A DNA stretch of 64,000 nucleotides from Candidatus Bathyarchaeota archaeon (GTDB taxonomy: Archaea > Thermoproteota > Bathyarchaeia > Bathyarchaeales > Bathycorpusculaceae): NCBI GenBank assembly GCA_963768425.1, contig CAVYHV010000006.1, forward strand, positions 64,001-128,000. The letters are read 5' to 3'. Shown here one piece after another: positions 1 through 64,000 of the stretch (its first letter is position 1; each line of letters starts with the position of its first letter). Below the pieces are notes generated by a model. That model was given only the letters and a program-made list of their open reading frames with translations. It had not been told where the DNA came from and searched no databases. The position numbers and the translations under genes were made by a program.

Positions 1-26
1 TCACATGTTATTTATTAAAGTATTTG

Positions 27-1537
27 TTACATCCCAAGTTTAAGACGACGATAAGTCTGATAATCAACATATTCAATGAAGGGGTTTTCAGCTTGGAATT
101 TCACGTTGACTTTCTGCTGCTTTCGCTTGTCGACAAGTTGGCTTGTGGTTCTAAGCAGGTACGCGTCGCTTCCAGCGCCTGAACCGTAGCTGCCGACCAA
201 AATCAGTTCTTCAGGCTTGGCGACATCAAGAACCGCGGCTAAACTCAGGGGCACGCAGCCCGAGTAGGTGTTGCCGAACTTGTTAATCATGATGCCCAGG
301 CAGATACTGTTCTTCCTTAAAACCGAGTTCCTTGGCTATTCTGACTGGGAACTGAGGGTTAGGCTGATGCGCAACGAAGTAGCCTATGTCGCTTGCTTTG
401 AGGTTGAAGCGCTCCATAAGTTTGCATGTTGCTTTGCGGACATGTTTGAAGTACGCTGGGTCTCCTGTGAATCTTCCGCCATGCATCGGGAAAGGTTCGC
501 CGTCTCTGCGCCAGAAATCAGGAGTGTCAGAGGTGCAGGAGTACCATCCTTCCATTTGGGCGATTACATCGTTTTTCCCGAAAATGAATGCTGCGCCGCC
601 GTAACCGACAAACGTGTCCAGTTCGCCGCCTGGGCAGCCTCTTGGCGCTGCCTGAGAGTTATCTGCGCCGATAGCCATCGCGTATTTTATGCCTGAACGC
701 GGGTAACTGACGAGGGCACAAGCATCTTTAAACATGCTTGTAGCTGCTTTGCATGCAAACTCCGTGTCAACTGCGTCGACGCCTTGTATGTCGCCTTCTT
801 CTTCGCCGAGCTTAAGCACCTGAGCTACTTTGGACGCGATAGGCTTAACTGAGTAGGGATTGGATTCTGAGCCAACGTAGACTTTGCCGACTAAGCTGTT
901 GTCGATGCCTGAATGAATCAACGCGAGTTTTCCAGCTTCCACAGCCGCCGTCACCGAGTCTTCGTCGACAAATGGAACAGCGCGTTCTAACCCTGCTTCT
1001 TTTATTCGGAACCTTGAAGCGTAAACGCCGTAGCCGACGACTCCTGGTAACTCATATTCTTTGTCGGGTGCGGTTACGCGGTATTCTTGATGCGGGTAGT
1101 ACTCGTCGGCTAAAGTGAACGCCAAAGAAATCGTTGGGACAACTTCGCTTTTTCCAACCGAGTAGCGCCTGCGGAAACGCGGAACAACTTCTCTTCCCTC
1201 AAGACTTGCCAAATCAACGTCTTTACCGTCCGATATCAGTTGGTCAGTTATTCTTCCGGGCACACGGATTTTGCCGTTGTGAAAAGAAACGATCCCGTAA
1301 ACAAAGTCTTGAAAGTTTCATAAATTTGTTTGTGGGTTCATTGATGAATGTGCATAACTCAAGTTTTCCTTTGTCATAGAATAGGTCGATGCTGTCCATT
1401 TTTCCGTAGCTTTTTCTGCCGCAGTTGCTGCAGTAATCTCTGACTTCAAAGTATTCTTTGCCGCAGCTTTGGCATTGGCTCGCCCGTAACCTGTCACCTA
1501 AATAAGAAACCCGTCGCTCTATTGGTTCACTGCTCAA
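27..1537 (-). CDS. DUF35 (Zn-ribbon/OB-fold) - hydroxymethylglutaryl-CoA synthase fusion, split by two apparent indels (~1310 and ~290)
   Basis: ORF 1244..1537 has a CQSC..CSNC Zn ribbon. The shifted frame continues FVYGIVSFHNGKIRVPGRITD..VVPRFRR (DUF35 OB-fold) and runs without a stop into HMGCS motifs GSES, EFACKAA, HQPN. ORF 27..290 carries GNTYSG and SYGSGAGSDA. Confidence 0.85.
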
Positions 1538-2739
1538 TCTTTCTTCTCCCCTAAAATGGTTACGTACGCCTTCGTTCCGAAGCCTTCAAACTCCGAAACG
1601 CAACCCCTTTTCGGTGAACCATCAACAAAGCTGACTTGCCGCGCCCCAGCTTGACCTTTCAGTTGACGGTAAATCTCAAAAATCTGTGCTCCGCCAGTGG
1701 CTCCAAACGGGTTCCCATCTGCTTTTAAGCCGCCGTCAGTGTTAACGAAAAGATGTTTGCCGTTTATTTCGTAGAAGTTCTTGTTGTTTTGGTAGCTTTC
1801 ATAGATGTTTTTCCAAGCTGTCCCTGGCTCGATGAAGCCTAAGTCTTCAAGGGAAACAAGCTCCATCATAGTTGACTGGTCATTTACTTCGATAACTTGA
1901 ATGTCGGAAATGGCGGTCTTTGCCATTTGAACAGCTTTTTTCATGGCGATTTCAGCCGCCACGAAACGGGCCAAATCATCCCTTGCCGTGTAGTTCAGGT
2001 AGTCAGTTGCTGAACTGCAGGCTAAAACGTAAACTGGTTTGTCGCAGCGTTTTTTGGCAGTGCCTTCGCTGGTCAGAATCAACGCTGATGCGCCATCAGA
2101 AATCGGTGCAAAATCGTACATGCCTAAGGGTTTATGCGCTGTTTTCCTTGCGTGCAAGACTTGCTCCACCGTGATTGGTCTATGGTACTGCGCATACTTG
2201 TTTTTGGTTGCGTTTGCATGGTTCTTAACTGAAACTTGCGCTAAGGCAACATTGAGTTTTTCGAGGTTTTCGCCTGTTATGTGATGCTTCTTTATGTAGG
2301 CTCTCAGCAGCAGTTCATGGTTGGCTTCTGGGGTGCCGCCTGCAAAGTAGCTCCACGGGTCTTCCAGAAGCATTAGGTCGTCCCGTATTTTATCCCAGCG
2401 GTCCGTCATTTTTTCTATGCCGCCGACCAGAACAGTATTGTAAACTCCAGCCTGAATCGCGTGGCAGGCAGTTAACAAGGCGGCGCTGAAAGACCGAGTA
2501 ACCTCCATTGGCACATGCAGCTCGGTGAGTTCCGAAAGGAAGCCTTCTTCCAAGCCCAGCTTGTTTGTTATCGGGAGAAAACAGTCTGACATGTAGCAGG
2601 CTTCAAGATCTTTGCGTTCTAAGCTGCATTCGTTTGAAGCGGCAAGCCAAGCTTCCTCAATAAGTTTCTCGGGTTCTTTGCCATAATGCTCCCCGAACTT
2701 GGTTCTGCCAACAGCAACGATCGCTGGACGATTTTGCAA
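1534..2739 (-). CDS. Archaeal-type thiolase-fold protein with degenerate catalytic motifs
   Basis: GRTKFG, GIEKMTD, KNHANATKNKYAQY, PISDGASA and GGLK..G.P.GATG..Q thiolase signatures; its stop overlaps the DUF35-HMGCS start. Confidence 0.88.
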   Translation of the reverse strand: MQNRPAIVAVGRTKFGEHYGKEPEKLIEEAWLAASNECSLERKDLEACYMSDCFLPITNKLGLEEGFLSELTELHVPMEVTRSFSAALLTACHAIQAGVYNTVLVGGIEKMTDRWDKIRDDLMLLEDPWSYFAGGTPEANHELLLRAYIKKHHITGENLEKLNVALAQVSVKNHANATKNKYAQYHRPITVEQVLHARKTAHKPLGMYDFAPISDGASALILTSEGTAKKRCDKPVYVLACSSATDYLNYTARDDLARFVAAEIAMKKAVQMAKTAISDIQVIEVNDQSTMMELVSLEDLGFIEPGTAWKNIYESYQNNKNFYEINGKHLFVNTDGGLKADGNPFGATGGAQIFEIYRQLKGQAGARQVSFVDGSPKRGCVSEFEGFGTKAYVTILGEKKD

Positions 2740-3066
2740 GATGAAGCCTTCCCTTTTACTGTAGCACTTAACCTTTTCTGAAAAGGCTATTAAGTGTTTG
2801 CCATATTTCGCGCTATAATTGCCTGAAAAGGCGATTACCTAATGTATCGAGCACCAAAACTGCATTGGCAGGCGATTGCTTGGGGAAAGTGAAAGCTTTG
2901 CTTTACTGGGTCTACAGAGAGAGAATAGACGGCGTCTTTTACACGTGCGATACATAAGAGGACTGCGACAAAGTCTCGTCTCAATGCTACGCAAGGCGGA
3001 AACAGCTACTGCGGCGAATACAAAAAAAGAATCAGCCAAAAACAAAAGAAAAACTAAGCAGCCGCC

Positions 3067-4463
3067 TTAAGAGCCAACATGGTTTATCTCTTTCATAGTC
3101 AACTGGCGTTTGAGGGTTTTAACCATGTTCAGCAGGTTCCTGCTTAACTCAACTGGGTAAACAGGGGCATCTGTCAGAGCCTTGTATTCTTCTGGAAGCT
3201 TAGACAGGTTCTCGGCGGCGTTAGCTCGAATTTGCTCAAGCGATGGAAGAGCATAAGTTAATTTGCCTTTTTCCATCATTTTAACCAGCAGCGGTTCAGC
3301 CTCAACTTTTTCATCTGCCAAAGCAATCACTGTCTTTCTCGAAATTGCCCTCGCGTCGATGAAACGGTAAACCTGTTTTCTTCCTGGAAGCGTGATTTTG
3401 TCCTTGCTTAGCTTCATAATGGGCGTGAAAGTGCCATCAGCCTTCATAGTTTCGCATAGCTTGTAAATCACATCAAGGTAGGGTCTGTCTGCTGAAGTGC
3501 CCATTTTTGTCCCAACTCCAAAAGAATCAATCCAGGCCCCTTTTCACAGTAACTCTTCGATTTTGAATTCGTCTAAATCGCCGCTGGCAAAGATTTTCAC
3601 GTAGTTCAAGCCTTGATCGTCAAGGAACTTTCGGATTCTTTTGCTGTCCTTAGCCAAGTCTCCGCTGTCCAAGCGAACGCCGCCCAGCTTGTAGCCTTTT
3701 GCCTCAAGTTCTTTTGCTATGACGGCTGCTTTTTCAGCACCTGAAAAATCATCGTACGTATCTATTAGAAGCGTGGACTTGTCGGGGAAAGTTTGTGTGA
3801 AGGCTCGGAATGCGTCGATTTCCTTTGGGTAGGACATGATGAAGGAATGCGCCATGGTTCCGAAGACTGGAATGTCGTAAACCTGTCCAGCCAAAACGTT
3901 GCTTGTACCCTCGCAGCCTGCAATGTAGCTGCTTCGCGCCACTTTCATTCCAGCGTCAACGCCAGGCTCTCTCCTCAGCCCAAACTCGATTATCGGCTTG
4001 CCTTTGGCTGCATACACTACGCGCGAGGCTTTGGTGGCTATCATGGTTTGCAAGTTGATTGTGTTGAGCAGGAAAGTCTCAACCAACTGCGCTTCGATTA
4101 TAGGCGCAGTAACTCGGATTAAGGGTTCGTTGGGAAAAGCCAGCGAGCCTTCCGGCATAGCCCAGACTTCACCTGTGAATTTGAAGCCGCCAGGTAATCC
4201 AGAAAATCCGCGTTGAAACCCTGCGTTTTAAGGTAATTCAGGTGCTCTTTGGTGAACGTGATGTTTTGTAGGTACTGGAGACATTGCTCGAGACCTGCGA
4301 AGAGGAAGTAGGAGCGGTTTTCGGGCAGTCGCCTAATGAACAGGTCAAAAGTGGCTGGCTCAAAGTTTTTGTTGTCAAAGTAGCTTGCGCACATGGTTAA
4401 CTCGTAAAAATCCGTGAATAAACTCATGTTTTCCTCTTTGAGAAAGTTAAGAAATGAATTCAT
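3067..4463 (-). CDS. pncB: Nicotinate phosphoribosyltransferase (three ORF pieces, two apparent indels)
   Basis: [63 protein letters not shown]. Confidence 0.93.
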
Positions 4464-4611
4464 GCGTTATTAGAGAATGCGTTTGTGATTTAATTCTTTC
4501 TAGTTGACCGTTCTTTTGAGGGCTTACCTGTCAGGCTATTTTGCGCTTGTACCGTTGGTGTTCTAACAAGTAGATTTAAATCGACTTCAAACTATGAAAC
4601 CGTGATACTCC

Positions 4612-7446
4612 ATGTCCCTGATGTATCCGGTTAAAAGAGTCTTCCGCAACTGGAAACTTTTTACCGCATTCCTGATAGGTTTGGTGCTCGCCGCCACGTT
4701 TTTCGCGTGCATCGACATAAAAGCAAATATTGCGGGGGAGCAGTCGCTTGATCAGCAACTCAAATCAGTCAACACCGACATGGAGTTCACCGTGTGGCTG
4801 AATTTAACGGATTTCAACCAAGCCGTCAGCAACATCACAAGCATAAATGGCGTTAAAAGCGTCGATACAATCGCAAGACTAAACACTGTACCCGCCAAAG
4901 ATTTAGACACCAACTATTCGTCATATATGCAGATGGTTTCTTTCCCTGACACGTCACAGATCTACAATGATTGGACAAACAAGCCAGCAGGAGAGATAGG
5001 TGAAAACCAAACCTGGGTCATTTCGGGCACTCCGATGGCCTCAAAAGTGAAAATCGGAGATAACATAACAACTGAGATATCTTTTCCAACTCCCAATCAG
5101 GGCAACTGGACTACTATCTACCTGAATTTAACTGTGGCTGGGTTTGCAGATTTAACTGATGCGGGTTACTCGCTTGCTTCAGGCAACAGCTTCTTGTATT
5201 ATGGTGGCGCTCCTATAGGTTCACAGCAAATTTACGAATCACGCCAGGACTCGATGATAATAGGTTGGAACAGTACCATCCTGAAGTTTTGGTCAACGAT
5301 GCCAAACAGAACAGTTGACAATACTTTCATGATAACGTGGATCGCTCCAGCCTTCTCAGCCCCTGGAATGTCCAAGCCTCAGAAAACAACGTAAACACTG
5401 TAGCTACAGAAATACAAAACAACGTTCTCTCAAAATACCAAACATTTGGCCAAGTACAAAACAACGTGGATATTGCCTTGAGTAATTTCAATGTTAATTT
5501 TGGGAGTACAATTTATGAATTTGTTATCCTTTCTATTCCAATATTCTTCGTCGCATGGTACCTCGGTTCAACAATCTCCGACGTCTCGTTTAACTTGAGA
5601 AGACGCGAAATCGGGTTACTATCCACCAAAGGTCTCTCAAGCGGGCAAATACAGCGAATGTTCCTTGGCGAAGCAATAACAGTGGGATGCATAGGCGGAA
5701 TAGGCGGGGTGATAGGCGGACTAATCTTGAACCAAGTTTTCACAGGTGGATTCAATGCCAGCGCACTCTTTAACCCCCAAACGTTCAGCCCCTACACAAT
5801 GATTTTCACAATTGCCTTCGGAGTTGCAATCGGCATAGCATCAATGTTTTGGTCAGCGAGAAAGGCATCTAAACTTCCCACGGTTGAGGCGCTAAGAGCA
5901 GTACATGGACACTTCAAACCAGCCATACCGCAAAGTTCTGCCATGGGCAGCCACTTTGCTTGGAACCTATAAAATCATTATTCTAATACTAGGAATAAAC
6001 GTTCCTCTGGCGTTGGCTAACTATGCCTCAGGAGAATTCTACCTTGCAATCCTTCAGACACCAATTAGCCTCTTCGACCAAATCATGACCTTACATTGGG
6101 CCTATACTTTTCTTCTGGGGAATCACAAAACTGCTTATCCAAAACTACCCTGTACTTCAGCGGATGACTCACGCAGTTTTCACGAGTAACAGGTGACTTT
6201 GGCAAATTAGCTGCGAAAAACATAATCCGCAACCCAGCACGTGTTGCCGCTATCGCCTTCATTATTGCATTTATCATAGGCTACGGCGTCCAGGTATCTG
6301 GGCAAACCGCAAGCCAACAAGGCTACCTTATCAGGCAAGTCAAATATAGTGCCGGCGCGGATGTATCGATCAGCGTCTCAAACGCTTCAGAAGTTCCTGT
6401 AATATTGAAGGATATTTTAAGCAATGTTACTGGTGTTAAAAACTACACATTAGTCTGTACGTTGCAGGAGCCACAAACCGACACTGTTGTAAAAACCATT
6501 GATCCTGAATCGTTCCTAGCCACTGCTTACTATGAAAGCGACTGGTTCAGCGGCGCAAGCATGCAGCAAATGTTTACCGAACTCAAAACGGACAACTCCA
6601 CGATTATCCTTGAAAAACGAGTTGCTGAACAACAAAACCTCAAAGTCGGCGATAGTATAGCCATAGACTTCCCATCTGGCGCAAGAACACTAAAGATTGT
6701 AGGTTTCTTCGGACCAGAGATACCTAAAAACGAGCTCCAGCCGACATCAACGATCCCCACTTATCAAGGAGACATTTTCATACCTTACGGAAGCATATAT
6801 TGGTCGTATGTCCCACGGAATCTCTTTAACATGACAGTGGGAAGCGACGCCTACATCGATGAAAGCTTCGACACCTCTATGCTGCTGAGTTTGAATTCAG
6901 GGGTTAACGGCACGGCGGTAGCTGCCAAAATCCAAAGCCTAAACCTTGATGTTTACGGCGTCACTTCATTTGCTCAACAGTGGCAACAAACGTTAAACTC
7001 CCAGGACCAAACAACATTTTACACCCTGCAAGTCCTAGACTTTCAGAATTTAAGCGTTGTATTTGCCTTGCTTTCTGTGACAGTAGGGATGGTTGTTATA
7101 GCGGTTGTAAGCTTAAGTGAGCGAAGCCGTGAAGCAACATTGATGAGCGTCAGAGGGGTATCTTACGGTCAGCTTGTATGGATGTTTCTTGCAGAGAACT
7201 TGGCAGTTATAACCTTCTCGGTTGTACTTGGCATAGCAGTTGGGTACATCTTCGACTACGGTATAATAACGGCGGCCAACGTCGGGAACCCAACAACTCA
7301 TTTACCCGCATGTTACCTATCCCACCAGTGCCTTAACAACCATAGCCAGCTACATAGGGTTAATTTATGCCTCGACGATTGCGGCAATCCTAGTTATGTC
7401 CAGAAGATATGTAACTAAACTTGAAAGGATGGTTAGAGCCAAATGA
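4612..7446 (+). CDS. FtsX/MacB-family ABC transporter permease with two permease modules, split by several indels
   Basis: RRREIGLLSTKG and ERSREATLMSVRG FtsX motifs, large extracellular loops, multiple TM segments; repaired frame ends ..ERMVRAK* at 7446. Confidence 0.85.
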
Positions 7447-8340
7447 GCGGATTAGACATCAAAATTCGAGACCTTGTAAAGGTTCACCAGCACAGGCAAA
7501 ATAGAAGTCCAAGCGTTACGTGGACTAACGTTGGATATATCGTCAGGGGAACTAGTTTCAATTATAGGTCCTAGCGGAAGCGGAAAAACAACGTTGCTCA
7601 ATATCATCGGCGGCTTGGACAAAGCAACTGCAGGCACAGTTCAAGTCGGGGACAAAACCGTAACCACTCTATCAGTTAGCCAACTTGTTGATTTCAGAAG
7701 AAAAACGGTGGGTCACATTTTCCAAAACCTTAACTTGATTCCGACGTTAACGGCTCGGGAAAACGTTGAATTCTCTATGATTGCCTCAGGAGCTCCGCGG
7801 GCTAAAAGGAACGAGCGAGTGCATGAACTGCTTGGAACAGTTGGAATGCTGGATAGGGCAGACCATAAACCTGAGGAGTTAAGCGGCGGCGAGCAGCAGA
7901 GAATCGCGATAGCGGCTGCGTTGGCAAATAATGCACCAGTGCTCCTGGCAGATGAGCCGACTGGGGAATTGGATACGCAAAACGCAAGAATCGTTGTTGA
8001 GTACCTTGTTAAGGTCAACCGCGACCTTGGCAAAACCATTTTGATGGTCACTCACGACCCAAGCGTTGCGAGGGCGTCAAGCCGAATACTTCGAATTGAA
8101 GATGGCTTAATAAAAACCGCGTTGGCACCATCAGAGGTTATTGTGAACGCGAAGGCTGTCTCCTACGTCGACCAGTTGAAGGCAAGAATCGGCGAGATAA
8201 ACATGGAGCTAGACAAGCTGGACAGCGATTTCAAAACCGACAAGATAGGCGGCGACGAATACGTTCAAAAAAGACAAAACCTCAAAAATGTAAAGGACAG
8301 CCTCAAAGAAGAACTCTCAAGAATGGGTGTAATCCCGTAA
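7443..8340 (+). CDS. ABC transporter ATP-binding protein (LolD/MacB-like) with C-terminal helical extension; probable start 7443 with an indel near 7490
   Basis: Walker A GPSGSGKTT, LSGGEQQR, LLADEPTG, VTHD; ATGA overlap with the permease stop. Confidence 0.92.
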
Positions 8341-8424
8341 GGAAATCGGCCATTGCGTTGTTTATAATGGGTATTTTCCTCTTTTCCTAACTTACAGCTT
8401 TAACAACCCGATCTGAGAATACCC

Positions 8425-9273
8425 CTATAATCTGAGAACTAAGTACAATAGACCACTTGCTATTGCTATGACACCAAGTGCAGCGGTAAGATAAGTTATT
8501 TTTTGTTTTCCAGCAACTTTGATTAGAAAATCGATGAGAAATAGGCTAATTATTGTTGAGGTGACGATTGCGATGGCTAAGCCTGGCACCCCTATTGCAG
8601 ATATTGAAGCTGCAACGTTATGCCTGCTCGCAACTAAAGTTAATCCAAAGGCTCCTGCAGCGGCGAAGATTCCCGCAGTGAAGGATAATCTGAAAGTTTC
8701 GTCGGGTTCGATGCCTAGCAGAAGCATGGCGCTTGTTGTAATTCCTGACCTGCTAACGCCTGGAAGAGCAGATATTCCCTGTGTGATGCCTATTAAAATG
8801 TAATCTTTAATGGTGAGGTTTTCCAGTTTTCTGAAAACTTTTCCTTGTTGCTGCCTCTTTTTGGAGTATCTTATCAGCGCCGCATCACCTATGAGGACAA
8901 GACCTATGATTAGCATGGGTATGCCTAAGGCTACCGATGGGATTGAATCTGCGATTAGATATAGTGGAGCAGCAATTATACCAGTAATCACCGTAACGAC
9001 AAGAACATAGAAGAGAAGTTTGCGTTTCATTGGATCTTTTGAACCCGCTAAAACTTGCACTAGTTTGACCAAATCTTTTCTGAAGTAAATTACTGCGGCG
9101 GCCAACGTGCCTATCTCCATAAACAAGCCAAAAGTGTATGCTTGCTGGTACGTGAGCTTTAACAAGATAGTTGACGATACGATTATCTGTGTTTTGCTGC
9201 TTATGGGCAGCCACTCTGAAATGCCCTGAATGATCCCGATTATTATGGAGTAGAGCAACTGGATAACAGTCAT
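8425..9273 (-). CDS. uppP: Undecaprenyl/polyprenyl-diphosphate phosphatase (BacA family)
   Basis: QGISEWLPISSKTQ and PGVSRSGIT motifs; multi-TM. Confidence 0.92.
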   Translation of the reverse strand: MTVIQLLYSIIIGIIQGISEWLPISSKTQIIVSSTILLKLTYQQAYTFGLFMEIGTLAAAVIYFRKDLVKLVQVLAGSKDPMKRKLLFYVLVVTVITGIIAAPLYLIADSIPSVALGIPMLIIGLVLIGDAALIRYSKKRQQQGKVFRKLENLTIKDYILIGITQGISALPGVSRSGITTSAMLLLGIEPDETFRLSFTAGIFAAAGAFGLTLVASRHNVAASISAIGVPGLAIAIVTSTIISLFLIDFLIKVAGKQKITYLTAALGVIAIASGLLYLVLRL

Positions 9274-9654
9274 TGCAGATCAGCTTAGAAATTTAGGAAA
9301 GGCGGGATGTGCAATAAAAGTTTTAGGGTAAACGTGCTGGGGGCTTATCGGAAAAGCTTTCTCAGCAAGAAAACTTTAGGACCATAAACCTATCTTTTAT
9401 TCTTTAACCATTCCAGCAGCGTATTTCAAGAAGCAATTATATCTTCTCCTCGTTTTTGATGCTGAATCTTTGAAGCTCATCTAAAATTGAGGAATAAATC
9501 TAAACCTTTAAGATTCTTAGGCATGTGCTTGCCTGCTGTATCAACAAAATGTATCAACAAAGTGTATATACATTTGACCGACCGGTCGGCTTGTACACAC
9601 AAGAGAGAAGGAGGGGGCCGTTCTTTCATGGCAAATCTACTTGACACGCTCTTC

Positions 9655-10869
9655 TTAGAGCATCGGGAACAATCCAAGTAGTCCGATTATTCCTCCTGCA
9701 ACCACTATTAAAGCGGCTATCAAGAAGGCAACCCTCTCGAATTTCTTGTACTGGTTCCCATTCATGACTTCCTTCTTCGTCACAAGCCGGCCCAAAAAGT
9801 ACAAAGAGGGTATTAGCACAATTGGGAATATGAACATCATATTGAGCATCAGCTGAATGTAGCCGCTTACGACTGTCACAATGACCAGCGCTGGAACGGC
9901 TTCTAAAGCGTAGATCTCAAGGAAGTTGACCCTTGATTTGGGTCCTGTTGAACGTCCCGTGGCTTCGAGGACTCCCCATGCTGAACCCAGCGAAACTACC
10001 ACTAGAGCTAGGAATCCTGCGAAGATGAATCCTAACCCCATTATGGGTTTTGCATAAGTGCCAAATACCGGCAAGGCTTTGGTTAACTCGCTGATGTTTA
10101 TCAGTTTGTCTCCGCTGAAAACGTTTAGCCCAACTACGACAAGTATAATCATGAGGATTTCGGAAACCACTGCGCCGATTAAAGTTTCCAAACGTTCGTT
10201 CTTGAGGTCTTTTACTTCTTTGTGTCTTCGGGAGTCTGCTCCTGAATGGAAATACAGCATCCAGGGCATTATGACGGCGCCGACGCTGGCTGCTAGCAGA
10301 TACGCGAAAGACGGATTCCCGTAAGGCTGAAGAGGCGAAAGGCCCAGCGAAACAAACGAGCCGAAGTTGAAGTGGAACACCAGTGTGGAACTGACGATTG
10401 CAATCATCAGCAGGAAGCTGACGGGTATTAGCACCTTCTCGGCTTGATGATATTGGCGACCGAAAACTATCAGTGTGTGAATCGCGAAGACGATAATTAG
10501 ACCTAAGATTACCGGGAACCCTATGAGGCTGAAGCCAATAGCGATTCCAGCGTACTGGGCAATGTACTCCAAAAAATCGCTAAGACCCATCGGGACTGCA
10601 GCCATTAGGGCGGCTTTTTTTCCAAAGTTGTTTCTTATTTGTTCGCCAAGCCCTTTGCCTGATGCGATTCCAAGGCGTCCTGCTGCGTCCTGTATTATGA
10701 AGAGCGGAAAAATGAGGACTATGAGTATGAAGATCATTCTGTAACCCCAGGCTGCGCCTGCTTGGAGTCCTGTGATGATGGAGGCGACATCTACGTCAGC
10801 TATCATTACGATCCATGCTGGTCCGAAGTTTTTTAGCCAGTCGCTGACTTTTTGGTTCATCTCTCTCAC
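9655..10869 (-). CDS. NRAMP-superfamily divalent metal transporter
   Basis: FGPAWIVMIADVDVAS..QAGAAWGY, GAVIMPWMLYFHS, about 11 TM segments; divergent from a DtxR-family gene. Confidence 0.88.
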   Translation of the reverse strand: MREMNQKVSDWLKNFGPAWIVMIADVDVASIITGLQAGAAWGYRMIFILIVLIFPLFIIQDAAGRLGIASGKGLGEQIRNNFGKKAALMAAVPMGLSDFLEYIAQYAGIAIGFSLIGFPVILGLIIVFAIHTLIVFGRQYHQAEKVLIPVSFLLMIAIVSSTLVFHFNFGSFVSLGLSPLQPYGNPSFAYLLAASVGAVIMPWMLYFHSGADSRRHKEVKDLKNERLETLIGAVVSEILMIILVVVGLNVFSGDKLINISELTKALPVFGTYAKPIMGLGFIFAGFLALVVVSLGSAWGVLEATGRSTGPKSRVNFLEIYALEAVPALVIVTVVSGYIQLMLNMMFIFPIVLIPSLYFLGRLVTKKEVMNGNQYKKFERVAFLIAALIVVAGGIIGLLGLFPML

Positions 10870-10874
10870 GTCTT

Positions 10875-10892
10875 ACTTAGGCTAACCTAAGT
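10875..10892. promoter_or_regulatory. DtxR/MntR-type operator 1
   Basis: ACTTAGG-CTAA-CCTAAGT with perfect inverted arms; matches the TTAGG-N4-CCTAA box of DtxR/MntR regulators. Confidence 0.8.
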
Positions 10893-10913
10893 CAATCGCT
10901 GGAATAAAAACAT

Positions 10914-10927
10914 TTAGGAGCACCTAA
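10914..10927. promoter_or_regulatory. DtxR/MntR-type operator 2
   Basis: TTAGG-AGCA-CCTAA, 37 bp from operator 1; a TATA-like TTTTTATT (minus strand) lies between them. Confidence 0.75.
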
Positions 10928-11000
10928 GTCATTCCGCTTCAACAAAACACATCAAACATCTTAATCAAAACTTATATCACAATCAAGATCACTCTACATA

Positions 11001-11423
11001 TTGATGCTAATGTGCATCTCAGAAAGCGTCGAAGAATACTTAGAAACACTCTGGAAATCAGAAGAGCAAGGAGAAAAAATTACCCACTTGACTTGGATAG
11101 CTGACCATCTGGGCGTAGCGGCGCCAAGCGCTCTGGAAATGCTTAAGAAACTAGAAAAAGAAGGCCTCGTAATCTACAAAGTGCGGCAGGGCATCGAACT
11201 TACAAGCGAGGGGCGGAAAATAGCTAGGAGAATCGTTCGAGCTCACAGGCTCACTGAAGTTTTGATGAAAGAAACTTTGAAGACTGATGTTCGGGAAGAA
11301 ACAGTTTGCGGCATGGAGCATCATATGGATGAAGAATTTATGGATGCGCTGTGCACGCTGCTGAACCATCCGACCATATGCCCCCATGGACGACCCATCC
11401 CCAAAGGCAAATGCTGCCCGTAG
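11001..11423 (+). CDS. DtxR/MntR-family metal-dependent transcriptional regulator
   Basis: EEYLE, IADHLGV..PS..EMLKKL, HRLTE, MEHH, CPHGRPIP. Confidence 0.93.
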   Translation: MMLMCISESVEEYLETLWKSEEQGEKITHLTWIADHLGVAAPSALEMLKKLEKEGLVIYKVRQGIELTSEGRKIARRIVRAHRLTEVLMKETLKTDVREETVCGMEHHMDEEFMDALCTLLNHPTICPHGRPIPKGKCCP

Positions 11424-11532
11424 AGCTGATTTTTAGATTGGCGCTACTAAGCAATTCAGGTTAAAAACTGATGTAGAGATGCGAATCCTTTTTGTCTTCG
11501 TGCATTCCATAAGTTCTCTTTAAGGGAAAATT

Positions 11533-12398
11533 GTGCCTTTGATAGCGAAGTTTGACCCTTGGCAAAGTGGACTGTGTACTTGCCCGTCCAAGCTTACTTT
11601 CAACCCTTACACGGGTTGTGATCACCAATGCATCTATTGCTACGCCTCCAGCTACATCCTAAACTTCCGGGATTGCAGACCTAAAAAAGAGTTGGTTGCC
11701 ATTTTGAAGCGTGAAGCAGCAAAGCTTAATGGCGAAACAATCTCGTTGTCAAACTCATCCGATCCGTACCCGCGTGCAGAAGTTTCTGAAGGCTTGACTA
11801 GACGGTGCCTTGAAATCCTTTCCGAGAGCAAATGTAAAATCCAAATCATTACCAAAAGTAATTTGGTGGTAAGGGATGATGATTTGCTTAGGAAGGTGCC
11901 TTCAACGGTTGCGTTAACAATAACGACCGAGGATGATACTATAGGAAAACTGATGGAGCCGTTTGCTCCTTTGCCTTCTCAGCGTCTTAGAGCAGCCAAG
12001 ATCTTATCAAGGCTGGGATACCCGTCTCGGTAAGAATAGACCCAATTATACCTTTAGTGAACGACCAGCCGCAAGAACTAATCTCTACATTGGCAAAAAT
12101 AGGCATCAAACACTTAACTTGCTCAACTTACAAGGCTAAACCAGACAATTGGATGCGTTTCGCAAAAGCTATGCCAAAAAATGCAGAAAAAATCAAACAT
12201 CTTTATTTTCAGCAAGGCGAAAAAGTAGGCGGTAATACGCTTCTGCCCAAAGAAATCAGATATAAGATTCTTAGAAATGTCCGAGAGATGGCGCTGGCAG
12301 AGGGAATAAAATTTGGGGTGTGCAGAGAAGGATTAAAAGAGTTAAACACGGCGCCTTGCGATGGGTCGTGGCTTATGCCTAAATCTAAGGAGGTTTGA
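11533..12398 (+). CDS. Radical SAM protein, spore-photoproduct-lyase-like (indel near 12000)
   Basis: NPYTGCDHQCIYCYA (CxxxCxxC), SDPY, ITKS, EPFAP; C-terminal half in 12057..12398. Confidence 0.85.
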
Positions 12399-12401
12399 CT
12401 C

Positions 12402-13498
12402 ATGCCGACTCGTGTGATTATGCTTGTGGATTTCGACTATTTCTATGCGCAATGCGAGGAGCTACGCAACCCAGCCATCAAGGACAAACCAGTTGTCGTC
12501 GGCGTCTACTCGGGACGCACAGAAAGCAGCGGAGCTGTCAGCACAAGCAACTATGTCGCAAGAAAATACGGCGTAAAATCAGGCATGCCGTTGTTCATGG
12601 CTAAGCGAAGGCTTGAGGATCTGGAACGCGGTTTTCCTGCCAGTTGACCACGAATACTACGACCAAATAAGCGACCGTATAATGCAGATTCTGAAGAGCT
12701 ACGCGTCCAGCCTAGAGCAGGTCAGCGTTGACGAGGCATACCTGGACGTTACGGAGCAAGTCCAGACCAGCTTCGAGAAAGCTAAAGATTACGCGCAAAA
12801 ACTCAAAGAAAATGTGAAGAGTCAAATCGGGATTTCTTTTTCGATTGGCGTTGGACCGAACAAGCTTGTAGCGAAGATTGCCTGCGACAGCCAGAAACCC
12901 GACGGCTTAACAATCGTGAAGCCTGAAGAAGCAAAGAGTTTCCTTGCGCCTTTAGCAGTTGATCGGCTGTTAGGTGTAGGCAAAAAAACCTCGGCGGTTA
13001 TGGAATCTTTAGGCATTAAAACAGTCGGAGACCTGGCAGCTTTCGACGTGCAACGGCTGGTAGCGATTTGGGGAAAAATACTGGGTGTCTATTTTCACAA
13101 TGCAGCTAACGCCATTGACAATGAACCCGTACAGGAACAAGGTGAAGCAGAATCTATAAGCCGTATTGGTACGTTGAAGCAGGATTCCCGTGACTTGGAA
13201 TTTGTCTTGCAAAAAACTGACGAGCTAACTGAAGATGTAGCAAAAGATGTTGCTGTGAGAAGTCTGAGTTTCAGGCAAGTCGCAATCTACGCCGTATTGA
13301 CGGATTTAAGTAGCAAAACTCGGTCTGTAACGCTGGAGCAACCAGCCAAGAGACAAAGAAACAATTAATAGGAACGTCAGGGACTTGTTTGAAAAATTTT
13401 TAGGGGAAACCCCGCTTGAAGTTCGCAGAGTCGGCGTTAAAGTCTCCGGTTTCAGCAAGGAAGAGCCCAATCAAAAGCAGCTCACACATTTCTTCTAA
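12402..13498 (+). CDS. dinB: Y-family DNA polymerase IV (two apparent indels)
   Basis: [46 protein letters not shown]; repaired C-terminus ends QKQLTHFF* (PIP box). Confidence 0.93.
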
Positions 13499-13546
13499 AC
13501 AAGCTATTACGTAAGCAAACTTTTATTCTAATGTAGCCTCTTACAT

Positions 13547-14158
13547 TTGAAGGTCAAATCTTTGAGTCGTGAAAAGCCGAATAAGAAAAGACTGCCGCCT
13601 GACCAACAAGCAACTGGACACCTTTTACGTTGGGGCATCGACCACCCGGGCATTACCTCAACTAACCCTCAAATAAAACTTGAAACGTACACGTTAACCG
13701 TGGACGGGGAAGTAGAAAACCCAGTTGCACTGAATTGGAACGACTTTATGAAGTTGCCTAAAACCGTTTCAGTGAGCGATTTTCACTGTGTTGAGGGCTG
13801 GAGCGTTCTGGACTGCAAATGGGAAGGCGTAAAAATCAGTGATATCGAAAAACTTGTCAAACCGAAAGATGTCGCTAAAGCTGTGACTTTTGAATCGGCG
13901 GACTCGTACACAACTTCGCTTTTCCGAGAAGAACTCAAAGGCAACGATGTGCTACTTGCCTACAAGCTTAACGATGTTGTGCTTGAAGAAGGCTATGGGT
14001 TTCCTGTGCGGCTCGTAGTTCCAAGCAAATATGCTTACAAAAGCGCATTGTGGGTGGTCCATTTGCAATTTACCCGCGGCAAAGCTTTAGGTTTCTGGGA
14101 GCGCCGCGGATATAGCGACAGTGCAGACGTATGGAAAAATGACCGTTTCAGACGTTAA
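13547..14158 (+). CDS. Molybdopterin-dependent oxidoreductase (sulfite oxidase/YuiH-like)
   Basis: DFHCVEGWS, GFPVRLVVP..YAYKSA.W, GFWERRGY. Confidence 0.9.
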   Translation: MKVKSLSREKPNKKRLPPDQQATGHLLRWGIDHPGITSTNPQIKLETYTLTVDGEVENPVALNWNDFMKLPKTVSVSDFHCVEGWSVLDCKWEGVKISDIEKLVKPKDVAKAVTFESADSYTTSLFREELKGNDVLLAYKLNDVVLEEGYGFPVRLVVPSKYAYKSALWVVHLQFTRGKALGFWERRGYSDSADVWKNDRFRR

Positions 14159-14304
14159 AACACAGGAGTTAGCATAAACAACACTTTGTAGTCGAATTAG
14201 TTTCGTTCGATAACTTAAAGAATACAAAATAATCCTTCCAAACGCAGAATAACGTTTATAAGCTGGCTTTAATACCGATGGGGGACATCAAAGAGGTTTA
14301 AATT

Positions 14305-14520
14305 ATGACTCAAGAAAACACAAAGGCACGACCAGACCAAAAATGCAAGCTGCTAACAGATAGTGTCACCGCCGGATGCGCCGCTATTACTGCGCAAAGC
14401 AGCAAGCAAAAAAGTGCCCTTGCACAAAAGAAAAGAAGAAGCCAAGAAAACACTTTACCTGAACAGGATATAAGCCAAAACACCGTGCTTCTTCGTAAAA
14501 CATTTTTTCATGCGGTTTAA
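14305..14520 (+). CDS. Possible small hypothetical protein
   Basis: ATG preceded by GAGGT and an upstream TTTATAA; no recognisable family; frame may be disrupted. Confidence 0.3.
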   Translation: MTQENTKARPDQKCKLLTDSVTAGCAAITAQSSKQKSALAQKKRRSQENTLPEQDISQNTVLLRKTFFHAV

Positions 14521-14571
14521 TTCTTTTATACTAGATTACCATCGGCTTAAAGCATTGAGCAGGCTGTAAAC

Positions 14572-15018
14572 TTGGATTGCACTGAAGCCAAACAGGGAAG
14601 AATCTTCATTCTCAGACTTCACCAAGGAGAGCGAATTCACGAAGTTATAGAAAAATTTGCTATCGAAAAACAAGTTGCAAGCGCACTATGTTTCTTTATT
14701 GGCGGTGCGGAAGACAAAAGCAAAGTCGTTGTAGGACCGAAAGACGGTGCCGTTCTTCCTCCTGAACCGATGGTAACCCTCCTTAAAGGTGTCCACGAAG
14801 GCTGCGGAGTAGGAACCATCTTCAAAGATGAAACAGGAAAACCCAAGCTCCATATGCATGCCAGTTTTGGAAGAAATGACAACGCGGTTACAGGCTGCGT
14901 GCGCTTTGGCGTGGATGTTTGGCAAATCGGTGAAGTCGTCATATTGGAACTTGTCGATGCTTCTGCTAGGCGAGCTAAAGATGAGGAAACTGGTTTTGAA
15001 CTTTTAGACGTTGGATAG
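14572..15018 (+). CDS. PPC/DUF296-domain protein (AF0104-like)
   Basis: GRIFILRL..GE, IGG, HMHASFG, EVVILE. Confidence 0.85.
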   Translation: MDCTEAKQGRIFILRLHQGERIHEVIEKFAIEKQVASALCFFIGGAEDKSKVVVGPKDGAVLPPEPMVTLLKGVHEGCGVGTIFKDETGKPKLHMHASFGRNDNAVTGCVRFGVDVWQIGEVVILELVDASARRAKDEETGFELLDVG

Positions 15019-15020
15019 AG

Positions 15021-16633
15021 CTATGTTTGGGTTTGGTTGAACCGCACCAAAAAGAGCCTATTGGGCATTTGGCCGAAGAACGGTTGGTCTGTTGGGACAC
15101 CGAATCTGCCTGTGCTGTAAATCATCTGGAGAATGTCGGCGTATGTTAAAGTGGTGTTGTAGAACTGGGTGTTAGAACCGTAATCGTAAAGGATTAGGTA
15201 TTTTACGTTGCGTTGTTCGCAAAGGCTCACGAATTGGGTTATGTTGAAGTTGATTGTGTAAGCGTCGACGGCTAAGCTGGGGTATTGCCAAATTTGGTTT
15301 GGCGACATGTTTTCAGGTAAGTAAAAACGGAACATGTCTTCGTCTAAAAGGTTGAAAGCACAAACAATAACCGCAGACTGGTTCTGACCTAAATGGCTAG
15401 ATAGATAGGCGGTTGTTTCCGCTATTGGGATATTTGTTTGGTCTCGAATAGTCATTTGGTACGCGTTGTCGGCGCTGTACAGAATAGTGGATGCGGCAAG
15501 GAAAATGAAAAGCGCCGTTCCCAACTTCTTAATTGGCACTCTACTTGGCGCTACCTGCTTAGGCTGCCACGAACGGATCTTCCCATAAAGAAACATGAGA
15601 AAACTTGCAGCTGAAATGGCCAAAATCGGAAAAACCGGGTCGACGTAGCGCCATTGCCTGTTTGGAATAACCGTGAAGAAAACGTAGACTGCCAAGAACC
15701 ATGTTAGAAGGAATACATCTTGTTTTTTTCTCCGATAAGCAAACAGACCCAAGCCAGCTAAGCCTAAAACCATGATGGGTATGGAGATTGGGTGTACCGC
15801 TATATCTTGGAATGGCGAAGTTAATTCAATCAAGTAGTAAACTGGAACAAAGAATCGGTTGCTATACGCGGGGGTATTTTGGGAGCCGTTTTCCAATACA
15901 GAAGTTATGGTTTGGAATTTTGTTTGGCCGTCAATTTGGTAAACCATCAAAAACCATGGGGCGACAACCAGTATCGCGATAACAAATATTACTAAGAGTT
16001 TGGCTAAACTTATCTTCAATCTTTTTCTAACAAAATCAGCACGCTAAAAGCCATAGCTATCGCTGCTACAGCCATTTGATATTTCGCAAGAATACCTACA
16101 CCAAAGACTATGCCGCTGAAAACAAGGGCTTTGTAGTTGTTCTTAGTTATCCAAGAATAGAAAAGAAACATTAACGCTGTGAAAAAGAAAATAAGTATCG
16201 TTTCAAGCATAGTCACCCTTGAAACCCAAAAGAAACCCGGAGTTACGCCGAGCAAAATACTCGCCAGCAAAGCATTTTTTGGGCCATACATTTTATTGGA
16301 TAACTCGAATACTGCCCAGACAGCGAGCAAAGCAAAAGTAACTGAAACTAGTCTGCCGGCAACGGTGGTTACACCGAAGATTTGTATGTACCCTGTTGTG
16401 ATGAGATCGAAAAGAGGCGGGTAGTAGCCATATGTTGTCAGGTATTGGTGTGGTTGGCCACGAGCTAACAGTAAAGCGCCGAATAAGTGAGGCATTTCAT
16501 CCCATTGCGGAGACATATAGCCGAGGCTTAGGGTCAACAGGTAACCGTAGATCACGACGAAAGCGAGAAAGGCCAGTCGCCATTTATTTGCTTTGACTCC
16601 AAGTTTTATCCGGGAGGCTGCCAGAGATGTCAC
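15021..16633 (-). CDS. GT-C fold glycosyltransferase (GT39/ArnT-like), split near 16020
   Basis: QWDEMPH, YYPPLF, GRLVS, LAKYQ, APWF, RQWRY; many TM segments. Confidence 0.82.
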
Positions 16634-16855
16634 TTGAAGGTTGCGTTGAACCCGGCGGGCTTGATTGTTTTATGGTCAGCCTCTCTCCCTTGCAACCACT
16701 ATTTCGTACTACGTAAAAAAGCGTTTGTTAAATTAGCCTTTGAGTCTTCAAATATTGAAAGCATCATATCCTTATTTACCCAAAAGAGTCTTATGGCAGC
16801 AGAATGAAAGGTAATGAAATCAAGCGTGCCTTGAAAAGCCGGCAAGAGCCTAACC

Positions 16856-17563
16856 ATGAAACTGTCTATCGTAATCCCTGCATATAACGAGGAAAAAAGG
16901 ATCAGACGGACTTTAGAGTGCTTGGTTGACCAGTTCAATGGTTCCTGTGAAATCTTAATCGTATCGGAAAGCAAGGATAAGACCAACGATATTGTAACGG
17001 AATTTTCCAGGAGTTCGGCGATTGTCAGACTGCTAGCCTCAAACGACCGTCTCGGAAAAGGGGGCGCTTTCAAGAAAGGGGTTGAAAACTCCCATGGCGA
17101 AATTATCATGCTTCTCGACAGCGATCTTCCAGTGCCAGTTTCAGACGTTGAGAAAGTAGCATCTTGCGTGGGCGGAACCGATATCGCTGTAGCCTCACGA
17201 GAGGTTGCCGGGACAGAAATTTTGGTTTATCCTCCCCTTGTAAGGGTCTTCGCGGGCAAAGCCTTTTCCCGAATATTCAATGCCCTATTCAACCTCAACG
17301 TCAAAGACACTCAATGTGGCTGCAAAGCCTTCAAAAGAGAGGCGCTCCAAAATGTCCTCAGCATGGTCGAGAGTAACGGCTTCGAGTTTGACGCGGAGCT
17401 ACTTTTTAAATGCAAACGCAATGGGTACACGATCAAAGAAGTTCCTGTGACTTGGAGTTACAAGCCTGATTCAAAGCTTAACCTATTTAGTGACACATTA
17501 AAGATGGGGAGGGGTGTTTTCAAGTTATGGCTGAAAACCTACATAGTCACGCAGAAGACTTAG
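16856..17563 (+). CDS. GT2 dolichyl-phosphate glycosyltransferase (Alg5-like)
   Basis: SIVIPAYNEEKRI, GKGGA, LDSD, DTQCGCKAF, FEFDAELL. Confidence 0.9.
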   Translation: MKLSIVIPAYNEEKRIRRTLECLVDQFNGSCEILIVSESKDKTNDIVTEFSRSSAIVRLLASNDRLGKGGAFKKGVENSHGEIIMLLDSDLPVPVSDVEKVASCVGGTDIAVASREVAGTEILVYPPLVRVFAGKAFSRIFNALFNLNVKDTQCGCKAFKREALQNVLSMVESNGFEFDAELLFKCKRNGYTIKEVPVTWSYKPDSKLNLFSDTLKMGRGVFKLWLKTYIVTQKT

Positions 17564-18207
17564 AGCGAATTGAAGAAACCGATTTTTGGAGCAAAGTGAA
17601 AGTCAAACTAATCTTGGGTCTGGTCGAAGGCAAAGACGTTTTGGACATCGGCTGCGGCTCAGGACGGCTTTCTAAAACGTTGTTGAACAGGGGCTTTAAG
17701 GTAGTCGCAATAGATACTGATTACAAAGCGGTTGAAATTGCAAAAAAGAAAGGAATCACCGCATTTGTATCCGACATTAACGAGTGGACAACCGATGAGA
17801 AATTTGACTGCATCGTTCTTGGCGACGTGCTGGAGCATATTGAAGATGACAATTCAGCTATGAGAAAAGTTCACGGCATGCTAAAACCCAACGGTTGCAT
17901 CGTGGTGAACGTGCCGTCCTACCCGTTTTTGTTCGGCAAACACGACGTAGCTTTGGGACATAAACGAAGATACTCTGATAACGAGCTTAAAACCAAGCTA
18001 AAAGCAGCAGGATTCAAAATCGAATATTTCAGACACTGGAATTTACTTGCTTTTCCCATAACAGTATTGACCAAAATTTCCAAAAAAGATTATCCGCATG
18101 AAACAGTATCAAACATAACTGCATTGTCCAAACTTCTTGAGAAACTCTTACTGTTGGAAGCAAGAGCAAACTACTTGTTTGGTATTTCCATTCTATGCAA
18201 AGTCTAG
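17527..18207 (+). CDS. Class I SAM-dependent methyltransferase
   Basis: VLDIGCGSG, DVLEHIEDD, LKPNG, HD..LGH.RRY. Confidence 0.9.
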   Translation: MAENLHSHAEDLERIEETDFWSKVKVKLILGLVEGKDVLDIGCGSGRLSKTLLNRGFKVVAIDTDYKAVEIAKKKGITAFVSDINEWTTDEKFDCIVLGDVLEHIEDDNSAMRKVHGMLKPNGCIVVNVPSYPFLFGKHDVALGHKRRYSDNELKTKLKAAGFKIEYFRHWNLLAFPITVLTKISKKDYPHETVSNITALSKLLEKLLLLEARANYLFGISILCKV

Positions 18208-18491
18208 GATGTAGTCGTTAAGGGACAGTTTGTATTTTGGCTTTCAAAGAAAAAAGCTATTTTGTTTGTTAGGCTAATGCAACCATTAGAAGTTCCATCT
18301 CCATTTTCTAAAATGAAGGTCGCGATTAGCTGTCATTGACCCCAGAACGTTCGGGATTTCTTGTTGCTATTTGGGAAATCAACAAGTTTCAATGTTTCTT
18401 CTCATTGCTTGCTTTAACGGCACATATTAAGTCCTATGGGTCCAGCAGTGACAAGCAATAGCAACTCAGAGAGCAAACCTGTTAGAATACA

Positions 18492-18932
18492 GTGTCAGCT
18501 TTTCGAGTGGATCGAGAAGAGTTGAGGTGTCTAGGTGCGAATATTGCATTAAGAGAATTGAAGGGTATACTAATTAATCGGTGGCTGCCTTTTAGTTTGA
18601 GGCTTTGGAAGTCGTTGGAAGCAAGTTGGAAAACTTTTCATCTTCAAGAACTGAATTGGCTAATATTTTTTCCCAGTACAGGAAATGAAGGCAGAAAATA
18701 CTTGTATTACTCCGTGGAGTTCACAGATCGAACCAAGGGTAATGCAAGAGCAAAAGTCTGTTTAGAAGAAATTGTGGACAATCCTGTGTTCGAAAAAAGT
18801 TATCCTCATTCCGTCGGTTATTTCAAGGGATCAGTTTATGAAAAAGAAGTGTTGGGTTCTTTTTATCTTGAGATTAGAATCATTAAGTGTATTGAGGATT
18901 TTTGGAAATTTCTAAACGATTTGGACATCTAA
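18492..18932 (+). CDS. Hypothetical protein (start uncertain)
   Basis: Open frame with a protein-like C-terminal half (EKSYPHSVGYF..FWKFLNDLDI); no family recognised. Confidence 0.45.
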   Translation: MSAFRVDREELRCLGANIALRELKGILINRWLPFSLRLWKSLEASWKTFHLQELNWLIFFPSTGNEGRKYLYYSVEFTDRTKGNARAKVCLEEIVDNPVFEKSYPHSVGYFKGSVYEKEVLGSFYLEIRIIKCIEDFWKFLNDLDI

Positions 18933-19146
18933 TTAAAGTACTTGACTTCCTGCTTTGTCGATCTTATAATAAATGAGGTAATGAGGAGCTGGGCGACTTG
19001 GGGCTACGATGTGTGCGTTTTTACCATGTCAATCTTCTGAAGCGGAATTCATTGAAAATTTTTTGGTTCTCCCAAGAAGGCAGTCAAAATAAATTCCCTG
19101 TTGAGTGCCTTATGGCGGTGAAAAGCTTTTTCACGAACAATATTTA

Positions 19147-20313
19147 TCATGCCTGTGAGGCTACTGAGGCTATAATTCTTGCTGCTGTGCTCAAATCCAT
19201 CTTTCCTGTGTTCAAAACCAAATCATAATTCGCTTGATCTTCCCAATCGATGTTGTAAAATCTTCTCAGATATTCAGCCGCTGCTTTGTCATTCTCTTCA
19301 ACCAGCTTTAGAGCGTCCTCGCGACTCAATCCGCCACTCTTCATGATTCTTTCAACTCTAACCTCAACAGGAGCAATGATCCTCACGTGAAGCACGCCTA
19401 CTTTATTTTTTAATATTGCTTGTCCGCCTCGTCCTACAATAACTGTTTTTCTTCTGCTAGCCAAGTTATTGATGACCACTTGAATCACAGAGAGGCATTC
19501 ATCTTCGTCAAGGGTTTTACTGATTTGTGCATTGTCTTTCGGGTCAAGGGATGCAGCGACAAGTTTCTTGCGAAGTAAAATTCTATCTACGAGACTCGAA
19601 ACCTTGTAAGTATCTTCAGACAAGTCCGCAATGTTTTCCTCAGAAACACCAAGGCTTTTGGCCACACTTACCATCAAACTCTTGTCGAAATATGCATACC
19701 CAAGAATCTTGCTGACGTCCAATGCAATTTCGTCTCCCCCGCTGCCCACCTGCCTCGAAATCGTTATGACAGTTGGCATGACCCACGCCACTTGTTCCTC
19801 CCCTAATTTATGTTCTAAGATCTTCCTGATTTCCTCATAACTTGGTTCATCATCTGGATTATCGGAAACCCACTTCGAACGTACAATGCCATTTTCATCA
19901 AGGATGAAAATTGCCCTTTTAGCAATTGGGTAACAGCCACTTCCCCAGCAACACGCCACAAATTGGCCCTGACGTCCAGCGAAATCAGGAACCTGCAATC
20001 CGTATGTTTCGAGGACTTCACGCTTGTAGTCGCTCAGTATGGGAAACGGTAATTTGTTCTTCACGGCAAGAATCTTATTCGAGAAAGGAACGTTTACATC
20101 TACTCCAACAATTTGAGCTTTCAAATCAATCAGCCGTGCCATCGAATCTCGGAAAATACAGATTTCTTTAGTGCATGTTGAAGTAAACGCTCCAACGAAG
20201 AAAACTAACACGACTTTTTGCCCTAAAAACTCTTTTAGGTTTCTAGTTATATTTTCCGCGTCGACAAGGCTGAAATCAGGCGCCTTGTCCCCGACTTTGA
20301 CCCCATTTGCCAT
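19147..20313 (-). CDS. Peroxiredoxin (BCP/PrxQ-like) fused to a cytidylate-kinase-like domain
   Basis: N-terminal GDKAPDF, AFTSTCTKEIC, FPILSD, KRAIFILD; C-terminal VITISRQVGSGG, VIVGRGG, YDLVLNT. Confidence 0.85.
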   Translation of the reverse strand: MANGVKVGDKAPDFSLVDAENITRNLKEFLGQKVVLVFFVGAFTSTCTKEICIFRDSMARLIDLKAQIVGVDVNVPFSNKILAVKNKLPFPILSDYKREVLETYGLQVPDFAGRQGQFVACCWGSGCYPIAKRAIFILDENGIVRSKWVSDNPDDEPSYEEIRKILEHKLGEEQVAWVMPTVITISRQVGSGGDEIALDVSKILGYAYFDKSLMVSVAKSLGVSEENIADLSEDTYKVSSLVDRILLRKKLVAASLDPKDNAQISKTLDEDECLSVIQVVINNLASRRKTVIVGRGGQAILKNKVGVLHVRIIAPVEVRVERIMKSGGLSREDALKLVEENDKAAAEYLRRFYNIDWEDQANYDLVLNTGKMDLSTAARIIASVASQA

Positions 20314-20498
20314 GAAAATCAGTTCTCCCTATATATACGAAGAGATACTCTTGTATAAATGGCTAATGCATAGCTAAGAGTGCAGTTGCTTCGGAGTCGA
20401 ACTGTTGATCCTTTGTTATCTGTTGTCCCGGAAAAATACTTTACAAAAAGATTTGAACATCGTATCTCCCAATTCCATTCAAAAAATAAACAGAAACG

Positions 20499-20994
20499 CT
20501 ATTCTGTTTCAGCTGTTCCATGCCATCTTCTTTCCAAGTAAAGAATCAAACTGAAAAGACCTCGGCTGAAAATTACCAAAAGAAGCAATTCGAAGTCTGA
20601 AAAATCTCTAGTAGCCACTGTTCGGATGATTTCTGCGCCTATGAAGAAGTTTAGACTTAACGTTAAGTAACCTGATAAGTAACGAGTAGAGGATGATGCT
20701 TGATAAGGATCTTTAAGTTTAAATTGAATAAATCGGATAACTACCAAAATGGCGCCAAAAGTGATTACACCTCCGCCGAAAAGATAGAGAGCGTATTCGG
20801 CTACAGTTAACACAACAAATATTGAATCGTAAATCGAACCGCCTGAAGTGTAGGTATTTCCCACGAGCAGGTTGACAAATCCCGGATAAACAAAACTAAG
20901 GCGGCGCAAAAAACAGCGGCAACACTTACAACTGATATCAAAATCAGTGCTAAGGAATTGCTTCTCGCTTTTTTTCTAATTGGCTTTCAGCCAT
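20499..20994 (-). CDS. DUF1622-like membrane protein (N-terminus frameshifted; probable ATG 20994)
   Basis: YLTLSLNFFIGAEIIRTV..R..S..L.LE pattern; upstream hydrophobic segment in shifted frames. Confidence 0.7.
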
Positions 20995-21336
20995 AAAATT
21001 TAAGCAACCTGTCCCTAATTTGTTAAGGTCTTTTCCCTTATAAATTTGATTTAAAGGTCGCATGTTTATCGAGGCAAAATTACAACATGTACGAAAGAAC
21101 ATGATCAAAATGCACTCAGCGGTAACTTTTTGAAGCGTTCTTGAACATTAAATCTTAATAAACATCTGTAAAATGGATAGCCATGAAAAACTCAATGAAC
21201 AATTGCAACTTACGCAAAAATTGAAGAATGTTTTAGTCGATTGCTGATTGTGGGGTGCTCACCTACGTGTAGGTTAGGTTCACTTCTTCACGCTGCTGTG
21301 TTTTTCGATCAGGTTTCGATTCCCAGAATGTTGTCG

Positions 21337-22641
21337 CTAGTTGATTTTTGTTACGTGCGTTGAACAGGATATGCATGGATCGTAAGCTCGTACTAACATT
21401 TCTAGTGTTAACTCAATCTCTTTTTGGGGTTTTTCTGCTATCTTGGGGACGAGAGCGTTCATGTCTAATTGAATATTGGCGTGATTTTGGTTAGTTGGGA
21501 TTATGCAGTTGGCTTTGGTGCAGACTCCCTTATCATTGTAGGTGTAATCGTGGAAGAGTATTCCTCTCGGAACTTCTACTGCGCCGACGCCGGTGCCTGC
21601 TTTAACTTTGATTTCTGGTTTGTTGTAGTCGGGTTGAGTGCTCAAGCCAGTAGCTTCAAGTTCGTTTATTAGTCGTATTGAATCTTCAACACTGTGAACT
21701 ACTTCTACAAGTTGCGCTATACTATTCATGAAAGGATTATAGCAAACGGGTGAAAGATTGAATGTTGCAGCTGTCTTTTTAGCCATTGGAGATAATCGAT
21801 CATGATTGAGGTTAAATCTAGCTAAAGCACCAACCATGTATGAATCACGGACATGTTTCGCCCATTTTGCAGTTGATTGTGGAACAATGTACTCATTGGT
21901 GTAAGCAAGGTAGTCTTTCACTGGTGCGCTAGCTGTATCAGATGAGCCGAGTTTCCCGTCGTAAAGCGCGTACTCGTTGGAGTCAGTTAAGGCAATGAAT
22001 TCTGTTTCTCTTTTGAAATTAGGTAATTTATGCGACAAACTTTTGAATAATTCCGCTACTGTCTGAAGATTAGGAATAGAATCTTGCAGTTTATCTCTGA
22101 GAGCAGCCAACTCTTTCATTGACGGAATTTTTGAAAATCCACCTGGAATTAATCTTTGCGGATGCGTCGTTCTTCCGCAAATCAAGTTCGACATTTCATT
22201 TGCAGTCCTGTGAAGTTTAAGAACAATCTTAACCTCTGCAAGATTAGTCGAGGCGAGCGGAATGACCGAACCAACACCCATCAAATCTGGAAGAACGAGA
22301 AAACCCAAATGTAAAATATGGCTCTGCAAGTTTTCAGCATGCAATGCTAGCTTTCTTAGTTTCAAATCTTGATCACTAATTGTCACTCCTAAAGCTGATT
22401 CTGTGGCTTTCAACGAAGCAAGTGTATGACCAATTGAGCAGATACCACATATTCGAGAGGTAACATGATGCAGTTCGTACCATGACCTGCCGACAACCAT
22501 GGCTTCGAAGAATCGTGGTGCTTCTGGAATACTCCACTCACATTTCTCTACGATGCCATCCTTAATTTTTACAGAGATATTTCCATGCCCTTCAACTCTG
22601 GTTACATGGTGGACATTTACTTCAACATTTGAATTTTTCAT
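21337..22641 (-). CDS. hydA: Group 3b [NiFe]-hydrogenase (sulfhydrogenase) large subunit alpha
   Basis: TRVEGHG, RICGIC, EVPRG, DPCISCSTH; ATG 22641 follows GGAGG and overlaps the hydD stop (ATGA). Confidence 0.93.
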   Translation of the reverse strand: MKNSNVEVNVHHVTRVEGHGNISVKIKDGIVEKCEWSIPEAPRFFEAMVVGRSWYELHHVTSRICGICSIGHTLASLKATESALGVTISDQDLKLRKLALHAENLQSHILHLGFLVLPDLMGVGSVIPLASTNLAEVKIVLKLHRTANEMSNLICGRTTHPQRLIPGGFSKIPSMKELAALRDKLQDSIPNLQTVAELFKSLSHKLPNFKRETEFIALTDSNEYALYDGKLGSSDTASAPVKDYLAYTNEYIVPQSTAKWAKHVRDSYMVGALARFNLNHDRLSPMAKKTAATFNLSPVCYNPFMNSIAQLVEVVHSVEDSIRLINELEATGLSTQPDYNKPEIKVKAGTGVGAVEVPRGILFHDYTYNDKGVCTKANCIIPTNQNHANIQLDMNALVPKIAEKPQKEIELTLEMLVRAYDPCISCSTHVTKIN

Positions 22642-23375
22642 CGTTTTGCCTCCTGCCAACCGAAATATAACCTAAACTTGTTTATTGCATCATCAACTGT
22701 TTGACCATATTTTATTAGAACTTCTTTGTGGGAGTTCTCGTTAGGATTATCAACTAATCCGCGGCAGCCCCAGCAGATTGTGCCTTCATTGACGCAGCAT
22801 GAGTTGCACCCGGCCCTAGTTACTGGCCCAACACAATATTGACCACGTTCAAAAGCGCAAACGTTCTCATTTTTTTTGCATTCAACGCAAACAGGATACG
22901 TGGGGGTATCTGGCTTCTTTCCTAGCAACAGTGATTTTACTACCTGCAAGAAATCTTCTCTATCTATCGGGCAACCATAGACGTAGGCATCCACTGGAAT
23001 AACTGCATCTATAGCTCTTGCTGCGTAAGAATCAAACAGTCTTGCGTTTTCTCCATAAACTGTTTTCTTCACGGCATCTAAATCTTTGTAATTCTTGAGG
23101 GAGTTAATTCCACCGATCGCTGCGCATGATCCTATTGCAACGACGATTTTAGCGTTTTTCCTAATTTGTCTTAATCTATCTTCGTCTTGCAGTCTCGTGC
23201 AGGAGCCTTCAACAAAAGCGATATCGTAGTTGTCGCTATGTTCTTTCATTACTTCTCTGAAGCTTACGACGTCGATTTGGCCGAGCAAAGCTAAAAGATC
23301 TTCTTCGAGATTTGCTATTTGCAGTTGGTCTCCTTCGCAGCCTGCAAAATCAAAGAAAGCTGCTTTGGGTTTCAT
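22638..23375 (-). CDS. hydD: Group 3b hydrogenase small subunit delta
   Basis: GCEGD, VEGS, GSCA, GCP, VCVECK, C.GPVTRAGC, CWGCRG. Confidence 0.92.
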   Translation of the reverse strand: MKPKAAFFDFAGCEGDQLQIANLEEDLLALLGQIDVVSFREVMKEHSDNYDIAFVEGSCTRLQDEDRLRQIRKNAKIVVAIGSCAAIGGINSLKNYKDLDAVKKTVYGENARLFDSYAARAIDAVIPVDAYVYGCPIDREDFLQVVKSLLLGKKPDTPTYPVCVECKKNENVCAFERGQYCVGPVTRAGCNSCCVNEGTICWGCRGLVDNPNENSHKEVLIKYGQTVDDAINKFRLYFGWQEAKR

Positions 23376-25288
23376 TATAGTGCCTCCGGTACACCTTTAA
23401 TTTTAGAATAGTTAAACACTGGGCCATCTTTACAAACATAGATTTGGTTGATTTGACAGTGTCCACATTTCCCAACTCCACATTTCATTCTCCGCTCCAG
23501 AGACATAATTATGTGGTCGTCTGGAACATTTCTCTTTTTCAAGTCTGCAATAACGAACTTGTACATAATTGGCGGTCCGCAAATCACGGCATAAGTCTTT
23601 TCGGGATCAATCTTGATTTGAGGAATCAAAGTTGTTATTACTCCTGTGTTGCCTGTCCAAGCCTCAGTTTCTGGGCATCTGTCAACTGTTGGCATGAAAT
23701 CTACATCACTCCTCTTAGATAGCGCAAGAAGTTCATCGGCAAAAAGTAGTTCTTTTGGTTCTTTACAGCCATAAAGCAGAGTGACTTGACCATAGTCTTT
23801 TCGGTTGTCAAGAACAAAATTAAAGAATGACCGCAACGGCGCGAGCCCAAGACCCCCCGCGACAAACAATAAATCCTTACCTTTCAGGGATTCCGTGTCA
23901 AAACCGGTTCCGAATGGTCCCCGTATTCCCACCTTATCACCGATTTTGAGCGAATGAACTTTTGTAGTTACGTTGCCCAGTTTGCGAACGCACAGTTCAA
24001 ATGTCTCTTTCTTAGTAGGTGGCGATGAAATTGAAATTGGAGCTTCACCTATTCCGAACACTGAAAGTTCAACAAATTGTCCCGGCTTGTGGCCTAAAAC
24101 TAAACCGTCATCTAGCTTGATTTCAAATAACGTTTCCATAGCTGTCATAGGCTGTTTTCTTATGATTGTTGCAAGTTTAGGAACATAATCTATGTTGCCT
24201 TCGGTTTGAATCTTGATATCCGGTGTCGATACAGTCGTCACTTGCCCATAATTCACGCTTTCATGGTACATATCGTTGAATAGGTTGACGGGACTTGCAA
24301 TATCGGGAAGGCAGTTTGATGAGCATCTGCCGCAACCAACGCACGAAATGAATCCGAATCGGTCATACAGATATTTGCCTTTTTTAAAGTACCTGTGTCG
24401 GTATCTTGTCGGTCTTGTCGCACGGAAGTTTTCACCTGAAGCGACTTTCGCAAAGTCTTCAAGTAAGCATCCGTCCCATATTCTCACTCTTTCGCCCTGT
24501 TCAAGTGATAAGTCAGGGTTGTCTTTGACGTCAAAACAGTAGCATGTTGGACAAACAAGGACGCAGGAGCCGCATGCTAAACACTTCTCCGAATGTTTCT
24601 CCCAAAAACTGCTTTCTGTGTAAAATTTTGTCAGCATTTCCGGAATTAGTTCTGTAGGAAAATCCAGTTTTTGTTGGCTCATCATCATTACTTCACGTTT
24701 TTTCTGACCGACCAACTGGGTGTCCCTTGCAAGAGCGTCAGTGACGTTTTTGGCATATTTATCTAAAAGCTTTTCACCCTTTTCCGAACCAATGTTGATT
24801 ACATACCGGTTTCCTACGTCAGTAAGCATTAAATCATAGCCATATTCGACCGTGGCGCTACCCATGTACGGCGCAAAACACCATTTTGACATTTTTTGAA
24901 TGTTGACACCGATAATTATTGATGCTTTCCGTTTTTCAAAATAATATGGGTCTGATTTTGTTTCGCTGAAGATTTCATCCATGTGAAGAAGGGCTACTAT
25001 GTCATATGGGTGAACGCCGACTAGCACCATGGGCTTGATTTCAGACGGGCTTTTAGCAGAAAAACTCTTTCCCACGTTATAAGTAACTAAAGTTTCTCTC
25101 TGAGGAAAGAAGTACTTCTTCGGCGGAAGAAGAGTAACGTCATAATCCATCCGCAGCTCACTGGCAGATTCTAAAGGTCCAAAAGCGAATTTATCTCCTT
25201 TCGCCTTGACGCCTACAACGTTCAATGAACCATCTTTTATTAAAGAATTGACAAACTGAGCAAAATTTTCTTTTGATATAACGCGCAT
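23375..25288 (-). CDS. Fused sulfhydrogenase beta (Fe-S) and gamma (FAD/NAD(P)-binding) subunits
   Basis: Beta: CLACGSCVLVCPTCYCF, WDGC, CVGCGRC..C. Gamma: PGQF, GEAPISISS, RGPFG, AGGLGLAP, CGPPIM, MKCGVGKCGHC, CKDGPVF. One uninterrupted frame. Confidence 0.9.
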   Translation of the reverse strand: MRVISKENFAQFVNSLIKDGSLNVVGVKAKGDKFAFGPLESASELRMDYDVTLLPPKKYFFPQRETLVTYNVGKSFSAKSPSEIKPMVLVGVHPYDIVALLHMDEIFSETKSDPYYFEKRKASIIIGVNIQKMSKWCFAPYMGSATVEYGYDLMLTDVGNRYVINIGSEKGEKLLDKYAKNVTDALARDTQLVGQKKREVMMMSQQKLDFPTELIPEMLTKFYTESSFWEKHSEKCLACGSCVLVCPTCYCFDVKDNPDLSLEQGERVRIWDGCLLEDFAKVASGENFRATRPTRYRHRYFKKGKYLYDRFGFISCVGCGRCSSNCLPDIASPVNLFNDMYHESVNYGQVTTVSTPDIKIQTEGNIDYVPKLATIIRKQPMTAMETLFEIKLDDGLVLGHKPGQFVELSVFGIGEAPISISSPPTKKETFELCVRKLGNVTTKVHSLKIGDKVGIRGPFGTGFDTESLKGKDLLFVAGGLGLAPLRSFFNFVLDNRKDYGQVTLLYGCKEPKELLFADELLALSKRSDVDFMPTVDRCPETEAWTGNTGVITTLIPQIKIDPEKTYAVICGPPIMYKFVIADLKKRNVPDDHIIMSLERRMKCGVGKCGHCQINQIYVCKDGPVFNYSKIKGVPEAL

Positions 25289-25340
25289 CTTTCACGCTTC
25301 TCCACTTACATAATGCAAGCTTTTCCTTGCTTTTTCATAG

Positions 25341-25363
25341 GAATAAATGTGGTACATTTATTC
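25341..25363. promoter_or_regulatory. Putative operator between the divergent hydrogenase operons
   Basis: Perfect 10-3-10 inverted repeat GAATAAATGT-GGT-ACATTTATTC. Confidence 0.55.
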
Positions 25364-25601
25364 TTTTCCGCAATAAAGATGAAGAAATCCCATGGAAATA
25401 CCATATGTAAGGATATATACGGTCTATACAACGGTTTTCTAATCCCCCTTACAATTTATGACATTTATTTTTGAAAACATCTTAAGGACAGGTTTCCAAT
25501 GAATTCCTTTAAATTGTAACCCCTAACCTTTTATATTAGTAGACTTCAAAAGTGGCTTCGTTAAGTAAAGATTCCAACAAACTTAAAGGAGGATCAAATG
25601 T

Positions 25602-26093
25602 TTGTCTGACAGAGATAACAGACGTTCGTTGCTAGAAAAAGTTTTGAAAGAACATAATTACGAAGAAAGTGCTCTTTTAGAGATATTGCATCGCGCTCAA
25701 GAAATTTATGGTTATTTGGATAAGGATTTGCTTATGGATGTTTCTGGGTCCCTCAACATTCCGCCGAGCCATGTTTTCGGCGTAGCGACTTTTTATAGCT
25801 TCTTCAAGTTTAAACAGCCGGGGCAACATGTAGTGACTGGTTGCTTAGGAACTGCTTGCTATGTAAAAGAGGTTGAACAAATTTTTGAGGCAGTTGAAAA
25901 AGAATTTAATGTTAAACGCGGTGGCTCCACTTCTGACGGAAAACTTTCTCTGCTTGTAACACGGTGCATAGGCGCATGTGCTATGGCACCTAACATCATG
26001 ATTGACGAGGAAGTTGTTGGCAAAGCCACAAAAGAAATAGTTGTAGAAAAAATCAAAAATGTACTCGGAGGGGTTAAAACTGAAACTCGATGA
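25602..26093 (+). CDS. hoxE: Hox bidirectional hydrogenase subunit E (NuoE-like, 2Fe-2S)
   Basis: LHRAQEIYGYL, GVATFYSFF, CLGTACYV, RCIGACAMAP. Confidence 0.92.
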   Translation: MSDRDNRRSLLEKVLKEHNYEESALLEILHRAQEIYGYLDKDLLMDVSGSLNIPPSHVFGVATFYSFFKFKQPGQHVVTGCLGTACYVKEVEQIFEAVEKEFNVKRGGSTSDGKLSLLVTRCIGACAMAPNIMIDEEVVGKATKEIVVEKIKNVLGGVKTETR

Positions 26094-27716
26094 TCTCCAA
26101 AGAATAGCCGAGCAAGAAGTTGATTTCCAAAGAGCTTACAAATACAGAATTAACGTTTGCTGCTCCAGTGGGTGTGTTCCCTTCGGAGCTCTCAAGGTGT
26201 TGAAAGCATTCGAAGATGCAGTAAAAGAATTACGCGTTGAAAAGGAATGTAAGGTCGCCCGCACTGGCTGCATAGGCACGTGTTCTGTAGGACCTGCGGT
26301 GCTTATTGAACCAGGTGACTACCTATATCAAAACGTTACACCCGAAAAAGTCAAAGAAATAGTTCGTGATCACATCGTTCTTAACTTACCGGTCAAAAGT
26401 ATGTTGTACCAAAATGAAGCTTACTTCAAAAAACAGCATCGCTTAGTTTTGCGAAACGCAGGAAAAATTGATCCTTTGAGAATTCAAGACTACATTTCCG
26501 CTGGCGGCTACTCAGCTATAGCAAAATGCCTTGCAACTATGACTTCACAAGGCGTAATTTATGAGGTTAGAACCAGTGGTCTTAGGGGTCGTGGTGGTGC
26601 AGGTTTCCCAACAGGCCAAAAATGGGCACTCGTGTCAAGATCACACAGCACGCCCAAGTTCATAGTTGCAAACTTGGACGAAGGTGATCCAGGTGTCTTC
26701 GCAAATAGAACTTTGGCTGAAGCTGATCCACACGCTATTCTTGAAGGCATGCTCATCGCTGCTTACGCCGTTGGTGCAGAAAAAGGTTACATTTACATTC
26801 GATCCGAGTATCCGCTAGCAATTCAGACTTTGCAAAAAGCTATTGCTCAAGCAAAATCAATGACGTTGCTGGGCGATAACATTCTTGAAATGGGATCGCT
26901 CAAGTTTGACCTCGAACTGAGGTTCGGCGCAGGCGCATTTGTTGCAGGAGAGGAAACAGCCATTCTTGCCTCAGTAGAAGGTCAAAGAGCAATGCCTCGT
27001 CCGCGTCCACCATATCCAGCGAATTCTGGCTTATGGCAAAAACCGACGCTTATACAGAATGTTGAAACATTCGCCAACATACCGCAGATAATACAAAATG
27101 GCGGCGCATGGTTCGCAAAAGTGGGCACGCCGAAATGTTCTGGAACCAAATGCTTCTCATTGACAGGCAAAGTTAACAATCCTGGATTAATTGAAGTGCC
27201 GATGGGGATCACTCTTAGAGAAGTGGTTTTCGACATTGGCGGGGGTGTAGCTGATGGAAGGAAATTCAAAGCCGTCCTAGTAGGCGGTCCGTCAGGGGGT
27301 TGTCTTCCTGACACATTGCTTGATCTCCCAATCGATTACGAATCACTAACAAAAGCTGGGGCAATAATGGGTTCTGGTGGCATAGTTGTGCTCGACGATG
27401 AATCGTGCATGGTTGACACTGCAAGATTCTTCACCGACTTCTGCGTGGACGAATCATGCGGCAAATGCACACCATGCCGAGCAGGCTTAGCACGGGTCAA
27501 AGAAATATACGACCAAATCACCACAGGCAACGGAAAAATGGAAGATATCAACACTCTAGAGAAATCAGGCGTTTTTATCCGGGACGCTAGCCTATGCGGT
27601 CTCGGACAAACAGCGCCTAATCCAGTTCTGACTACTCTTCGCTACTTCAAGGATGAATACCTAAAACATATCGTTGAAAAGAAATGCGAAGCAGGTAAAT
27701 GCTTCAAAAAGCATAG
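26059..27716 (+). CDS. hoxF: Hox diaphorase subunit F (NuoF-like, FMN/NADH). Reads through into hoxU as assembled; 27716 is the inferred true stop
   Basis: CCSSGC..GCIGTC N-terminal domain, SGLRGRGGAGFPTG, DEGDPG, GEETA, ESCGKCTPCR, SLCGLG. Confidence 0.85.
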
Positions 27717-27732
27717 AGGAGGAAGAATAAAC

Positions 27733-28443
27733 GTGACATTACCAAATCCTCTTAAGATTAAAATTGACGGTGTTGAAATGTCAGTTCCTGAAGGCACCAC
27801 TATCCTGAAAGCAGCCAAAGCGAATGGCATTACAATTCCAACAATTTGCTCGCTTGAAGGTTTAACCCCATACGGTGGCTGCCGACTTTGCCTCGTTGAA
27901 ATCAGTGGTTCACCGAAGCTTTTCCCTGCGTGCACAACACCTGTGAGTCCAAACATGGAAGTCACCACCAACTCCGATCGGCTAAAAGATCACCGCAAGA
28001 TGGTGGTACAAATGCTTCTAGCTGAAAGAACTCACATTTGCGCGGTCTGCGTCGCTGACGACCACTGCGAGCTACAATCCATGGCCAAAGAGCTTGGAGT
28101 TGAACATGTAATGTTTGAGAGGAACTGGACGGCTGAACCGGTCGATTCCACTCACGACTTCTTGGTTATTGACCGAAACCGTTGCATTCTATGTACTCGG
28201 TGTATTCGTGTGTGCGACCAAATTGAGGGTGTCCATACTCTTGACCTCAAAATGAGAGGGAAAGATGCCCAGGTAATCATGGATCTTGATGAGCACTGGG
28301 CTAATTCTTGCTCATGTACATCCTGCCGCAAATGCGCAAAAGTCTGTCCTGTAGGAGCCATTTACATTGAGGGAGAACCAATTGACCACACCAAACGTAA
28401 AGACATAGCAGAGTTCGTCCTGACAAGGAGGCAAAACAAATGA
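27733..28443 (+). CDS. hoxU: Hox diaphorase subunit U (in frame with hoxF as assembled; own GTG start after GAGGAGG)
   Basis: IPTIC..GGCRLC..PAC, HICAVC..C, RCILCTRCIRVC, CTSCRKCAKVCP. Confidence 0.85.
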   Translation: MTLPNPLKIKIDGVEMSVPEGTTILKAAKANGITIPTICSLEGLTPYGGCRLCLVEISGSPKLFPACTTPVSPNMEVTTNSDRLKDHRKMVVQMLLAERTHICAVCVADDHCELQSMAKELGVEHVMFERNWTAEPVDSTHDFLVIDRNRCILCTRCIRVCDQIEGVHTLDLKMRGKDAQVIMDLDEHWANSCSCTSCRKCAKVCPVGAIYIEGEPIDHTKRKDIAEFVLTRRQNK

Positions 28444-28982
28444 CTGGCAACGCGAAAGTTAGGGTCGCAACGGTTTGGCTTAGCGGCTGTTCAGGTTGCC
28501 ATATGTCCTTCCTTGACCAAGATGAGCGACTTTTTGATTTAGCAAAGAAAATACAGTTAGTTTATAGCCCAATAGCCGATGTGAAGGAATTTCCTGAAAA
28601 TGTTGACGTCACACTTATCGAAGGAGCAATCGCAAATGAAGAGCAACTCCGCATGCTCGAGAAGGTTAGGTCTCGAACAAAAGTTTTGATTTCTCTCGGT
28701 GACTGCGCCGTCACAGGAAACGTAACGGCCTTAAGAAACTCGTGGCGTCACAGCGACCAAGCAGTGCTGAAGCGGGCATACAAGGAAAAGTCTGATTTAA
28801 ATGCAGCAATCCCTACGGACGTGCCTAAACTTCTGATTAAAGCTCGTCCGCTCCATGAAGCTGTTAAAGTTGATTTCTTCATCCCTGGGTGTCCGCCACA
28901 TGCGGATCTGATTAACTACGTTTTAACCGAACTTTTAGCAGGCCGAACGCCAAGAATGGAGGGTAAAACAAAATATGGTTAA
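28440..28982 (+). CDS. hoxY: Group 3d hydrogenase small subunit
   Basis: WLSGCSGCHMS, GDCAVTGNV, PGCPP; short single-cluster form. Confidence 0.93.
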   Translation: MTGNAKVRVATVWLSGCSGCHMSFLDQDERLFDLAKKIQLVYSPIADVKEFPENVDVTLIEGAIANEEQLRMLEKVRSRTKVLISLGDCAVTGNVTALRNSWRHSDQAVLKRAYKEKSDLNAAIPTDVPKLLIKARPLHEAVKVDFFIPGCPPHADLINYVLTELLAGRTPRMEGKTKYG

Positions 28983-30420
28983 AGCTGAAAAAAACGCCAA
29001 ACAAATCGTAATAAGTCCCATCACAAGGATAGAGGGGCACGCCCAAGTATCCATATGTTTAAACGATGATGACTCTGTCAAAGAAGCCAGATTCCAAGTC
29101 ACTGATTTCCGAGGCTTCGAAAAATTCACTGAAGGGCGACCTTTTTATGAAATGCCCAGCATTACGTCGAGGGCTTGCGGAATCTGCCCAGTAAGCCACT
29201 TGTTAGCTTCCGCCAAAGCATGCGATGCCATCGTCGGAGTCAGCCCACCGCCAACCGCAATAAAGCTACGTCGCCTAATGCACATGGGTCAAATGATCCA
29301 ATCTCACGCGTTGAATTTCTATCACCTATCAGCACCCGATCTGATTCTCGGATTCGACTCTGACCCAGCGACAAGAAACGTTTTCGGCTTAATGGAAAAA
29401 GATCCTAAATTGGCACTTCAAGGTATTAAGCTTCGCAAATTTGGTCAAGAAATAATAGATAAAGTCGCTGGCAAAAGAATACACTCAAGTGAATGGATTC
29501 TCCCGGGCGGTGCAAAATGGCCGCTAAGCAAATACAAAGCGGATTATTTGAAAGCTTATTTGCCCGAAGCTTTAGACAGTGCACAGAAAACTTTAACGTT
29601 GTATAAAAATTGGCTGGTTAACTTTGACGATGAAGTGGAGAACTTCGGAAACTTCCCAAGTTACTATATGGGTTTGGTAACCTCTGACGGAGGACTTGAA
29701 CATTACGATGGCACCTTGACTATAATGGATAACGACGGCAAAGTCGTTGGCCGATGCATCGATCCGACAACATACAGTGACTTCATCGGTGAAGCAGTTG
29801 AACCCTACTCGTTCATGAAGTTTCCATACTTCAAAGCAGTTGGTTATCCAGAAGGTTTCTACAGAGTTGGTCCATTAGCAAGACTTAATGTTGCATCACA
29901 TTGCGATACGCCCCTTGCAGACATCGAATTGAAGCAATTCAAAAAACTCGGCAAGAACGGAGTAGTACAAAGCACTTTCCACTACCATTACGCTCGACTT
30001 GTGGAGTTACTTTACTGCGTTGAAAAGGCGCGGGAGTTGCTGGAAGACCCAGAAATCCTATCCGAACACGTAACATCTAAGGCAATGGTGAACCATTACG
30101 AAGGCGTCGGCGTCGCTGAAGCTCCAAGAGGCACCCTTATCCACCACTATAAAGTCGACCCGCAAGGCATGATCACATGGAATAACATGATTATCGCAAC
30201 AGAACACAACAACATCGCTTACAACAAAGCAATAACGCAGGTCGCCAAAAAATACGTCAAAGCAAAGGCGCTGCAAGAAGGCATGCTGAACCGTGTTGAA
30301 GCTGTGATCCGAGCGTTTGATCCGTGTCTGAGTTGCGCCACGCACGCAGTTGGGAAGATGCCACTTGACATAAAGCTGTTCGATGCAAAAGGCAAACTGA
30401 TCGACCGCAAGGTAAGATAG
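28975..30420 (+). CDS. hoxH: Group 3d [NiFe]-hydrogenase large subunit
   Basis: [35 protein letters not shown] plus cleavable tail. Confidence 0.93.
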
Positions 30421-30683
30421 AACCCTTCTTTCCCTATTTGTTTTTCTTTCTCATCTATTCATGACTTCGAGAAACTATCGTTGCGTTGAAGCCAGCCAGC
30501 TCTTTTGATGAATAAACCAATTGCATTTTTGCACTTACATCGAAACGACGGTTTTTGGTTTTTCTTCAACAAAGTCGTGTCCATGGAAGTTTCTGCTTTG
30601 TATTCACTGAACATTTATGTATTTGACTTAGGCATTCAAATTAAATTAAGCACTCAGGGTGCTATGGGAGCAGTCAAAGTGAG

Positions 30684-31247
30684 TTGCAAATGACTGAGAC
30701 AGTACCTACTTCATCGGGCAAGGAGCCAATAAAAGCATCAGAACTTGACCCCAAATTCAAATATCAACTTCTAAAAATGCACGGAAGCGAAAAAATCCTC
30801 AAATGCTTCCAATGTGGAACCTGCACCTCCGACTGCCCCGTCGCACGATATAGCGACAGTTACCGCCCAAGAACTCTAATCCACATGGCTCAAATGGGCC
30901 TAAAAGATCGCGTGCTCAAAAGCGACACATTATGGTTATGCGCAGCCTGCTTCACATGCACAGACCGATGCCCCCAAGACGTCGAAGTTGCAAGCGTAAT
31001 TCGGGTTTTCCGCAATTTAGCCGTAGAAAATGGCTGTGTACCACAAGTTTTCAAAGATCAAACCGCAAGCTTGCTTGAATCCGGCTACGCCTTCAAAATT
31101 CCCGAGTTAAGAATTAAAAAACGTGAAACCCAGGGGCTTCCACCCTTGCCGAAAGGCAACGCAGAAAAAGTTAAGAAAGCGCTTAAAGGCGTAAGATTTA
31201 TCGATGTCAATCAGAAACCATCGGGAGGACAAGCTGCTGGGCAATAA
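30684..31247 (+). CDS. hdrC: Heterodisulfide reductase subunit C
   Basis: CFQCGTCTSDCP and WLCAACFTCTDRCP. Confidence 0.93.
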   Translation: MQMTETVPTSSGKEPIKASELDPKFKYQLLKMHGSEKILKCFQCGTCTSDCPVARYSDSYRPRTLIHMAQMGLKDRVLKSDTLWLCAACFTCTDRCPQDVEVASVIRVFRNLAVENGCVPQVFKDQTASLLESGYAFKIPELRIKKRETQGLPPLPKGNAEKVKKALKGVRFIDVNQKPSGGQAAGQ

Positions 31248-32130
31248 ATTCCTCATTTTCCTCGGTTGTGCTATCCCCTACCGTGTTTCAGCCTATGAAA
31301 TTTCGGCGCGCAAAGTCTTAGCTAAACTCGGCGTTGAACTGGTTGAGATGCCCGAGTTCAACTGTTGCGGCTTACCTTTTGACCCTGTAAGCCATGAAAC
31401 AATGCTTGTTCTTGCAGCAAAAAACTTGGCGATCGCGGAACAGCAATGCTTAAACATACTTACTCTTTGTCCAGGCTGCGCTGGGTCCTTAAAGAAAACT
31501 AACAAAATCCTCAAAGAAGACAAAGCTTTGAAAGAACAGATTAACTGTCATCTCAAGGAAGTTGGGTTGGAATTCAAAGGAACCATCGAGGTAAAGCATC
31601 TTTTGCAGCTTCTGAAGGAAGATGTAGGCGTAGAAAAAATCAAAGCCTCAGTCACCAAACCTCTTACGATGCTTAAAGTTGCGGAACATAACGGATGCCA
31701 CATTCTAAGACCCAAAGAATTCATAGGCTTCGACGACCCCGAAGATCCGCAAACCCTTAAAATGCTGATTGAAGCGACGGGAGCCACATGCCTTGACTAC
31801 ATCGACGAAACAGAGTGCTGCGGAGCACCCAGTGTCGGAGTCAGCGACAAAATTGCGTTGCAACTCGCAAGGGACAAACTGAACCACGTTAAGATGGTCG
31901 AAGCACAAGCTTTAATCACGATTTGCCCATTTTGCCATATAATGTACGATACGAACGAGCTGCGAATAGAGAAAACATTTAATGAAACCTATGGGATTCC
32001 CATACTCCATTACCCACAACTACTCGGATTGGCAATGGGCTTGCCTCCTGAAGAATTAGCCTTCAGCGAACTCCGAGTAAACGCATCAAAAATAATAAAG
32101 CAAGTAACCGAGGAAGCAAAAAATGAGTAA
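31204..32130 (+). CDS. hdrB: Heterodisulfide reductase subunit B (start possibly ~31237)
   Basis: FLGCAIP, two CCG motifs (FNCCG..CPGC; HNGCH..ECCG..CPFC), PILHYPQLLGLAMG. Confidence 0.94.
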   Translation: MSIRNHREDKLLGNKFLIFLGCAIPYRVSAYEISARKVLAKLGVELVEMPEFNCCGLPFDPVSHETMLVLAAKNLAIAEQQCLNILTLCPGCAGSLKKTNKILKEDKALKEQINCHLKEVGLEFKGTIEVKHLLQLLKEDVGVEKIKASVTKPLTMLKVAEHNGCHILRPKEFIGFDDPEDPQTLKMLIEATGATCLDYIDETECCGAPSVGVSDKIALQLARDKLNHVKMVEAQALITICPFCHIMYDTNELRIEKTFNETYGIPILHYPQLLGLAMGLPPEELAFSELRVNASKIIKQVTEEAKNE

Positions 32131-33112
32131 GAACAAGTTAAAAATAGCCTTCTACTGGGCTGCAAGTTGCGGAGGCTGCGAAATAGCGGTCTTAGACATA
32201 AACGAGAAAATCCTTGATGTAGTACAAATCGCCGACGTTGTTTTTTGGCCGGTAGCCTTAGACATCAAGTACAAAGATGTTGAAGCCATGGCTGACAAAT
32301 ACATAGACATAACATTCTTCAACGGCTCAATACGCAACTCAGAACAAGAGCACATGGCTAAACTTCTCAGACAAAAATCCAAAACTCTCGTTGCTTTCGG
32401 GTCATGCGCCCACCAGGGAAGCGTGCCCGGATTGGCAAACTTGAATGACAAGAAAGAAATTTTCGAGCAAGTTTACGTAAAAGACAAGTCAAACGTGAAC
32501 CCGGAACACGCCATGCCCAAAACTCAAACCCAAGTCAAAGAAGGCACTCTTAGAATCCCAGAGTTCTATGACACGGTAAAAACTTTGGCGCAAACAGTCG
32601 ACGTTGACTATTACCTGCCTGGTTGTCCACCTCCCGTTAAACTAATCGCGGGTGCGATTGACGCCATAGCAAGCGGCAAGCTCCCTCCAAAGGGTTCCGT
32701 TCTTGCCCCGCTTAAAGCAGTATGTGACGAATGCCCAAGAAAACGAGAAAACAAGAAAATCGGTAAACTCTATCGCGTCTACGAGAAAATCCCCGAGCCA
32801 GAAAAATGCTTGCTTGAACAAGGCATCATCTGTATGGGACTTGCAACTAGAAGCGGCTGCGGTGCACAATGCTTGAACGTTGATATGCCTTGTACAGGCT
32901 GCGGCGGACCAGCTCCAAATGTGCCAGAGCAAGGTGCAGCAATGATTTCTGCTTTAGCTTCTATTCTCGGGTATGACGGTGAACCAGGGAAAACTAAATA
33001 CACCGAAAAAGAGATAGAAGAGTTGTTAAGCCAAGTGAAAGATACCGTTGGCACATTTTACATGTACAGTTTGCCAGCGTCAATCTTGAGAAGAAAGGTG
33101 ATTAAGAAATGA
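32123..33112 (+). CDS. mvhG: Group 3c F420-non-reducing hydrogenase small subunit
   Basis: WAASCGGCE, FGSCA, PGCPP, VCDECPR, CLLEQG..CMG.ATRSGC, PCTGCGGP. Confidence 0.92.
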   Translation: MSKNKLKIAFYWAASCGGCEIAVLDINEKILDVVQIADVVFWPVALDIKYKDVEAMADKYIDITFFNGSIRNSEQEHMAKLLRQKSKTLVAFGSCAHQGSVPGLANLNDKKEIFEQVYVKDKSNVNPEHAMPKTQTQVKEGTLRIPEFYDTVKTLAQTVDVDYYLPGCPPPVKLIAGAIDAIASGKLPPKGSVLAPLKAVCDECPRKRENKKIGKLYRVYEKIPEPEKCLLEQGIICMGLATRSGCGAQCLNVDMPCTGCGGPAPNVPEQGAAMISALASILGYDGEPGKTKYTEKEIEELLSQVKDTVGTFYMYSLPASILRRKVIKK

Positions 33113-34563
33113 AAGAATTAGTTATAGACCCTATAACACGTCTTGAAGGACATGGAAACGTATCCATATTCCTTAACGACAATGGCGAAGTTGAAAACGC
33201 ATACCTCAAAGTTCCAGAACTGAGAGGTTTTGAGAAATTCTGCATAGGCAGAAAAGCTGAGCTTATGCCGCAGTTAACCACAAGAATTTGCGGTGTTTGT
33301 CCAGTTGCACACCACTTTGCAGCAGTTAAAGCCTTAGATGTCGCATTCCATGTTGAACCAACGTCTGCAGCAAAGAAACTTCGGGAACTGATGTATAGTG
33401 CGTACTACATCTACGACCATACCCTCCACTTCTATTATCTCGGGGGTCCGGACTTTATAGTTGGACCAGATGCACCGCCGGAAAAACGCAACATCCTCGG
33501 CGTCATCGAAAAAGTCGGAATGCCAATCGCGAAGGAAGTCATAAAACACAGAGCCTTTGGTCAAAAAATCACTGAAATCATCGGTGGAAAAGCAACTCAC
33601 CCGGTATGTGGTCTACCAGGCGGAATCAGCAAGCCTCTAAGCGAAGAAAACAGGCAACAAATCGAAACGATGGCAGCTTCCTGCGTTGACTTTGCTCAGT
33701 TTACGCTCAAAATCTTCCATGACATTGTACTTGGGAACACCCAATACGTTGAGTTAATCAAGAGTCAAGCTTACACTATGCCAACCTACTACATGGGCAC
33801 GGTCGATGATAAAAACAAAGTCAACTTTTATGACGGCAAAATCCGCGTTGTCGACCCATCAGGAAAAGAATTCCTTAAATTCGAATCCCAAGACTACCTT
33901 AAACACATCGCCGAACACGTTGAAGAATGGACCTACAGCAAATTTCCATACCTCAAAGCAGTCGGCTGGAAAGGACAAGTTTCAGGAAAAGACAGCGGAG
34001 TCTACCGCGTTGGTCCACTGGGACGATTAAACGCTTCAGACGGCATGGCAACACCACTGGCTCAGGCAGAATACGAAGTAATGTATAAAACACTAGGTGG
34101 CAAACCGGTCCACAGCACCTTAGCTTTCCACTGGGCGCGCTTAATTGAATTGCTCTATGCAACTGAGCGAACAATGGAACTCGTGAAAGACCCCGAAATC
34201 ACCAGCACAAACGTCCGCAACAAACCAGGAGAACCAGGCGAAGGAGTAGGTATAGTGGAGGCAGCAAGAGGCACACTAATCCACCACTACGTCTTAGACA
34301 AAGACGCGCTCGTGAAAGACGTAAACCTCATTGTCGCGACAACCAATAATTACCCAGCGATCTGCATGAGTATACGCGACGCAGCAAAAGGTTTAATCCA
34401 CGAAGGCAAAGTCGACCAAGGCATACTGAACAAGGTTGAAATGGCTTTCAGAGCTTACGACCCATGCTTCGGATGCGCAACACACGCCGCAGTAGGACAA
34501 ATGCCGCTTACCGTAGAACTCTACAACGCCGACAAACAGCTAATTGACTCTGTCAGCCGCTAA
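33109..34563 (+). CDS. mvhA: Group 3c [NiFe]-hydrogenase large subunit
   Basis: DPITRLEGHG, RICGVCPVAHH, EAARGTL.HHY, RAYDPCFGCATH. Confidence 0.93.
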   Translation: MKELVIDPITRLEGHGNVSIFLNDNGEVENAYLKVPELRGFEKFCIGRKAELMPQLTTRICGVCPVAHHFAAVKALDVAFHVEPTSAAKKLRELMYSAYYIYDHTLHFYYLGGPDFIVGPDAPPEKRNILGVIEKVGMPIAKEVIKHRAFGQKITEIIGGKATHPVCGLPGGISKPLSEENRQQIETMAASCVDFAQFTLKIFHDIVLGNTQYVELIKSQAYTMPTYYMGTVDDKNKVNFYDGKIRVVDPSGKEFLKFESQDYLKHIAEHVEEWTYSKFPYLKAVGWKGQVSGKDSGVYRVGPLGRLNASDGMATPLAQAEYEVMYKTLGGKPVHSTLAFHWARLIELLYATERTMELVKDPEITSTNVRNKPGEPGEGVGIVEAARGTLIHHYVLDKDALVKDVNLIVATTNNYPAICMSIRDAAKGLIHEGKVDQGILNKVEMAFRAYDPCFGCATHAAVGQMPLTVELYNADKQLIDSVSR

Positions 34564-34714
34564 GTTATACCCATTTTCTTAAGGGCAACTTTTTATTTTC
34601 TTTTGCCCAGTTCTTTCCATATTATTCGCTTGCCAGTGAATTCTTCTGATGTCCCGAACATGTTAGGGTAAACGCTTATGTGCATTGTTGGCGCCTACTT
34701 TAACTTGATTCAAA

Positions 34715-35074
34715 ATGCAGCGGCAACCGCCTAACCCAGAACACAAAAGAATGAAGCGTGAAAAGAAAACCATAGGCTACATGGTTGACATTTACTGCAA
34801 GAATCACCATGGAACCCATGGCGTGCTCTGCCCCGAATGCACGCAGTTCAAAGAATATGCTTTTCTGCGGCTTGATAAGTGCCCATTTCAAGACAAAAAA
34901 AGCACGTGCGGCAAATGCCTCATCCACTGCTACCAACCAGATATGAAAGAAAAAGTCAAAACGGTCATGCGTTACTCGGGACCCAGAATGCTCTTGCACC
35001 ACCCAACGCTTGCTCTGCATCATGCGTGGGACAGCCACCGAAAACCGCCCAAATTGGCGAAGAAAGTTAACTGA
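34715..35074 (+). CDS. YgbA-family (nitrous-oxide-stimulated promoter) Cys-rich protein
   Basis: REKKTI..M..IYC..HH..LC..C, RLDKCPF..K..C..C..HCY, VMRYSGPRML.HHP. Confidence 0.88.
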   Translation: MQRQPPNPEHKRMKREKKTIGYMVDIYCKNHHGTHGVLCPECTQFKEYAFLRLDKCPFQDKKSTCGKCLIHCYQPDMKEKVKTVMRYSGPRMLLHHPTLALHHAWDSHRKPPKLAKKVN

Positions 35075-35131
35075 GCGAGCGGCAACGTTTTTCAAGCTTT
35101 ACGTCATTTCTTTTTTTGTGGAGGTGCTTCA

Positions 35132-35617
35132 ATGGCTTGTTTAATTGAAAAGGATCTCAAATCCTGGCTGGTTGATGCACAAAAGGTTGCGGTGGCTGGG
35201 ATCGGCAACCCTATCAGAACGGACGATTACGTCGGGTTAAAAATCGTGGAAAATCTCAAGGGCAAGCTTCCTCCAGCTGTTCTTCTTCTCGAGGCAGAAA
35301 CAGTTCCCGAGAGCTACTTCTCTGATATAGAGGAGTTTCATCCTTCGCATGTGTTACTGATTGATGCTGCCTATTTGGGATGTAAGCCTGGCGAAGCCCG
35401 CCTCGTCGATGCTGAAAAAATCGCAGGTTCCCCCGCAGTCACTACCCATCTGTTGCCTCTGCAAGTTTTTTGCGAGTATGTTAAGCAAGCTACTGGCGCA
35501 AAGATCGCCTTACTCTTGATTGAGCCGAAAAACATGGAGTTCGGTGAAGGTTTAACTGCTCCCGTACAAGCTGCGGCGGAGCGATTGACAAAGTTCCTGC
35601 TCAAGGCGCTTGGTTGA
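35132..35617 (+). CDS. hycI: Hydrogenase maturation endopeptidase (HycI-like)
   Basis: GIGNPIRTDDYVG, ETVPE, IDAA, TTHLLPL, FGEGLT. Confidence 0.88.
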   Translation: MACLIEKDLKSWLVDAQKVAVAGIGNPIRTDDYVGLKIVENLKGKLPPAVLLLEAETVPESYFSDIEEFHPSHVLLIDAAYLGCKPGEARLVDAEKIAGSPAVTTHLLPLQVFCEYVKQATGAKIALLLIEPKNMEFGEGLTAPVQAAAERLTKFLLKALG

Positions 35618-36083
35618 TCTCTTTTCTTTTAAAAACGTAGTTGATAGTGAATCTTTCTTGACCCAACGAGTAGCTTATTTCTTTTAGTTCAATCTGATCC
35701 TTTGTGACCCATTTAGCAGTTATGTATTCTTCAATTTCTTGATCTTCAAAAGTACCTCTCCATTTGAGTTCAAGGGTTTTGTCGTCTTTCCAATTGCCCA
35801 CGTGGTCGTGTGCTTCGCCTTCCGATGTGATGCCAAAAAGGTGAACTCTCTGGGTTACTTGGTCAAAACTCCATAAATCATTCTCGTAGTAGTCCTCGTA
35901 GCCTTCTATGTGGGTATCAATTTCGGAGTTTACACCAAAAGGAGAAATTGCCACAGCAGTCATTTCCCCACAGCCACTGGCAACTTTGCCATCAGCTGTC
36001 CGCAGAGCGATCCCTACACTCCATTCTCCGATCAACTGTTTAATTAGCTCTAACTCTTTAGGCGTCTGTACGCTTTCAGTCAT
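35601..36083 (-). CDS. Hypothetical beta-rich protein (DUF1579-like; probable ATG 36083)
   Basis: KELELIKQLIGEW start and alternating beta-strand pattern. Confidence 0.6.
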   Translation of the reverse strand: MTESVQTPKELELIKQLIGEWSVGIALRTADGKVASGCGEMTAVAISPFGVNSEIDTHIEGYEDYYENDLWSFDQVTQRVHLFGITSEGEAHDHVGNWKDDKTLELKWRGTFEDQEIEEYITAKWVTKDQIELKEISYSLGQERFTINYVFKRKEINQAP

Positions 36084-36201
36084 AAAACCAACAAGAAAAA
36101 AACAGTCCGCCACAAGTAATAAAGAGATGTGGTTGCTTCTGTGCAACAACTTCCGCCGAGCTATGTTAATTAGCTAGTTTCCAGTTAATTACAGCAGGTT
36201 T

Positions 36202-36687
36202 ATGGTTATGGCCGGAAAAGCAGTTATTGTCATGGGGTCAGAGCGGGATCTGGATTTTTCCCGTGGAATAGCCAAGTACCTCAAGATGCTGGGCGTCACC
36301 TACGAGTTTCGAGTTGCCTCTGCACACAAAACACCTGAAAAAGTGTTGGAGTTAATCAGGGAATTCGAAGCAGAAAAAGTAGTTTACATTACCGTTGCGG
36401 GTCGCTCCAACGCTCTAAGCGGCTTCATCGACGGCAACTCATCCAAACCAGTCATCGCGTGCCCACCATACTCTGAAACGTTCAGCGGAGCGGACATCTT
36501 TTCCTCGCTCAGGGTTCCAAGCGGTATAGGTTCCGTCGTTACAATTGAAGCGGAAGGTGCAGCCATCGCAGCAGCGAAAATTCTCGCTTTAGAAGACGCT
36601 GCCATAGCTGAAAACGTAAAGACTTACCAAACTTCAAAAAAGAAAGAACTTGAGAAAGCCAACGAATCGGTAAAGAAACTCAAGTAG
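36202..36687 (+). CDS. purE: PurE-family AIR carboxylase / N5-CAIR mutase
   Basis: MGSERD, VASAHKTP, AGRSNAL, PVIACPP, SSLRVPSG. Confidence 0.95.
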   Translation: MVMAGKAVIVMGSERDLDFSRGIAKYLKMLGVTYEFRVASAHKTPEKVLELIREFEAEKVVYITVAGRSNALSGFIDGNSSKPVIACPPYSETFSGADIFSSLRVPSGIGSVVTIEAEGAAIAAAKILALEDAAIAENVKTYQTSKKKELEKANESVKKLK

Positions 36688-36819
36688 TTGTCTTTTCCAT
36701 CATCACTTTGAGCTTGTATCCATTTTCTTGGCATTTCGTTTTGTTGGTTAACGCTAAGGTTAAATGTGTAAGCAATAAACGAATACGTATTAGAATCAAG
36801 ATAACTTGAGGAACAAGGA

Positions 36820-37872
36820 ATGGGAAGCGTAAAGGACCTTGAAGTAATCAAGAAACCAAGCGACGACGCTATGGGCGTTGGCAGATTCCACTTTTCGGAT
36901 CGCTACAGCGTCTTTGACTGGGGAGAAATGCCCGATCATATAGGCGGCAAAGGATCGGCTCTCTGTCTTATGGGAGCTTACTGCTTTGAGCAGTTAGAGC
37001 GTAAAGGTGTGAAATCCCACTACCACGGCTTAATCGGTACAAACGGCAAACCCGTCAAATTAAAAGAAGTAAAACAACCCTCAAACATCATGGAAGTTAG
37101 CTTAGTCAACGTGTACGAGCCCAAAACCAGTGTCGTCAACGGAAAACTCCTCCACGACTACAGCATGTACACTTCTAATCTGAAAAACTGCCTGATCCCG
37201 CTGGAAATCATTTACCGAAACGGCCTACCTGAAGGCTCTTCAGTTTTCAAGAGGCTTGAACAGGGAAAAATTAAACCCGCAGATCTTGGATTAAACCATT
37301 ACCCCCAACCAGGCGAGCAATTTTCGAAACCCATCTTTGATGTTAGCACGAAACTGGAGGAAACAGATCGTTACTTAACTTGGCAGGAAGCCCAAAAAAT
37401 GGCTGGGTTAACCGAACAGGAACTTGAGAAGATTAAGGCGGTTCTTCTTGATGTGGATGAATCGATAAATGAACTGGCTTCGAAAGCCGGGCTACGAAAT
37501 GAAGATGGAAAAATCGAGTTAGCTTTCAACGACAACCGTGAGCTCATGATTGTAGACGTTGTAGGAACACTTGACGAGTGCCGTTTCACTTACGAGGGCG
37601 TTCATGTAAGCAAAGAGATTGCAAGACAATTCTACAAGAAGACAAGTTGGTATGCGGATTTGGAGCAAGCTAAGAAGGAGGCAGAAGCCAAAGGAATACC
37701 TGATTGGCAATCTCTGTGCAAGTCGCAACCGCCGAAGTTGCCGCCTAAACTTAAGACGATTATCAGTGAAATGTACATGGCAGCGGCAAACGAAATGACA
37801 GGACAAAAACTCTTTAACGCGCCTTTGCTTGCCCAGGTAATAGCCGAATACAGAGATTACACGAAGGAGTAA
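36820..37872 (+). CDS. purC: SAICAR synthase
   Basis: MGSVKD, FSDRYSVFDWG, IPLEIIYRN, STKLE, DGKIE, GTLDECRF, SKE.ARQ. Confidence 0.95.
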   Translation: MGSVKDLEVIKKPSDDAMGVGRFHFSDRYSVFDWGEMPDHIGGKGSALCLMGAYCFEQLERKGVKSHYHGLIGTNGKPVKLKEVKQPSNIMEVSLVNVYEPKTSVVNGKLLHDYSMYTSNLKNCLIPLEIIYRNGLPEGSSVFKRLEQGKIKPADLGLNHYPQPGEQFSKPIFDVSTKLEETDRYLTWQEAQKMAGLTEQELEKIKAVLLDVDESINELASKAGLRNEDGKIELAFNDNRELMIVDVVGTLDECRFTYEGVHVSKEIARQFYKKTSWYADLEQAKKEAEAKGIPDWQSLCKSQPPKLPPKLKTIISEMYMAAANEMTGQKLFNAPLLAQVIAEYRDYTKE

Positions 37873-37875
37873 AAA

Positions 37876-38973
37876 ATGCTAAGCGAAAACATTGACAAAG
37901 TAACAAAAAAATATGACTCCAAAAACATTCGTATAGGCGTTTTAGGTTCACATTCTGCGCTTGAAATTGCTTCAGGCGCAAAACAGGAAGGTTACGAAAC
38001 CGTTGTCGTCTGCCAGAAAGGCAGGGACAAAACCTACTCGAAGTATTACCGAAACATCTTCGACCACGTCATCACGCTTGACAAGTTCTCAGAAATAACA
38101 AATACTGCAACCGTGAAAGCGCTCACAGAGTTGAACACTGTTTTTGTTCCCAACCGCTCTTTCTCAGTCTATGCCGGTTACGAAGCCATTGAGAACCAGT
38201 TTGCCGTTCCCCTAATGGGTAACCGCTCGATGCTTCGAACTGAAGAACGCAACACCCCGCGAAACCAGCTTTACCTGCTGCAGAAAGCAGGAATAGCGAC
38301 ACCTAAAACCTTCAATTCACCAGAAGAAATCGACCGCTTAGTAATCGTAAAAGTTCCCGAAAAAGAACGCGCCATTGAAAGAGCCTTTTTCTTCGCTTCA
38401 TCCCGTGAGGAATACGTGAAAACATCGCAAAAACGCATAATGCAGGGAATAATAACATGTGAAGCGCTGGAACACGCAGTAATAGAAGAATACGTTATAG
38501 GGGCAAAGTTTAACGCTAACTTGTTTTGGTCACCATTAACCGATGAGATCGACCTTTTAGGCTTTGACAGACGCATTCAAACCGACCTTGACGGTGTCCT
38601 TGACTTGCCAGCGTTAGAACAGCTAGAGTTAAACATTCCAACTCAGAACATCGAAATTGGGCATATGGGCGCAACCATGCGGGAAAGCCAAATTGAGAAA
38701 GTTTTTGAAGCCGCAGAAAAATTCGTGGAAACCTGCAAGAAAGAATATCCACCTGGCATGGTTGGGTTATTTGCTTTGCAGGGCGCCGTGACAAAGGATT
38801 TGGAGTTCTACGTATTCGATGTCAGCCCGCGCGTTCCAGGTTGTCCATGCGTCGAACCAACTTCGCCATACATGAAGTACAAGTACGGCATGGAAGTGGG
38901 ACCCGGCAGACGGGTAGCAATGGAAATTAAGCGGGCGGTTAAGGAAGGCAGGCTTGAGGAAGTGGTCACGTGA
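37876..38973 (+). CDS. PurP-like ATP-grasp protein (formate-AICAR ligase family paralog)
   Basis: GSHSALE, VPNRSF, DRRIQTDLDG, IEIGH, RESQIE, DVSPRVPG, GRRVAMEI. Confidence 0.9.
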   Translation: MLSENIDKVTKKYDSKNIRIGVLGSHSALEIASGAKQEGYETVVVCQKGRDKTYSKYYRNIFDHVITLDKFSEITNTATVKALTELNTVFVPNRSFSVYAGYEAIENQFAVPLMGNRSMLRTEERNTPRNQLYLLQKAGIATPKTFNSPEEIDRLVIVKVPEKERAIERAFFFASSREEYVKTSQKRIMQGIITCEALEHAVIEEYVIGAKFNANLFWSPLTDEIDLLGFDRRIQTDLDGVLDLPALEQLELNIPTQNIEIGHMGATMRESQIEKVFEAAEKFVETCKKEYPPGMVGLFALQGAVTKDLEFYVFDVSPRVPGCPCVEPTSPYMKYKYGMEVGPGRRVAMEIKRAVKEGRLEEVVT

Positions 38974-40055
38974 TAACCTGCGCTGATATAGGCAAAATCC
39001 TGCAGAAATACGACCCGAAAAAACTCGCCATCGGGACATTGGGCTCGCATAGTTCGCTTAACATTTTCAAAGGCGCCAAAGAAGAAGGCTTCCGCACAGT
39101 TTGTATATGCAAAGAAAAAGACGCAATAATGTACAGAAAATACCCGCTTGCCGACGAAATAATCATTGTCAAAGACTTCACCGAGCTCCTAAATGAACAA
39201 CTGCAAGAGAAACTCCGCAGCCTAAACGTCATCCTAATTCCACATGGTTCATTCACTGCTTATCTTAGCACCGAAGAATTAACAAACAGCCTAAACGTGC
39301 CCATGTTTGGAAACCGACAGCTGCTCCATTGGGAAGCCAACCGCAAATCCCAAGAAGAATGGCTGCGCCAGGCGGGGCTGCTTTTGCCTGCTACATTCAA
39401 AACGCCCGAGGACATCGACCGATTAGTCATCGTCAAGCTGCCAGGCGCCAAAGGCGGAAGAGGATACTTTTTGGCGAATTCACCTAAAGCGTTCCACAAA
39501 AAATTCACCGAACTCATTAAACGCGGCTTACTCAAAGAAGAAGACTTGGCCGCAATTCACCTGCAAGAGTACGCGCTCGGCGTTAACGTTTACCCAAGCT
39601 ACTTCAGCTCCATCATAAACGACGAAGTTGAACTGCTTGCGATGGATAGACGCTACGAGTCGGCTGTGGACTCTATCGGCAAAATTCCCGCCAGTGAACA
39701 ACTCGAAATAGACGTGAACCCAACATACACTATTGTCGGAAACTTCCCCATAGTGCTCCGCGAATCTCTGCTGCCTGAAATCATGCGAATGGGCGACAAC
39801 GTCCACAAAAAAGCCAAAGAACTTGCTCCGCCGGGAATCATAGGCCCATTCTGCTTGGAATGCGTGGTGACTGATGACTTGCGAATTTTCACTTTCGAAA
39901 TCTCGGCTCGCATAGTTGCCGGAACAAACGTCGGCATAGGCACCTCACCATACGCTTACCTCAAGTATGGAGAAAACATGTACATGGGCCGACGCATAGC
40001 AGTAGAAATCAAAGAAGCAAAGGCGCAGAACAGGCTGCCCGACATTTTAGGTTAG
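38970..40055 (+). CDS. purP: FAICAR synthase (formate-AICAR ligase)
   Basis: GSHSSL, IPHGSF, GAKGGRGYF, DRRYES, LRESLL, FEISARIVAGTN, GRRIA.EI. Confidence 0.93.
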   Translation: MITCADIGKILQKYDPKKLAIGTLGSHSSLNIFKGAKEEGFRTVCICKEKDAIMYRKYPLADEIIIVKDFTELLNEQLQEKLRSLNVILIPHGSFTAYLSTEELTNSLNVPMFGNRQLLHWEANRKSQEEWLRQAGLLLPATFKTPEDIDRLVIVKLPGAKGGRGYFLANSPKAFHKKFTELIKRGLLKEEDLAAIHLQEYALGVNVYPSYFSSIINDEVELLAMDRRYESAVDSIGKIPASEQLEIDVNPTYTIVGNFPIVLRESLLPEIMRMGDNVHKKAKELAPPGIIGPFCLECVVTDDLRIFTFEISARIVAGTNVGIGTSPYAYLKYGENMYMGRRIAVEIKEAKAQNRLPDILG

Positions 40056-40283
40056 CTGTACGCCCAGAAAACTGTTATTCCTACGTCTTTAAAATTTGGA
40101 AAAAGAAGAAAAATACTCCTCAAACAACAACCCAACGTTAAGAGCCCCTTAGACCTTCAGACCCGAGTTAAAACAATTGTTCAACAACAACATCAACAAC
40201 AACATTAACCGAGTTTTGAGAAACCGCTCTCTACCTTGATTAAAGAACGCTGCAACAACTGGCAAGGAAAAACTAAGAATGGT

Positions 40284-41054
40284 TTACTTAGAAAGGCAAA
40301 CTTCAAGCAAACCTTCAAAGTTCTCTCGGGTTCTGTTGTTCTTGTAAGTCTTCAACACGTCTATCAAATTCAATCTTTCCTTTTCCCCAAAAATTTTAGC
40401 CAAAATCTTTGAGGCGGAACTATTACCCGCAAAAAGGTACTGGCACACTGCAGTGACGTTTGCAACTCTTCGTTCGACGCTGGCGGTTTCAAAATCAACG
40501 ATAAACGGTTTCTGAGCTTTGTCGACGAGCAAATGCTTCGGTGCCTTGCTAAGTTCACCGTGGTCCAACCCCGCTTGATCCAGTCTGAAGCACTGTTCCA
40601 AAACTTCCCCCAAAACCTGCTTCACCGTTGCCGCATGCTTGTTCGTCTCTAACCAATCAGTAATCAACCCGCCGTCAATGAGCTGCATAAGAAGAAAGTT
40701 TTTGCTTGCTGCTACCAATTTAGGACCCACGCCAGCAGAGTTCGCTACTGACAGCATTCGCGCTTCATGAAGCAGGTCCCCTCGGTCGGCGTCTGTCCTT
40801 CGGATCTTAAGGGCAACTCTCACCCCGTTCAGGGGCGCGACCACCACGACACCGACAAAACCCTTACCCAACACTGGAACCCTAACCCCGAAGAGGCTTG
40901 CTGAACCCGAAAACTCAAGAGCCGACACGCCAAGTCTGCCCAATTCTGCTAGGCGACTTTGCAGTTCTGGTTCACTGGGATTTGGGAAGCACAGGACCGA
41001 AGCGTAGGGCTCTTGGATCAGCTGGTCCAAGGGGACTATCGTTGAGCTTTTCAA
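40284..41054 (-). CDS. RIO-like archaeal Ser/Thr protein kinase
   Basis: LGKGFVGVV, ALKIRR, DHGELS..KH, IVDFETAS. Confidence 0.85.
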   Translation of the reverse strand: MKSSTIVPLDQLIQEPYASVLCFPNPSEPELQSRLAELGRLGVSALEFSGSASLFGVRVPVLGKGFVGVVVVAPLNGVRVALKIRRTDADRGDLLHEARMLSVANSAGVGPKLVAASKNFLLMQLIDGGLITDWLETNKHAATVKQVLGEVLEQCFRLDQAGLDHGELSKAPKHLLVDKAQKPFIVDFETASVERRVANVTAVCQYLFAGNSSASKILAKIFGEKERLNLIDVLKTYKNNRTRENFEGLLEVCLSK

Positions 41055-41204
41055 TATCGTCTTTCCTTCTAGGATGAGAATATCAGCGTCGGCAAGATTA
41101 TAAATTTAGTATTATGCATTGGGAACAATCCTCGATTCTAAACCTTGGTATTTCCACACTTTCTGAAGATATTGTGCGAATGCACTATAAGCCACGAAGC
41201 ATGT

Positions 41205-41411
41205 ATGGCTGGAATGGAGCCTAATACCCAGAGAAGCCAAGTCAAACCGGGCATCCGCGTAAAAATCGTTTTGAAGCAAGACCAGCGAAGCGGCAAATTA
41301 ACCGAAGGAATCGTCAAAAACATCCTTACCAACAGCTCAACCCATCCCCACGGAATCAAAGTGCGGCTAACCGACGGCAAAGTCGGCAGAGTACAAACAA
41401 TCATGAAATAA
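41205..41411 (+). CDS. YwbE-family (DUF2196) protein
   Basis: IVLKQDQRSGKLTEG.VK.ILTNS..HPHGIKVRL.DG.VGRVQ. Confidence 0.9.
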   Translation: MAGMEPNTQRSQVKPGIRVKIVLKQDQRSGKLTEGIVKNILTNSSTHPHGIKVRLTDGKVGRVQTIMK

Positions 41412-41509
41412 GCCTAATTCTCATTTACAGAATACCGCTGTTATGGAAAAGAGGGAAATTATAAATTTAATAGGGCGACAACAATATTGGGATTCTGTTT
41501 GGTTTAGCT

Positions 41510-43619
41510 ATGCCGAGGTTCAAGCAGACAGCGCAGATTCAGCAGCTTATGGGCAGCAAGGAGCTTATCCGAAACATTGGAATAATCGCCCATATAGACC
41601 ACGGGAAAACCACCCTTGCAGACTCCCTTCTGTCAGGTGCAGGTTTGCTTTCGCCTCAGATGGCTGGCTCAGCGCGAGTGCTCGATTATCTGGATGAAGA
41701 GCAAAAACGCAAAATCACGATTAAAACAGCCAACATAACCCTCCTCTACAAAACCGATGAAAACTCCTTCATCGTTAATCTGGTTGATACGCCTGGGCAC
41801 GTTGACTTCACAGGAAAAGTGACAAGAGCGCTTCGGGTTATAGACGGCGCTGTCGTAGTAGTCGATGCGGTTGAGGAAATTATGGCTCAAACCGAAACCC
41901 TAACCCGCCAAGCTCTTGAAGAACGAGTTTGCCCAATTCTATTCATCAATAAAGTTGACAGGCTAATCACTGAGCTGCAGCTAAACGAAAATGAAATCCA
42001 AAAGAAACTCGACCACATAATCGTTGGCTTCAACGACCTCATACAACTCTACGCTCAAGAGCCATTCAGAAGTCGATGGAAAGTCGATGCAAACGTGGGA
42101 AACGTGTCTTTTGGCGCTGCACTGCACGGCTGGGGCTTCACTTTGAACATGGCTAAGCAACGAGGCATCAAGTTTTCAGATATAATACAGGCTTATCAAC
42201 AGGGCGAAAGAGGGAAACTGCAGAAGAAGCTGCCTGTTTACGAAGCCATCTTCGAAATGGCAATCAAGAAAGTTCCAAGTCCCACGAGAAGCCCAAGCCT
42301 ACAGAATCGAAGAGATTTGGGATGGTCAAGTTAACTCTTCGATTGGCAAAGCTCTAGTTGAATGTACCGACAATGGACCAGCGATTTTCTGTGTCACCAA
42401 TGTGCACTCTAACGAGAAGGGAGGCACAGTTGCAACGGGCAGACTTTTTTCTGGGAAGCTAGAGAAGGGTGTGAGGCTGCATCTAGTCGAAGCTCTGGCT
42501 GAAACAACGGTTAGTCAGGTTTCTGTTGATATGGGTTCACTTAGTGACGAGGTAAGCTGGGTTTCAGCAGGGAACTTGGCTTCCCTAAGTTTGACAGGTG
42601 AGATGAAGGCTGGCGAAACCCTTGTCGACTTGGCGCATAAGGCTGACATGGTTCCTTTCGAAGGCATAAGCTACGTTTCCGAACCCGTCGTCACCTTAGC
42701 CGTCGAACCAAAGAACACGATGGAAATTCCAGTTTTGCTTGAGGCACTGAAAAAGCTTGCAAGTGAAGATCCAAACCTTATCGTAGACGCTGACCAGCAA
42801 ACTGGCGAGTACCTGCTCAGCGGTATGGGTGAACTGCACTTGGAGGTTGCAATCAACCAACTTAAGAACAGCGCAGGTTTGGATGTTACAGTTTCTTCGC
42901 CAAGAGTTGTTTACATGGAGAGCGTTGAGACAGGCGGAGTTGTGGCTTTGGCAAAAAGCCCAGATAAGCAAAGCAGTTTTTGGGTCCAGGTTGCGCCTGA
43001 CGGGCATGAGATTGAAGAGCAAATAAGCATTCTCTCTGTTGACGAGCACCGCAACGTGCTACTGGACTGCAACGGCAAGGCTGAGCCCCTCGCCGAAGAG
43101 GTTTTAGAAGCATTCATAGGTGGATTTGAATACGCATGTAAAGCTGGACCATTATGCGGCGAACCCGTACGGCACCTTAAAGTGACTTTGGTCGATTTCC
43201 AGTTGAGCAGCGAATTTAAGTGCGACGAAGTTATGCGTGGAGTTGGAAAAGCGATCTTCGGTTCATTCCTGTCAGCGCAGCCGATCCTGCTTGAACCCAT
43301 CTACAAAATAATACTCACCGTTTCAGCTGGAATAACCAGCGAAACTTCAAGAATACTTGCCTCAAAACGAGGAAAAGTCACCTGCTTCGAACAGAAAGGT
43401 TTGCAAACAGTAATCACCGGCTTCATCCCCGTTTCCGAAACTTTCGGTTTCTCAAGAGAGCTTAGGTCAGCGACGTCAGGTAGGGCTTTTTGGCAATCGT
43501 TCTTTGACCACTGGGAAAAAATGCCTCAAAAGTTGGCTTCACAGGTTGTAGCTGACTTGCGGCAACGCAAAGGACTGTCGCCTGAAGTCCCCAAGCCAGA
43601 AAAGTTCTTGGAGCTGTAA
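41510..43619 (+). CDS. Elongation factor 2 paralog (indel near 42285)
   Basis: RNIGIIAHIDHGKTT, RKITI, DTPGHVDF, NKVD, EDP, GMGELHLE, GPLCGEP, LRSATSGRA; diphthamide HRG loop absent. Confidence 0.9.
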
Positions 43620-43624
43620 CATCA

Positions 43625-44485
43625 ATGCAGCTTAAAGTCCCATTCGACTTGGATTTTACACTTTGCTGTGGACAGGTTTTCAGATGGAAGAAAATCGACG
43701 ACTGGTGGTACGGCATCGTCGGAGAAAACGTGCTCAAAATTCGTCAATGTGGAGAGCAACTGGAATTCGATGGTGTTGACGCCGAATTTGTTACCCGTTA
43801 TTTTGGGTTGAATGATGACTTGGGGGAAATAAGCCGTTGCATTAACAGAGATCCTTACATCAGCAAAGCGCTGCACCGGTTTGAAGGTCTACGGATTATT
43901 CGCCAGGAGCCTTGGGAATGCTTCATCAGCTTCATTTGTGCAACCTACAAAAGTATAGCGGCTATTGAGCAGATGATCAGAAAGCTTTCAGTGAAATTCG
44001 GTGAAAAGAAGGTTTTTGAAGACGGGGATTTTTACGCTTTCCCTTCCGTTGAAAGACTATCTTCTGCGAGCGAGAACGAGTTGAAAGAGTGCGGCTTAGG
44101 TTACAGGGCGAAGTATTTGCATGCGACGGCGCGGAAAATTCGTGAAGAAAAATTTGAACTTGAAGCCTTGAAATCAATGCCTTACCTTGACGCGAGAAAG
44201 GTGCTTGTTGAGTTCCCCGGGGTCGGATTGAAAGTGGCTGATTGCGTGCTGGTGTTTTCGCTCGATAAAACGGAAGCTTTCCCAGTTGACGTCTGGATTA
44301 AACGGGTACTGCTTACCCACTACGCAAAAGAGTTTTCGCCTGAACTTGTGAAAAAACTTTCAGCTAACCCATCTCTAAGCAACAGTGAATACGAAAAACT
44401 AAACGCTTTCGGAAGAAGCTACTTTGGCAAGTACGCAGGTTACGCCCAAGAATACCTCTTCCACTATGAAAGAACCCAACGCTAA
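43625..44485 (+). CDS. ogg1: 8-oxoguanine DNA glycosylase (Ogg1-type HhH-GPD)
   Basis: TL.CGQVFRW, RQEPWEC..SFI, GLGYRAKY, PGVG.KVADC, AFPVDVW, AGYAQEYLF. Confidence 0.92.
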   Translation: MQLKVPFDLDFTLCCGQVFRWKKIDDWWYGIVGENVLKIRQCGEQLEFDGVDAEFVTRYFGLNDDLGEISRCINRDPYISKALHRFEGLRIIRQEPWECFISFICATYKSIAAIEQMIRKLSVKFGEKKVFEDGDFYAFPSVERLSSASENELKECGLGYRAKYLHATARKIREEKFELEALKSMPYLDARKVLVEFPGVGLKVADCVLVFSLDKTEAFPVDVWIKRVLLTHYAKEFSPELVKKLSANPSLSNSEYEKLNAFGRSYFGKYAGYAQEYLFHYERTQR

Positions 44486-44563
44486 GCCGCTTCCGTCATT
44501 AAGAAAGATTCAAATAACAAATGCTATTAATCAAGCAAATCCTGACTGAATTGGGGGCTATGT

Positions 44564-44824
44564 ATGGCTGCTGAAGACGGCAAACTTTACCAGTTAATCA
44601 AGCAAAAAAGGGTTTTTCTCAGAGACACTTTGAAGGATTATGCTGCAGGAGGCAGCGACATGCTTGACGACGTTGCAGGATATCTCCAAGAGGCAAAAGA
44701 GGAACTTTCCCACCGTTTAGAAGTCGTCAGTTGCCTGCGAGAAGATGAGGGAGAAGCCGTTTGGCGCAAAGAATGCCTTGCACTCTACGCCCAATGGTTT
44801 GAAAAATGGTTCGGCAAACACTAA
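44564..44824 (+). CDS. Hypothetical protein
   Basis: ATG after a purine-rich leader; amphipathic helical sequence ending WFEKWFG. Confidence 0.6.
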   Translation: MAAEDGKLYQLIKQKRVFLRDTLKDYAAGGSDMLDDVAGYLQEAKEELSHRLEVVSCLREDEGEAVWRKECLALYAQWFEKWFGKH

Positions 44825-44915
44825 CTGGGGTCGCGCGAATCGGCTAGTTGTCTTGGCGAATGCGGAAAATGTTTAAATGCAGTATGAAACAGCAATATTA
44901 AACGAAAAGCCTCGT

Positions 44916-44989
44916 GGGCCCGTAGCTCAGCTCGGTAGAGCGCCAGACTCATAATCTGTTGGTCAGGTGTTCAAATCACCTCGGGCCCA
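44916..44989 (+). tRNA. tRNA with CAT anticodon, probably tRNA-Ile2 (agmatidine-modified)
   Basis: Cloverleaf: GGGCCCG/CGGGCCC acceptor, GCTC/GAGC D-stem, loop CTCATAA, AGGTG-TTCAAAT-CACCT T-arm. A GGGCCC acceptor is Ile-like, not Met-like. TTTAAA box at 44872. Confidence 0.92.
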
Positions 44990-45019
44990 CATTGAACTTC
45001 AATTAGCATTCAGGTATGG

Positions 45020-45541
45020 GTGAAGCCTGCACTGAAACAAAACAATCCAGCCTACAAAGCAGCAACGTTTGTTACGGGTCATCAATTAATCATTGGTTTG
45101 CTGCTGGTGCTTTTCGGGGTCAGCGACTTAACGTTTGTCATGCCCAATCTTTATGGCACTTTCCACGGGTTTTATGTGAACTGGCAAACCTTTCGCCTTT
45201 ACATGCCTCTTTGGGTCTTGACGATCCCTGTTCTTCTTGGTATGGCGCTTGCTGGCGCGTTAATGCTGACAGTTTACAGCATCAGAGACATTCAGCCATC
45301 GAGACCCGACTACAAGGAGCACGCTGCCGTGTTGGTTACAGCTTTAAGCTTCACTTATCTAGTAATAGGGGCTTGGCCAATGTGGACACAACCGTACCCT
45401 TGGGCGTGGCAACAGGAAATCGCAAACTACGGAAACCTTCTTGTTCTGCCTCTTTTCGTTGGAAGCGTTTTTGTGTTGATAACAGGAGCAACCTCACTTT
45501 ACATTCATAGTAGAATTTACCATCAAAAACACCCTAAATGA
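45020..45541 (+). CDS. Hypothetical membrane protein (about 4 TM)
   Basis: Four hydrophobic segments; GAWPMW..YPW.WQ motif. Confidence 0.7.
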   Translation: MKPALKQNNPAYKAATFVTGHQLIIGLLLVLFGVSDLTFVMPNLYGTFHGFYVNWQTFRLYMPLWVLTIPVLLGMALAGALMLTVYSIRDIQPSRPDYKEHAAVLVTALSFTYLVIGAWPMWTQPYPWAWQQEIANYGNLLVLPLFVGSVFVLITGATSLYIHSRIYHQKHPK

Positions 45542-45620
45542 CCTCTCCTCTTGCTGAGAGCAACATTTTTTGTGGTTTGTGTTTTGGGTTGTTTTTTTGC
45601 ATCAGACCTCAAATTATCTG

Positions 45621-45722
45621 CAGCATCCGTTCTTTAACGTCTACTAAAGTCGCTTACCGTCCTTTAAAGTCTATTAAAGTCGCTTAAAGTCTGCAGGCGT
45701 CCACCAAAGTCCTTTGTCGTCC
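45621..45722. repeat. Ten tandem degenerate 10-bp units (core units CNNTTAAAGT)
   Basis: cagcatccgt/tctttaacgt/ctactaaagt/cgcttaccgt/cctttaaagt/ctattaaagt/cgcttaaagt/ctgcaggcgt/ccaccaaagt/cctttgtcgt: all end in GT at exact 10-bp period. Confidence 0.85.
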
Positions 45723-45795
45723 TTGCTCTAAAAAATTGAATGATATAAAAAATCTATAAACACCTAGAAAAATCCAAACCCGTGTTCGTTTCTGT

Positions 45796-45963
45796 TCATT
45801 TTTGGTCTTTTGAAAGTTCAACTTTGACTATTGGAGCAACCTTCATTATTGGGTTCCCTTCCGCCTCATACTTAACTGAAAATCCATAATGAGCCCGGGC
45901 GGTCAATGTGGTTTTGACTGCGGCGAGAATCTCTTCTTTACCCATTTGCCTCGCGTTTTTCAT
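45796..45963 (-). CDS. Small 55-aa protein absent from the ORF track (MKNARQMGKEEILAAVK...VELSKDQK)
   Basis: ATG overlaps the wHTH stop (ATGA); manually translated open frame. Confidence 0.55.
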   Translation of the reverse strand: MKNARQMGKEEILAAVKTTLTARAHYGFSVKYEAEGNPIMKVAPIVKVELSKDQK

Positions 45964-46403
45964 GTGCGGTTCGGGTTTAGTTTTCTGTAAAGCAGTAATC
46001 CCTCAATCAAAAAGAGAACCATCGCTACTCCAGTCAGGCCCGTCAAGAAAAAAAAGCTGACTTGAATCACTGCACCTTTTATTAGGAACATCAACATTAT
46101 GATTGCTATCTCAGCGCTGAAAGCGCCTAGAAAAAAGAAGGAATAGAACATCAACCGCGGTACGAGGTTTTTGCCGACCCACACGTGCCCGTTGATGTTT
46201 GTTTTCTCTTTTAAGATGTAGTCGCCATAACTGTTTTTCTCGATTAAACCCATTTCCTCAAGTTTCTGAAGATGGCGAAATGCGACGCTTGTACTGCTAA
46301 GGTTTGCGCCTCTGGTTACGTCTCTAGTTCCCACTGGTTTGGCAGCGTGGACAACGTATGCGTAAACGTTTAATGTGTTGCCTTCAAGCTCATCGTTAGC
46401 CAA
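45960..46403 (-). CDS. Winged helix-turn-helix regulator with two C-terminal TM helices
   Basis: GTRDV.RGANLSSTSVAFRHLQKLEEMGLIEKNSYGDY followed by two hydrophobic segments. Confidence 0.85.
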   Translation of the reverse strand: MANDELEGNTLNVYAYVVHAAKPVGTRDVTRGANLSSTSVAFRHLQKLEEMGLIEKNSYGDYILKEKTNINGHVWVGKNLVPRLMFYSFFFLGAFSAEIAIIMLMFLIKGAVIQVSFFFLTGLTGVAMVLFLIEGLLLYRKLNPNRT

Positions 46404-46425
46404 GTCTGCCGCCGCCTGATGGGTT

Positions 46426-47328
46426 CTATGGAAAGGTTGGAGATTGCAGGTTAGTTTGCGAAAGTTGATCTTGCGGTATGATGTTGTTGTAGAGGAATCC
46501 GCCGTTGTATGGCGTTAACTGTATTTGTTGGATTACGCCGCTTGCTGGGGTTGCTGTGGTTGAGTTGCTGTCTACTGTAACATAGCCTATTCTGCTTATG
46601 CTGATGGTGATTGACTGAGCGTTTTGGATGTCTTGGATCTGTTCTAATTGTTGGTTCGTTATGCTATTTACGATGCTGTTCGTCGAAGTCATGTTTATTC
46701 CTTGAATAAACTGCCCATTCCAAAAGCTTTCGCTAAGTCCAGAGATTGCTTGGTTCTTGGCTGTTAATGTATAGGTGGGTTCACCTTGCCAAGTATTGTC
46801 GGTGGCGGGTAATGTGCCGTCAAAGTTCGGCAGGAACAGAAAGACCTTGTTTTCGTTAAAGATGTTTGGCGGAAGGCTGGCATTGATGAAGTCGCCTGCG
46901 CTAAGGTAATTCTCGAACGTGTAGCCAAGTTGGATGTATGGGTTAACGGTGCCTGTGCAGTTTGCGCTGATGACGTAGGTGAAGTTTTCAATTGGGCCTT
47001 GGTCAGAGTAGACTTGTATCAGGTAGTATTCCATTCTGGCGTCTGGAAGTGTTTTCATGGCATCAGGGTTCGTCGTAATTTGAAGTGCTATGTAGTATCC
47101 TTCACCGTAGGATATTGATGCGCCGGTGTTTGTCGCGTTAGCGATGTAGTAAGCGTAAGGCACTTTGACGTTGAACCAAGAATTGCCGTATGTTTGCTGA
47201 CCGTTTGCTTGCGCTTGGGCAGCCATCAGGTACTCCATTGGTATGACTGTTGCGATTCCGATTGCTATTGCGAGTACTGCACATAAGATTACTTTTTTTT
47301 CGATCAATTTGGTTTTTTCACCGCTCAC
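46426..47328 (-). CDS. Secreted or N-terminally anchored hypothetical protein
   Basis: KK plus hydrophobic N-terminal helix; N/T/Q/S-rich with several N-X-S/T sequons. Confidence 0.75.
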   Translation of the reverse strand: MSGEKTKLIEKKVILCAVLAIAIGIATVIPMEYLMAAQAQANGQQTYGNSWFNVKVPYAYYIANATNTGASISYGEGYYIALQITTNPDAMKTLPDARMEYYLIQVYSDQGPIENFTYVISANCTGTVNPYIQLGYTFENYLSAGDFINASLPPNIFNENKVFLFLPNFDGTLPATDNTWQGEPTYTLTAKNQAISGLSESFWNGQFIQGINMTSTNSIVNSITNQQLEQIQDIQNAQSITISISRIGYVTVDSNSTTATPASGVIQQIQLTPYNGGFLYNNIIPQDQLSQTNLQSPTFP

Positions 47329-47362
47329 CTATTAGCCGGAGCGCCTAATAATGCTCCCCCAA

Positions 47363-47409
47363 GAACAGAATTGTTTCAAACTGTTCCCTAACTGTTCTCA
47401 AAGAGAACA
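47363..47409. promoter_or_regulatory. Putative operator cluster (GAACA/TGTTC half-sites) upstream of the secreted protein-wHTH cassette
   Basis: GAACAG-N12-CTGTTC, a second CTGTTC 11 bp later, and perfect TGTTCTC-AAA-GAGAACA. Confidence 0.5.
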
Positions 47410-47438
47410 CCGCTGAGTCAGCGAAAAAAATGCTTTGG

Positions 47439-47918
47439 TTAAGCGTGCAATTTCTTAATTAGTTGCGCGACGTTTCTTCCCAGTCTTTCGCATTCTTCAA
47501 GGTCTTTCTTCTTTGGGGTTCCAGTCACAGCGACGTCGTAGTGTTTGTCGTCTGCTCTTTCTTGTACAATCATGCCATGGATAAGCATAGCCTGAACGAT
47601 GGAGAGCATGGTGGTTTCAGCTCCTGATGCTGTTCCGCCGCTGCTTGTGAAAGCTCCGCCGACTTTCCCCGTCATTTGCTTGTGAATTTGCACCGAGTCG
47701 TCAACGAGCTTCTTGAGTTTGGCGGACATTTGCCCAAAATATGTCGGTGACCCCATGATTATGCCGTCTGCAGCGAGAAGGTCACTGTTTGTAGTTTGCT
47801 CAGCCCGTTTGACGTTGACCTCCACTTTTCCTGCTTTTTCAGCGCCTTTCGCCACTGCCAAAGCCATCGCTTCAGTGTTACCCGACTTAGAATCAAAAAC
47901 AACTAAGATTTTCGGCAA
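47439..47918 (-). CDS. Flavodoxin/WrbA-like NAD(P)H-dependent oxidoreductase
   Basis: SKSGNTEAMA, GSPTYFG, GKVGGAFTSSG. Confidence 0.88.
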   Translation of the reverse strand: MPKILVVFDSKSGNTEAMALAVAKGAEKAGKVEVNVKRAEQTTNSDLLAADGIIMGSPTYFGQMSAKLKKLVDDSVQIHKQMTGKVGGAFTSSGGTASGAETTMLSIVQAMLIHGMIVQERADDKHYDVAVTGTPKKKDLEECERLGRNVAQLIKKLHA

Positions 47919-47923
47919 ATGCT

Positions 47924-48487
47924 TTACCTAACAAGTTCCCATATTACTTCGTCAACTGGTAATATTCTTGCCCCATAAACGTACTCAAGGTACTTTAAGC
48001 CTTGCTCTTGGTCCTCCTTGGTAAACGCTTCCACGCCGTTCTTAACCACAATTATGCGGTATCCCCTGAAGAAAGCGTCGGCAGCCGTGTGGCGCACGCA
48101 CAATTGAGTATGCAACCCGCCGAGGACCACGGTTTTTGCTCCATCACCCTTGTATAGAGTCCGCAGCAGCGAGTCTAAACCTGTCTCGAAGAAACCGCTG
48201 TAGGTCCGTTTCTCGACGACGTAATCTTTGGCTGGGTCTGGTCGCAGTTCAGAGATAACCTGCGCGCCCTCTGTTCCTTTTAGGGCGTGTTTGCCCCATT
48301 TCATTGTGACCTCAACGTCTTGAGGGTAATGCGCATCGACACTATAGATAACTGGGATGTTGTTTAGGCGTGAGGTGGTGACAAGTCTCTGCAAAGGCAC
48401 TATGATGGATTTAGCGTTGTCAACCTTCATGGATCCGGAAACAAAATCGTTCTGTACATCTACAAGTATAATGGCTGGTCTATCCAC
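47924..48487 (-). CDS. Isochorismatase/nicotinamidase-family cysteine hydrolase
   Basis: VDVQNDF, DAH, WGKH, KRTYSGF, GLHTQLCVRHT. Confidence 0.9.
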   Translation of the reverse strand: MDRPAIILVDVQNDFVSGSMKVDNAKSIIVPLQRLVTTSRLNNIPVIYSVDAHYPQDVEVTMKWGKHALKGTEGAQVISELRPDPAKDYVVEKRTYSGFFETGLDSLLRTLYKGDGAKTVVLGGLHTQLCVRHTAADAFFRGYRIIVVKNGVEAFTKEDQEQGLKYLEYVYGARILPVDEVIWELVR

Positions 48488-48539
48488 TGGCTTTCACGCT
48501 TCGAAAAATAAGAAGAGGCTGACTCTATTTAGTTTTCCC

Positions 48540-49605
48540 TCAGCATAGGCATGTCGGACTGTAAAGTCCAACGGTGAGTTTCTCAGCGCATTCTTGATTT
48601 ACTAAAACGGTGTCTTCGATTCTGACTCCACCATATCCCGGTATGTAGATGCCCGGCTCATCTGTTACAACGTTCCCTGTCGTCAAAATATCTTTGCTAT
48701 CTGGACTCAAAATAGGCGCTTCATGAATTTCCAAGCCAACCCCGTGTCCAAGGTTATGGACAAAGAACTCGCCGAAACCAGCTGCTTCAATCGTTCGCCT
48801 TGCGACGCCATCAACTTTTTGGGCTGCAACGTTGGGCTTTATGGTTTCGAAGGCTTTTTGATGTGCCGCCTTGACTGTTTCATAGATTTTTCTCTGCTTT
48901 TCGTCGGTTTTTCCAGCTATGAATGTTCGGGTCATGTCTGAACGGTAAGAGTTGTAGGTTGCGCCTAAATCAACCACCACTAACTCACCTTCGCCTATCG
49001 TTCTGTTTGAGCAGGATCCATGTGGATAAGCTGATGTCGGTCCAGAGGCTATTATAGTGTCAAAGCTTGTCCCGTTTGATCCTTTCTTTCGCATGGCATA
49101 CTCAACTTCCGCTGCTACCTCTATCTCTTTTATGTTGGGGCAAATAAGCTCAGAGGCTACTTTCATGCCAACTGATGCCAATTTGCATGCCTCACGGATC
49201 AATTCGATTTCCCGTTTATCCTTAACGCTTCTCAGCTTAAGGATTAAATTGTCTGCGGGCTCCAATTTTTCTTCCCCGCCGACCGCCTTGGCAAGGATGC
49301 GCCAACTCTCAATCGGCAACATGTCCACGGCGTACTTTTTGGCAGGTGCTTGTGTCGCCATTTTTTCCATCAGGTTTTCGCCTCTCTTCAAGAGTTCTAC
49401 TGTTACTTCTTTCGCTTCATTTTTGGCTTGTTCGTAGTTGACTCCTCCAACGAAAAGGGTGTTTTCGCCTTGTTTGGGGATGAGAAGCGCGGTTGCGCCT
49501 GAAAAACCTGTGAAATAAGCTATGTTATATGGGTTGAAGATAAGGAAGTTGCATGTCTAAGTCTTCTTTGGCTGCTGCCGTTTTTAGAGCGTTTGGTCTT
49601 TTCAT
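48540..49605 (-). CDS. Xaa-Pro aminopeptidase (M24B); N-terminal indel near 49555
   Basis: NIAYFTGF upstream in frame, PHG, DLG, SDMTRT, HNLGHGVGLEIHE, EPGIY, GVRIED. Confidence 0.9.
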
Positions 49606-49784
49606 TTTCTCGCCTTGTTTGTTGAAAGATGAGCTTTGAGGTTGCTTTAAGTTTTCGCTTCTTGTTTTGCGTTATGTATCAAAAAACAGGTCGTTTTAAG
49701 CCGTGAATTTTTAAATGAATCAGCCATTAACTTAATATACTTTTCAAATGCCTACCCTAATTGAGTAACGAGGGGTAAAAAAGC

Positions 49785-51705
49785 ATGTTTGCTTACGCGG
49801 GAAAAATTTTACATGTTAACCTCACAACAGGAGAAATGAAAAACGAGCCATTATCAGAGCAGATGGCAAAAGATTATATCGGCGGCATAGGCTTAGGCAT
49901 CCGCTTGCTTTTTGACAATTCAAAACCGGGAACCGACGCGTATGACCCTGAAAACCCCATAATCTATTTAACGGGTCCACTCAGCGGTACCATGGGCCCA
50001 ACAGGCGGAAACAGCTACGCAGTCGTTTCCAAATCTCCAGCCACTGGCGGCATCGGCAATGCTGAAGCCCACGGTTTCTTTGGTCCGGACCTGAAACGTG
50101 CAGGGTACGACGCAATCGTTATCACTGGTAAAGCTCCGAAGCTTTCTTACCTGTGGGTTGACGATGACAAAGTTGAAATCAGAAACGCCGAGTATCTGAA
50201 GTACGCGACAGTTAAGGAAACCGACGATAAAATCCGAGCTGAACTTGGCGACTTTTACATCCGCGTCTCAGCCATCGGCGAAGCCGGCGAAAAAATGTGC
50301 CGATTTGCAGCCATAATAAACGACGAGTTCCGCGCCATCGGACGAAGCGGCATGGGCGGAGTAATGGGCTCAAAAAACCTCAAAGCAGTTGCCGTACGGG
50401 GAACACATGACGTTAACGTTGCAAACCTTGAAGGCTTCAAAGAATTTGTTAAACTTATTTATGAACGAATGAAGGGTCCATCAACAAAGAAATACAAAAC
50501 ATTAGGAACACCAGAAAACGTTCTTGTCCTAAACTCACTCTCAGCATTGGCAACAAGAAACTGGACAAACGCAACTTTCGAAGGCGCCGACAAAGTCAGC
50601 GGTGAATACTTTAACGAACATTACGTGAAGAAAATCGTTGGCTGCGCAACCTGCGGAATGCGATGCGACCACATAGGCGTTGTCCCAGAAGGACCATACA
50701 AGGGCTCAACCTCAAGACTTGAGTTCGAATGCCTTTGGAGCATGGGACCACTCTGCGGCATCGACAGAGTTAGACGCAATTATCGAAGCCATGCGCATAG
50801 TAAACGAGTACGGCATGGACGGCATATCCATCGGTGTCGTAGTAGCTTTCGCAATGGACCTCTACGAGCACGGCATAATCACAAAGGAACAAACAGAGGG
50901 TATCGACCTCAAATTCGGCAATGCTGAAGCATTAATCGCTATAATTCACAAGATTGGTAAACGTGAAGGTTGGTTGGGCAATGCGCTTGCTGAAGGTGTT
51001 GCGAAAGCCGCAGAAATCATCGGCGGAGACGCTTACAAGTACGCTTGTCACATCAAAGGCTTAGAGCTGCCAGGCTACGACCTGAGAACCTTAAAAACCG
51101 CTGCATTAGGCTTTAGTGTTTCGTTCCGTGGAGCATGCCACCTTAGAAACGGCGCTTACTCGCCTGACGTTAAAGGCAAGGTCAACCGCTTCAAGATAGA
51201 GAAAGGCAGAGGCAAAATGATCACTGAAGAAAGCTACATGTACAACATTATTGACTCACTCATCGTTTGCAAATTCAGCAGAGGCACATACTACGATGGA
51301 TGGAAGGACCTCACCAACTACTATACGCTTGCAACAGGCATCCCTATTACACCTGAAGAAATGATTAAAGACGGAGACAGAATCGAAAATCTCGCAAGAA
51401 TATTCAACATTCGCGAAGGAAAAGGCACACGAAAATACGATGATGTACCCTACAAGATAAAGCATTTTCCAGTTCCCGATGAAGGACCAGCCAAAGGCGT
51501 CTGCGTAAACGACGAGGAAATGGCTGTTGGTTTAGATGATTATTATGCTTCAAGAGGATGGACAGTTGACGGCATTCCAACCGTTGAACGGCTGCAACAG
51601 GTAGGCCTAGGCGACTTAGCCTACATTGCCGAGGACGCGATGAAAGCTGCCGCAGAAGCCAAACCTGAAGTTGCCCCAGAAGCAAAGGCTCAAGGAGGAA
51701 ACTAA
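49785..51705 (+). CDS. aor: Tungsten aldehyde:ferredoxin oxidoreductase family protein (indel near 50770)
   Basis: GKILHVNL, KSPATG, GRSGMGGVMGSKNLKA, C..C...C, EFE, GMDGIS, KGLELPGYD.R, RGACH, IDSL..C.F. Confidence 0.92.
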
Positions 51706-51706
51706 A

Positions 51707-52219
51707 ATGGTGCGACCGCAAGACAGAAAATTCGTTACTGCTGACCCAGAAAAATGCATAGGCTGCTGTGTCTGTGAGTACGCTTGTAGCATGGTCAACG
51801 AGAAAACATTCAACCCAACTAAATCACGCATACGCGCTATGAGAATGGGGCCTCTAATCAACATGGCAATCACCTGTAGACATTGCGAAGATCCGGCGTG
51901 TGTAGCCGCCTGCCCAAGAGACGCCCTCAGCCAAGAAGATGACTCAGGAATAATTCGTGTAGACGAGAACGCATGTAACGGCTGTGGATGGTGCATCAGT
52001 GCATGCCAATTCGGCGCCATGAACATGCATCCAGATAAGAAAATCGTCTTCACATGCAACAGCTGCACAGACAACGACACAAAAGAGCCCCAATGCGTCA
52101 AATGGTGCCCTGAAGAAGCATTAACCTATGTAACAGCCGAAACATTAGCGCAGAAATACCGCCAGAAAGCAGTCAAAAACCTGTTCCAAGCGGCAGAAGC
52201 GGAAGCCAAATCCAAGTAA
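51707..52219 (+). CDS. 4x[4Fe-4S] ferredoxin-like electron-transfer subunit of AOR
   Basis: CIGCCVCEYAC, CRHCEDPACV.ACP, CNGCGWCISAC, CNSC..CVKWCP; GGAGG RBS. Confidence 0.9.
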   Translation: MVRPQDRKFVTADPEKCIGCCVCEYACSMVNEKTFNPTKSRIRAMRMGPLINMAITCRHCEDPACVAACPRDALSQEDDSGIIRVDENACNGCGWCISACQFGAMNMHPDKKIVFTCNSCTDNDTKEPQCVKWCPEEALTYVTAETLAQKYRQKAVKNLFQAAEAEAKSK

Positions 52220-52304
52220 AACCAATCTAAAGACTTTTTAACTTCTTTATTTATTTTCGCTCGAACCCCTGTTTGCTTTTTCAACCTTTTCAAAAACTTT
52301 TTGC

Positions 52305-54252
52305 TCAAGTTCTTGGGTACTGCGACCCATTTGGAGTCTCCACTTTTTGTTTCGGTTTGCCACTTGTTAGTACGATTGCGATGACAACTGCCCCGATTAC
52401 GAGTGCTACTAATATTGCAATGACCAGCCCTTCAAAAAATATTAAAGATGGCAGGGTAAAAAACGGGTTTAGAATCGAGTATATTGGTCCATAGTTAGCT
52501 CCGAAGACAGTTCCAGAGTCAGCCCAAACCCACACTGTCACTGATTCTAATCCTCCCGGGTACGTATGGTCTAGGGGAACTACAACGTTCCAATACGGGT
52601 ACAGGGCGGATGAGGTTCTGTCTGCCGTTGCCAAGGTTGCCGACGTTTCCGAGTCATTTACGTTGAGATTTGTGATTGTGGCTTTGGTTCCGTTCCCAAA
52701 AACATAGGAATAACTTACGCTTTTCATAACGTAGTTTTCAGCGGTTTTGATTGCCTGCTCTTTTGGAATGAAGATAGTGGTGTCGCCGATGCCGTAAATC
52801 GCGCGGCTATCAGAGAACGATAAGCTGTAACCGTTGTTCTCCAGACTCAGGGTTATGCCCGTGTAGTCTGCTCCGTTATAAGTATAGTGCCAATCAAAGA
52901 GTGTGTAGTGCCCGAGCATATTTGTTATTTTAAGGTCAAGGTTGCCCAAGACTTCAGTGGCGTTGTTTGATGAACCCGCCGTTTCTAAAAGGGCAACCAT
53001 TTTTCCAACTTCAGAATCATTTGTCCAAGCCTGATAATTCTGCATAATACTCAAGGCTGCATCATAATCGGTTGGGAACAGTGAGGCATTAAGAAGTTTA
53101 CCGTTGCCATTGTATACGTCGCAGTTTGCCACGCTGCGTTGCTAATTTGGAAATCCACGGTCGCGCTGACTTTGGAACTGTGAAGCTGGTAGAATAGGTT
53201 TTCTGTCTGGTAGCCTGCGTCGGAAGGCTCCTGGTAATCCTGCTGCAAGGTGACTTCGTAGTTGTTTAAGTTAACCTGAAGGACATTTTTCAAGAAAGAC
53301 AAAGCTCCAGTCTGACTGTTCGCAAGCACGGGGGAAAGCGCTGCGGGGACAGGTGGGATTGCAGCTTGGATGTTAAATGGCGTCAGGAGTGGGTATCGGT
53401 CAACATAGTTGTAGAAGGCTTGGAAACTGTTCGGGCTATAATTGGTTATTGTGTATGGGGTGTCGCCTATGCCGTCGCCGTTTGTACTTGTGCCGCTGTA
53501 GCCGCTCCAGTAGTTGCCGCTGGAACCGTTGTCCCACGCAGGAACTGCTGACTGCAGAGGTCTCTGGGGGTAACCTACCGTTTGGTCAACTAGGTTTTGT
53601 TTGTTGTTGACAAAGTTGTTATGGTAGACGGTTTGGCTCCATCCTGTACTATCTAAAATTATTGCGGTTTGGTTGCAGTTTGAAATGTTGTTTTGAACAA
53701 TCACGTTTCCCGAATCGAAAAGATAAAGCCCTACATTGTTATCCGTGATGTCGTTGCCAGCAATGAAGTTGAGCCCGCCGGGTCCAATGCGAATGCCCTC
53801 ACTGTTCCTCACGATTGTGTTCCCCACCATGTCATAGTATTGTGCGTAAATCTTAAAGCCGCTTTGGCAGCCGGTAATTTGGCAGTTTTGGACAGTGTTG
53901 TTGTTGAAAACGCCCAGTACGCCTGCCTGCCAATTCCCGATTTTGAAGTTTTCTACGGTTACGTTGCTACAGGTCAAGTTTAATGCTACGCCACCTCCGT
54001 CGCCTTGAGCATGTAACCTGCTCCGTTGAGGACGATGTTGTCTTTTTCCACAATAATCGGGTTCTCTATGTCGCCTGTAAGAGTGTAGGTTTCTCCAATT
54101 TGGTGAATTGGCGCTGAGGAAGGGGTGACGGTGCCGTTGGGTTTGATGTAAATGATACCTGAAACCGCGGAATGAACGGGCTGCACCGCAATTGCGCACA
54201 AAAGTAAGGCTAACACGAGAACCAAGGTGGCAATCGCTCTATTCATACCCAT
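52305..54252 (-). CDS. Secreted NosD/parallel beta-helix surface protein with C-terminal TM anchor (two indels)
   Basis: Signal peptide ..PVHS, IYIKPNG, repeated N-x-I-x-x-N beta-helix turns, WDNGSSGNYWS..GDGIGDTPY, DRYPL, C-terminal TM. Confidence 0.82.
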
Positions 54253-54336
54253 CCAAGTTAGAATCAGCCTGCTTAACTTTTAAGATTTGCGAAAATCTTT
54301 CACCGAAGGTCGAGCCCGCGAGCTTCAATTTTTGCG

Positions 54337-56391
54337 CTAAGCTGCCTTTTCAGATATAGTTCCCTTCGTGTAGGGCACGTATTCTCTGATTTGTTCAATT
54401 GAGGTTTTTCCTGATTTTTCTCGCTGCTCCTTAGGCAACTTAAGCATCAGTGACCTAAGAATCCGCTGCAAAAGCTCCTTGCCCATGTAATCACCCGGCA
54501 ACAAAATGACATAAGCTTTGGTCTTTGTTTTCACTGCATCTACTGGTCCACCGACAAAGCTTGTTTCATCATTAAGCGTTATGCCAATAGCGACCTTAAG
54601 GGCCACTCCCCGCATCCAGTTTCGTTTGCCCACCACTGCGAATGCGCCATGTGGAACAGACTCGCCTGAAGGGCCACTCTTGCTGAGCTGGTCAACTTTG
54701 ACCCAGTAAACATCCGCAGAACCTGCGTTTTCACGCCAAGCCCGTGAAAAAGACGCTGCGAACTCGCCAGCTTCACGAAGCGTTTGCTCGGGTATGGTTT
54801 TGCCTTCAGCCTTCACAACTGTGAAGGGTGCTCCTGAAATTTCAGCGTGAAACACAACGTCCTCTTGAGTGGTATATTTTTTTATAAGTACCTCGTTGCT
54901 GACTGTGTCCTTGCCTGCAACCACCAAGAACCCATCGGAAGAGGTGAACCAACGGAATTTCTCGTACCACTCCTTATTTTCTCTCTCCAATTTACGTTTG
55001 GCAAGCGCTTCCACAATCTCGCCTGGCTTAAGACTCTTAAGCTCCTCAGCTCGGGCAAGCTCCTTTTCAATTTGAGCTAACCGTTTCTTGGACTCCTCCA
55101 GCGCCGATTGCGCACCCTCGGTTTTCTGTTTCGCCTTTTTTCCGCGTTCGTAGTACTCGTTGGCGTTTTCGTAAATCGAGCGACGCAGGCTAATGCTGAA
55201 CTTCAGCCCTTCGATATGCATGTTCAGGGATAGGTTGCGTCCGTCAAAAGATTCAACCCAGGCATAAGGTTCTTTGCCGCCTTTTTTCGCCTCCAAAGCC
55301 TCAGCTATGGTGGCCCAGTCTTTTCCTTCCCTGTTTGCCCTGAGCAGAGTTTCTGTGAATGTTTGGAGTGTGTTCAAGTGGCTGTAGATTGTGTTGCCGA
55401 TGTTTTTGTCGACTTCGGTTTTTTTCTCTTCTTGGCTGATGGATTTTTCTTGGTCAGCGACTACCCGTTTGAGTCGTTCAGCTTCCTGTTTAAGCTTACT
55501 AACTTCAACGCTGGCAACCGCTTTTTCAGCAGCAATTACTTGGAGGAAAAACTCATCCGCCGCCTCGTTAAACGTTTTATAATCTTGAGTTTTGAATCCT
55601 TCATAACGTTTGAGTTTCAAGGGAACTACATCAAGAAAGCTTCCGTTTTGGTCAAGAACTATGTTGGGCTCCAAATTATCCTCCGCTAATTTAGAAAGCA
55701 AGCCTTGGAGCCCATCAAAAATACCTTTGGCTTCGTCAAATGTTAAATTTTTGCAAGGTTTGGATTTCTCCACTCCCGCCCTAAGGAGCATCTCTTCCGC
55801 GTATACTCCTCCTATGCCCAGAAAACGTGACATCGCCCTCACCACTTCAGTTTCGCCTGCTTTCTCCAAACCTTCCTGCAGTTCGGGGATGGTAAGTTTG
55901 AAGGGGTTTTTGCCGCTTGGAGGTGGCAACATCAAAGTTTCGTTTCGCAAAATATTTCGATCTCGCATCCGCTTGAAGAACAATGCCTGCATAATCTGGT
56001 TTTTCTCGCTTGTGAGGATTATGTTGCCTTCCCCGAAAAGCTCTGCAACCAAACTGAGCAAACCATCCTTGGTTCTGAAGGTCACCGTTACAATTCTCTC
56101 AAACTCGTACTGATCAATGCCGACAAGCCAAGCACTGCGCAAGTACTTTCTTAACGACATACAGAACTCGGGCGGCGTAGCAGGGCTTTCTGGCGCGTAG
56201 ACGGTTGAGTGTAGCCTTCTGCCCGCTTCCAAAATAAGCTTAATGGGCGGCGCATCAGTCTTGTGAAGCTTGAAAACCAGGGTCTTCTCGTCAAGCTGAT
56301 AGATGTTGTTCACTCTGGAATCGGTTATTGCCAGCTTTAGTTCTTTGACGGCGGCTGCAATGTCGAAGCTTGTGAATTCTTTCTTGCGCAT
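54337..56391 (-). CDS. rqcH: Ribosome quality-control factor RqcH/NEMF (NFACT family)
   Basis: TSFD, FCMSLRKYL, FERI, ELFGEGNIIL, WYEKFRWF.SSDG..V.AGKD..NE, HAEISGAP, GAF.V.G.R. Confidence 0.93.
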   Translation of the reverse strand: MRKKEFTSFDIAAAVKELKLAITDSRVNNIYQLDEKTLVFKLHKTDAPPIKLILEAGRRLHSTVYAPESPATPPEFCMSLRKYLRSAWLVGIDQYEFERIVTVTFRTKDGLLSLVAELFGEGNIILTSEKNQIMQALFFKRMRDRNILRNETLMLPPPSGKNPFKLTIPELQEGLEKAGETEVVRAMSRFLGIGGVYAEEMLLRAGVEKSKPCKNLTFDEAKGIFDGLQGLLSKLAEDNLEPNIVLDQNGSFLDVVPLKLKRYEGFKTQDYKTFNEAADEFFLQVIAAEKAVASVEVSKLKQEAERLKRVVADQEKSISQEEKKTEVDKNIGNTIYSHLNTLQTFTETLLRANREGKDWATIAEALEAKKGGKEPYAWVESFDGRNLSLNMHIEGLKFSISLRRSIYENANEYYERGKKAKQKTEGAQSALEESKKRLAQIEKELARAEELKSLKPGEIVEALAKRKLERENKEWYEKFRWFTSSDGFLVVAGKDTVSNEVLIKKYTTQEDVVFHAEISGAPFTVVKAEGKTIPEQTLREAGEFAASFSRAWRENAGSADVYWVKVDQLSKSGPSGESVPHGAFAVVGKRNWMRGVALKVAIGITLNDETSFVGGPVDAVKTKTKAYVILLPGDYMGKELLQRILRSLMLKLPKEQREKSGKTSIEQIREYVPYTKGTISEKAA

Positions 56392-56653
56392 GTTAAACCA
56401 TCAAGGGCGGTTTTTAGTAATTAACCTATTTGTATCGCATTAGCGGGAATTCATTAAACTAGTCGTTTTCGAGGCAGAAATTTGGTCATAGAAGACATGC
56501 CTAGTGGCAGAGCCGACAAAGCAAGAAGAATAATGCAGAAAATGGATCCCGATTTCCAACTACTGCGCAAATTCCCTTTTTTCCCTCTCAAACCAACTAG
56601 CTTTTTGTTATGGTTGGAAATGCGAACTCTTCTGCCAGTTGCAGCCAGAAAGC

Positions 56654-56794
56654 TTAAGCTTTTCTTCTTTTCTTTGGTTCTTTAATGAAGCCTTCCCCAA
56701 CTATCTGTTCAACGATGCAAACGATGTCTAAATCTAATAAGTCGATAGTAATTGGGAGCTCATTGCAGATTTCAAGCTTTTGTTTACTTTTCAT
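56654..56794 (-). CDS. Possible 46-aa small protein (MKSKQKLEICNELP...KEPKKRRKA)
   Basis: Manually translated ATG-to-TAA frame in an otherwise non-coding region. Confidence 0.3.
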   Translation of the reverse strand: MKSKQKLEICNELPITIDLLDLDIVCIVEQIVGEGFIKEPKKRRKA

Positions 56795-57593
56795 TTTGAG
56801 TCAAAAGCAGTTTGACTTAACTCATAAAAAGATTTTATGAATGCGGGATTAAGTTTTTCAGCCGTACACTGCTTTCTTAGATAGAAAACAAGTTGATATC
56901 CAAAAAAAGAGACTTTATGGAGAAAGAAAAACCTCTACCTTGAAGCTTCTATTTCCCTGGCTTAATCCTTTATGTTTTTACCGCCAATCAGGGATTTCTT
57001 TTTCTCCATCTATAGATGCTATAGAAAATTAAGACAATTAGAATAGCTATGACAAAATATATTTGATTGGTTTCTGAGTTTGTTGTCACACTAGCTTGTG
57101 CATGGGCAAAGGGAACTAGGAATAACGGTATAGGAAACAAGCCAATTAGTATTGGATAAAGAAACTTTTTGTCAGAATAATTGGATTTGTTTGATATTGA
57201 TAGTCTATATTTAGGTTATTCAATTTTAAGACTTTTTGACACCGTAAATAACCATAAAACCACCGATGCCAGCAACTATTGAGCCGCATCCATTTTACGC
57301 AACGATTATCCTATTCTACGCTTTGTGGCTTTAAGTTTTTGCAATGATTTCATCTCGCCTACTTCTGTCACATGGTCTGGTTAAGTCAAACATGATTAGT
57401 GTTCTTCCATGGGTGATGTTTGAGTTAATGTTTGTCTTATCGGGGACGCTACAATCTCCTTATAGTTAAAGGGATGTGTACTCTTGGGGCGAGACATATT
57501 GGAAAGCAAAGTAACTTGGATAAGTGATAAGCACAGGCACCCAGAAAGATACAAAGAAGAAAACGAAACTTACCCGCAAGTATCTCTACGCAG

Positions 57594-57941
57594 GTGAATA
57601 CAATGGACTTCTGCCCAAAATGCGGATCGATACTTCAAACAGCAAAAAAGGCCTCTTTCACACTTAGATGCCCAAAATGTAAATACCAAAAACCAATGGA
57701 ACTTAAAGAATCAAACAAAAAAATTAGTCTACATCTTGGCAAAGTAGCTGAAATCGCGGTCATAGACCAACGCAAAGAGGCACAACTTAGACAGCTTCCG
57801 ACAATTCGTTTGGTGTGTGAAACATGCGGAAACACCGAAAGCGAAACTTGGAACGTTGAGGCGGCAGATGAGACTATCCATTCAACAATTACATTCTTCA
57901 GATGCACAAAATGTAAAACCACCCGAAGAGAATCTGGATAA
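57594..57941 (+). CDS. Transcription factor S / RpoM-family Zn-ribbon protein, divergent paralog (ATG 57603)
   Basis: MDFCPKCGS..CPKC N-terminal ribbon; CETCGN..ADE..FFRCTKC..RE C-terminal ribbon. Confidence 0.85.
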   Translation: MNTMDFCPKCGSILQTAKKASFTLRCPKCKYQKPMELKESNKKISLHLGKVAEIAVIDQRKEAQLRQLPTIRLVCETCGNTESETWNVEAADETIHSTITFFRCTKCKTTRRESG

Positions 57942-58083
57942 CCCAATAACGCACTTGTCAGATACAACTGATTGAATAAAAATAGGGAAATGCCGGCGAC
58001 ATCTCCTCGACTTAGAGGGTTTGAATCGCATCCCCTTTATTAATACAAGCCAAAACTATTTGGAGCGTCTAAAGGTCTGCGAG

Positions 58084-58380
58084 TTATGGGATATACTCTT
58101 CGACAAGTTTCTCTGCTTGTTCTTCAGACAGATAGTCGGACAAATACATTTTGATGAGTTCTCTAAGAACATTCCTTCGTAGTTCCTTGTTCTTTTCATT
58201 ATTTGAAGCATCATTAATGGAACTGTACCGACTATTAATCGCGCTATTCGGGTTGTTGATGTCGTAATTTGGATTGTTGATGTCGCTCTTCGGATTATTT
58301 AGATTGTTATCAGGATCGTTCTCTTGAGTTTGCAAATCTTTGACAATACGCTTAAACAGTTCACCAATAGTTACAGGCAT
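58084..58380 (-). CDS. Hypothetical protein with Asn-rich heptad repeats
   Basis: GGAGTG RBS; NNPKSDI-NNPNYDI-NNPNSAI-NSRYSSI. Confidence 0.65.
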   Translation of the reverse strand: MPVTIGELFKRIVKDLQTQENDPDNNLNNPKSDINNPNYDINNPNSAINSRYSSINDASNNEKNKELRRNVLRELIKMYLSDYLSEEQAEKLVEEYIP

Positions 58381-58526
58381 AAAAACACTCCATGTAGACT
58401 ACTTATTTCTAAACAAATCGGCCTTATTAGACTCATGTTTTTTCCTTCAAATAAAAAAGCTTTTTTGTTAAAATCAAGAGATAATCAAAAAAGGGGAACG
58501 CGAGTGAAGTCTTCACCGAATGGAGC

Positions 58527-58549
58527 GTTCAAGTCCCACTCCGGCACCA
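58527..58549 (+). other. Isolated tRNA 3'-end fragment (att-like scar)
   Basis: GTTCAAGTCCCACTCCGGCACCA resembles T-loop, 3' T-stem, acceptor 3' strand and CCA; no pairing 5' half upstream. Confidence 0.5.
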
Positions 58550-58585
58550 TTATGTTAAAGAATATCTGCTTGGGTTAGAATTACA

Positions 58586-58795
58586 ATGGAGTTTGTGCAT
58601 TTGAAGGGTGAATTTGAAAAACAAGTCAAAAAGCTTTGCCTTGATCCTAACGCGGAGAAGGAACTAATCGATATGATAAACAAAGCTACAAGCGAAGACC
58701 AATGCATGTGCTGCGAATCCAAAGAAGGTTGTGAGAATTTCAAGTGGCACAAAAAATGGCTCAACACCAACAATTGCAATTGCTGCCCCCCATAA
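58586..58795 (+). CDS. Small Cys-rich hypothetical protein
   Basis: CMCC..C..CNCC. Confidence 0.55.
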   Translation: MEFVHLKGEFEKQVKKLCLDPNAEKELIDMINKATSEDQCMCCESKEGCENFKWHKKWLNTNNCNCCPP

Positions 58796-58890
58796 GCCAG
58801 ACCGTTTATTCTTAGGATTTACTCTAATCGTGACTTCTTCTGAAAATTACTCGTTAGCAGAGCAGATTGTTTCGTGAAAGTAACTGTTGC

Positions 58891-59328
58891 TTAGCTATGA
58901 TTAGTTTTGCGGTCTGATGTGTACGGTTTAGCTATTTTTGCTTTCACTTCTGGCTTTGGTTCGCAGAAAATCTGTGTGGTGATACCTCTTTGATCAGTTT
59001 GGTAAGCACAGAGAAAAAGTCCGAACGCAGAAGAACAAACTTCAAAGTGTTTCATTCCTACCACTGCAGCCATCTTTACTAGCTTTTGGTTGCAATAAAC
59101 ACAGTGGTTGGGTTTAACTTTTGGAAGATGTGCTTTGGATCCGTTTGAAGGACCGCAGTAGATTTCGGTTCCGTTGGTAATGAAGTTGGACCAAAGTGAT
59201 TGGTAAAGGCTGGGGCACATACGATAATTGCCATAAGATTGAAGATTAAGGATGTGAACAAACTGTTTCCCGCATTTCCTGCAATTTTCCGCAAACATTT
59301 CTGAATCCTCGGTTATTATGGTTTCCAA
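58891..59328 (-). CDS. Cys-rich hypothetical protein (putative Zn-binding)
   Basis: CRKC, CP, YCG, HCVYC, further Cys; GGGTG leader. Confidence 0.55.
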   Translation of the reverse strand: METIITEDSEMFAENCRKCGKQFVHILNLQSYGNYRMCPSLYQSLWSNFITNGTEIYCGPSNGSKAHLPKVKPNHCVYCNQKLVKMAAVVGMKHFEVCSSAFGLFLCAYQTDQRGITTQIFCEPKPEVKAKIAKPYTSDRKTNHS

Positions 59329-59478
59329 TCAAGCACCCGTGCAATCAAAGGCTATTTAAAACTTAGCAGACCTCAGCCATTGTGAACAAAGAACTATGCT
59401 GAACAATTTAACTAAATATATAACGAATACCTTATTAAAGTAAGGATAAAATATACTTTGCCAAGGATTACATAAGAC

Positions 59479-59769
59479 ATGACGCCTGTTGTTCAACTTT
59501 ACTGGATTCGAGTCTCGTTGGGAGTAGTTGCCGGGGCCATAAGCGCGGTTCTAGCTTTATACCTGCCCTTAAATGACCTTAGCAGCCTAATCGACAGCTT
59601 CACAGTAGCCCTTCTTATCTATCTGGTATCCTACTATCCGCTTAAGGCAATATACTCAAAAAAGATAGAAAAACAATCAAAAATATTGAGCACAGCCGTG
59701 ATAATGTACTTCTTCGCCTGGCTGCCATTCTTCGTCCTGTTCTTTACGCTGTTCAAAATCTACGCTTAA
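59479..59769 (+). CDS. Three-TM membrane protein, EMC6/Rab5ip-like pattern
   Basis: YWIR..G..AG in TM1, Y...W in TM3, basic loop between TM2 and TM3. Confidence 0.6.
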   Translation: MTPVVQLYWIRVSLGVVAGAISAVLALYLPLNDLSSLIDSFTVALLIYLVSYYPLKAIYSKKIEKQSKILSTAVIMYFFAWLPFFVLFFTLFKIYA

Positions 59770-59785
59770 TTTTATTGCTAAAGAA

Positions 59786-60241
59786 TTATTCTTGGTTTTT
59801 CTGGAAAAAATTCGCGATTGTGGCTTGGCTCTTGTCGCTTCGTAATGTTTCTATTTTTTCTGGTTCGCTTGGTTTTGCGTTTCCGTTCGGCGGTGCGATG
59901 TCCATTCGGGTTAGGATTCGCATGCAGTCTGCCCATGCCGAAAAGTATCCGCGGTCAAAGTCTCCGTGTAAGCCGTTGCCCATATGTTCTAGGAACTCTT
60001 TTCTGTAATTGTGCAGGGCTACTTTGTCGCTTAAATCAATCTTTGAAAAAAATGCGTAGTCGTCAGTGGCGCTGTTTTTTCGCGCTAGGTAGATACCGTA
60101 AAGTGCCCGGAAATATCCTCTGTTCCAATCTGTTTTCTGCATTTTCTGTTTTACTCGTTCCAACTCGCGTTCGGCTTCGGTGAATTGCCTGCTAATTATG
60201 AGTTGGAAGTACCTTGTTACAAGGGCTTGTGAAATCGGCAT
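59786..60241 (-). CDS. Hypothetical helical protein with C-terminal PIP-box-like motif
   Basis: Repeated RGYF motifs; ends QATIANFF; starts 3 bp after the radA stop. Confidence 0.75.
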   Translation of the reverse strand: MPISQALVTRYFQLIISRQFTEAERELERVKQKMQKTDWNRGYFRALYGIYLARKNSATDDYAFFSKIDLSDKVALHNYRKEFLEHMGNGLHGDFDRGYFSAWADCMRILTRMDIAPPNGNAKPSEPEKIETLRSDKSQATIANFFQKNQE

Positions 60242-60244
60242 GTT

Positions 60245-61305
60245 TTAGCGTCCGCGACTTTTAGTAGCTTTCTCCTCTTCAGAGACATCTTCTATTCCGT
60301 TTTCGGTTACTTTAAGTATTTCCTCTCCTTCCGGCAAATATGGGCTTGAAACCAGCCTTGCAATCCGTATTGGACCATGTGATGCTTTTCGAAGGTAGAG
60401 CCTTGTGTGGCTTGTATGGCCCACGATGTTTCCGCCTATGGGGTGAATTGCGTCGCCGAAGAACTGGTCTGGCTTCGCCATTACCTGGTTAGTTACAACT
60501 GCAACAGCGTTGAATGCCCGGGCTAAACCGATTAGCTTATGCATATGCTTGTTCAGCTTCTGCTGTCTTGAAGCCAACATTTCTCTTCCAAGATATTCGC
60601 TTCGGAAATGCGCTGTTAAAGAGTCTACTATGATTAGTTTGATGTTGTTTTGCTTGATTATTTCATCGGCGTTTTCGAGAAGGAACATCTGATGGTCTGA
60701 AGTGTAGGCTTCAGCGTAAATTATGTTCTTAACCACTGTGTCAGGGTCTAAACCTAAAAAGTTGGACATTTGTACGATACGTTCAAGCCTGAACGTATTT
60801 TCCGTGTCAACATATAATGCTGCGCCATTTAGTCCACCTCTCTCCGGAGGCAACTGGACGTTAACGCAGAGTTGATGGCAGATTTGGCTTTTCCCGCTGC
60901 CGTATTCGCCGTAAAACTCCGATATCGTCTGAGTTTCTAATCCGCCGTCAAGCACTTTGTCTAAGGCTTTGCTCCCTGTGGTCAAACGCAAGACGTTTTT
61001 TCGCATTTTGAAAAGTTCGTCTGCGCGGATGAATGAGACACCTAGGGATGAGCGTGCTGCTTGTATGATTTGGGCAGCTTTTTTCTCGCTTACCCCACAG
61101 GCTCAAGTTCTCGCGATGTAGCCATGGCTAAGGATTCCACTTGGTGATATCCGAGTTCACGGAGCTTTTGCGCGGTCGCTGGTCCGACTCCTGGGAGGTC
61201 TTCTATAAACTCATATTTTGGCTTGGACGGTTCAGTCTGCTTTTCTGAGGTTTCCTCTTGTGCTTCGTCTTCCTGGTTTTGGTCGTCTTCATTTTCATCC
61301 TTCAT
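60245..61305 (-). CDS. radA: DNA repair and recombination protein RadA (indel in a G-run near 61093)
   Basis: [13 protein letters not shown] Hh[42 protein letters not shown]. Confidence 0.96.
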
Positions 61306-61431
61306 TGTATTCACACGTTGCAACATGATGTAATGTTTGGGTATTTAAAATAACCGAAGAACAAGACATATTGCAGAGTGGAGAGGTGACTGAAAGTAAA
61401 CTTTCATCTTTTGGCCGCTTAGTCAAGAAAC

Positions 61432-63101
61432 GAGACCGTGTAAAAAATCAAATTATCGATTGAAAGCTTGGATAATCATCCAATACTCTTTTGTCGATTC
61501 CATCGTTTTATTACGTCTTATCTTTTGCCTAGCGCCTGAATAAGAGTCTCGACTCCAAGAATGTTTAGAGCTCTTCGCAAATTATAAGAAAACAAAAGCA
61601 ACCCAACCTCTCCACTGACTTTTCTAAGACCTTTAAGCAAAAGATAAGGCGCACCAAAAGCTCTCTTAATTGTACCAAACGTGTGCTCCACGACATTTTT
61701 GCGCTCACCCATAACTTCAGGATGAGACCTCATCCGCATTTTCATATCATCGACAACATCCTCATGCACCCACCGCCAAATCAACCGTCCATTCTTATTG
61801 CCTGTACACTTAGTCATAAAAAACTGGCATGAAGAGCAGACATCCTTTTGGCACTTGTAAATTCGTTTATTCATCCCGTCCTGAGGCGTACAGCAGTAAA
61901 AGTAAAGACGCTGCCCAGCTGGACAAACATACAGATCAGCACCCTTATCATATCGGAATTTGTCAGCCCTAAACTCTGGTGACACAAGGCTGCCACCGCT
62001 TCCAGAGTGTTTTACTGCAACATAAGGGATAACTCCATTATCGACACATTGCTTAATCTGTATAAAATCAAAATAGCCCTTGTCTGAAACACAATCAATC
62101 TGCTCAACACCCAGTGTTTCTTTAGCGCTTATAGCGACGCCGCTTAATTGATTTAGGTCTGAGGCTTCGTTAGTCACCAAGTAGTTAACGATGAGGTGGT
62201 TTTTTGAATCTACAGCTGCCTGCATGTTATAGCAGGATTCTACTCTGCCATGACTCATCATCTGTCGACAATCCGGATCGGTCAAAGCAACCTCGTTTTG
62301 ACCACTCTTTTGCATTCTGTCAAGGATTGCTTCAGATTTCTCTTTTTTCTCAAGTAAAGCTGCAAGCTTGTCTACTTCAAAAGCTTTAGCTTCTTTGCCT
62401 GCTTCGCTACTGGCTTGGTGCTCGTCAGATGCTTCCTTCTCATCTTGGGCATCCAACTCTTCAAGATAATGTTTTACTGATTTTTCCATGATCTTTATTC
62501 TTTTCGCAAGCCCTTTTTGGTTAAAGGCTTTATCGTTGGAGTTGACGGCCCTTAGTTTGGTGCCGTCAACGGCCATTTGTCGTGCCCCATAGAGACTGAG
62601 GTCTTTTAGGAAGGCTACAAAGTCCTTGAATAGGGCACCTATTGCCTGTGGGTTGTCTTTTCTGAAATCCGCTATTGTTTTAAAGTCAGGTGTTAAGCCT
62701 TTGAGTAGCCACATTGCTTCGAGGTTTGTTTTGGATTCTCTTTCTAGCTTTCTGCTTGATCGGATGTGGTTTAGGCTTCCGTAGAGGTAGAGTTTGCAGA
62801 GGTCTTTTGGGTTGTATGATGGTCTTCCAAGATCTTTTGGTGTTGAGTGGGTGAAGCCTAACTTTTCCATGTTAAGCGTGTTTACGTAGGCATCGATGAA
62901 TCTGACCGGGTTGTCCGTTTGTACGTATTCTTCTATGGTTTTAGGCAGCAGGAACGTTTGGCTTCTGGATAAGCCTTCTACATAGCTGTTGGTTTCGTTG
63001 TCCATTTGTCTCACCTTACCCTTTGTGAGCCATTGCTATGTGTCTAGATTTAAGGTTAACGGCATTCTAGGCGATTAAGAGAAGACTTTTCACACGGTCT
63101 C
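61432..63101 (-). mobile_element. Complete IS1182-family insertion sequence (1670 bp)
   Basis: 18-bp TIRs GAGACCGTGTAAAAAATC (61432-61449) and GACTTTTCACACGGTCTC (63084-63101), 16/18 match; 4-bp target duplication AAAC. Confidence 0.92.
61518..63014 (-). CDS. IS1182-family DDE transposase
   Basis: GRPSYNP, SSRKLE, PDFKTIADFR, VDGTK, TDPD, YN.Q, DKGY, CPAG, VEH.FG.IK. Confidence 0.95.
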   Translation of the reverse strand: MRQMDNETNSYVEGLSRSQTFLLPKTIEEYVQTDNPVRFIDAYVNTLNMEKLGFTHSTPKDLGRPSYNPKDLCKLYLYGSLNHIRSSRKLERESKTNLEAMWLLKGLTPDFKTIADFRKDNPQAIGALFKDFVAFLKDLSLYGARQMAVDGTKLRAVNSNDKAFNQKGLAKRIKIMEKSVKHYLEELDAQDEKEASDEHQASSEAGKEAKAFEVDKLAALLEKKEKSEAILDRMQKSGQNEVALTDPDCRQMMSHGRVESCYNMQAAVDSKNHLIVNYLVTNEASDLNQLSGVAISAKETLGVEQIDCVSDKGYFDFIQIKQCVDNGVIPYVAVKHSGSGGSLVSPEFRADKFRYDKGADLYVCPAGQRLYFYCCTPQDGMNKRIYKCQKDVCSSCQFFMTKCTGNKNGRLIWRWVHEDVVDDMKMRMRSHPEVMGERKNVVEHTFGTIKRAFGAPYLLLKGLRKVSGEVGLLLFSYNLRRALNILGVETLIQALGKR

Positions 63102-63157
63102 AAACGTTGACAATAAACCTTTTAACAGCTAAAAGCGCCAAGAAGAACGGTGGAAAA

Positions 63158-63412
63158 ATGAGGAAACCTGTCATCGCGTTTCTTATTTTGCTTTTGGCTG
63201 AGACGATAAGTGGGTTGGTGCTTGTTTATGCCAGTTCACAGTTTAACGTCTCTGTTCTACCTCAAGCTGCTTACCCAACACAGCATGTTATCTCTGTCAA
63301 ATCTTCGATGCCTTCACCCTTTACAGTTGCAGCATGGATTGTCGGGTTAGTTGCTGTGTTTGGTGCCCTTCTTTCTCTTTTCCTCCGGGGACGACATTCG
63401 GGTCAAGCCTGA
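63158..63412 (+). CDS. Small membrane protein (signal peptide plus C-terminal TM)
   Basis: MRK plus hydrophobic segment, short linker, TM ending in basic residues. Confidence 0.55.
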   Translation: MRKPVIAFLILLLAETISGLVLVYASSQFNVSVLPQAAYPTQHVISVKSSMPSPFTVAAWIVGLVAVFGALLSLFLRGRHSGQA

Positions 63413-63500
63413 GAAGAAAAGAGTGGGTGAGCGATTCTGGGCTATCGACAGCTATCGCCCAAAATGTTTGGGGATCAGTCGCTAAAAAGAGGCGACCTTG

Positions 63501-63794
63501 CTATTCTTTGCATTGTTTAAGGTCACGTAGCTCGGCAGCGGATTTGTTTAGCATGGCGCTGTCTGCCACAGTTTGAACGGTGGACACAGGGAGGCAGACA
63601 ACTACTTTGCCGAGGAACGGCACTTTGAACCCCAACGCCTTCGCTGCTTCATCTGTCAGCCCAACGTAGAGGCTTGTAACCTGCCAACTAGTCATGTCAA
63701 CTTCAGCGCTTTCTATCTCGCCGAGCAAAACATTATCAGAGGTGTAAGCTTTTTTCCAAAAAACCCTAGTAATTTCGACCATGTTTAAAACCAA
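63501..63794 (-). CDS. PRC-barrel domain protein
   Basis: K.AYTSD...LGEI....VD...W.V..L.V..LPV..V..V.D...L. Confidence 0.8.
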   Translation of the reverse strand: MVLNMVEITRVFWKKAYTSDNVLLGEIESAEVDMTSWQVTSLYVGLTDEAAKALGFKVPFLGKVVVCLPVSTVQTVADSAMLNKSAAELRDLKQCKE

Positions 63795-63890
63795 TATGGT
63801 AATTTGCGTTCGCCTATATTTGGTTGTCGGAAACGAAAAGCTTGCAGAAGCTTTTTTTACGTGGCTACACCACTATTAATTGTGATTTTT

Positions 63891-64000
63891 ATGTCTGCTT
63901 CTCAGAAACCAATTGCTAACCTTTCTCCTCAAGAGAAACATGTTATCGAGGATAAAGGCACAGAAGCGCCTTTCACTGGCAAATACTTCGCTTTTTGGGA
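63891..64000 (+). CDS. msrB: Methionine-R-sulfoxide reductase, N-terminus only (truncated by window end)
   Basis: Manual translation MSASQKPIANLSPQEKHVIEDKGTEAPFTGKY. Confidence 0.8.
   Translation, partial: MSASQKPIANLSPQEKHVIEDKGTEAPFTGKYFAFW

Follow-up and report, generated by a model that had tools for sequence, protein, structure and literature searches.

Operons for three known group-3 [NiFe]-hydrogenases, one of them linked to hdrCB, lie side by side in a Bathyarchaeon

Three separate, known cytosolic group-3 [NiFe]-hydrogenases are encoded side by side between positions 21337 and 35617 of the window analysed here, a 64,000-nucleotide stretch of Bathyarchaeial DNA. The three are probably independent modules that form no fixed multi-enzyme device, and the locus presents no new enzyme type or coupling principle: what is seen is an unremarkable arrangement of known modules. 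In anoxic soils and sediments Bathyarchaeia rank with the most abundant archaea, and how ferredoxin, NAD(P)H and thiol pools are kept in balance in these organisms is a question raised in the literature. The locus bears on this question: as many as three soluble hydrogenases, together with Hdr, can be present in peat members of a single genus, and hydrogenase modules in the genus are modular and frequently exchanged, which is of use in annotating such genomes and in choosing targets for expression studies. Our account rests on what was observed of the genes present, the make-up and family relations of their subunits, and the distribution and contiguity of the loci; cofactor use, complex formation and the action of a single protease on all three enzymes are predicted.

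The region contains 13 genes, each of which could be assigned both a domain and a family from its open reading frame (ORF), Pfam and NCBIfam. The 3b operon, hydBG-hydD-hydA, is on the minus strand, and the 3d operon, hoxE-F-U-Y-H, diverges from it on the plus strand. Downstream of hoxH, also on the plus strand, are hdrC-hdrB-mvhG-mvhA, followed by ygbA and a gene for a HycI-type protease. An earlier note on this DNA had listed the same genes in the same order, and each was found in its place; that note had also stated that both Ni-binding Cys motifs are kept in all three large subunits, and the N-terminal RxCGxC and C-terminal DPCxxCxxH are indeed present in HydA (LS1), HoxH (LS2) and the MvhA-like protein (LS3) alike. 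With the NCBIfam equivalog models, every score of a Hyd, Vhu or Hdr subunit falls below the curated cut-off. The host is a peat/soil Bathyarchaeon.

The cluster could have arisen by mis-assembly, with operons from different genomes or places joined artificially, and the assembly is indel-prone: within the window, the genes for EF-2, for aldehyde:ferredoxin oxidoreductase and for NAPRTase are all split between frames, a NuoD-like gene on C15 is broken into four parts, and a surplus A is seen where hoxF meets hoxU. Indels, however, do not create joins. The same operon order is found in genomes G003 (on one contig of 2.35 Mb), G069 and G074 and in loci L013 and L017, and both inter-operon gaps, including 25289..25601, are bridged by short-read metagenome contigs from two unrelated studies (spans 23369-25660, 25631-30959, 25087-26042 and 29012-30959). 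Both junctions are thus spanned in separate assemblies as well as in metagenome contigs, so that the cluster is not the chimeric join whose possibility the earlier note had raised, and we consider an assembly artefact to be exceedingly improbable.

The first enzyme is of the sulfhydrogenase type. Its hydB-hydG gene (23375..25288, minus strand) encodes a 637-aa fusion of the beta Fe-S and gamma FAD/NAD(P)-binding modules, in which Pfam detects Fer4_22, FAD_binding_6, NAD_binding_1 and DHODB_Fe-S_bind, while NCBIfam places ShyB/HydB on residues 4-335 and HydG/ShyC on residues 367-634; the two genes are fused in all 14 related loci that hold them. The small subunit HydD (245 aa; 22638..23375, minus strand; Pfam Oxidored_q6) has sulfhyd_HydD as its top NCBIfam model (178.6 bits, below the equivalog cut-off). 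Sulfhydrogenase alpha chains make up the four best PDB matches (225-233 bits) of the large subunit HydA (440 aa; 21337..22659, minus strand; Pfam NiFeSe_Hases), among them the sulfhydrogenase 1 alpha chains 9nez_D (232.8 bits) and 5yxy_A (228.8 bits), with MvhA next at 173. Its motifs read RICGIC and DPCISCSTH, and a tail of 5 residues follows the C-terminal His. With alpha, delta, beta and gamma modules encoded together (beta and gamma fused) and LS1 nearest the Pyrococcus/Thermococcus alpha chains, the 3b class given in the earlier note is borne out. HydA-HydD with the fused HydB-HydG would exchange electrons with NAD(P)(H).

The second enzyme is a Hox hydrogenase. HoxE (163 aa; 25602..26093, plus strand) is a NuoE-like [2Fe-2S] subunit (Pfam 2Fe-2S_thioredx) whose best NCBIfam model is HoxE (190.3 bits against a cut-off of 224). 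In the assembly, hoxF and hoxU form a single 794-aa ORF (26059..28443, plus strand): the HoxF part contains 2Fe-2S_thioredx (residues 24-104), Complex1_51K, SLBB and NADH_4Fe-4S, and the HoxU part contains Fer2_4, NADH-G_4Fe-4S_3 and Fer4_Nqo3 and matches the NCBIfam HoxU model (299.8 bits, residues 567-793). The single ORF results from one extra A near 27715, which abolishes the hoxF stop codon. This A is absent from three close relatives and from both metagenome DNA contigs that span the site, and the two genes are in separate frames in 18 of 23 loci; the apparent hoxF-hoxU fusion depends on this single added base in an assembly prone to indels. HoxY (180 aa; 28440..28982, plus strand) is a short small subunit with Oxidored_q6 as its only Pfam domain, similar in length to the 179-aa HydS of 7t2r. 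HoxH (481 aa; 28975..30420, plus strand) shares 53.7% identity with HoxH of Acaryochloris marina and 43.1% with that of Cupriavidus necator, and it forms a 10-row clade with both in our careful tree (support about 100/98-99); its PDB matches are 7t2r_D (531 bits), 5xf9_D (451) and MvhA (380). This clade (100/98), together with a NuoE/F/G-like diaphorase (HoxE, F, U) and a short HoxY, confirms the 3d class. By family membership, HoxEFUYH would be a bidirectional enzyme of cyanobacterial type that exchanges electrons with NAD(H) and possibly ferredoxin. A passage in Loh et al. 2021 (PMC7886697) describes cyanobacterial-type bidirectional Hox (3d) in Bathy-6 Bathyarchaeia.

The third operon begins with hdrC (187 aa; 30684..31247, plus strand), with matches to Pfam Fer4 dicluster families and to NCBIfam CoB_CoM_SS_C (125.6 bits against a cut-off of 160), and hdrB (308 aa; 31204..32130, plus strand), which encodes two CCG domains (two Pfam stretches; TIGR03288 288.4 bits against 345) and is the sole PF02754 (CCG) locus found in the source genome. 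The small subunit that follows (329 aa; 32123..33112, plus strand) is MvhG-like: it matches MvhG 5odc_E at 229.8 bits (query residues 6-322 on residues 2-294 of the 299-residue chain), with further full-length matches to 9sw2_E (217.3 bits) and 9sfi_I (197.6 bits), whereas HydS of 7t2r is matched in the N-terminal part at just 87 bits. LS3 (484 aa; 33109..34563, plus strand) scores 425.8 bits with NCBIfam VhuA against a cut-off of 800, a value that none of 66 full-length representatives approaches (best 474.8). Its PDB matches are 7t2r_D (392 bits), MvhA 5odc_F (370), 9sfi_g (369.5) and 5xf9_D (316). The best 120 matches in a homologue search with LS3 are all at least 82% identical and come from close Bathyarchaeia relatives only; close relatives of LS3 are named 'F420-non-reducing hydrogenase large subunit' by JGI.

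The affinity of LS3 was also addressed with trees of 150 representatives, from which 74 sequences outside 400-520 aa and 10 partial matches had been left out. LS2 and LS3 are only 42% identical and fall in different clades (each 100/98-99). In the careful tree LS3 belongs to a 15-row clade of its own (100/99), apart from the clades with 5odc_F or 9sfi_g as best match. A grouping of LS3 with the Mvh/Vhu-like clades, seen in a quick tree (SH-aLRT 88), was not recovered in the careful tree and was dropped. The constrained search gave a better tree than the quick one, and a union of the LS3 clade with the Hox-side group is not rejected in an AU test (p 0.946); the backbone of the careful tree is weak. 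A Methanocella-titled MAG (locus L071) was considered as an anchor for true MvhA and left unused, as its [NiFe] gene set resembles that of Bathyarchaeia relatives. Over the three enzymes, the classification given in the earlier note is largely right; for the third, an MvhG-type small subunit and the linkage to hdrCB indicate an Mvh-type enzyme, with a large subunit that the trees tie no more closely to Mvh than to Hox.

MvhD occurs in the genome only as a domain fused to HdrA. This HdrA-MvhD gene (855 aa) lies beside a polyferredoxin gene (324 aa) at L096:4467-7879 (C6, about 297-300 kb), approximately 200 kb from the hydrogenase cluster. The linkage of the third enzyme to HdrABC is genomic, with hdrC and hdrB adjoining mvhG. 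MvhA-MvhG, encoded next to HdrC-HdrB, most likely docks via the HdrA-fused MvhD domain, giving an Mvh-Hdr-type bifurcating complex that would use H2 to reduce ferredoxin and a disulfide. Hdr does not depend on Mvh here, because HdrB and HdrA-MvhD occur in all five searched relatives that lack LS3, two of which lack any [NiFe] hydrogenase.

The earlier note had also suggested that the three enzymes share subunits, as would occur if HoxEFU or HydBG fed MvhAG, or if HdrBC served HoxYH, in hybrid complexes. The adjacency of the operons, the 42% identity of LS2 and LS3 and the similarity of their C-terminal tails are in keeping with such sharing. Each hydrogenase dimer, however, is encoded with a full set of cognate partners, including its own electron-transfer subunits, and the modules are found singly in many relatives. 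HoxY is of the short one-domain type and MvhG of the long three-cluster type, and therefore their docking surfaces differ. The suggestion finds no support in these results, and hybrid complexes are highly improbable; three enzymes, each working with its own subunits, remain the preferred reading.

Independence of the modules is evident in their distribution among 95 genomes of the genus, each at least 85% complete. The LS3 type is present in 74 of these, the LS2 type in at least 64 and the LS1 type in 46; all three types occur together in 29, and 66 lack at least one. Operons of all three types lie within 14 kb in just 6 of the 95 genomes, in three different gene orders; for 21 of the 29 genomes with all three types, the operons are scattered or do not share a contig. 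G008, G065 and G066 pair 3b with Hox without Mvh. Among 80 loci with LS3 homologues, hdrC-hdrB-mvhG precede mvhA in 71, Hox adjoins in 18, 3b in 11 and both in 3. Among close relatives, each module has come, gone and changed place on its own, and the adjacency is thus a lineage-specific juxtaposition. The clustering does go beyond random, with 6 to 8 of the 29 three-type genomes holding the operons within 14-27 kb (these genomes being kin and not independent), and there may be some selection for proximity of the three operons.

Adjacency may perhaps be favoured by shared maturation. The last gene of the cluster encodes a HycI-family hydrogenase maturation endopeptidase (161 aa; 35132..35617, plus strand; Pfam HycI), which scores above the cut-off of TIGR00072 (102.8 bits) and is the sole PF01750 match in the source genome. 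Exactly one HycI-family gene is found in each of nine hydrogenase-bearing genomes searched and none in two hydrogenase-free genomes, and it is plausible that a single protease serves all three hydrogenases. Among 77 related loci with enough flank, a HycI-type protease gene is downstream of mvhA in 73 and ygbA in 34; here, ygbA (34715..35074, plus strand) encodes a small Cys-rich protein of 119 aa (Pfam YgbA_NO, 144.4 bits). HypD is encoded on C14.

The AT-rich, 313-bp divergent intergenic region between hydBG and hoxE (25289..25601) may act as a promoter region, as its sequence suggests: 17 of 23 loci have a TATA-like word, CTTTTATA, ahead of hoxE, and each operon has a separate TATA-like word. 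A comparison of the sequences upstream of hydBG (14 loci), hoxE (23) and hdrC (74) gave no 8-mer that reaches 40% of the members in all three sets, and a common regulatory motif for the three operons was rejected. Parts of all three operons are matched, at about 97% identity, by contigs from two RNA libraries of a single study, although such contigs give neither level nor strand and DNA may be present in an RNA library. RNA cover is low at intergenic bins, which is only a weak hint.

These data also bear on the idea, put forward in the earlier note, that the locus is a physiological hub in which co-kept, co-expressed enzymes share an internal H2 pool that equilibrates NADPH, NADH with or without ferredoxin, and ferredoxin plus thiol/disulfide, acting as an H2-mediated transhydrogenase. 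The predicted partners of the three enzymes do differ, their co-occurrence in 29 of 95 genomes includes the tight clusters described above, the RNA-library contigs come from the same two samples for all three operons, and one protease gene is found per genome; Hox itself would link NAD and ferredoxin, if what is stated in part of a 2026 preprint on Synechocystis Hox holds. Yet the three types vary independently, gene order differs even among the six tight clusters, the operons have no common upstream word, the cofactor specificities are predictions, and some relatives that lack hydrogenases altogether still have Hdr. Passages in PMC6472368, moreover, report co-occurrence of 3b, 3c and 3d as common in anoxic-sediment genomes. 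The hub proposal is consequently unsupported, and we regard it as unlikely. That the hydrogenase island is a selected unit, with one endopeptidase, joint transcription in peat and an internal H2 cycle among NADPH, NADH-ferredoxin and thiol-disulfide, is quite doubtful; if true, it would constitute an H2-mediated transhydrogenase in an archaeon without the usual ones. Independent modules brought together in one lineage account better for the variation seen. As to novelty, no description of the three-way cluster was found in the literature searched, in agreement with the earlier note; Hox, Mvh and Hdr have each already been reported in Bathyarchaeia. Nor is the adjacency conserved within the genus surveyed, as the six genomes mentioned above illustrate.

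Each of the three enzymes can be compared with known systems. Among solved structures, NiFe-HydABCSL of Acetomicrobium mobile (7t2r) gives the top match to LS2 (531 bits), LS3 (392) and the HoxF part (652.7 bits), and in the Bathyarchaeon, too, the flavoprotein carries an N-terminal [2Fe-2S] domain and is accompanied by a NuoE-like [2Fe-2S] subunit encoded separately. A section of Feng et al. 2022 (PMC8880783) describes a C-terminal domain of HydB that holds two [4Fe-4S] clusters (B3, B4) as unique to bifurcating hydrogenases; a domain of this type is missing from HoxF, whose alignment to 7t2r_B stops at residue 536 of 597, and in relatives the hoxF stop falls a few codons past the end of this alignment. 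Cyanobacterial-type HoxEFUYH resembles the Bathyarchaeial enzyme in its E-F-U-Y-H gene order, the presence of HoxE, and a HoxF with an N-terminal thioredoxin-like [2Fe-2S] domain and a GGPSG motif, one difference being the archaeal host. Where a passage of the 2026 Synechocystis preprint lists an 'AFM' motif for bifurcating enzymes, the Bathyarchaeial enzyme reads VFA.

The third enzyme shares with MvhAGD-HdrABC of Methanothermococcus thermolithotrophicus (5odc, 3c) a full-length MvhG match, a 370-bit match of LS3 to MvhA, hdrC and hdrB directly upstream of mvhG-mvhA, and an MvhD domain and HdrA in the genome. It differs in that MvhD is fused to HdrA some 200 kb away with a polyferredoxin, that LS3 forms its own clade, tied to neither Mvh nor Hox, and that Hdr is found in relatives without Mvh. 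The 3b enzyme differs from SHI/SHII of Pyrococcus furiosus and Thermococcus kodakarensis in its single 637-aa beta-gamma protein, its scores far under the equivalog cut-offs (260 against 700) and the very short, 5-residue tail of HydA. Like SHI/SHII, it has alpha, delta, beta and gamma modules; its best NCBIfam models are ShyA/HydA, HydD, HydB and HydG, and LS1 is nearest to 9nez_D, 5yxy_A and 9e15_B over its full length (225-233 bits).

The hydrogenase cluster is real and places three known enzyme systems side by side. A listing of open reading frames (ORFs) with Pfam and NCBIfam searches recovered every gene that the earlier note had named. On the minus strand lie hydA, encoding the first large subunit (LS1; 21337–22659), hydD (22638–23375) and a 637-aa hydB-hydG fusion joining HydB (Fe-S) and HydG (FAD/NAD(P)) modules (23375–25288). 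An AT-rich gap of 313 bp separates hydBG from the plus-strand hoxE (25602–26093), which is followed on the same strand by hoxF and hoxU as one 794-aa ORF (26059–28443), hoxY (28440–28982) and hoxH, encoding the second large subunit (LS2; 28975–30420). After a further gap of 263 bp, the plus strand carries hdrC (30684–31247), hdrB (31204–32130), and genes for a 329-aa small subunit matching MvhG (32123–33112), a 484-aa large subunit (LS3; 33109–34563), a YgbA-family protein (34715–35074) and a HycI-family endopeptidase (35132–35617). Both Ni-binding motifs, RxCGxC and DPCxxCxxH, are present in all three large subunits, as had been claimed. Downstream of the cluster are purE, purC and two purP genes; just beyond the 3b operon, a 388-aa ORF (19147–20313) joins peroxiredoxin (AhpC/TSA) and cytidylate-kinase-like domains, with a homologue in two related loci (L056 and L068). 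A DDE transposase (DUF772/DDE_Tnp_1) is located near the window end (61518–63014). Among public genomes, the Bathyarchaeia/Bathyarchaeota MAGs related to the window originate from peat, bog, fen and soil.

The same order, with 3b divergent from Hox and followed by hdrCB-mvhGA, is found in a 2.35-Mb single-contig genome of the genus (G003), in related loci L013 and L017 and, by coordinates, in genomes G069 and G074. Contigs from two unrelated metagenome studies (X1 and X2) bridge both gaps: hydBG/hoxE is covered by an X2 contig (23369–25660) and an X1 contig (25087–26042), both ~97% identical to the window, and hoxH/hdrC by an X2 contig (25631–30959) and an X1 contig (29012–30959). For practical purposes, this rules out a chimeric join. 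The hoxF-hoxU "fusion" in the window is the product of one extra A near 27715. This base is absent in L013 (99.6% identical over HoxF), L017 and L014, where a stop codon at this point is followed by a GGAGG box and, for hoxU, a GTG/ATG start, and both DNA contigs spanning 27715 are likewise one base shorter there. The two parts are in different frames in 18 of 23 Hox loci, the other five showing a single HSP over the junction, which may contain internal stops. Genes for EF-2 (41510–43619; two ORFs), aldehyde:ferredoxin oxidoreductase (49785–51705; two overlapping ORFs) and NAPRTase (3067–4463; three ORFs) are also broken across frames in the window, which points to an assembly prone to frequent indel errors. 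The genome's sole NuoD-like (Complex1_49kDa-like) gene is broken into four (contig C15, 107750–108709). Given the junction indel and the indel-prone assembly, we take this to be an ordinary hoxEFUYH operon. Unlike hoxF-hoxU, the HydB-HydG fusion is found in 14/14 loci with HydB-HydG.

The three enzymes do not belong to one subgroup, as judged by clades, PDB matches and partner sets. The best PDB matches of LS1 are Pyrococcus/Thermococcus sulfhydrogenase alpha chains (225–233 bits, with MvhA next at 173) and its gene neighbours encode delta, beta and gamma modules. The enzyme belongs to group 3b. LS2 shares 53.7% identity with the HoxH encoded on Acaryochloris marina pREB4 and 43.1% with that on Cupriavidus necator pHG1. 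In a careful maximum-likelihood tree of 71 rows (66 full-length representatives from a 1.8-billion-protein library, the three window proteins and these two HoxH), LS2 falls within a 10-row clade holding both HoxH (ultrafast bootstrap 100, SH-aLRT 98). The resulting sequence-based assignment to group 3d agrees with a passage of Loh et al. 2021 (PMC7886697), which reports hoxEFUYH in Bathy-6 with phototroph Hox as its sister group. LS3 is 42% identical to LS2 and forms part of a separate 15-row clade (100/99) that excludes the Hox anchors as well as the clades whose representatives best match MvhA 5odc_F (P0162) or Vhu chain 9sfi_g (P0131). The backbone linking the LS3, Hox and Mvh/Vhu-like clades lacks resolution in this tree, and the PDB scores of LS3 are equally ambiguous (7t2r_D 392, 5odc_F 370, 9sfi_g 369.5, 5xf9_D 316). 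LS3 had grouped with the Mvh/Vhu-like clades in a quick tree (support 88); this grouping was dropped, as a tree constrained to unite LS3 and the Hox side reached a higher likelihood (p-AU 0.946). The third small subunit matches MvhG over its full length (229.8 bits) and HydS of 7t2r in the N-terminal part only (87 bits). Because of this MvhG-type subunit and the hdrC-hdrB pair directly upstream of it, the third enzyme is classed as Mvh-type by its predicted partners. The labels 3b and 3d in the earlier note thus stand, and 3c applies by architecture, the large-subunit backbone lacking resolution. G+C content is 40–42% across the 3b operon and the flank upstream of it (18001–26000) versus 45–48% in most of the window, and conservation in the genus survey is 74–92% for 3b proteins (one outlier 58%) versus ~79–96% for Mvh proteins; both are compatible with a separate history of the 3b module.

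Neither mvhD nor hdrA was found within the cluster. The genome's HdrA is an 855-aa ORF (true start probably near residue 50) that ends in an MvhD (FlpD) domain; it lies ~200 kb further on the same contig, preceded by a 324-aa polyferredoxin (contig C6, ~296.4–299.9 kb; L096:4467–7879). A figure legend in PMC11697101 lists a matching arrangement in a complete Bathy-6 MAG: MvhD/HdrA, MvhB, and HdrCB elsewhere. The window hdrB is the sole CCG-domain gene in the genome. HdrA-MvhD homologues occur in relatives without [NiFe] hydrogenase, which argues that the predicted protein must also receive electrons from another donor. A second MvhD-containing protein is encoded on contig C30 beside a GltD/NfnB-like gene. 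This 407-aa protein (L097:4774–8219) combines a 2x[4Fe-4S] domain with two FlpD/MvhD stretches, and adjoins a DHODB-type Fe-S protein and the GltD/NfnB-like flavoprotein; these genes may form an MvhD-linked Nfn/sulfide-dehydrogenase-like module.

Synteny was surveyed in two overlapping, non-independent samples (L014 is the locus of G070, and L017 that of G069). The first comprised 80 loci of LS3 homologues at 84–99% identity, each with flanks of up to 10 kb on either side. Upstream of mvhA, hdrC-hdrB-mvhG is present in 71/80 (a contig end cuts six of the remaining nine), and the protease is downstream in 73 of the 77 loci with enough flank. The Cys-rich ygbA product ("nitrous oxide-stimulated promoter" family), encoded between mvhA and the protease, is kept in 34/77. 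Hox is directly upstream of hdrC in 18 loci, the 3b operon is adjacent in 11 and both are adjacent in three (L013, L017 and L014); 62 loci retain 9 kb or more of upstream sequence, and 38 of these have neither. A second mvhG-mvhA pair (~88% identical) without adjoining hdrCB or protease was observed in L074, L075 and two places on one contig (G099:C5).

The second sample drew on 95 genomes from the genus with a completeness of 85% or more, tallied by hand. Among the matches listed, LS3-type subunits occur in at least 74/95, LS2-type in at least 64/95, LS1-type in at least 46/95 and all three in at least 29/95, some copies being broken (G081, G094, G016). Again among the matches listed, the three large subunits lie within 14 kb in the window order in the source genome, G003, G069 and G074, as Hox-Mvh-3b in G070 and as Hox-3b-Mvh in G071, and more loosely (21–27 kb) in G068 and G088; G008, G065 and G066 have the divergent 3b/Hox pair without Mvh. 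HdrB and HdrA-MvhD are present in 5/5 searched genomes without LS3, including G006 and G044, which have no [NiFe] hydrogenase among the matches listed. This distribution argues that Hdr is the stable element and that the three modules mvhGA, hox and hyd are each optional and tend toward the same neighbourhood. With modules optional across the 95 genomes and gene orders differing, there is no evidence for the subunit sharing or dedicated H2 hub proposed in the earlier note.

The only shared component that can be named is the maturation protease, the sole PF01750 match in the genome (91% complete). Exactly one PF01750 gene is found in each of G003 (~1 Mb away from the cluster), G069, G070, G071, G074, G008, G065 and G066, and no PF01750 match in G006 or G044. 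The tails after the last His are similar in LS2 and LS3 (24–25 residues), that of LS1 being 5 residues. We infer that one protease would serve two or three hydrogenases. No 8-mer is common to at least 40% of upstream regions in all three operon sets, and the conserved TATA-like word upstream of hoxE (17/23 loci) differs from that upstream of hdrC (35/74 loci), so separate promoters would fit. Two RNA libraries from one study contain contigs over parts of hydA, hydD, hydBG, hoxU/Y/H, hdrB and mvhG/A, with low cover in intergenic bins where DNA runs go on. These contigs are ~97% alike, and therefore from a close relative, and carry neither level nor strand; they cover parts of all three operons and give a weak hint of transcription in the same samples.

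The enzyme types have been reported previously: 14 bathyarchaeotal catalytic subunits of which ten are 3c and one is 3d (a passage of PMC9534799), 3c, 3c and 4g in BA1 (a table in PMC5037454), 3c and 3d in Bathyarchaeota (also in the passage of PMC7886697), and 3b, 3c and 3d co-occurring as the most abundant hydrogenases of sediment MAGs (a passage of PMC6472368). No published description of a bathyarchaeial cluster uniting the three operons was found (supplements might contain one), and the three-way cluster occurs in a minority of one genus, in several gene orders. Points of some interest are the modular gain and loss beside hdrCB, the conserved HydB-HydG fusion, the separate clade of the Mvh-like large subunit and the single maturation protease.

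The best match of the HoxF part is the flavoprotein HydB of the A. mobile bifurcating enzyme (652.7 bits). Because the alignment stops at HydB residue 536/597, the C-terminal B3/B4 cluster domain is absent here; a passage of Feng et al. (PMC8880783) describes the cluster combination containing B3/B4 as unique to bifurcating hydrogenases. Synechocystis HoxEFUYH, according to part of a 2026 preprint, bifurcates between NAD and ferredoxin via HoxE and the cluster at the HoxF N-terminus. The window encodes both, and of the motifs named in that part GGPSG is shared and AFM is replaced by VFA. The archaeal Hox may have ferredoxin besides NAD as a partner.
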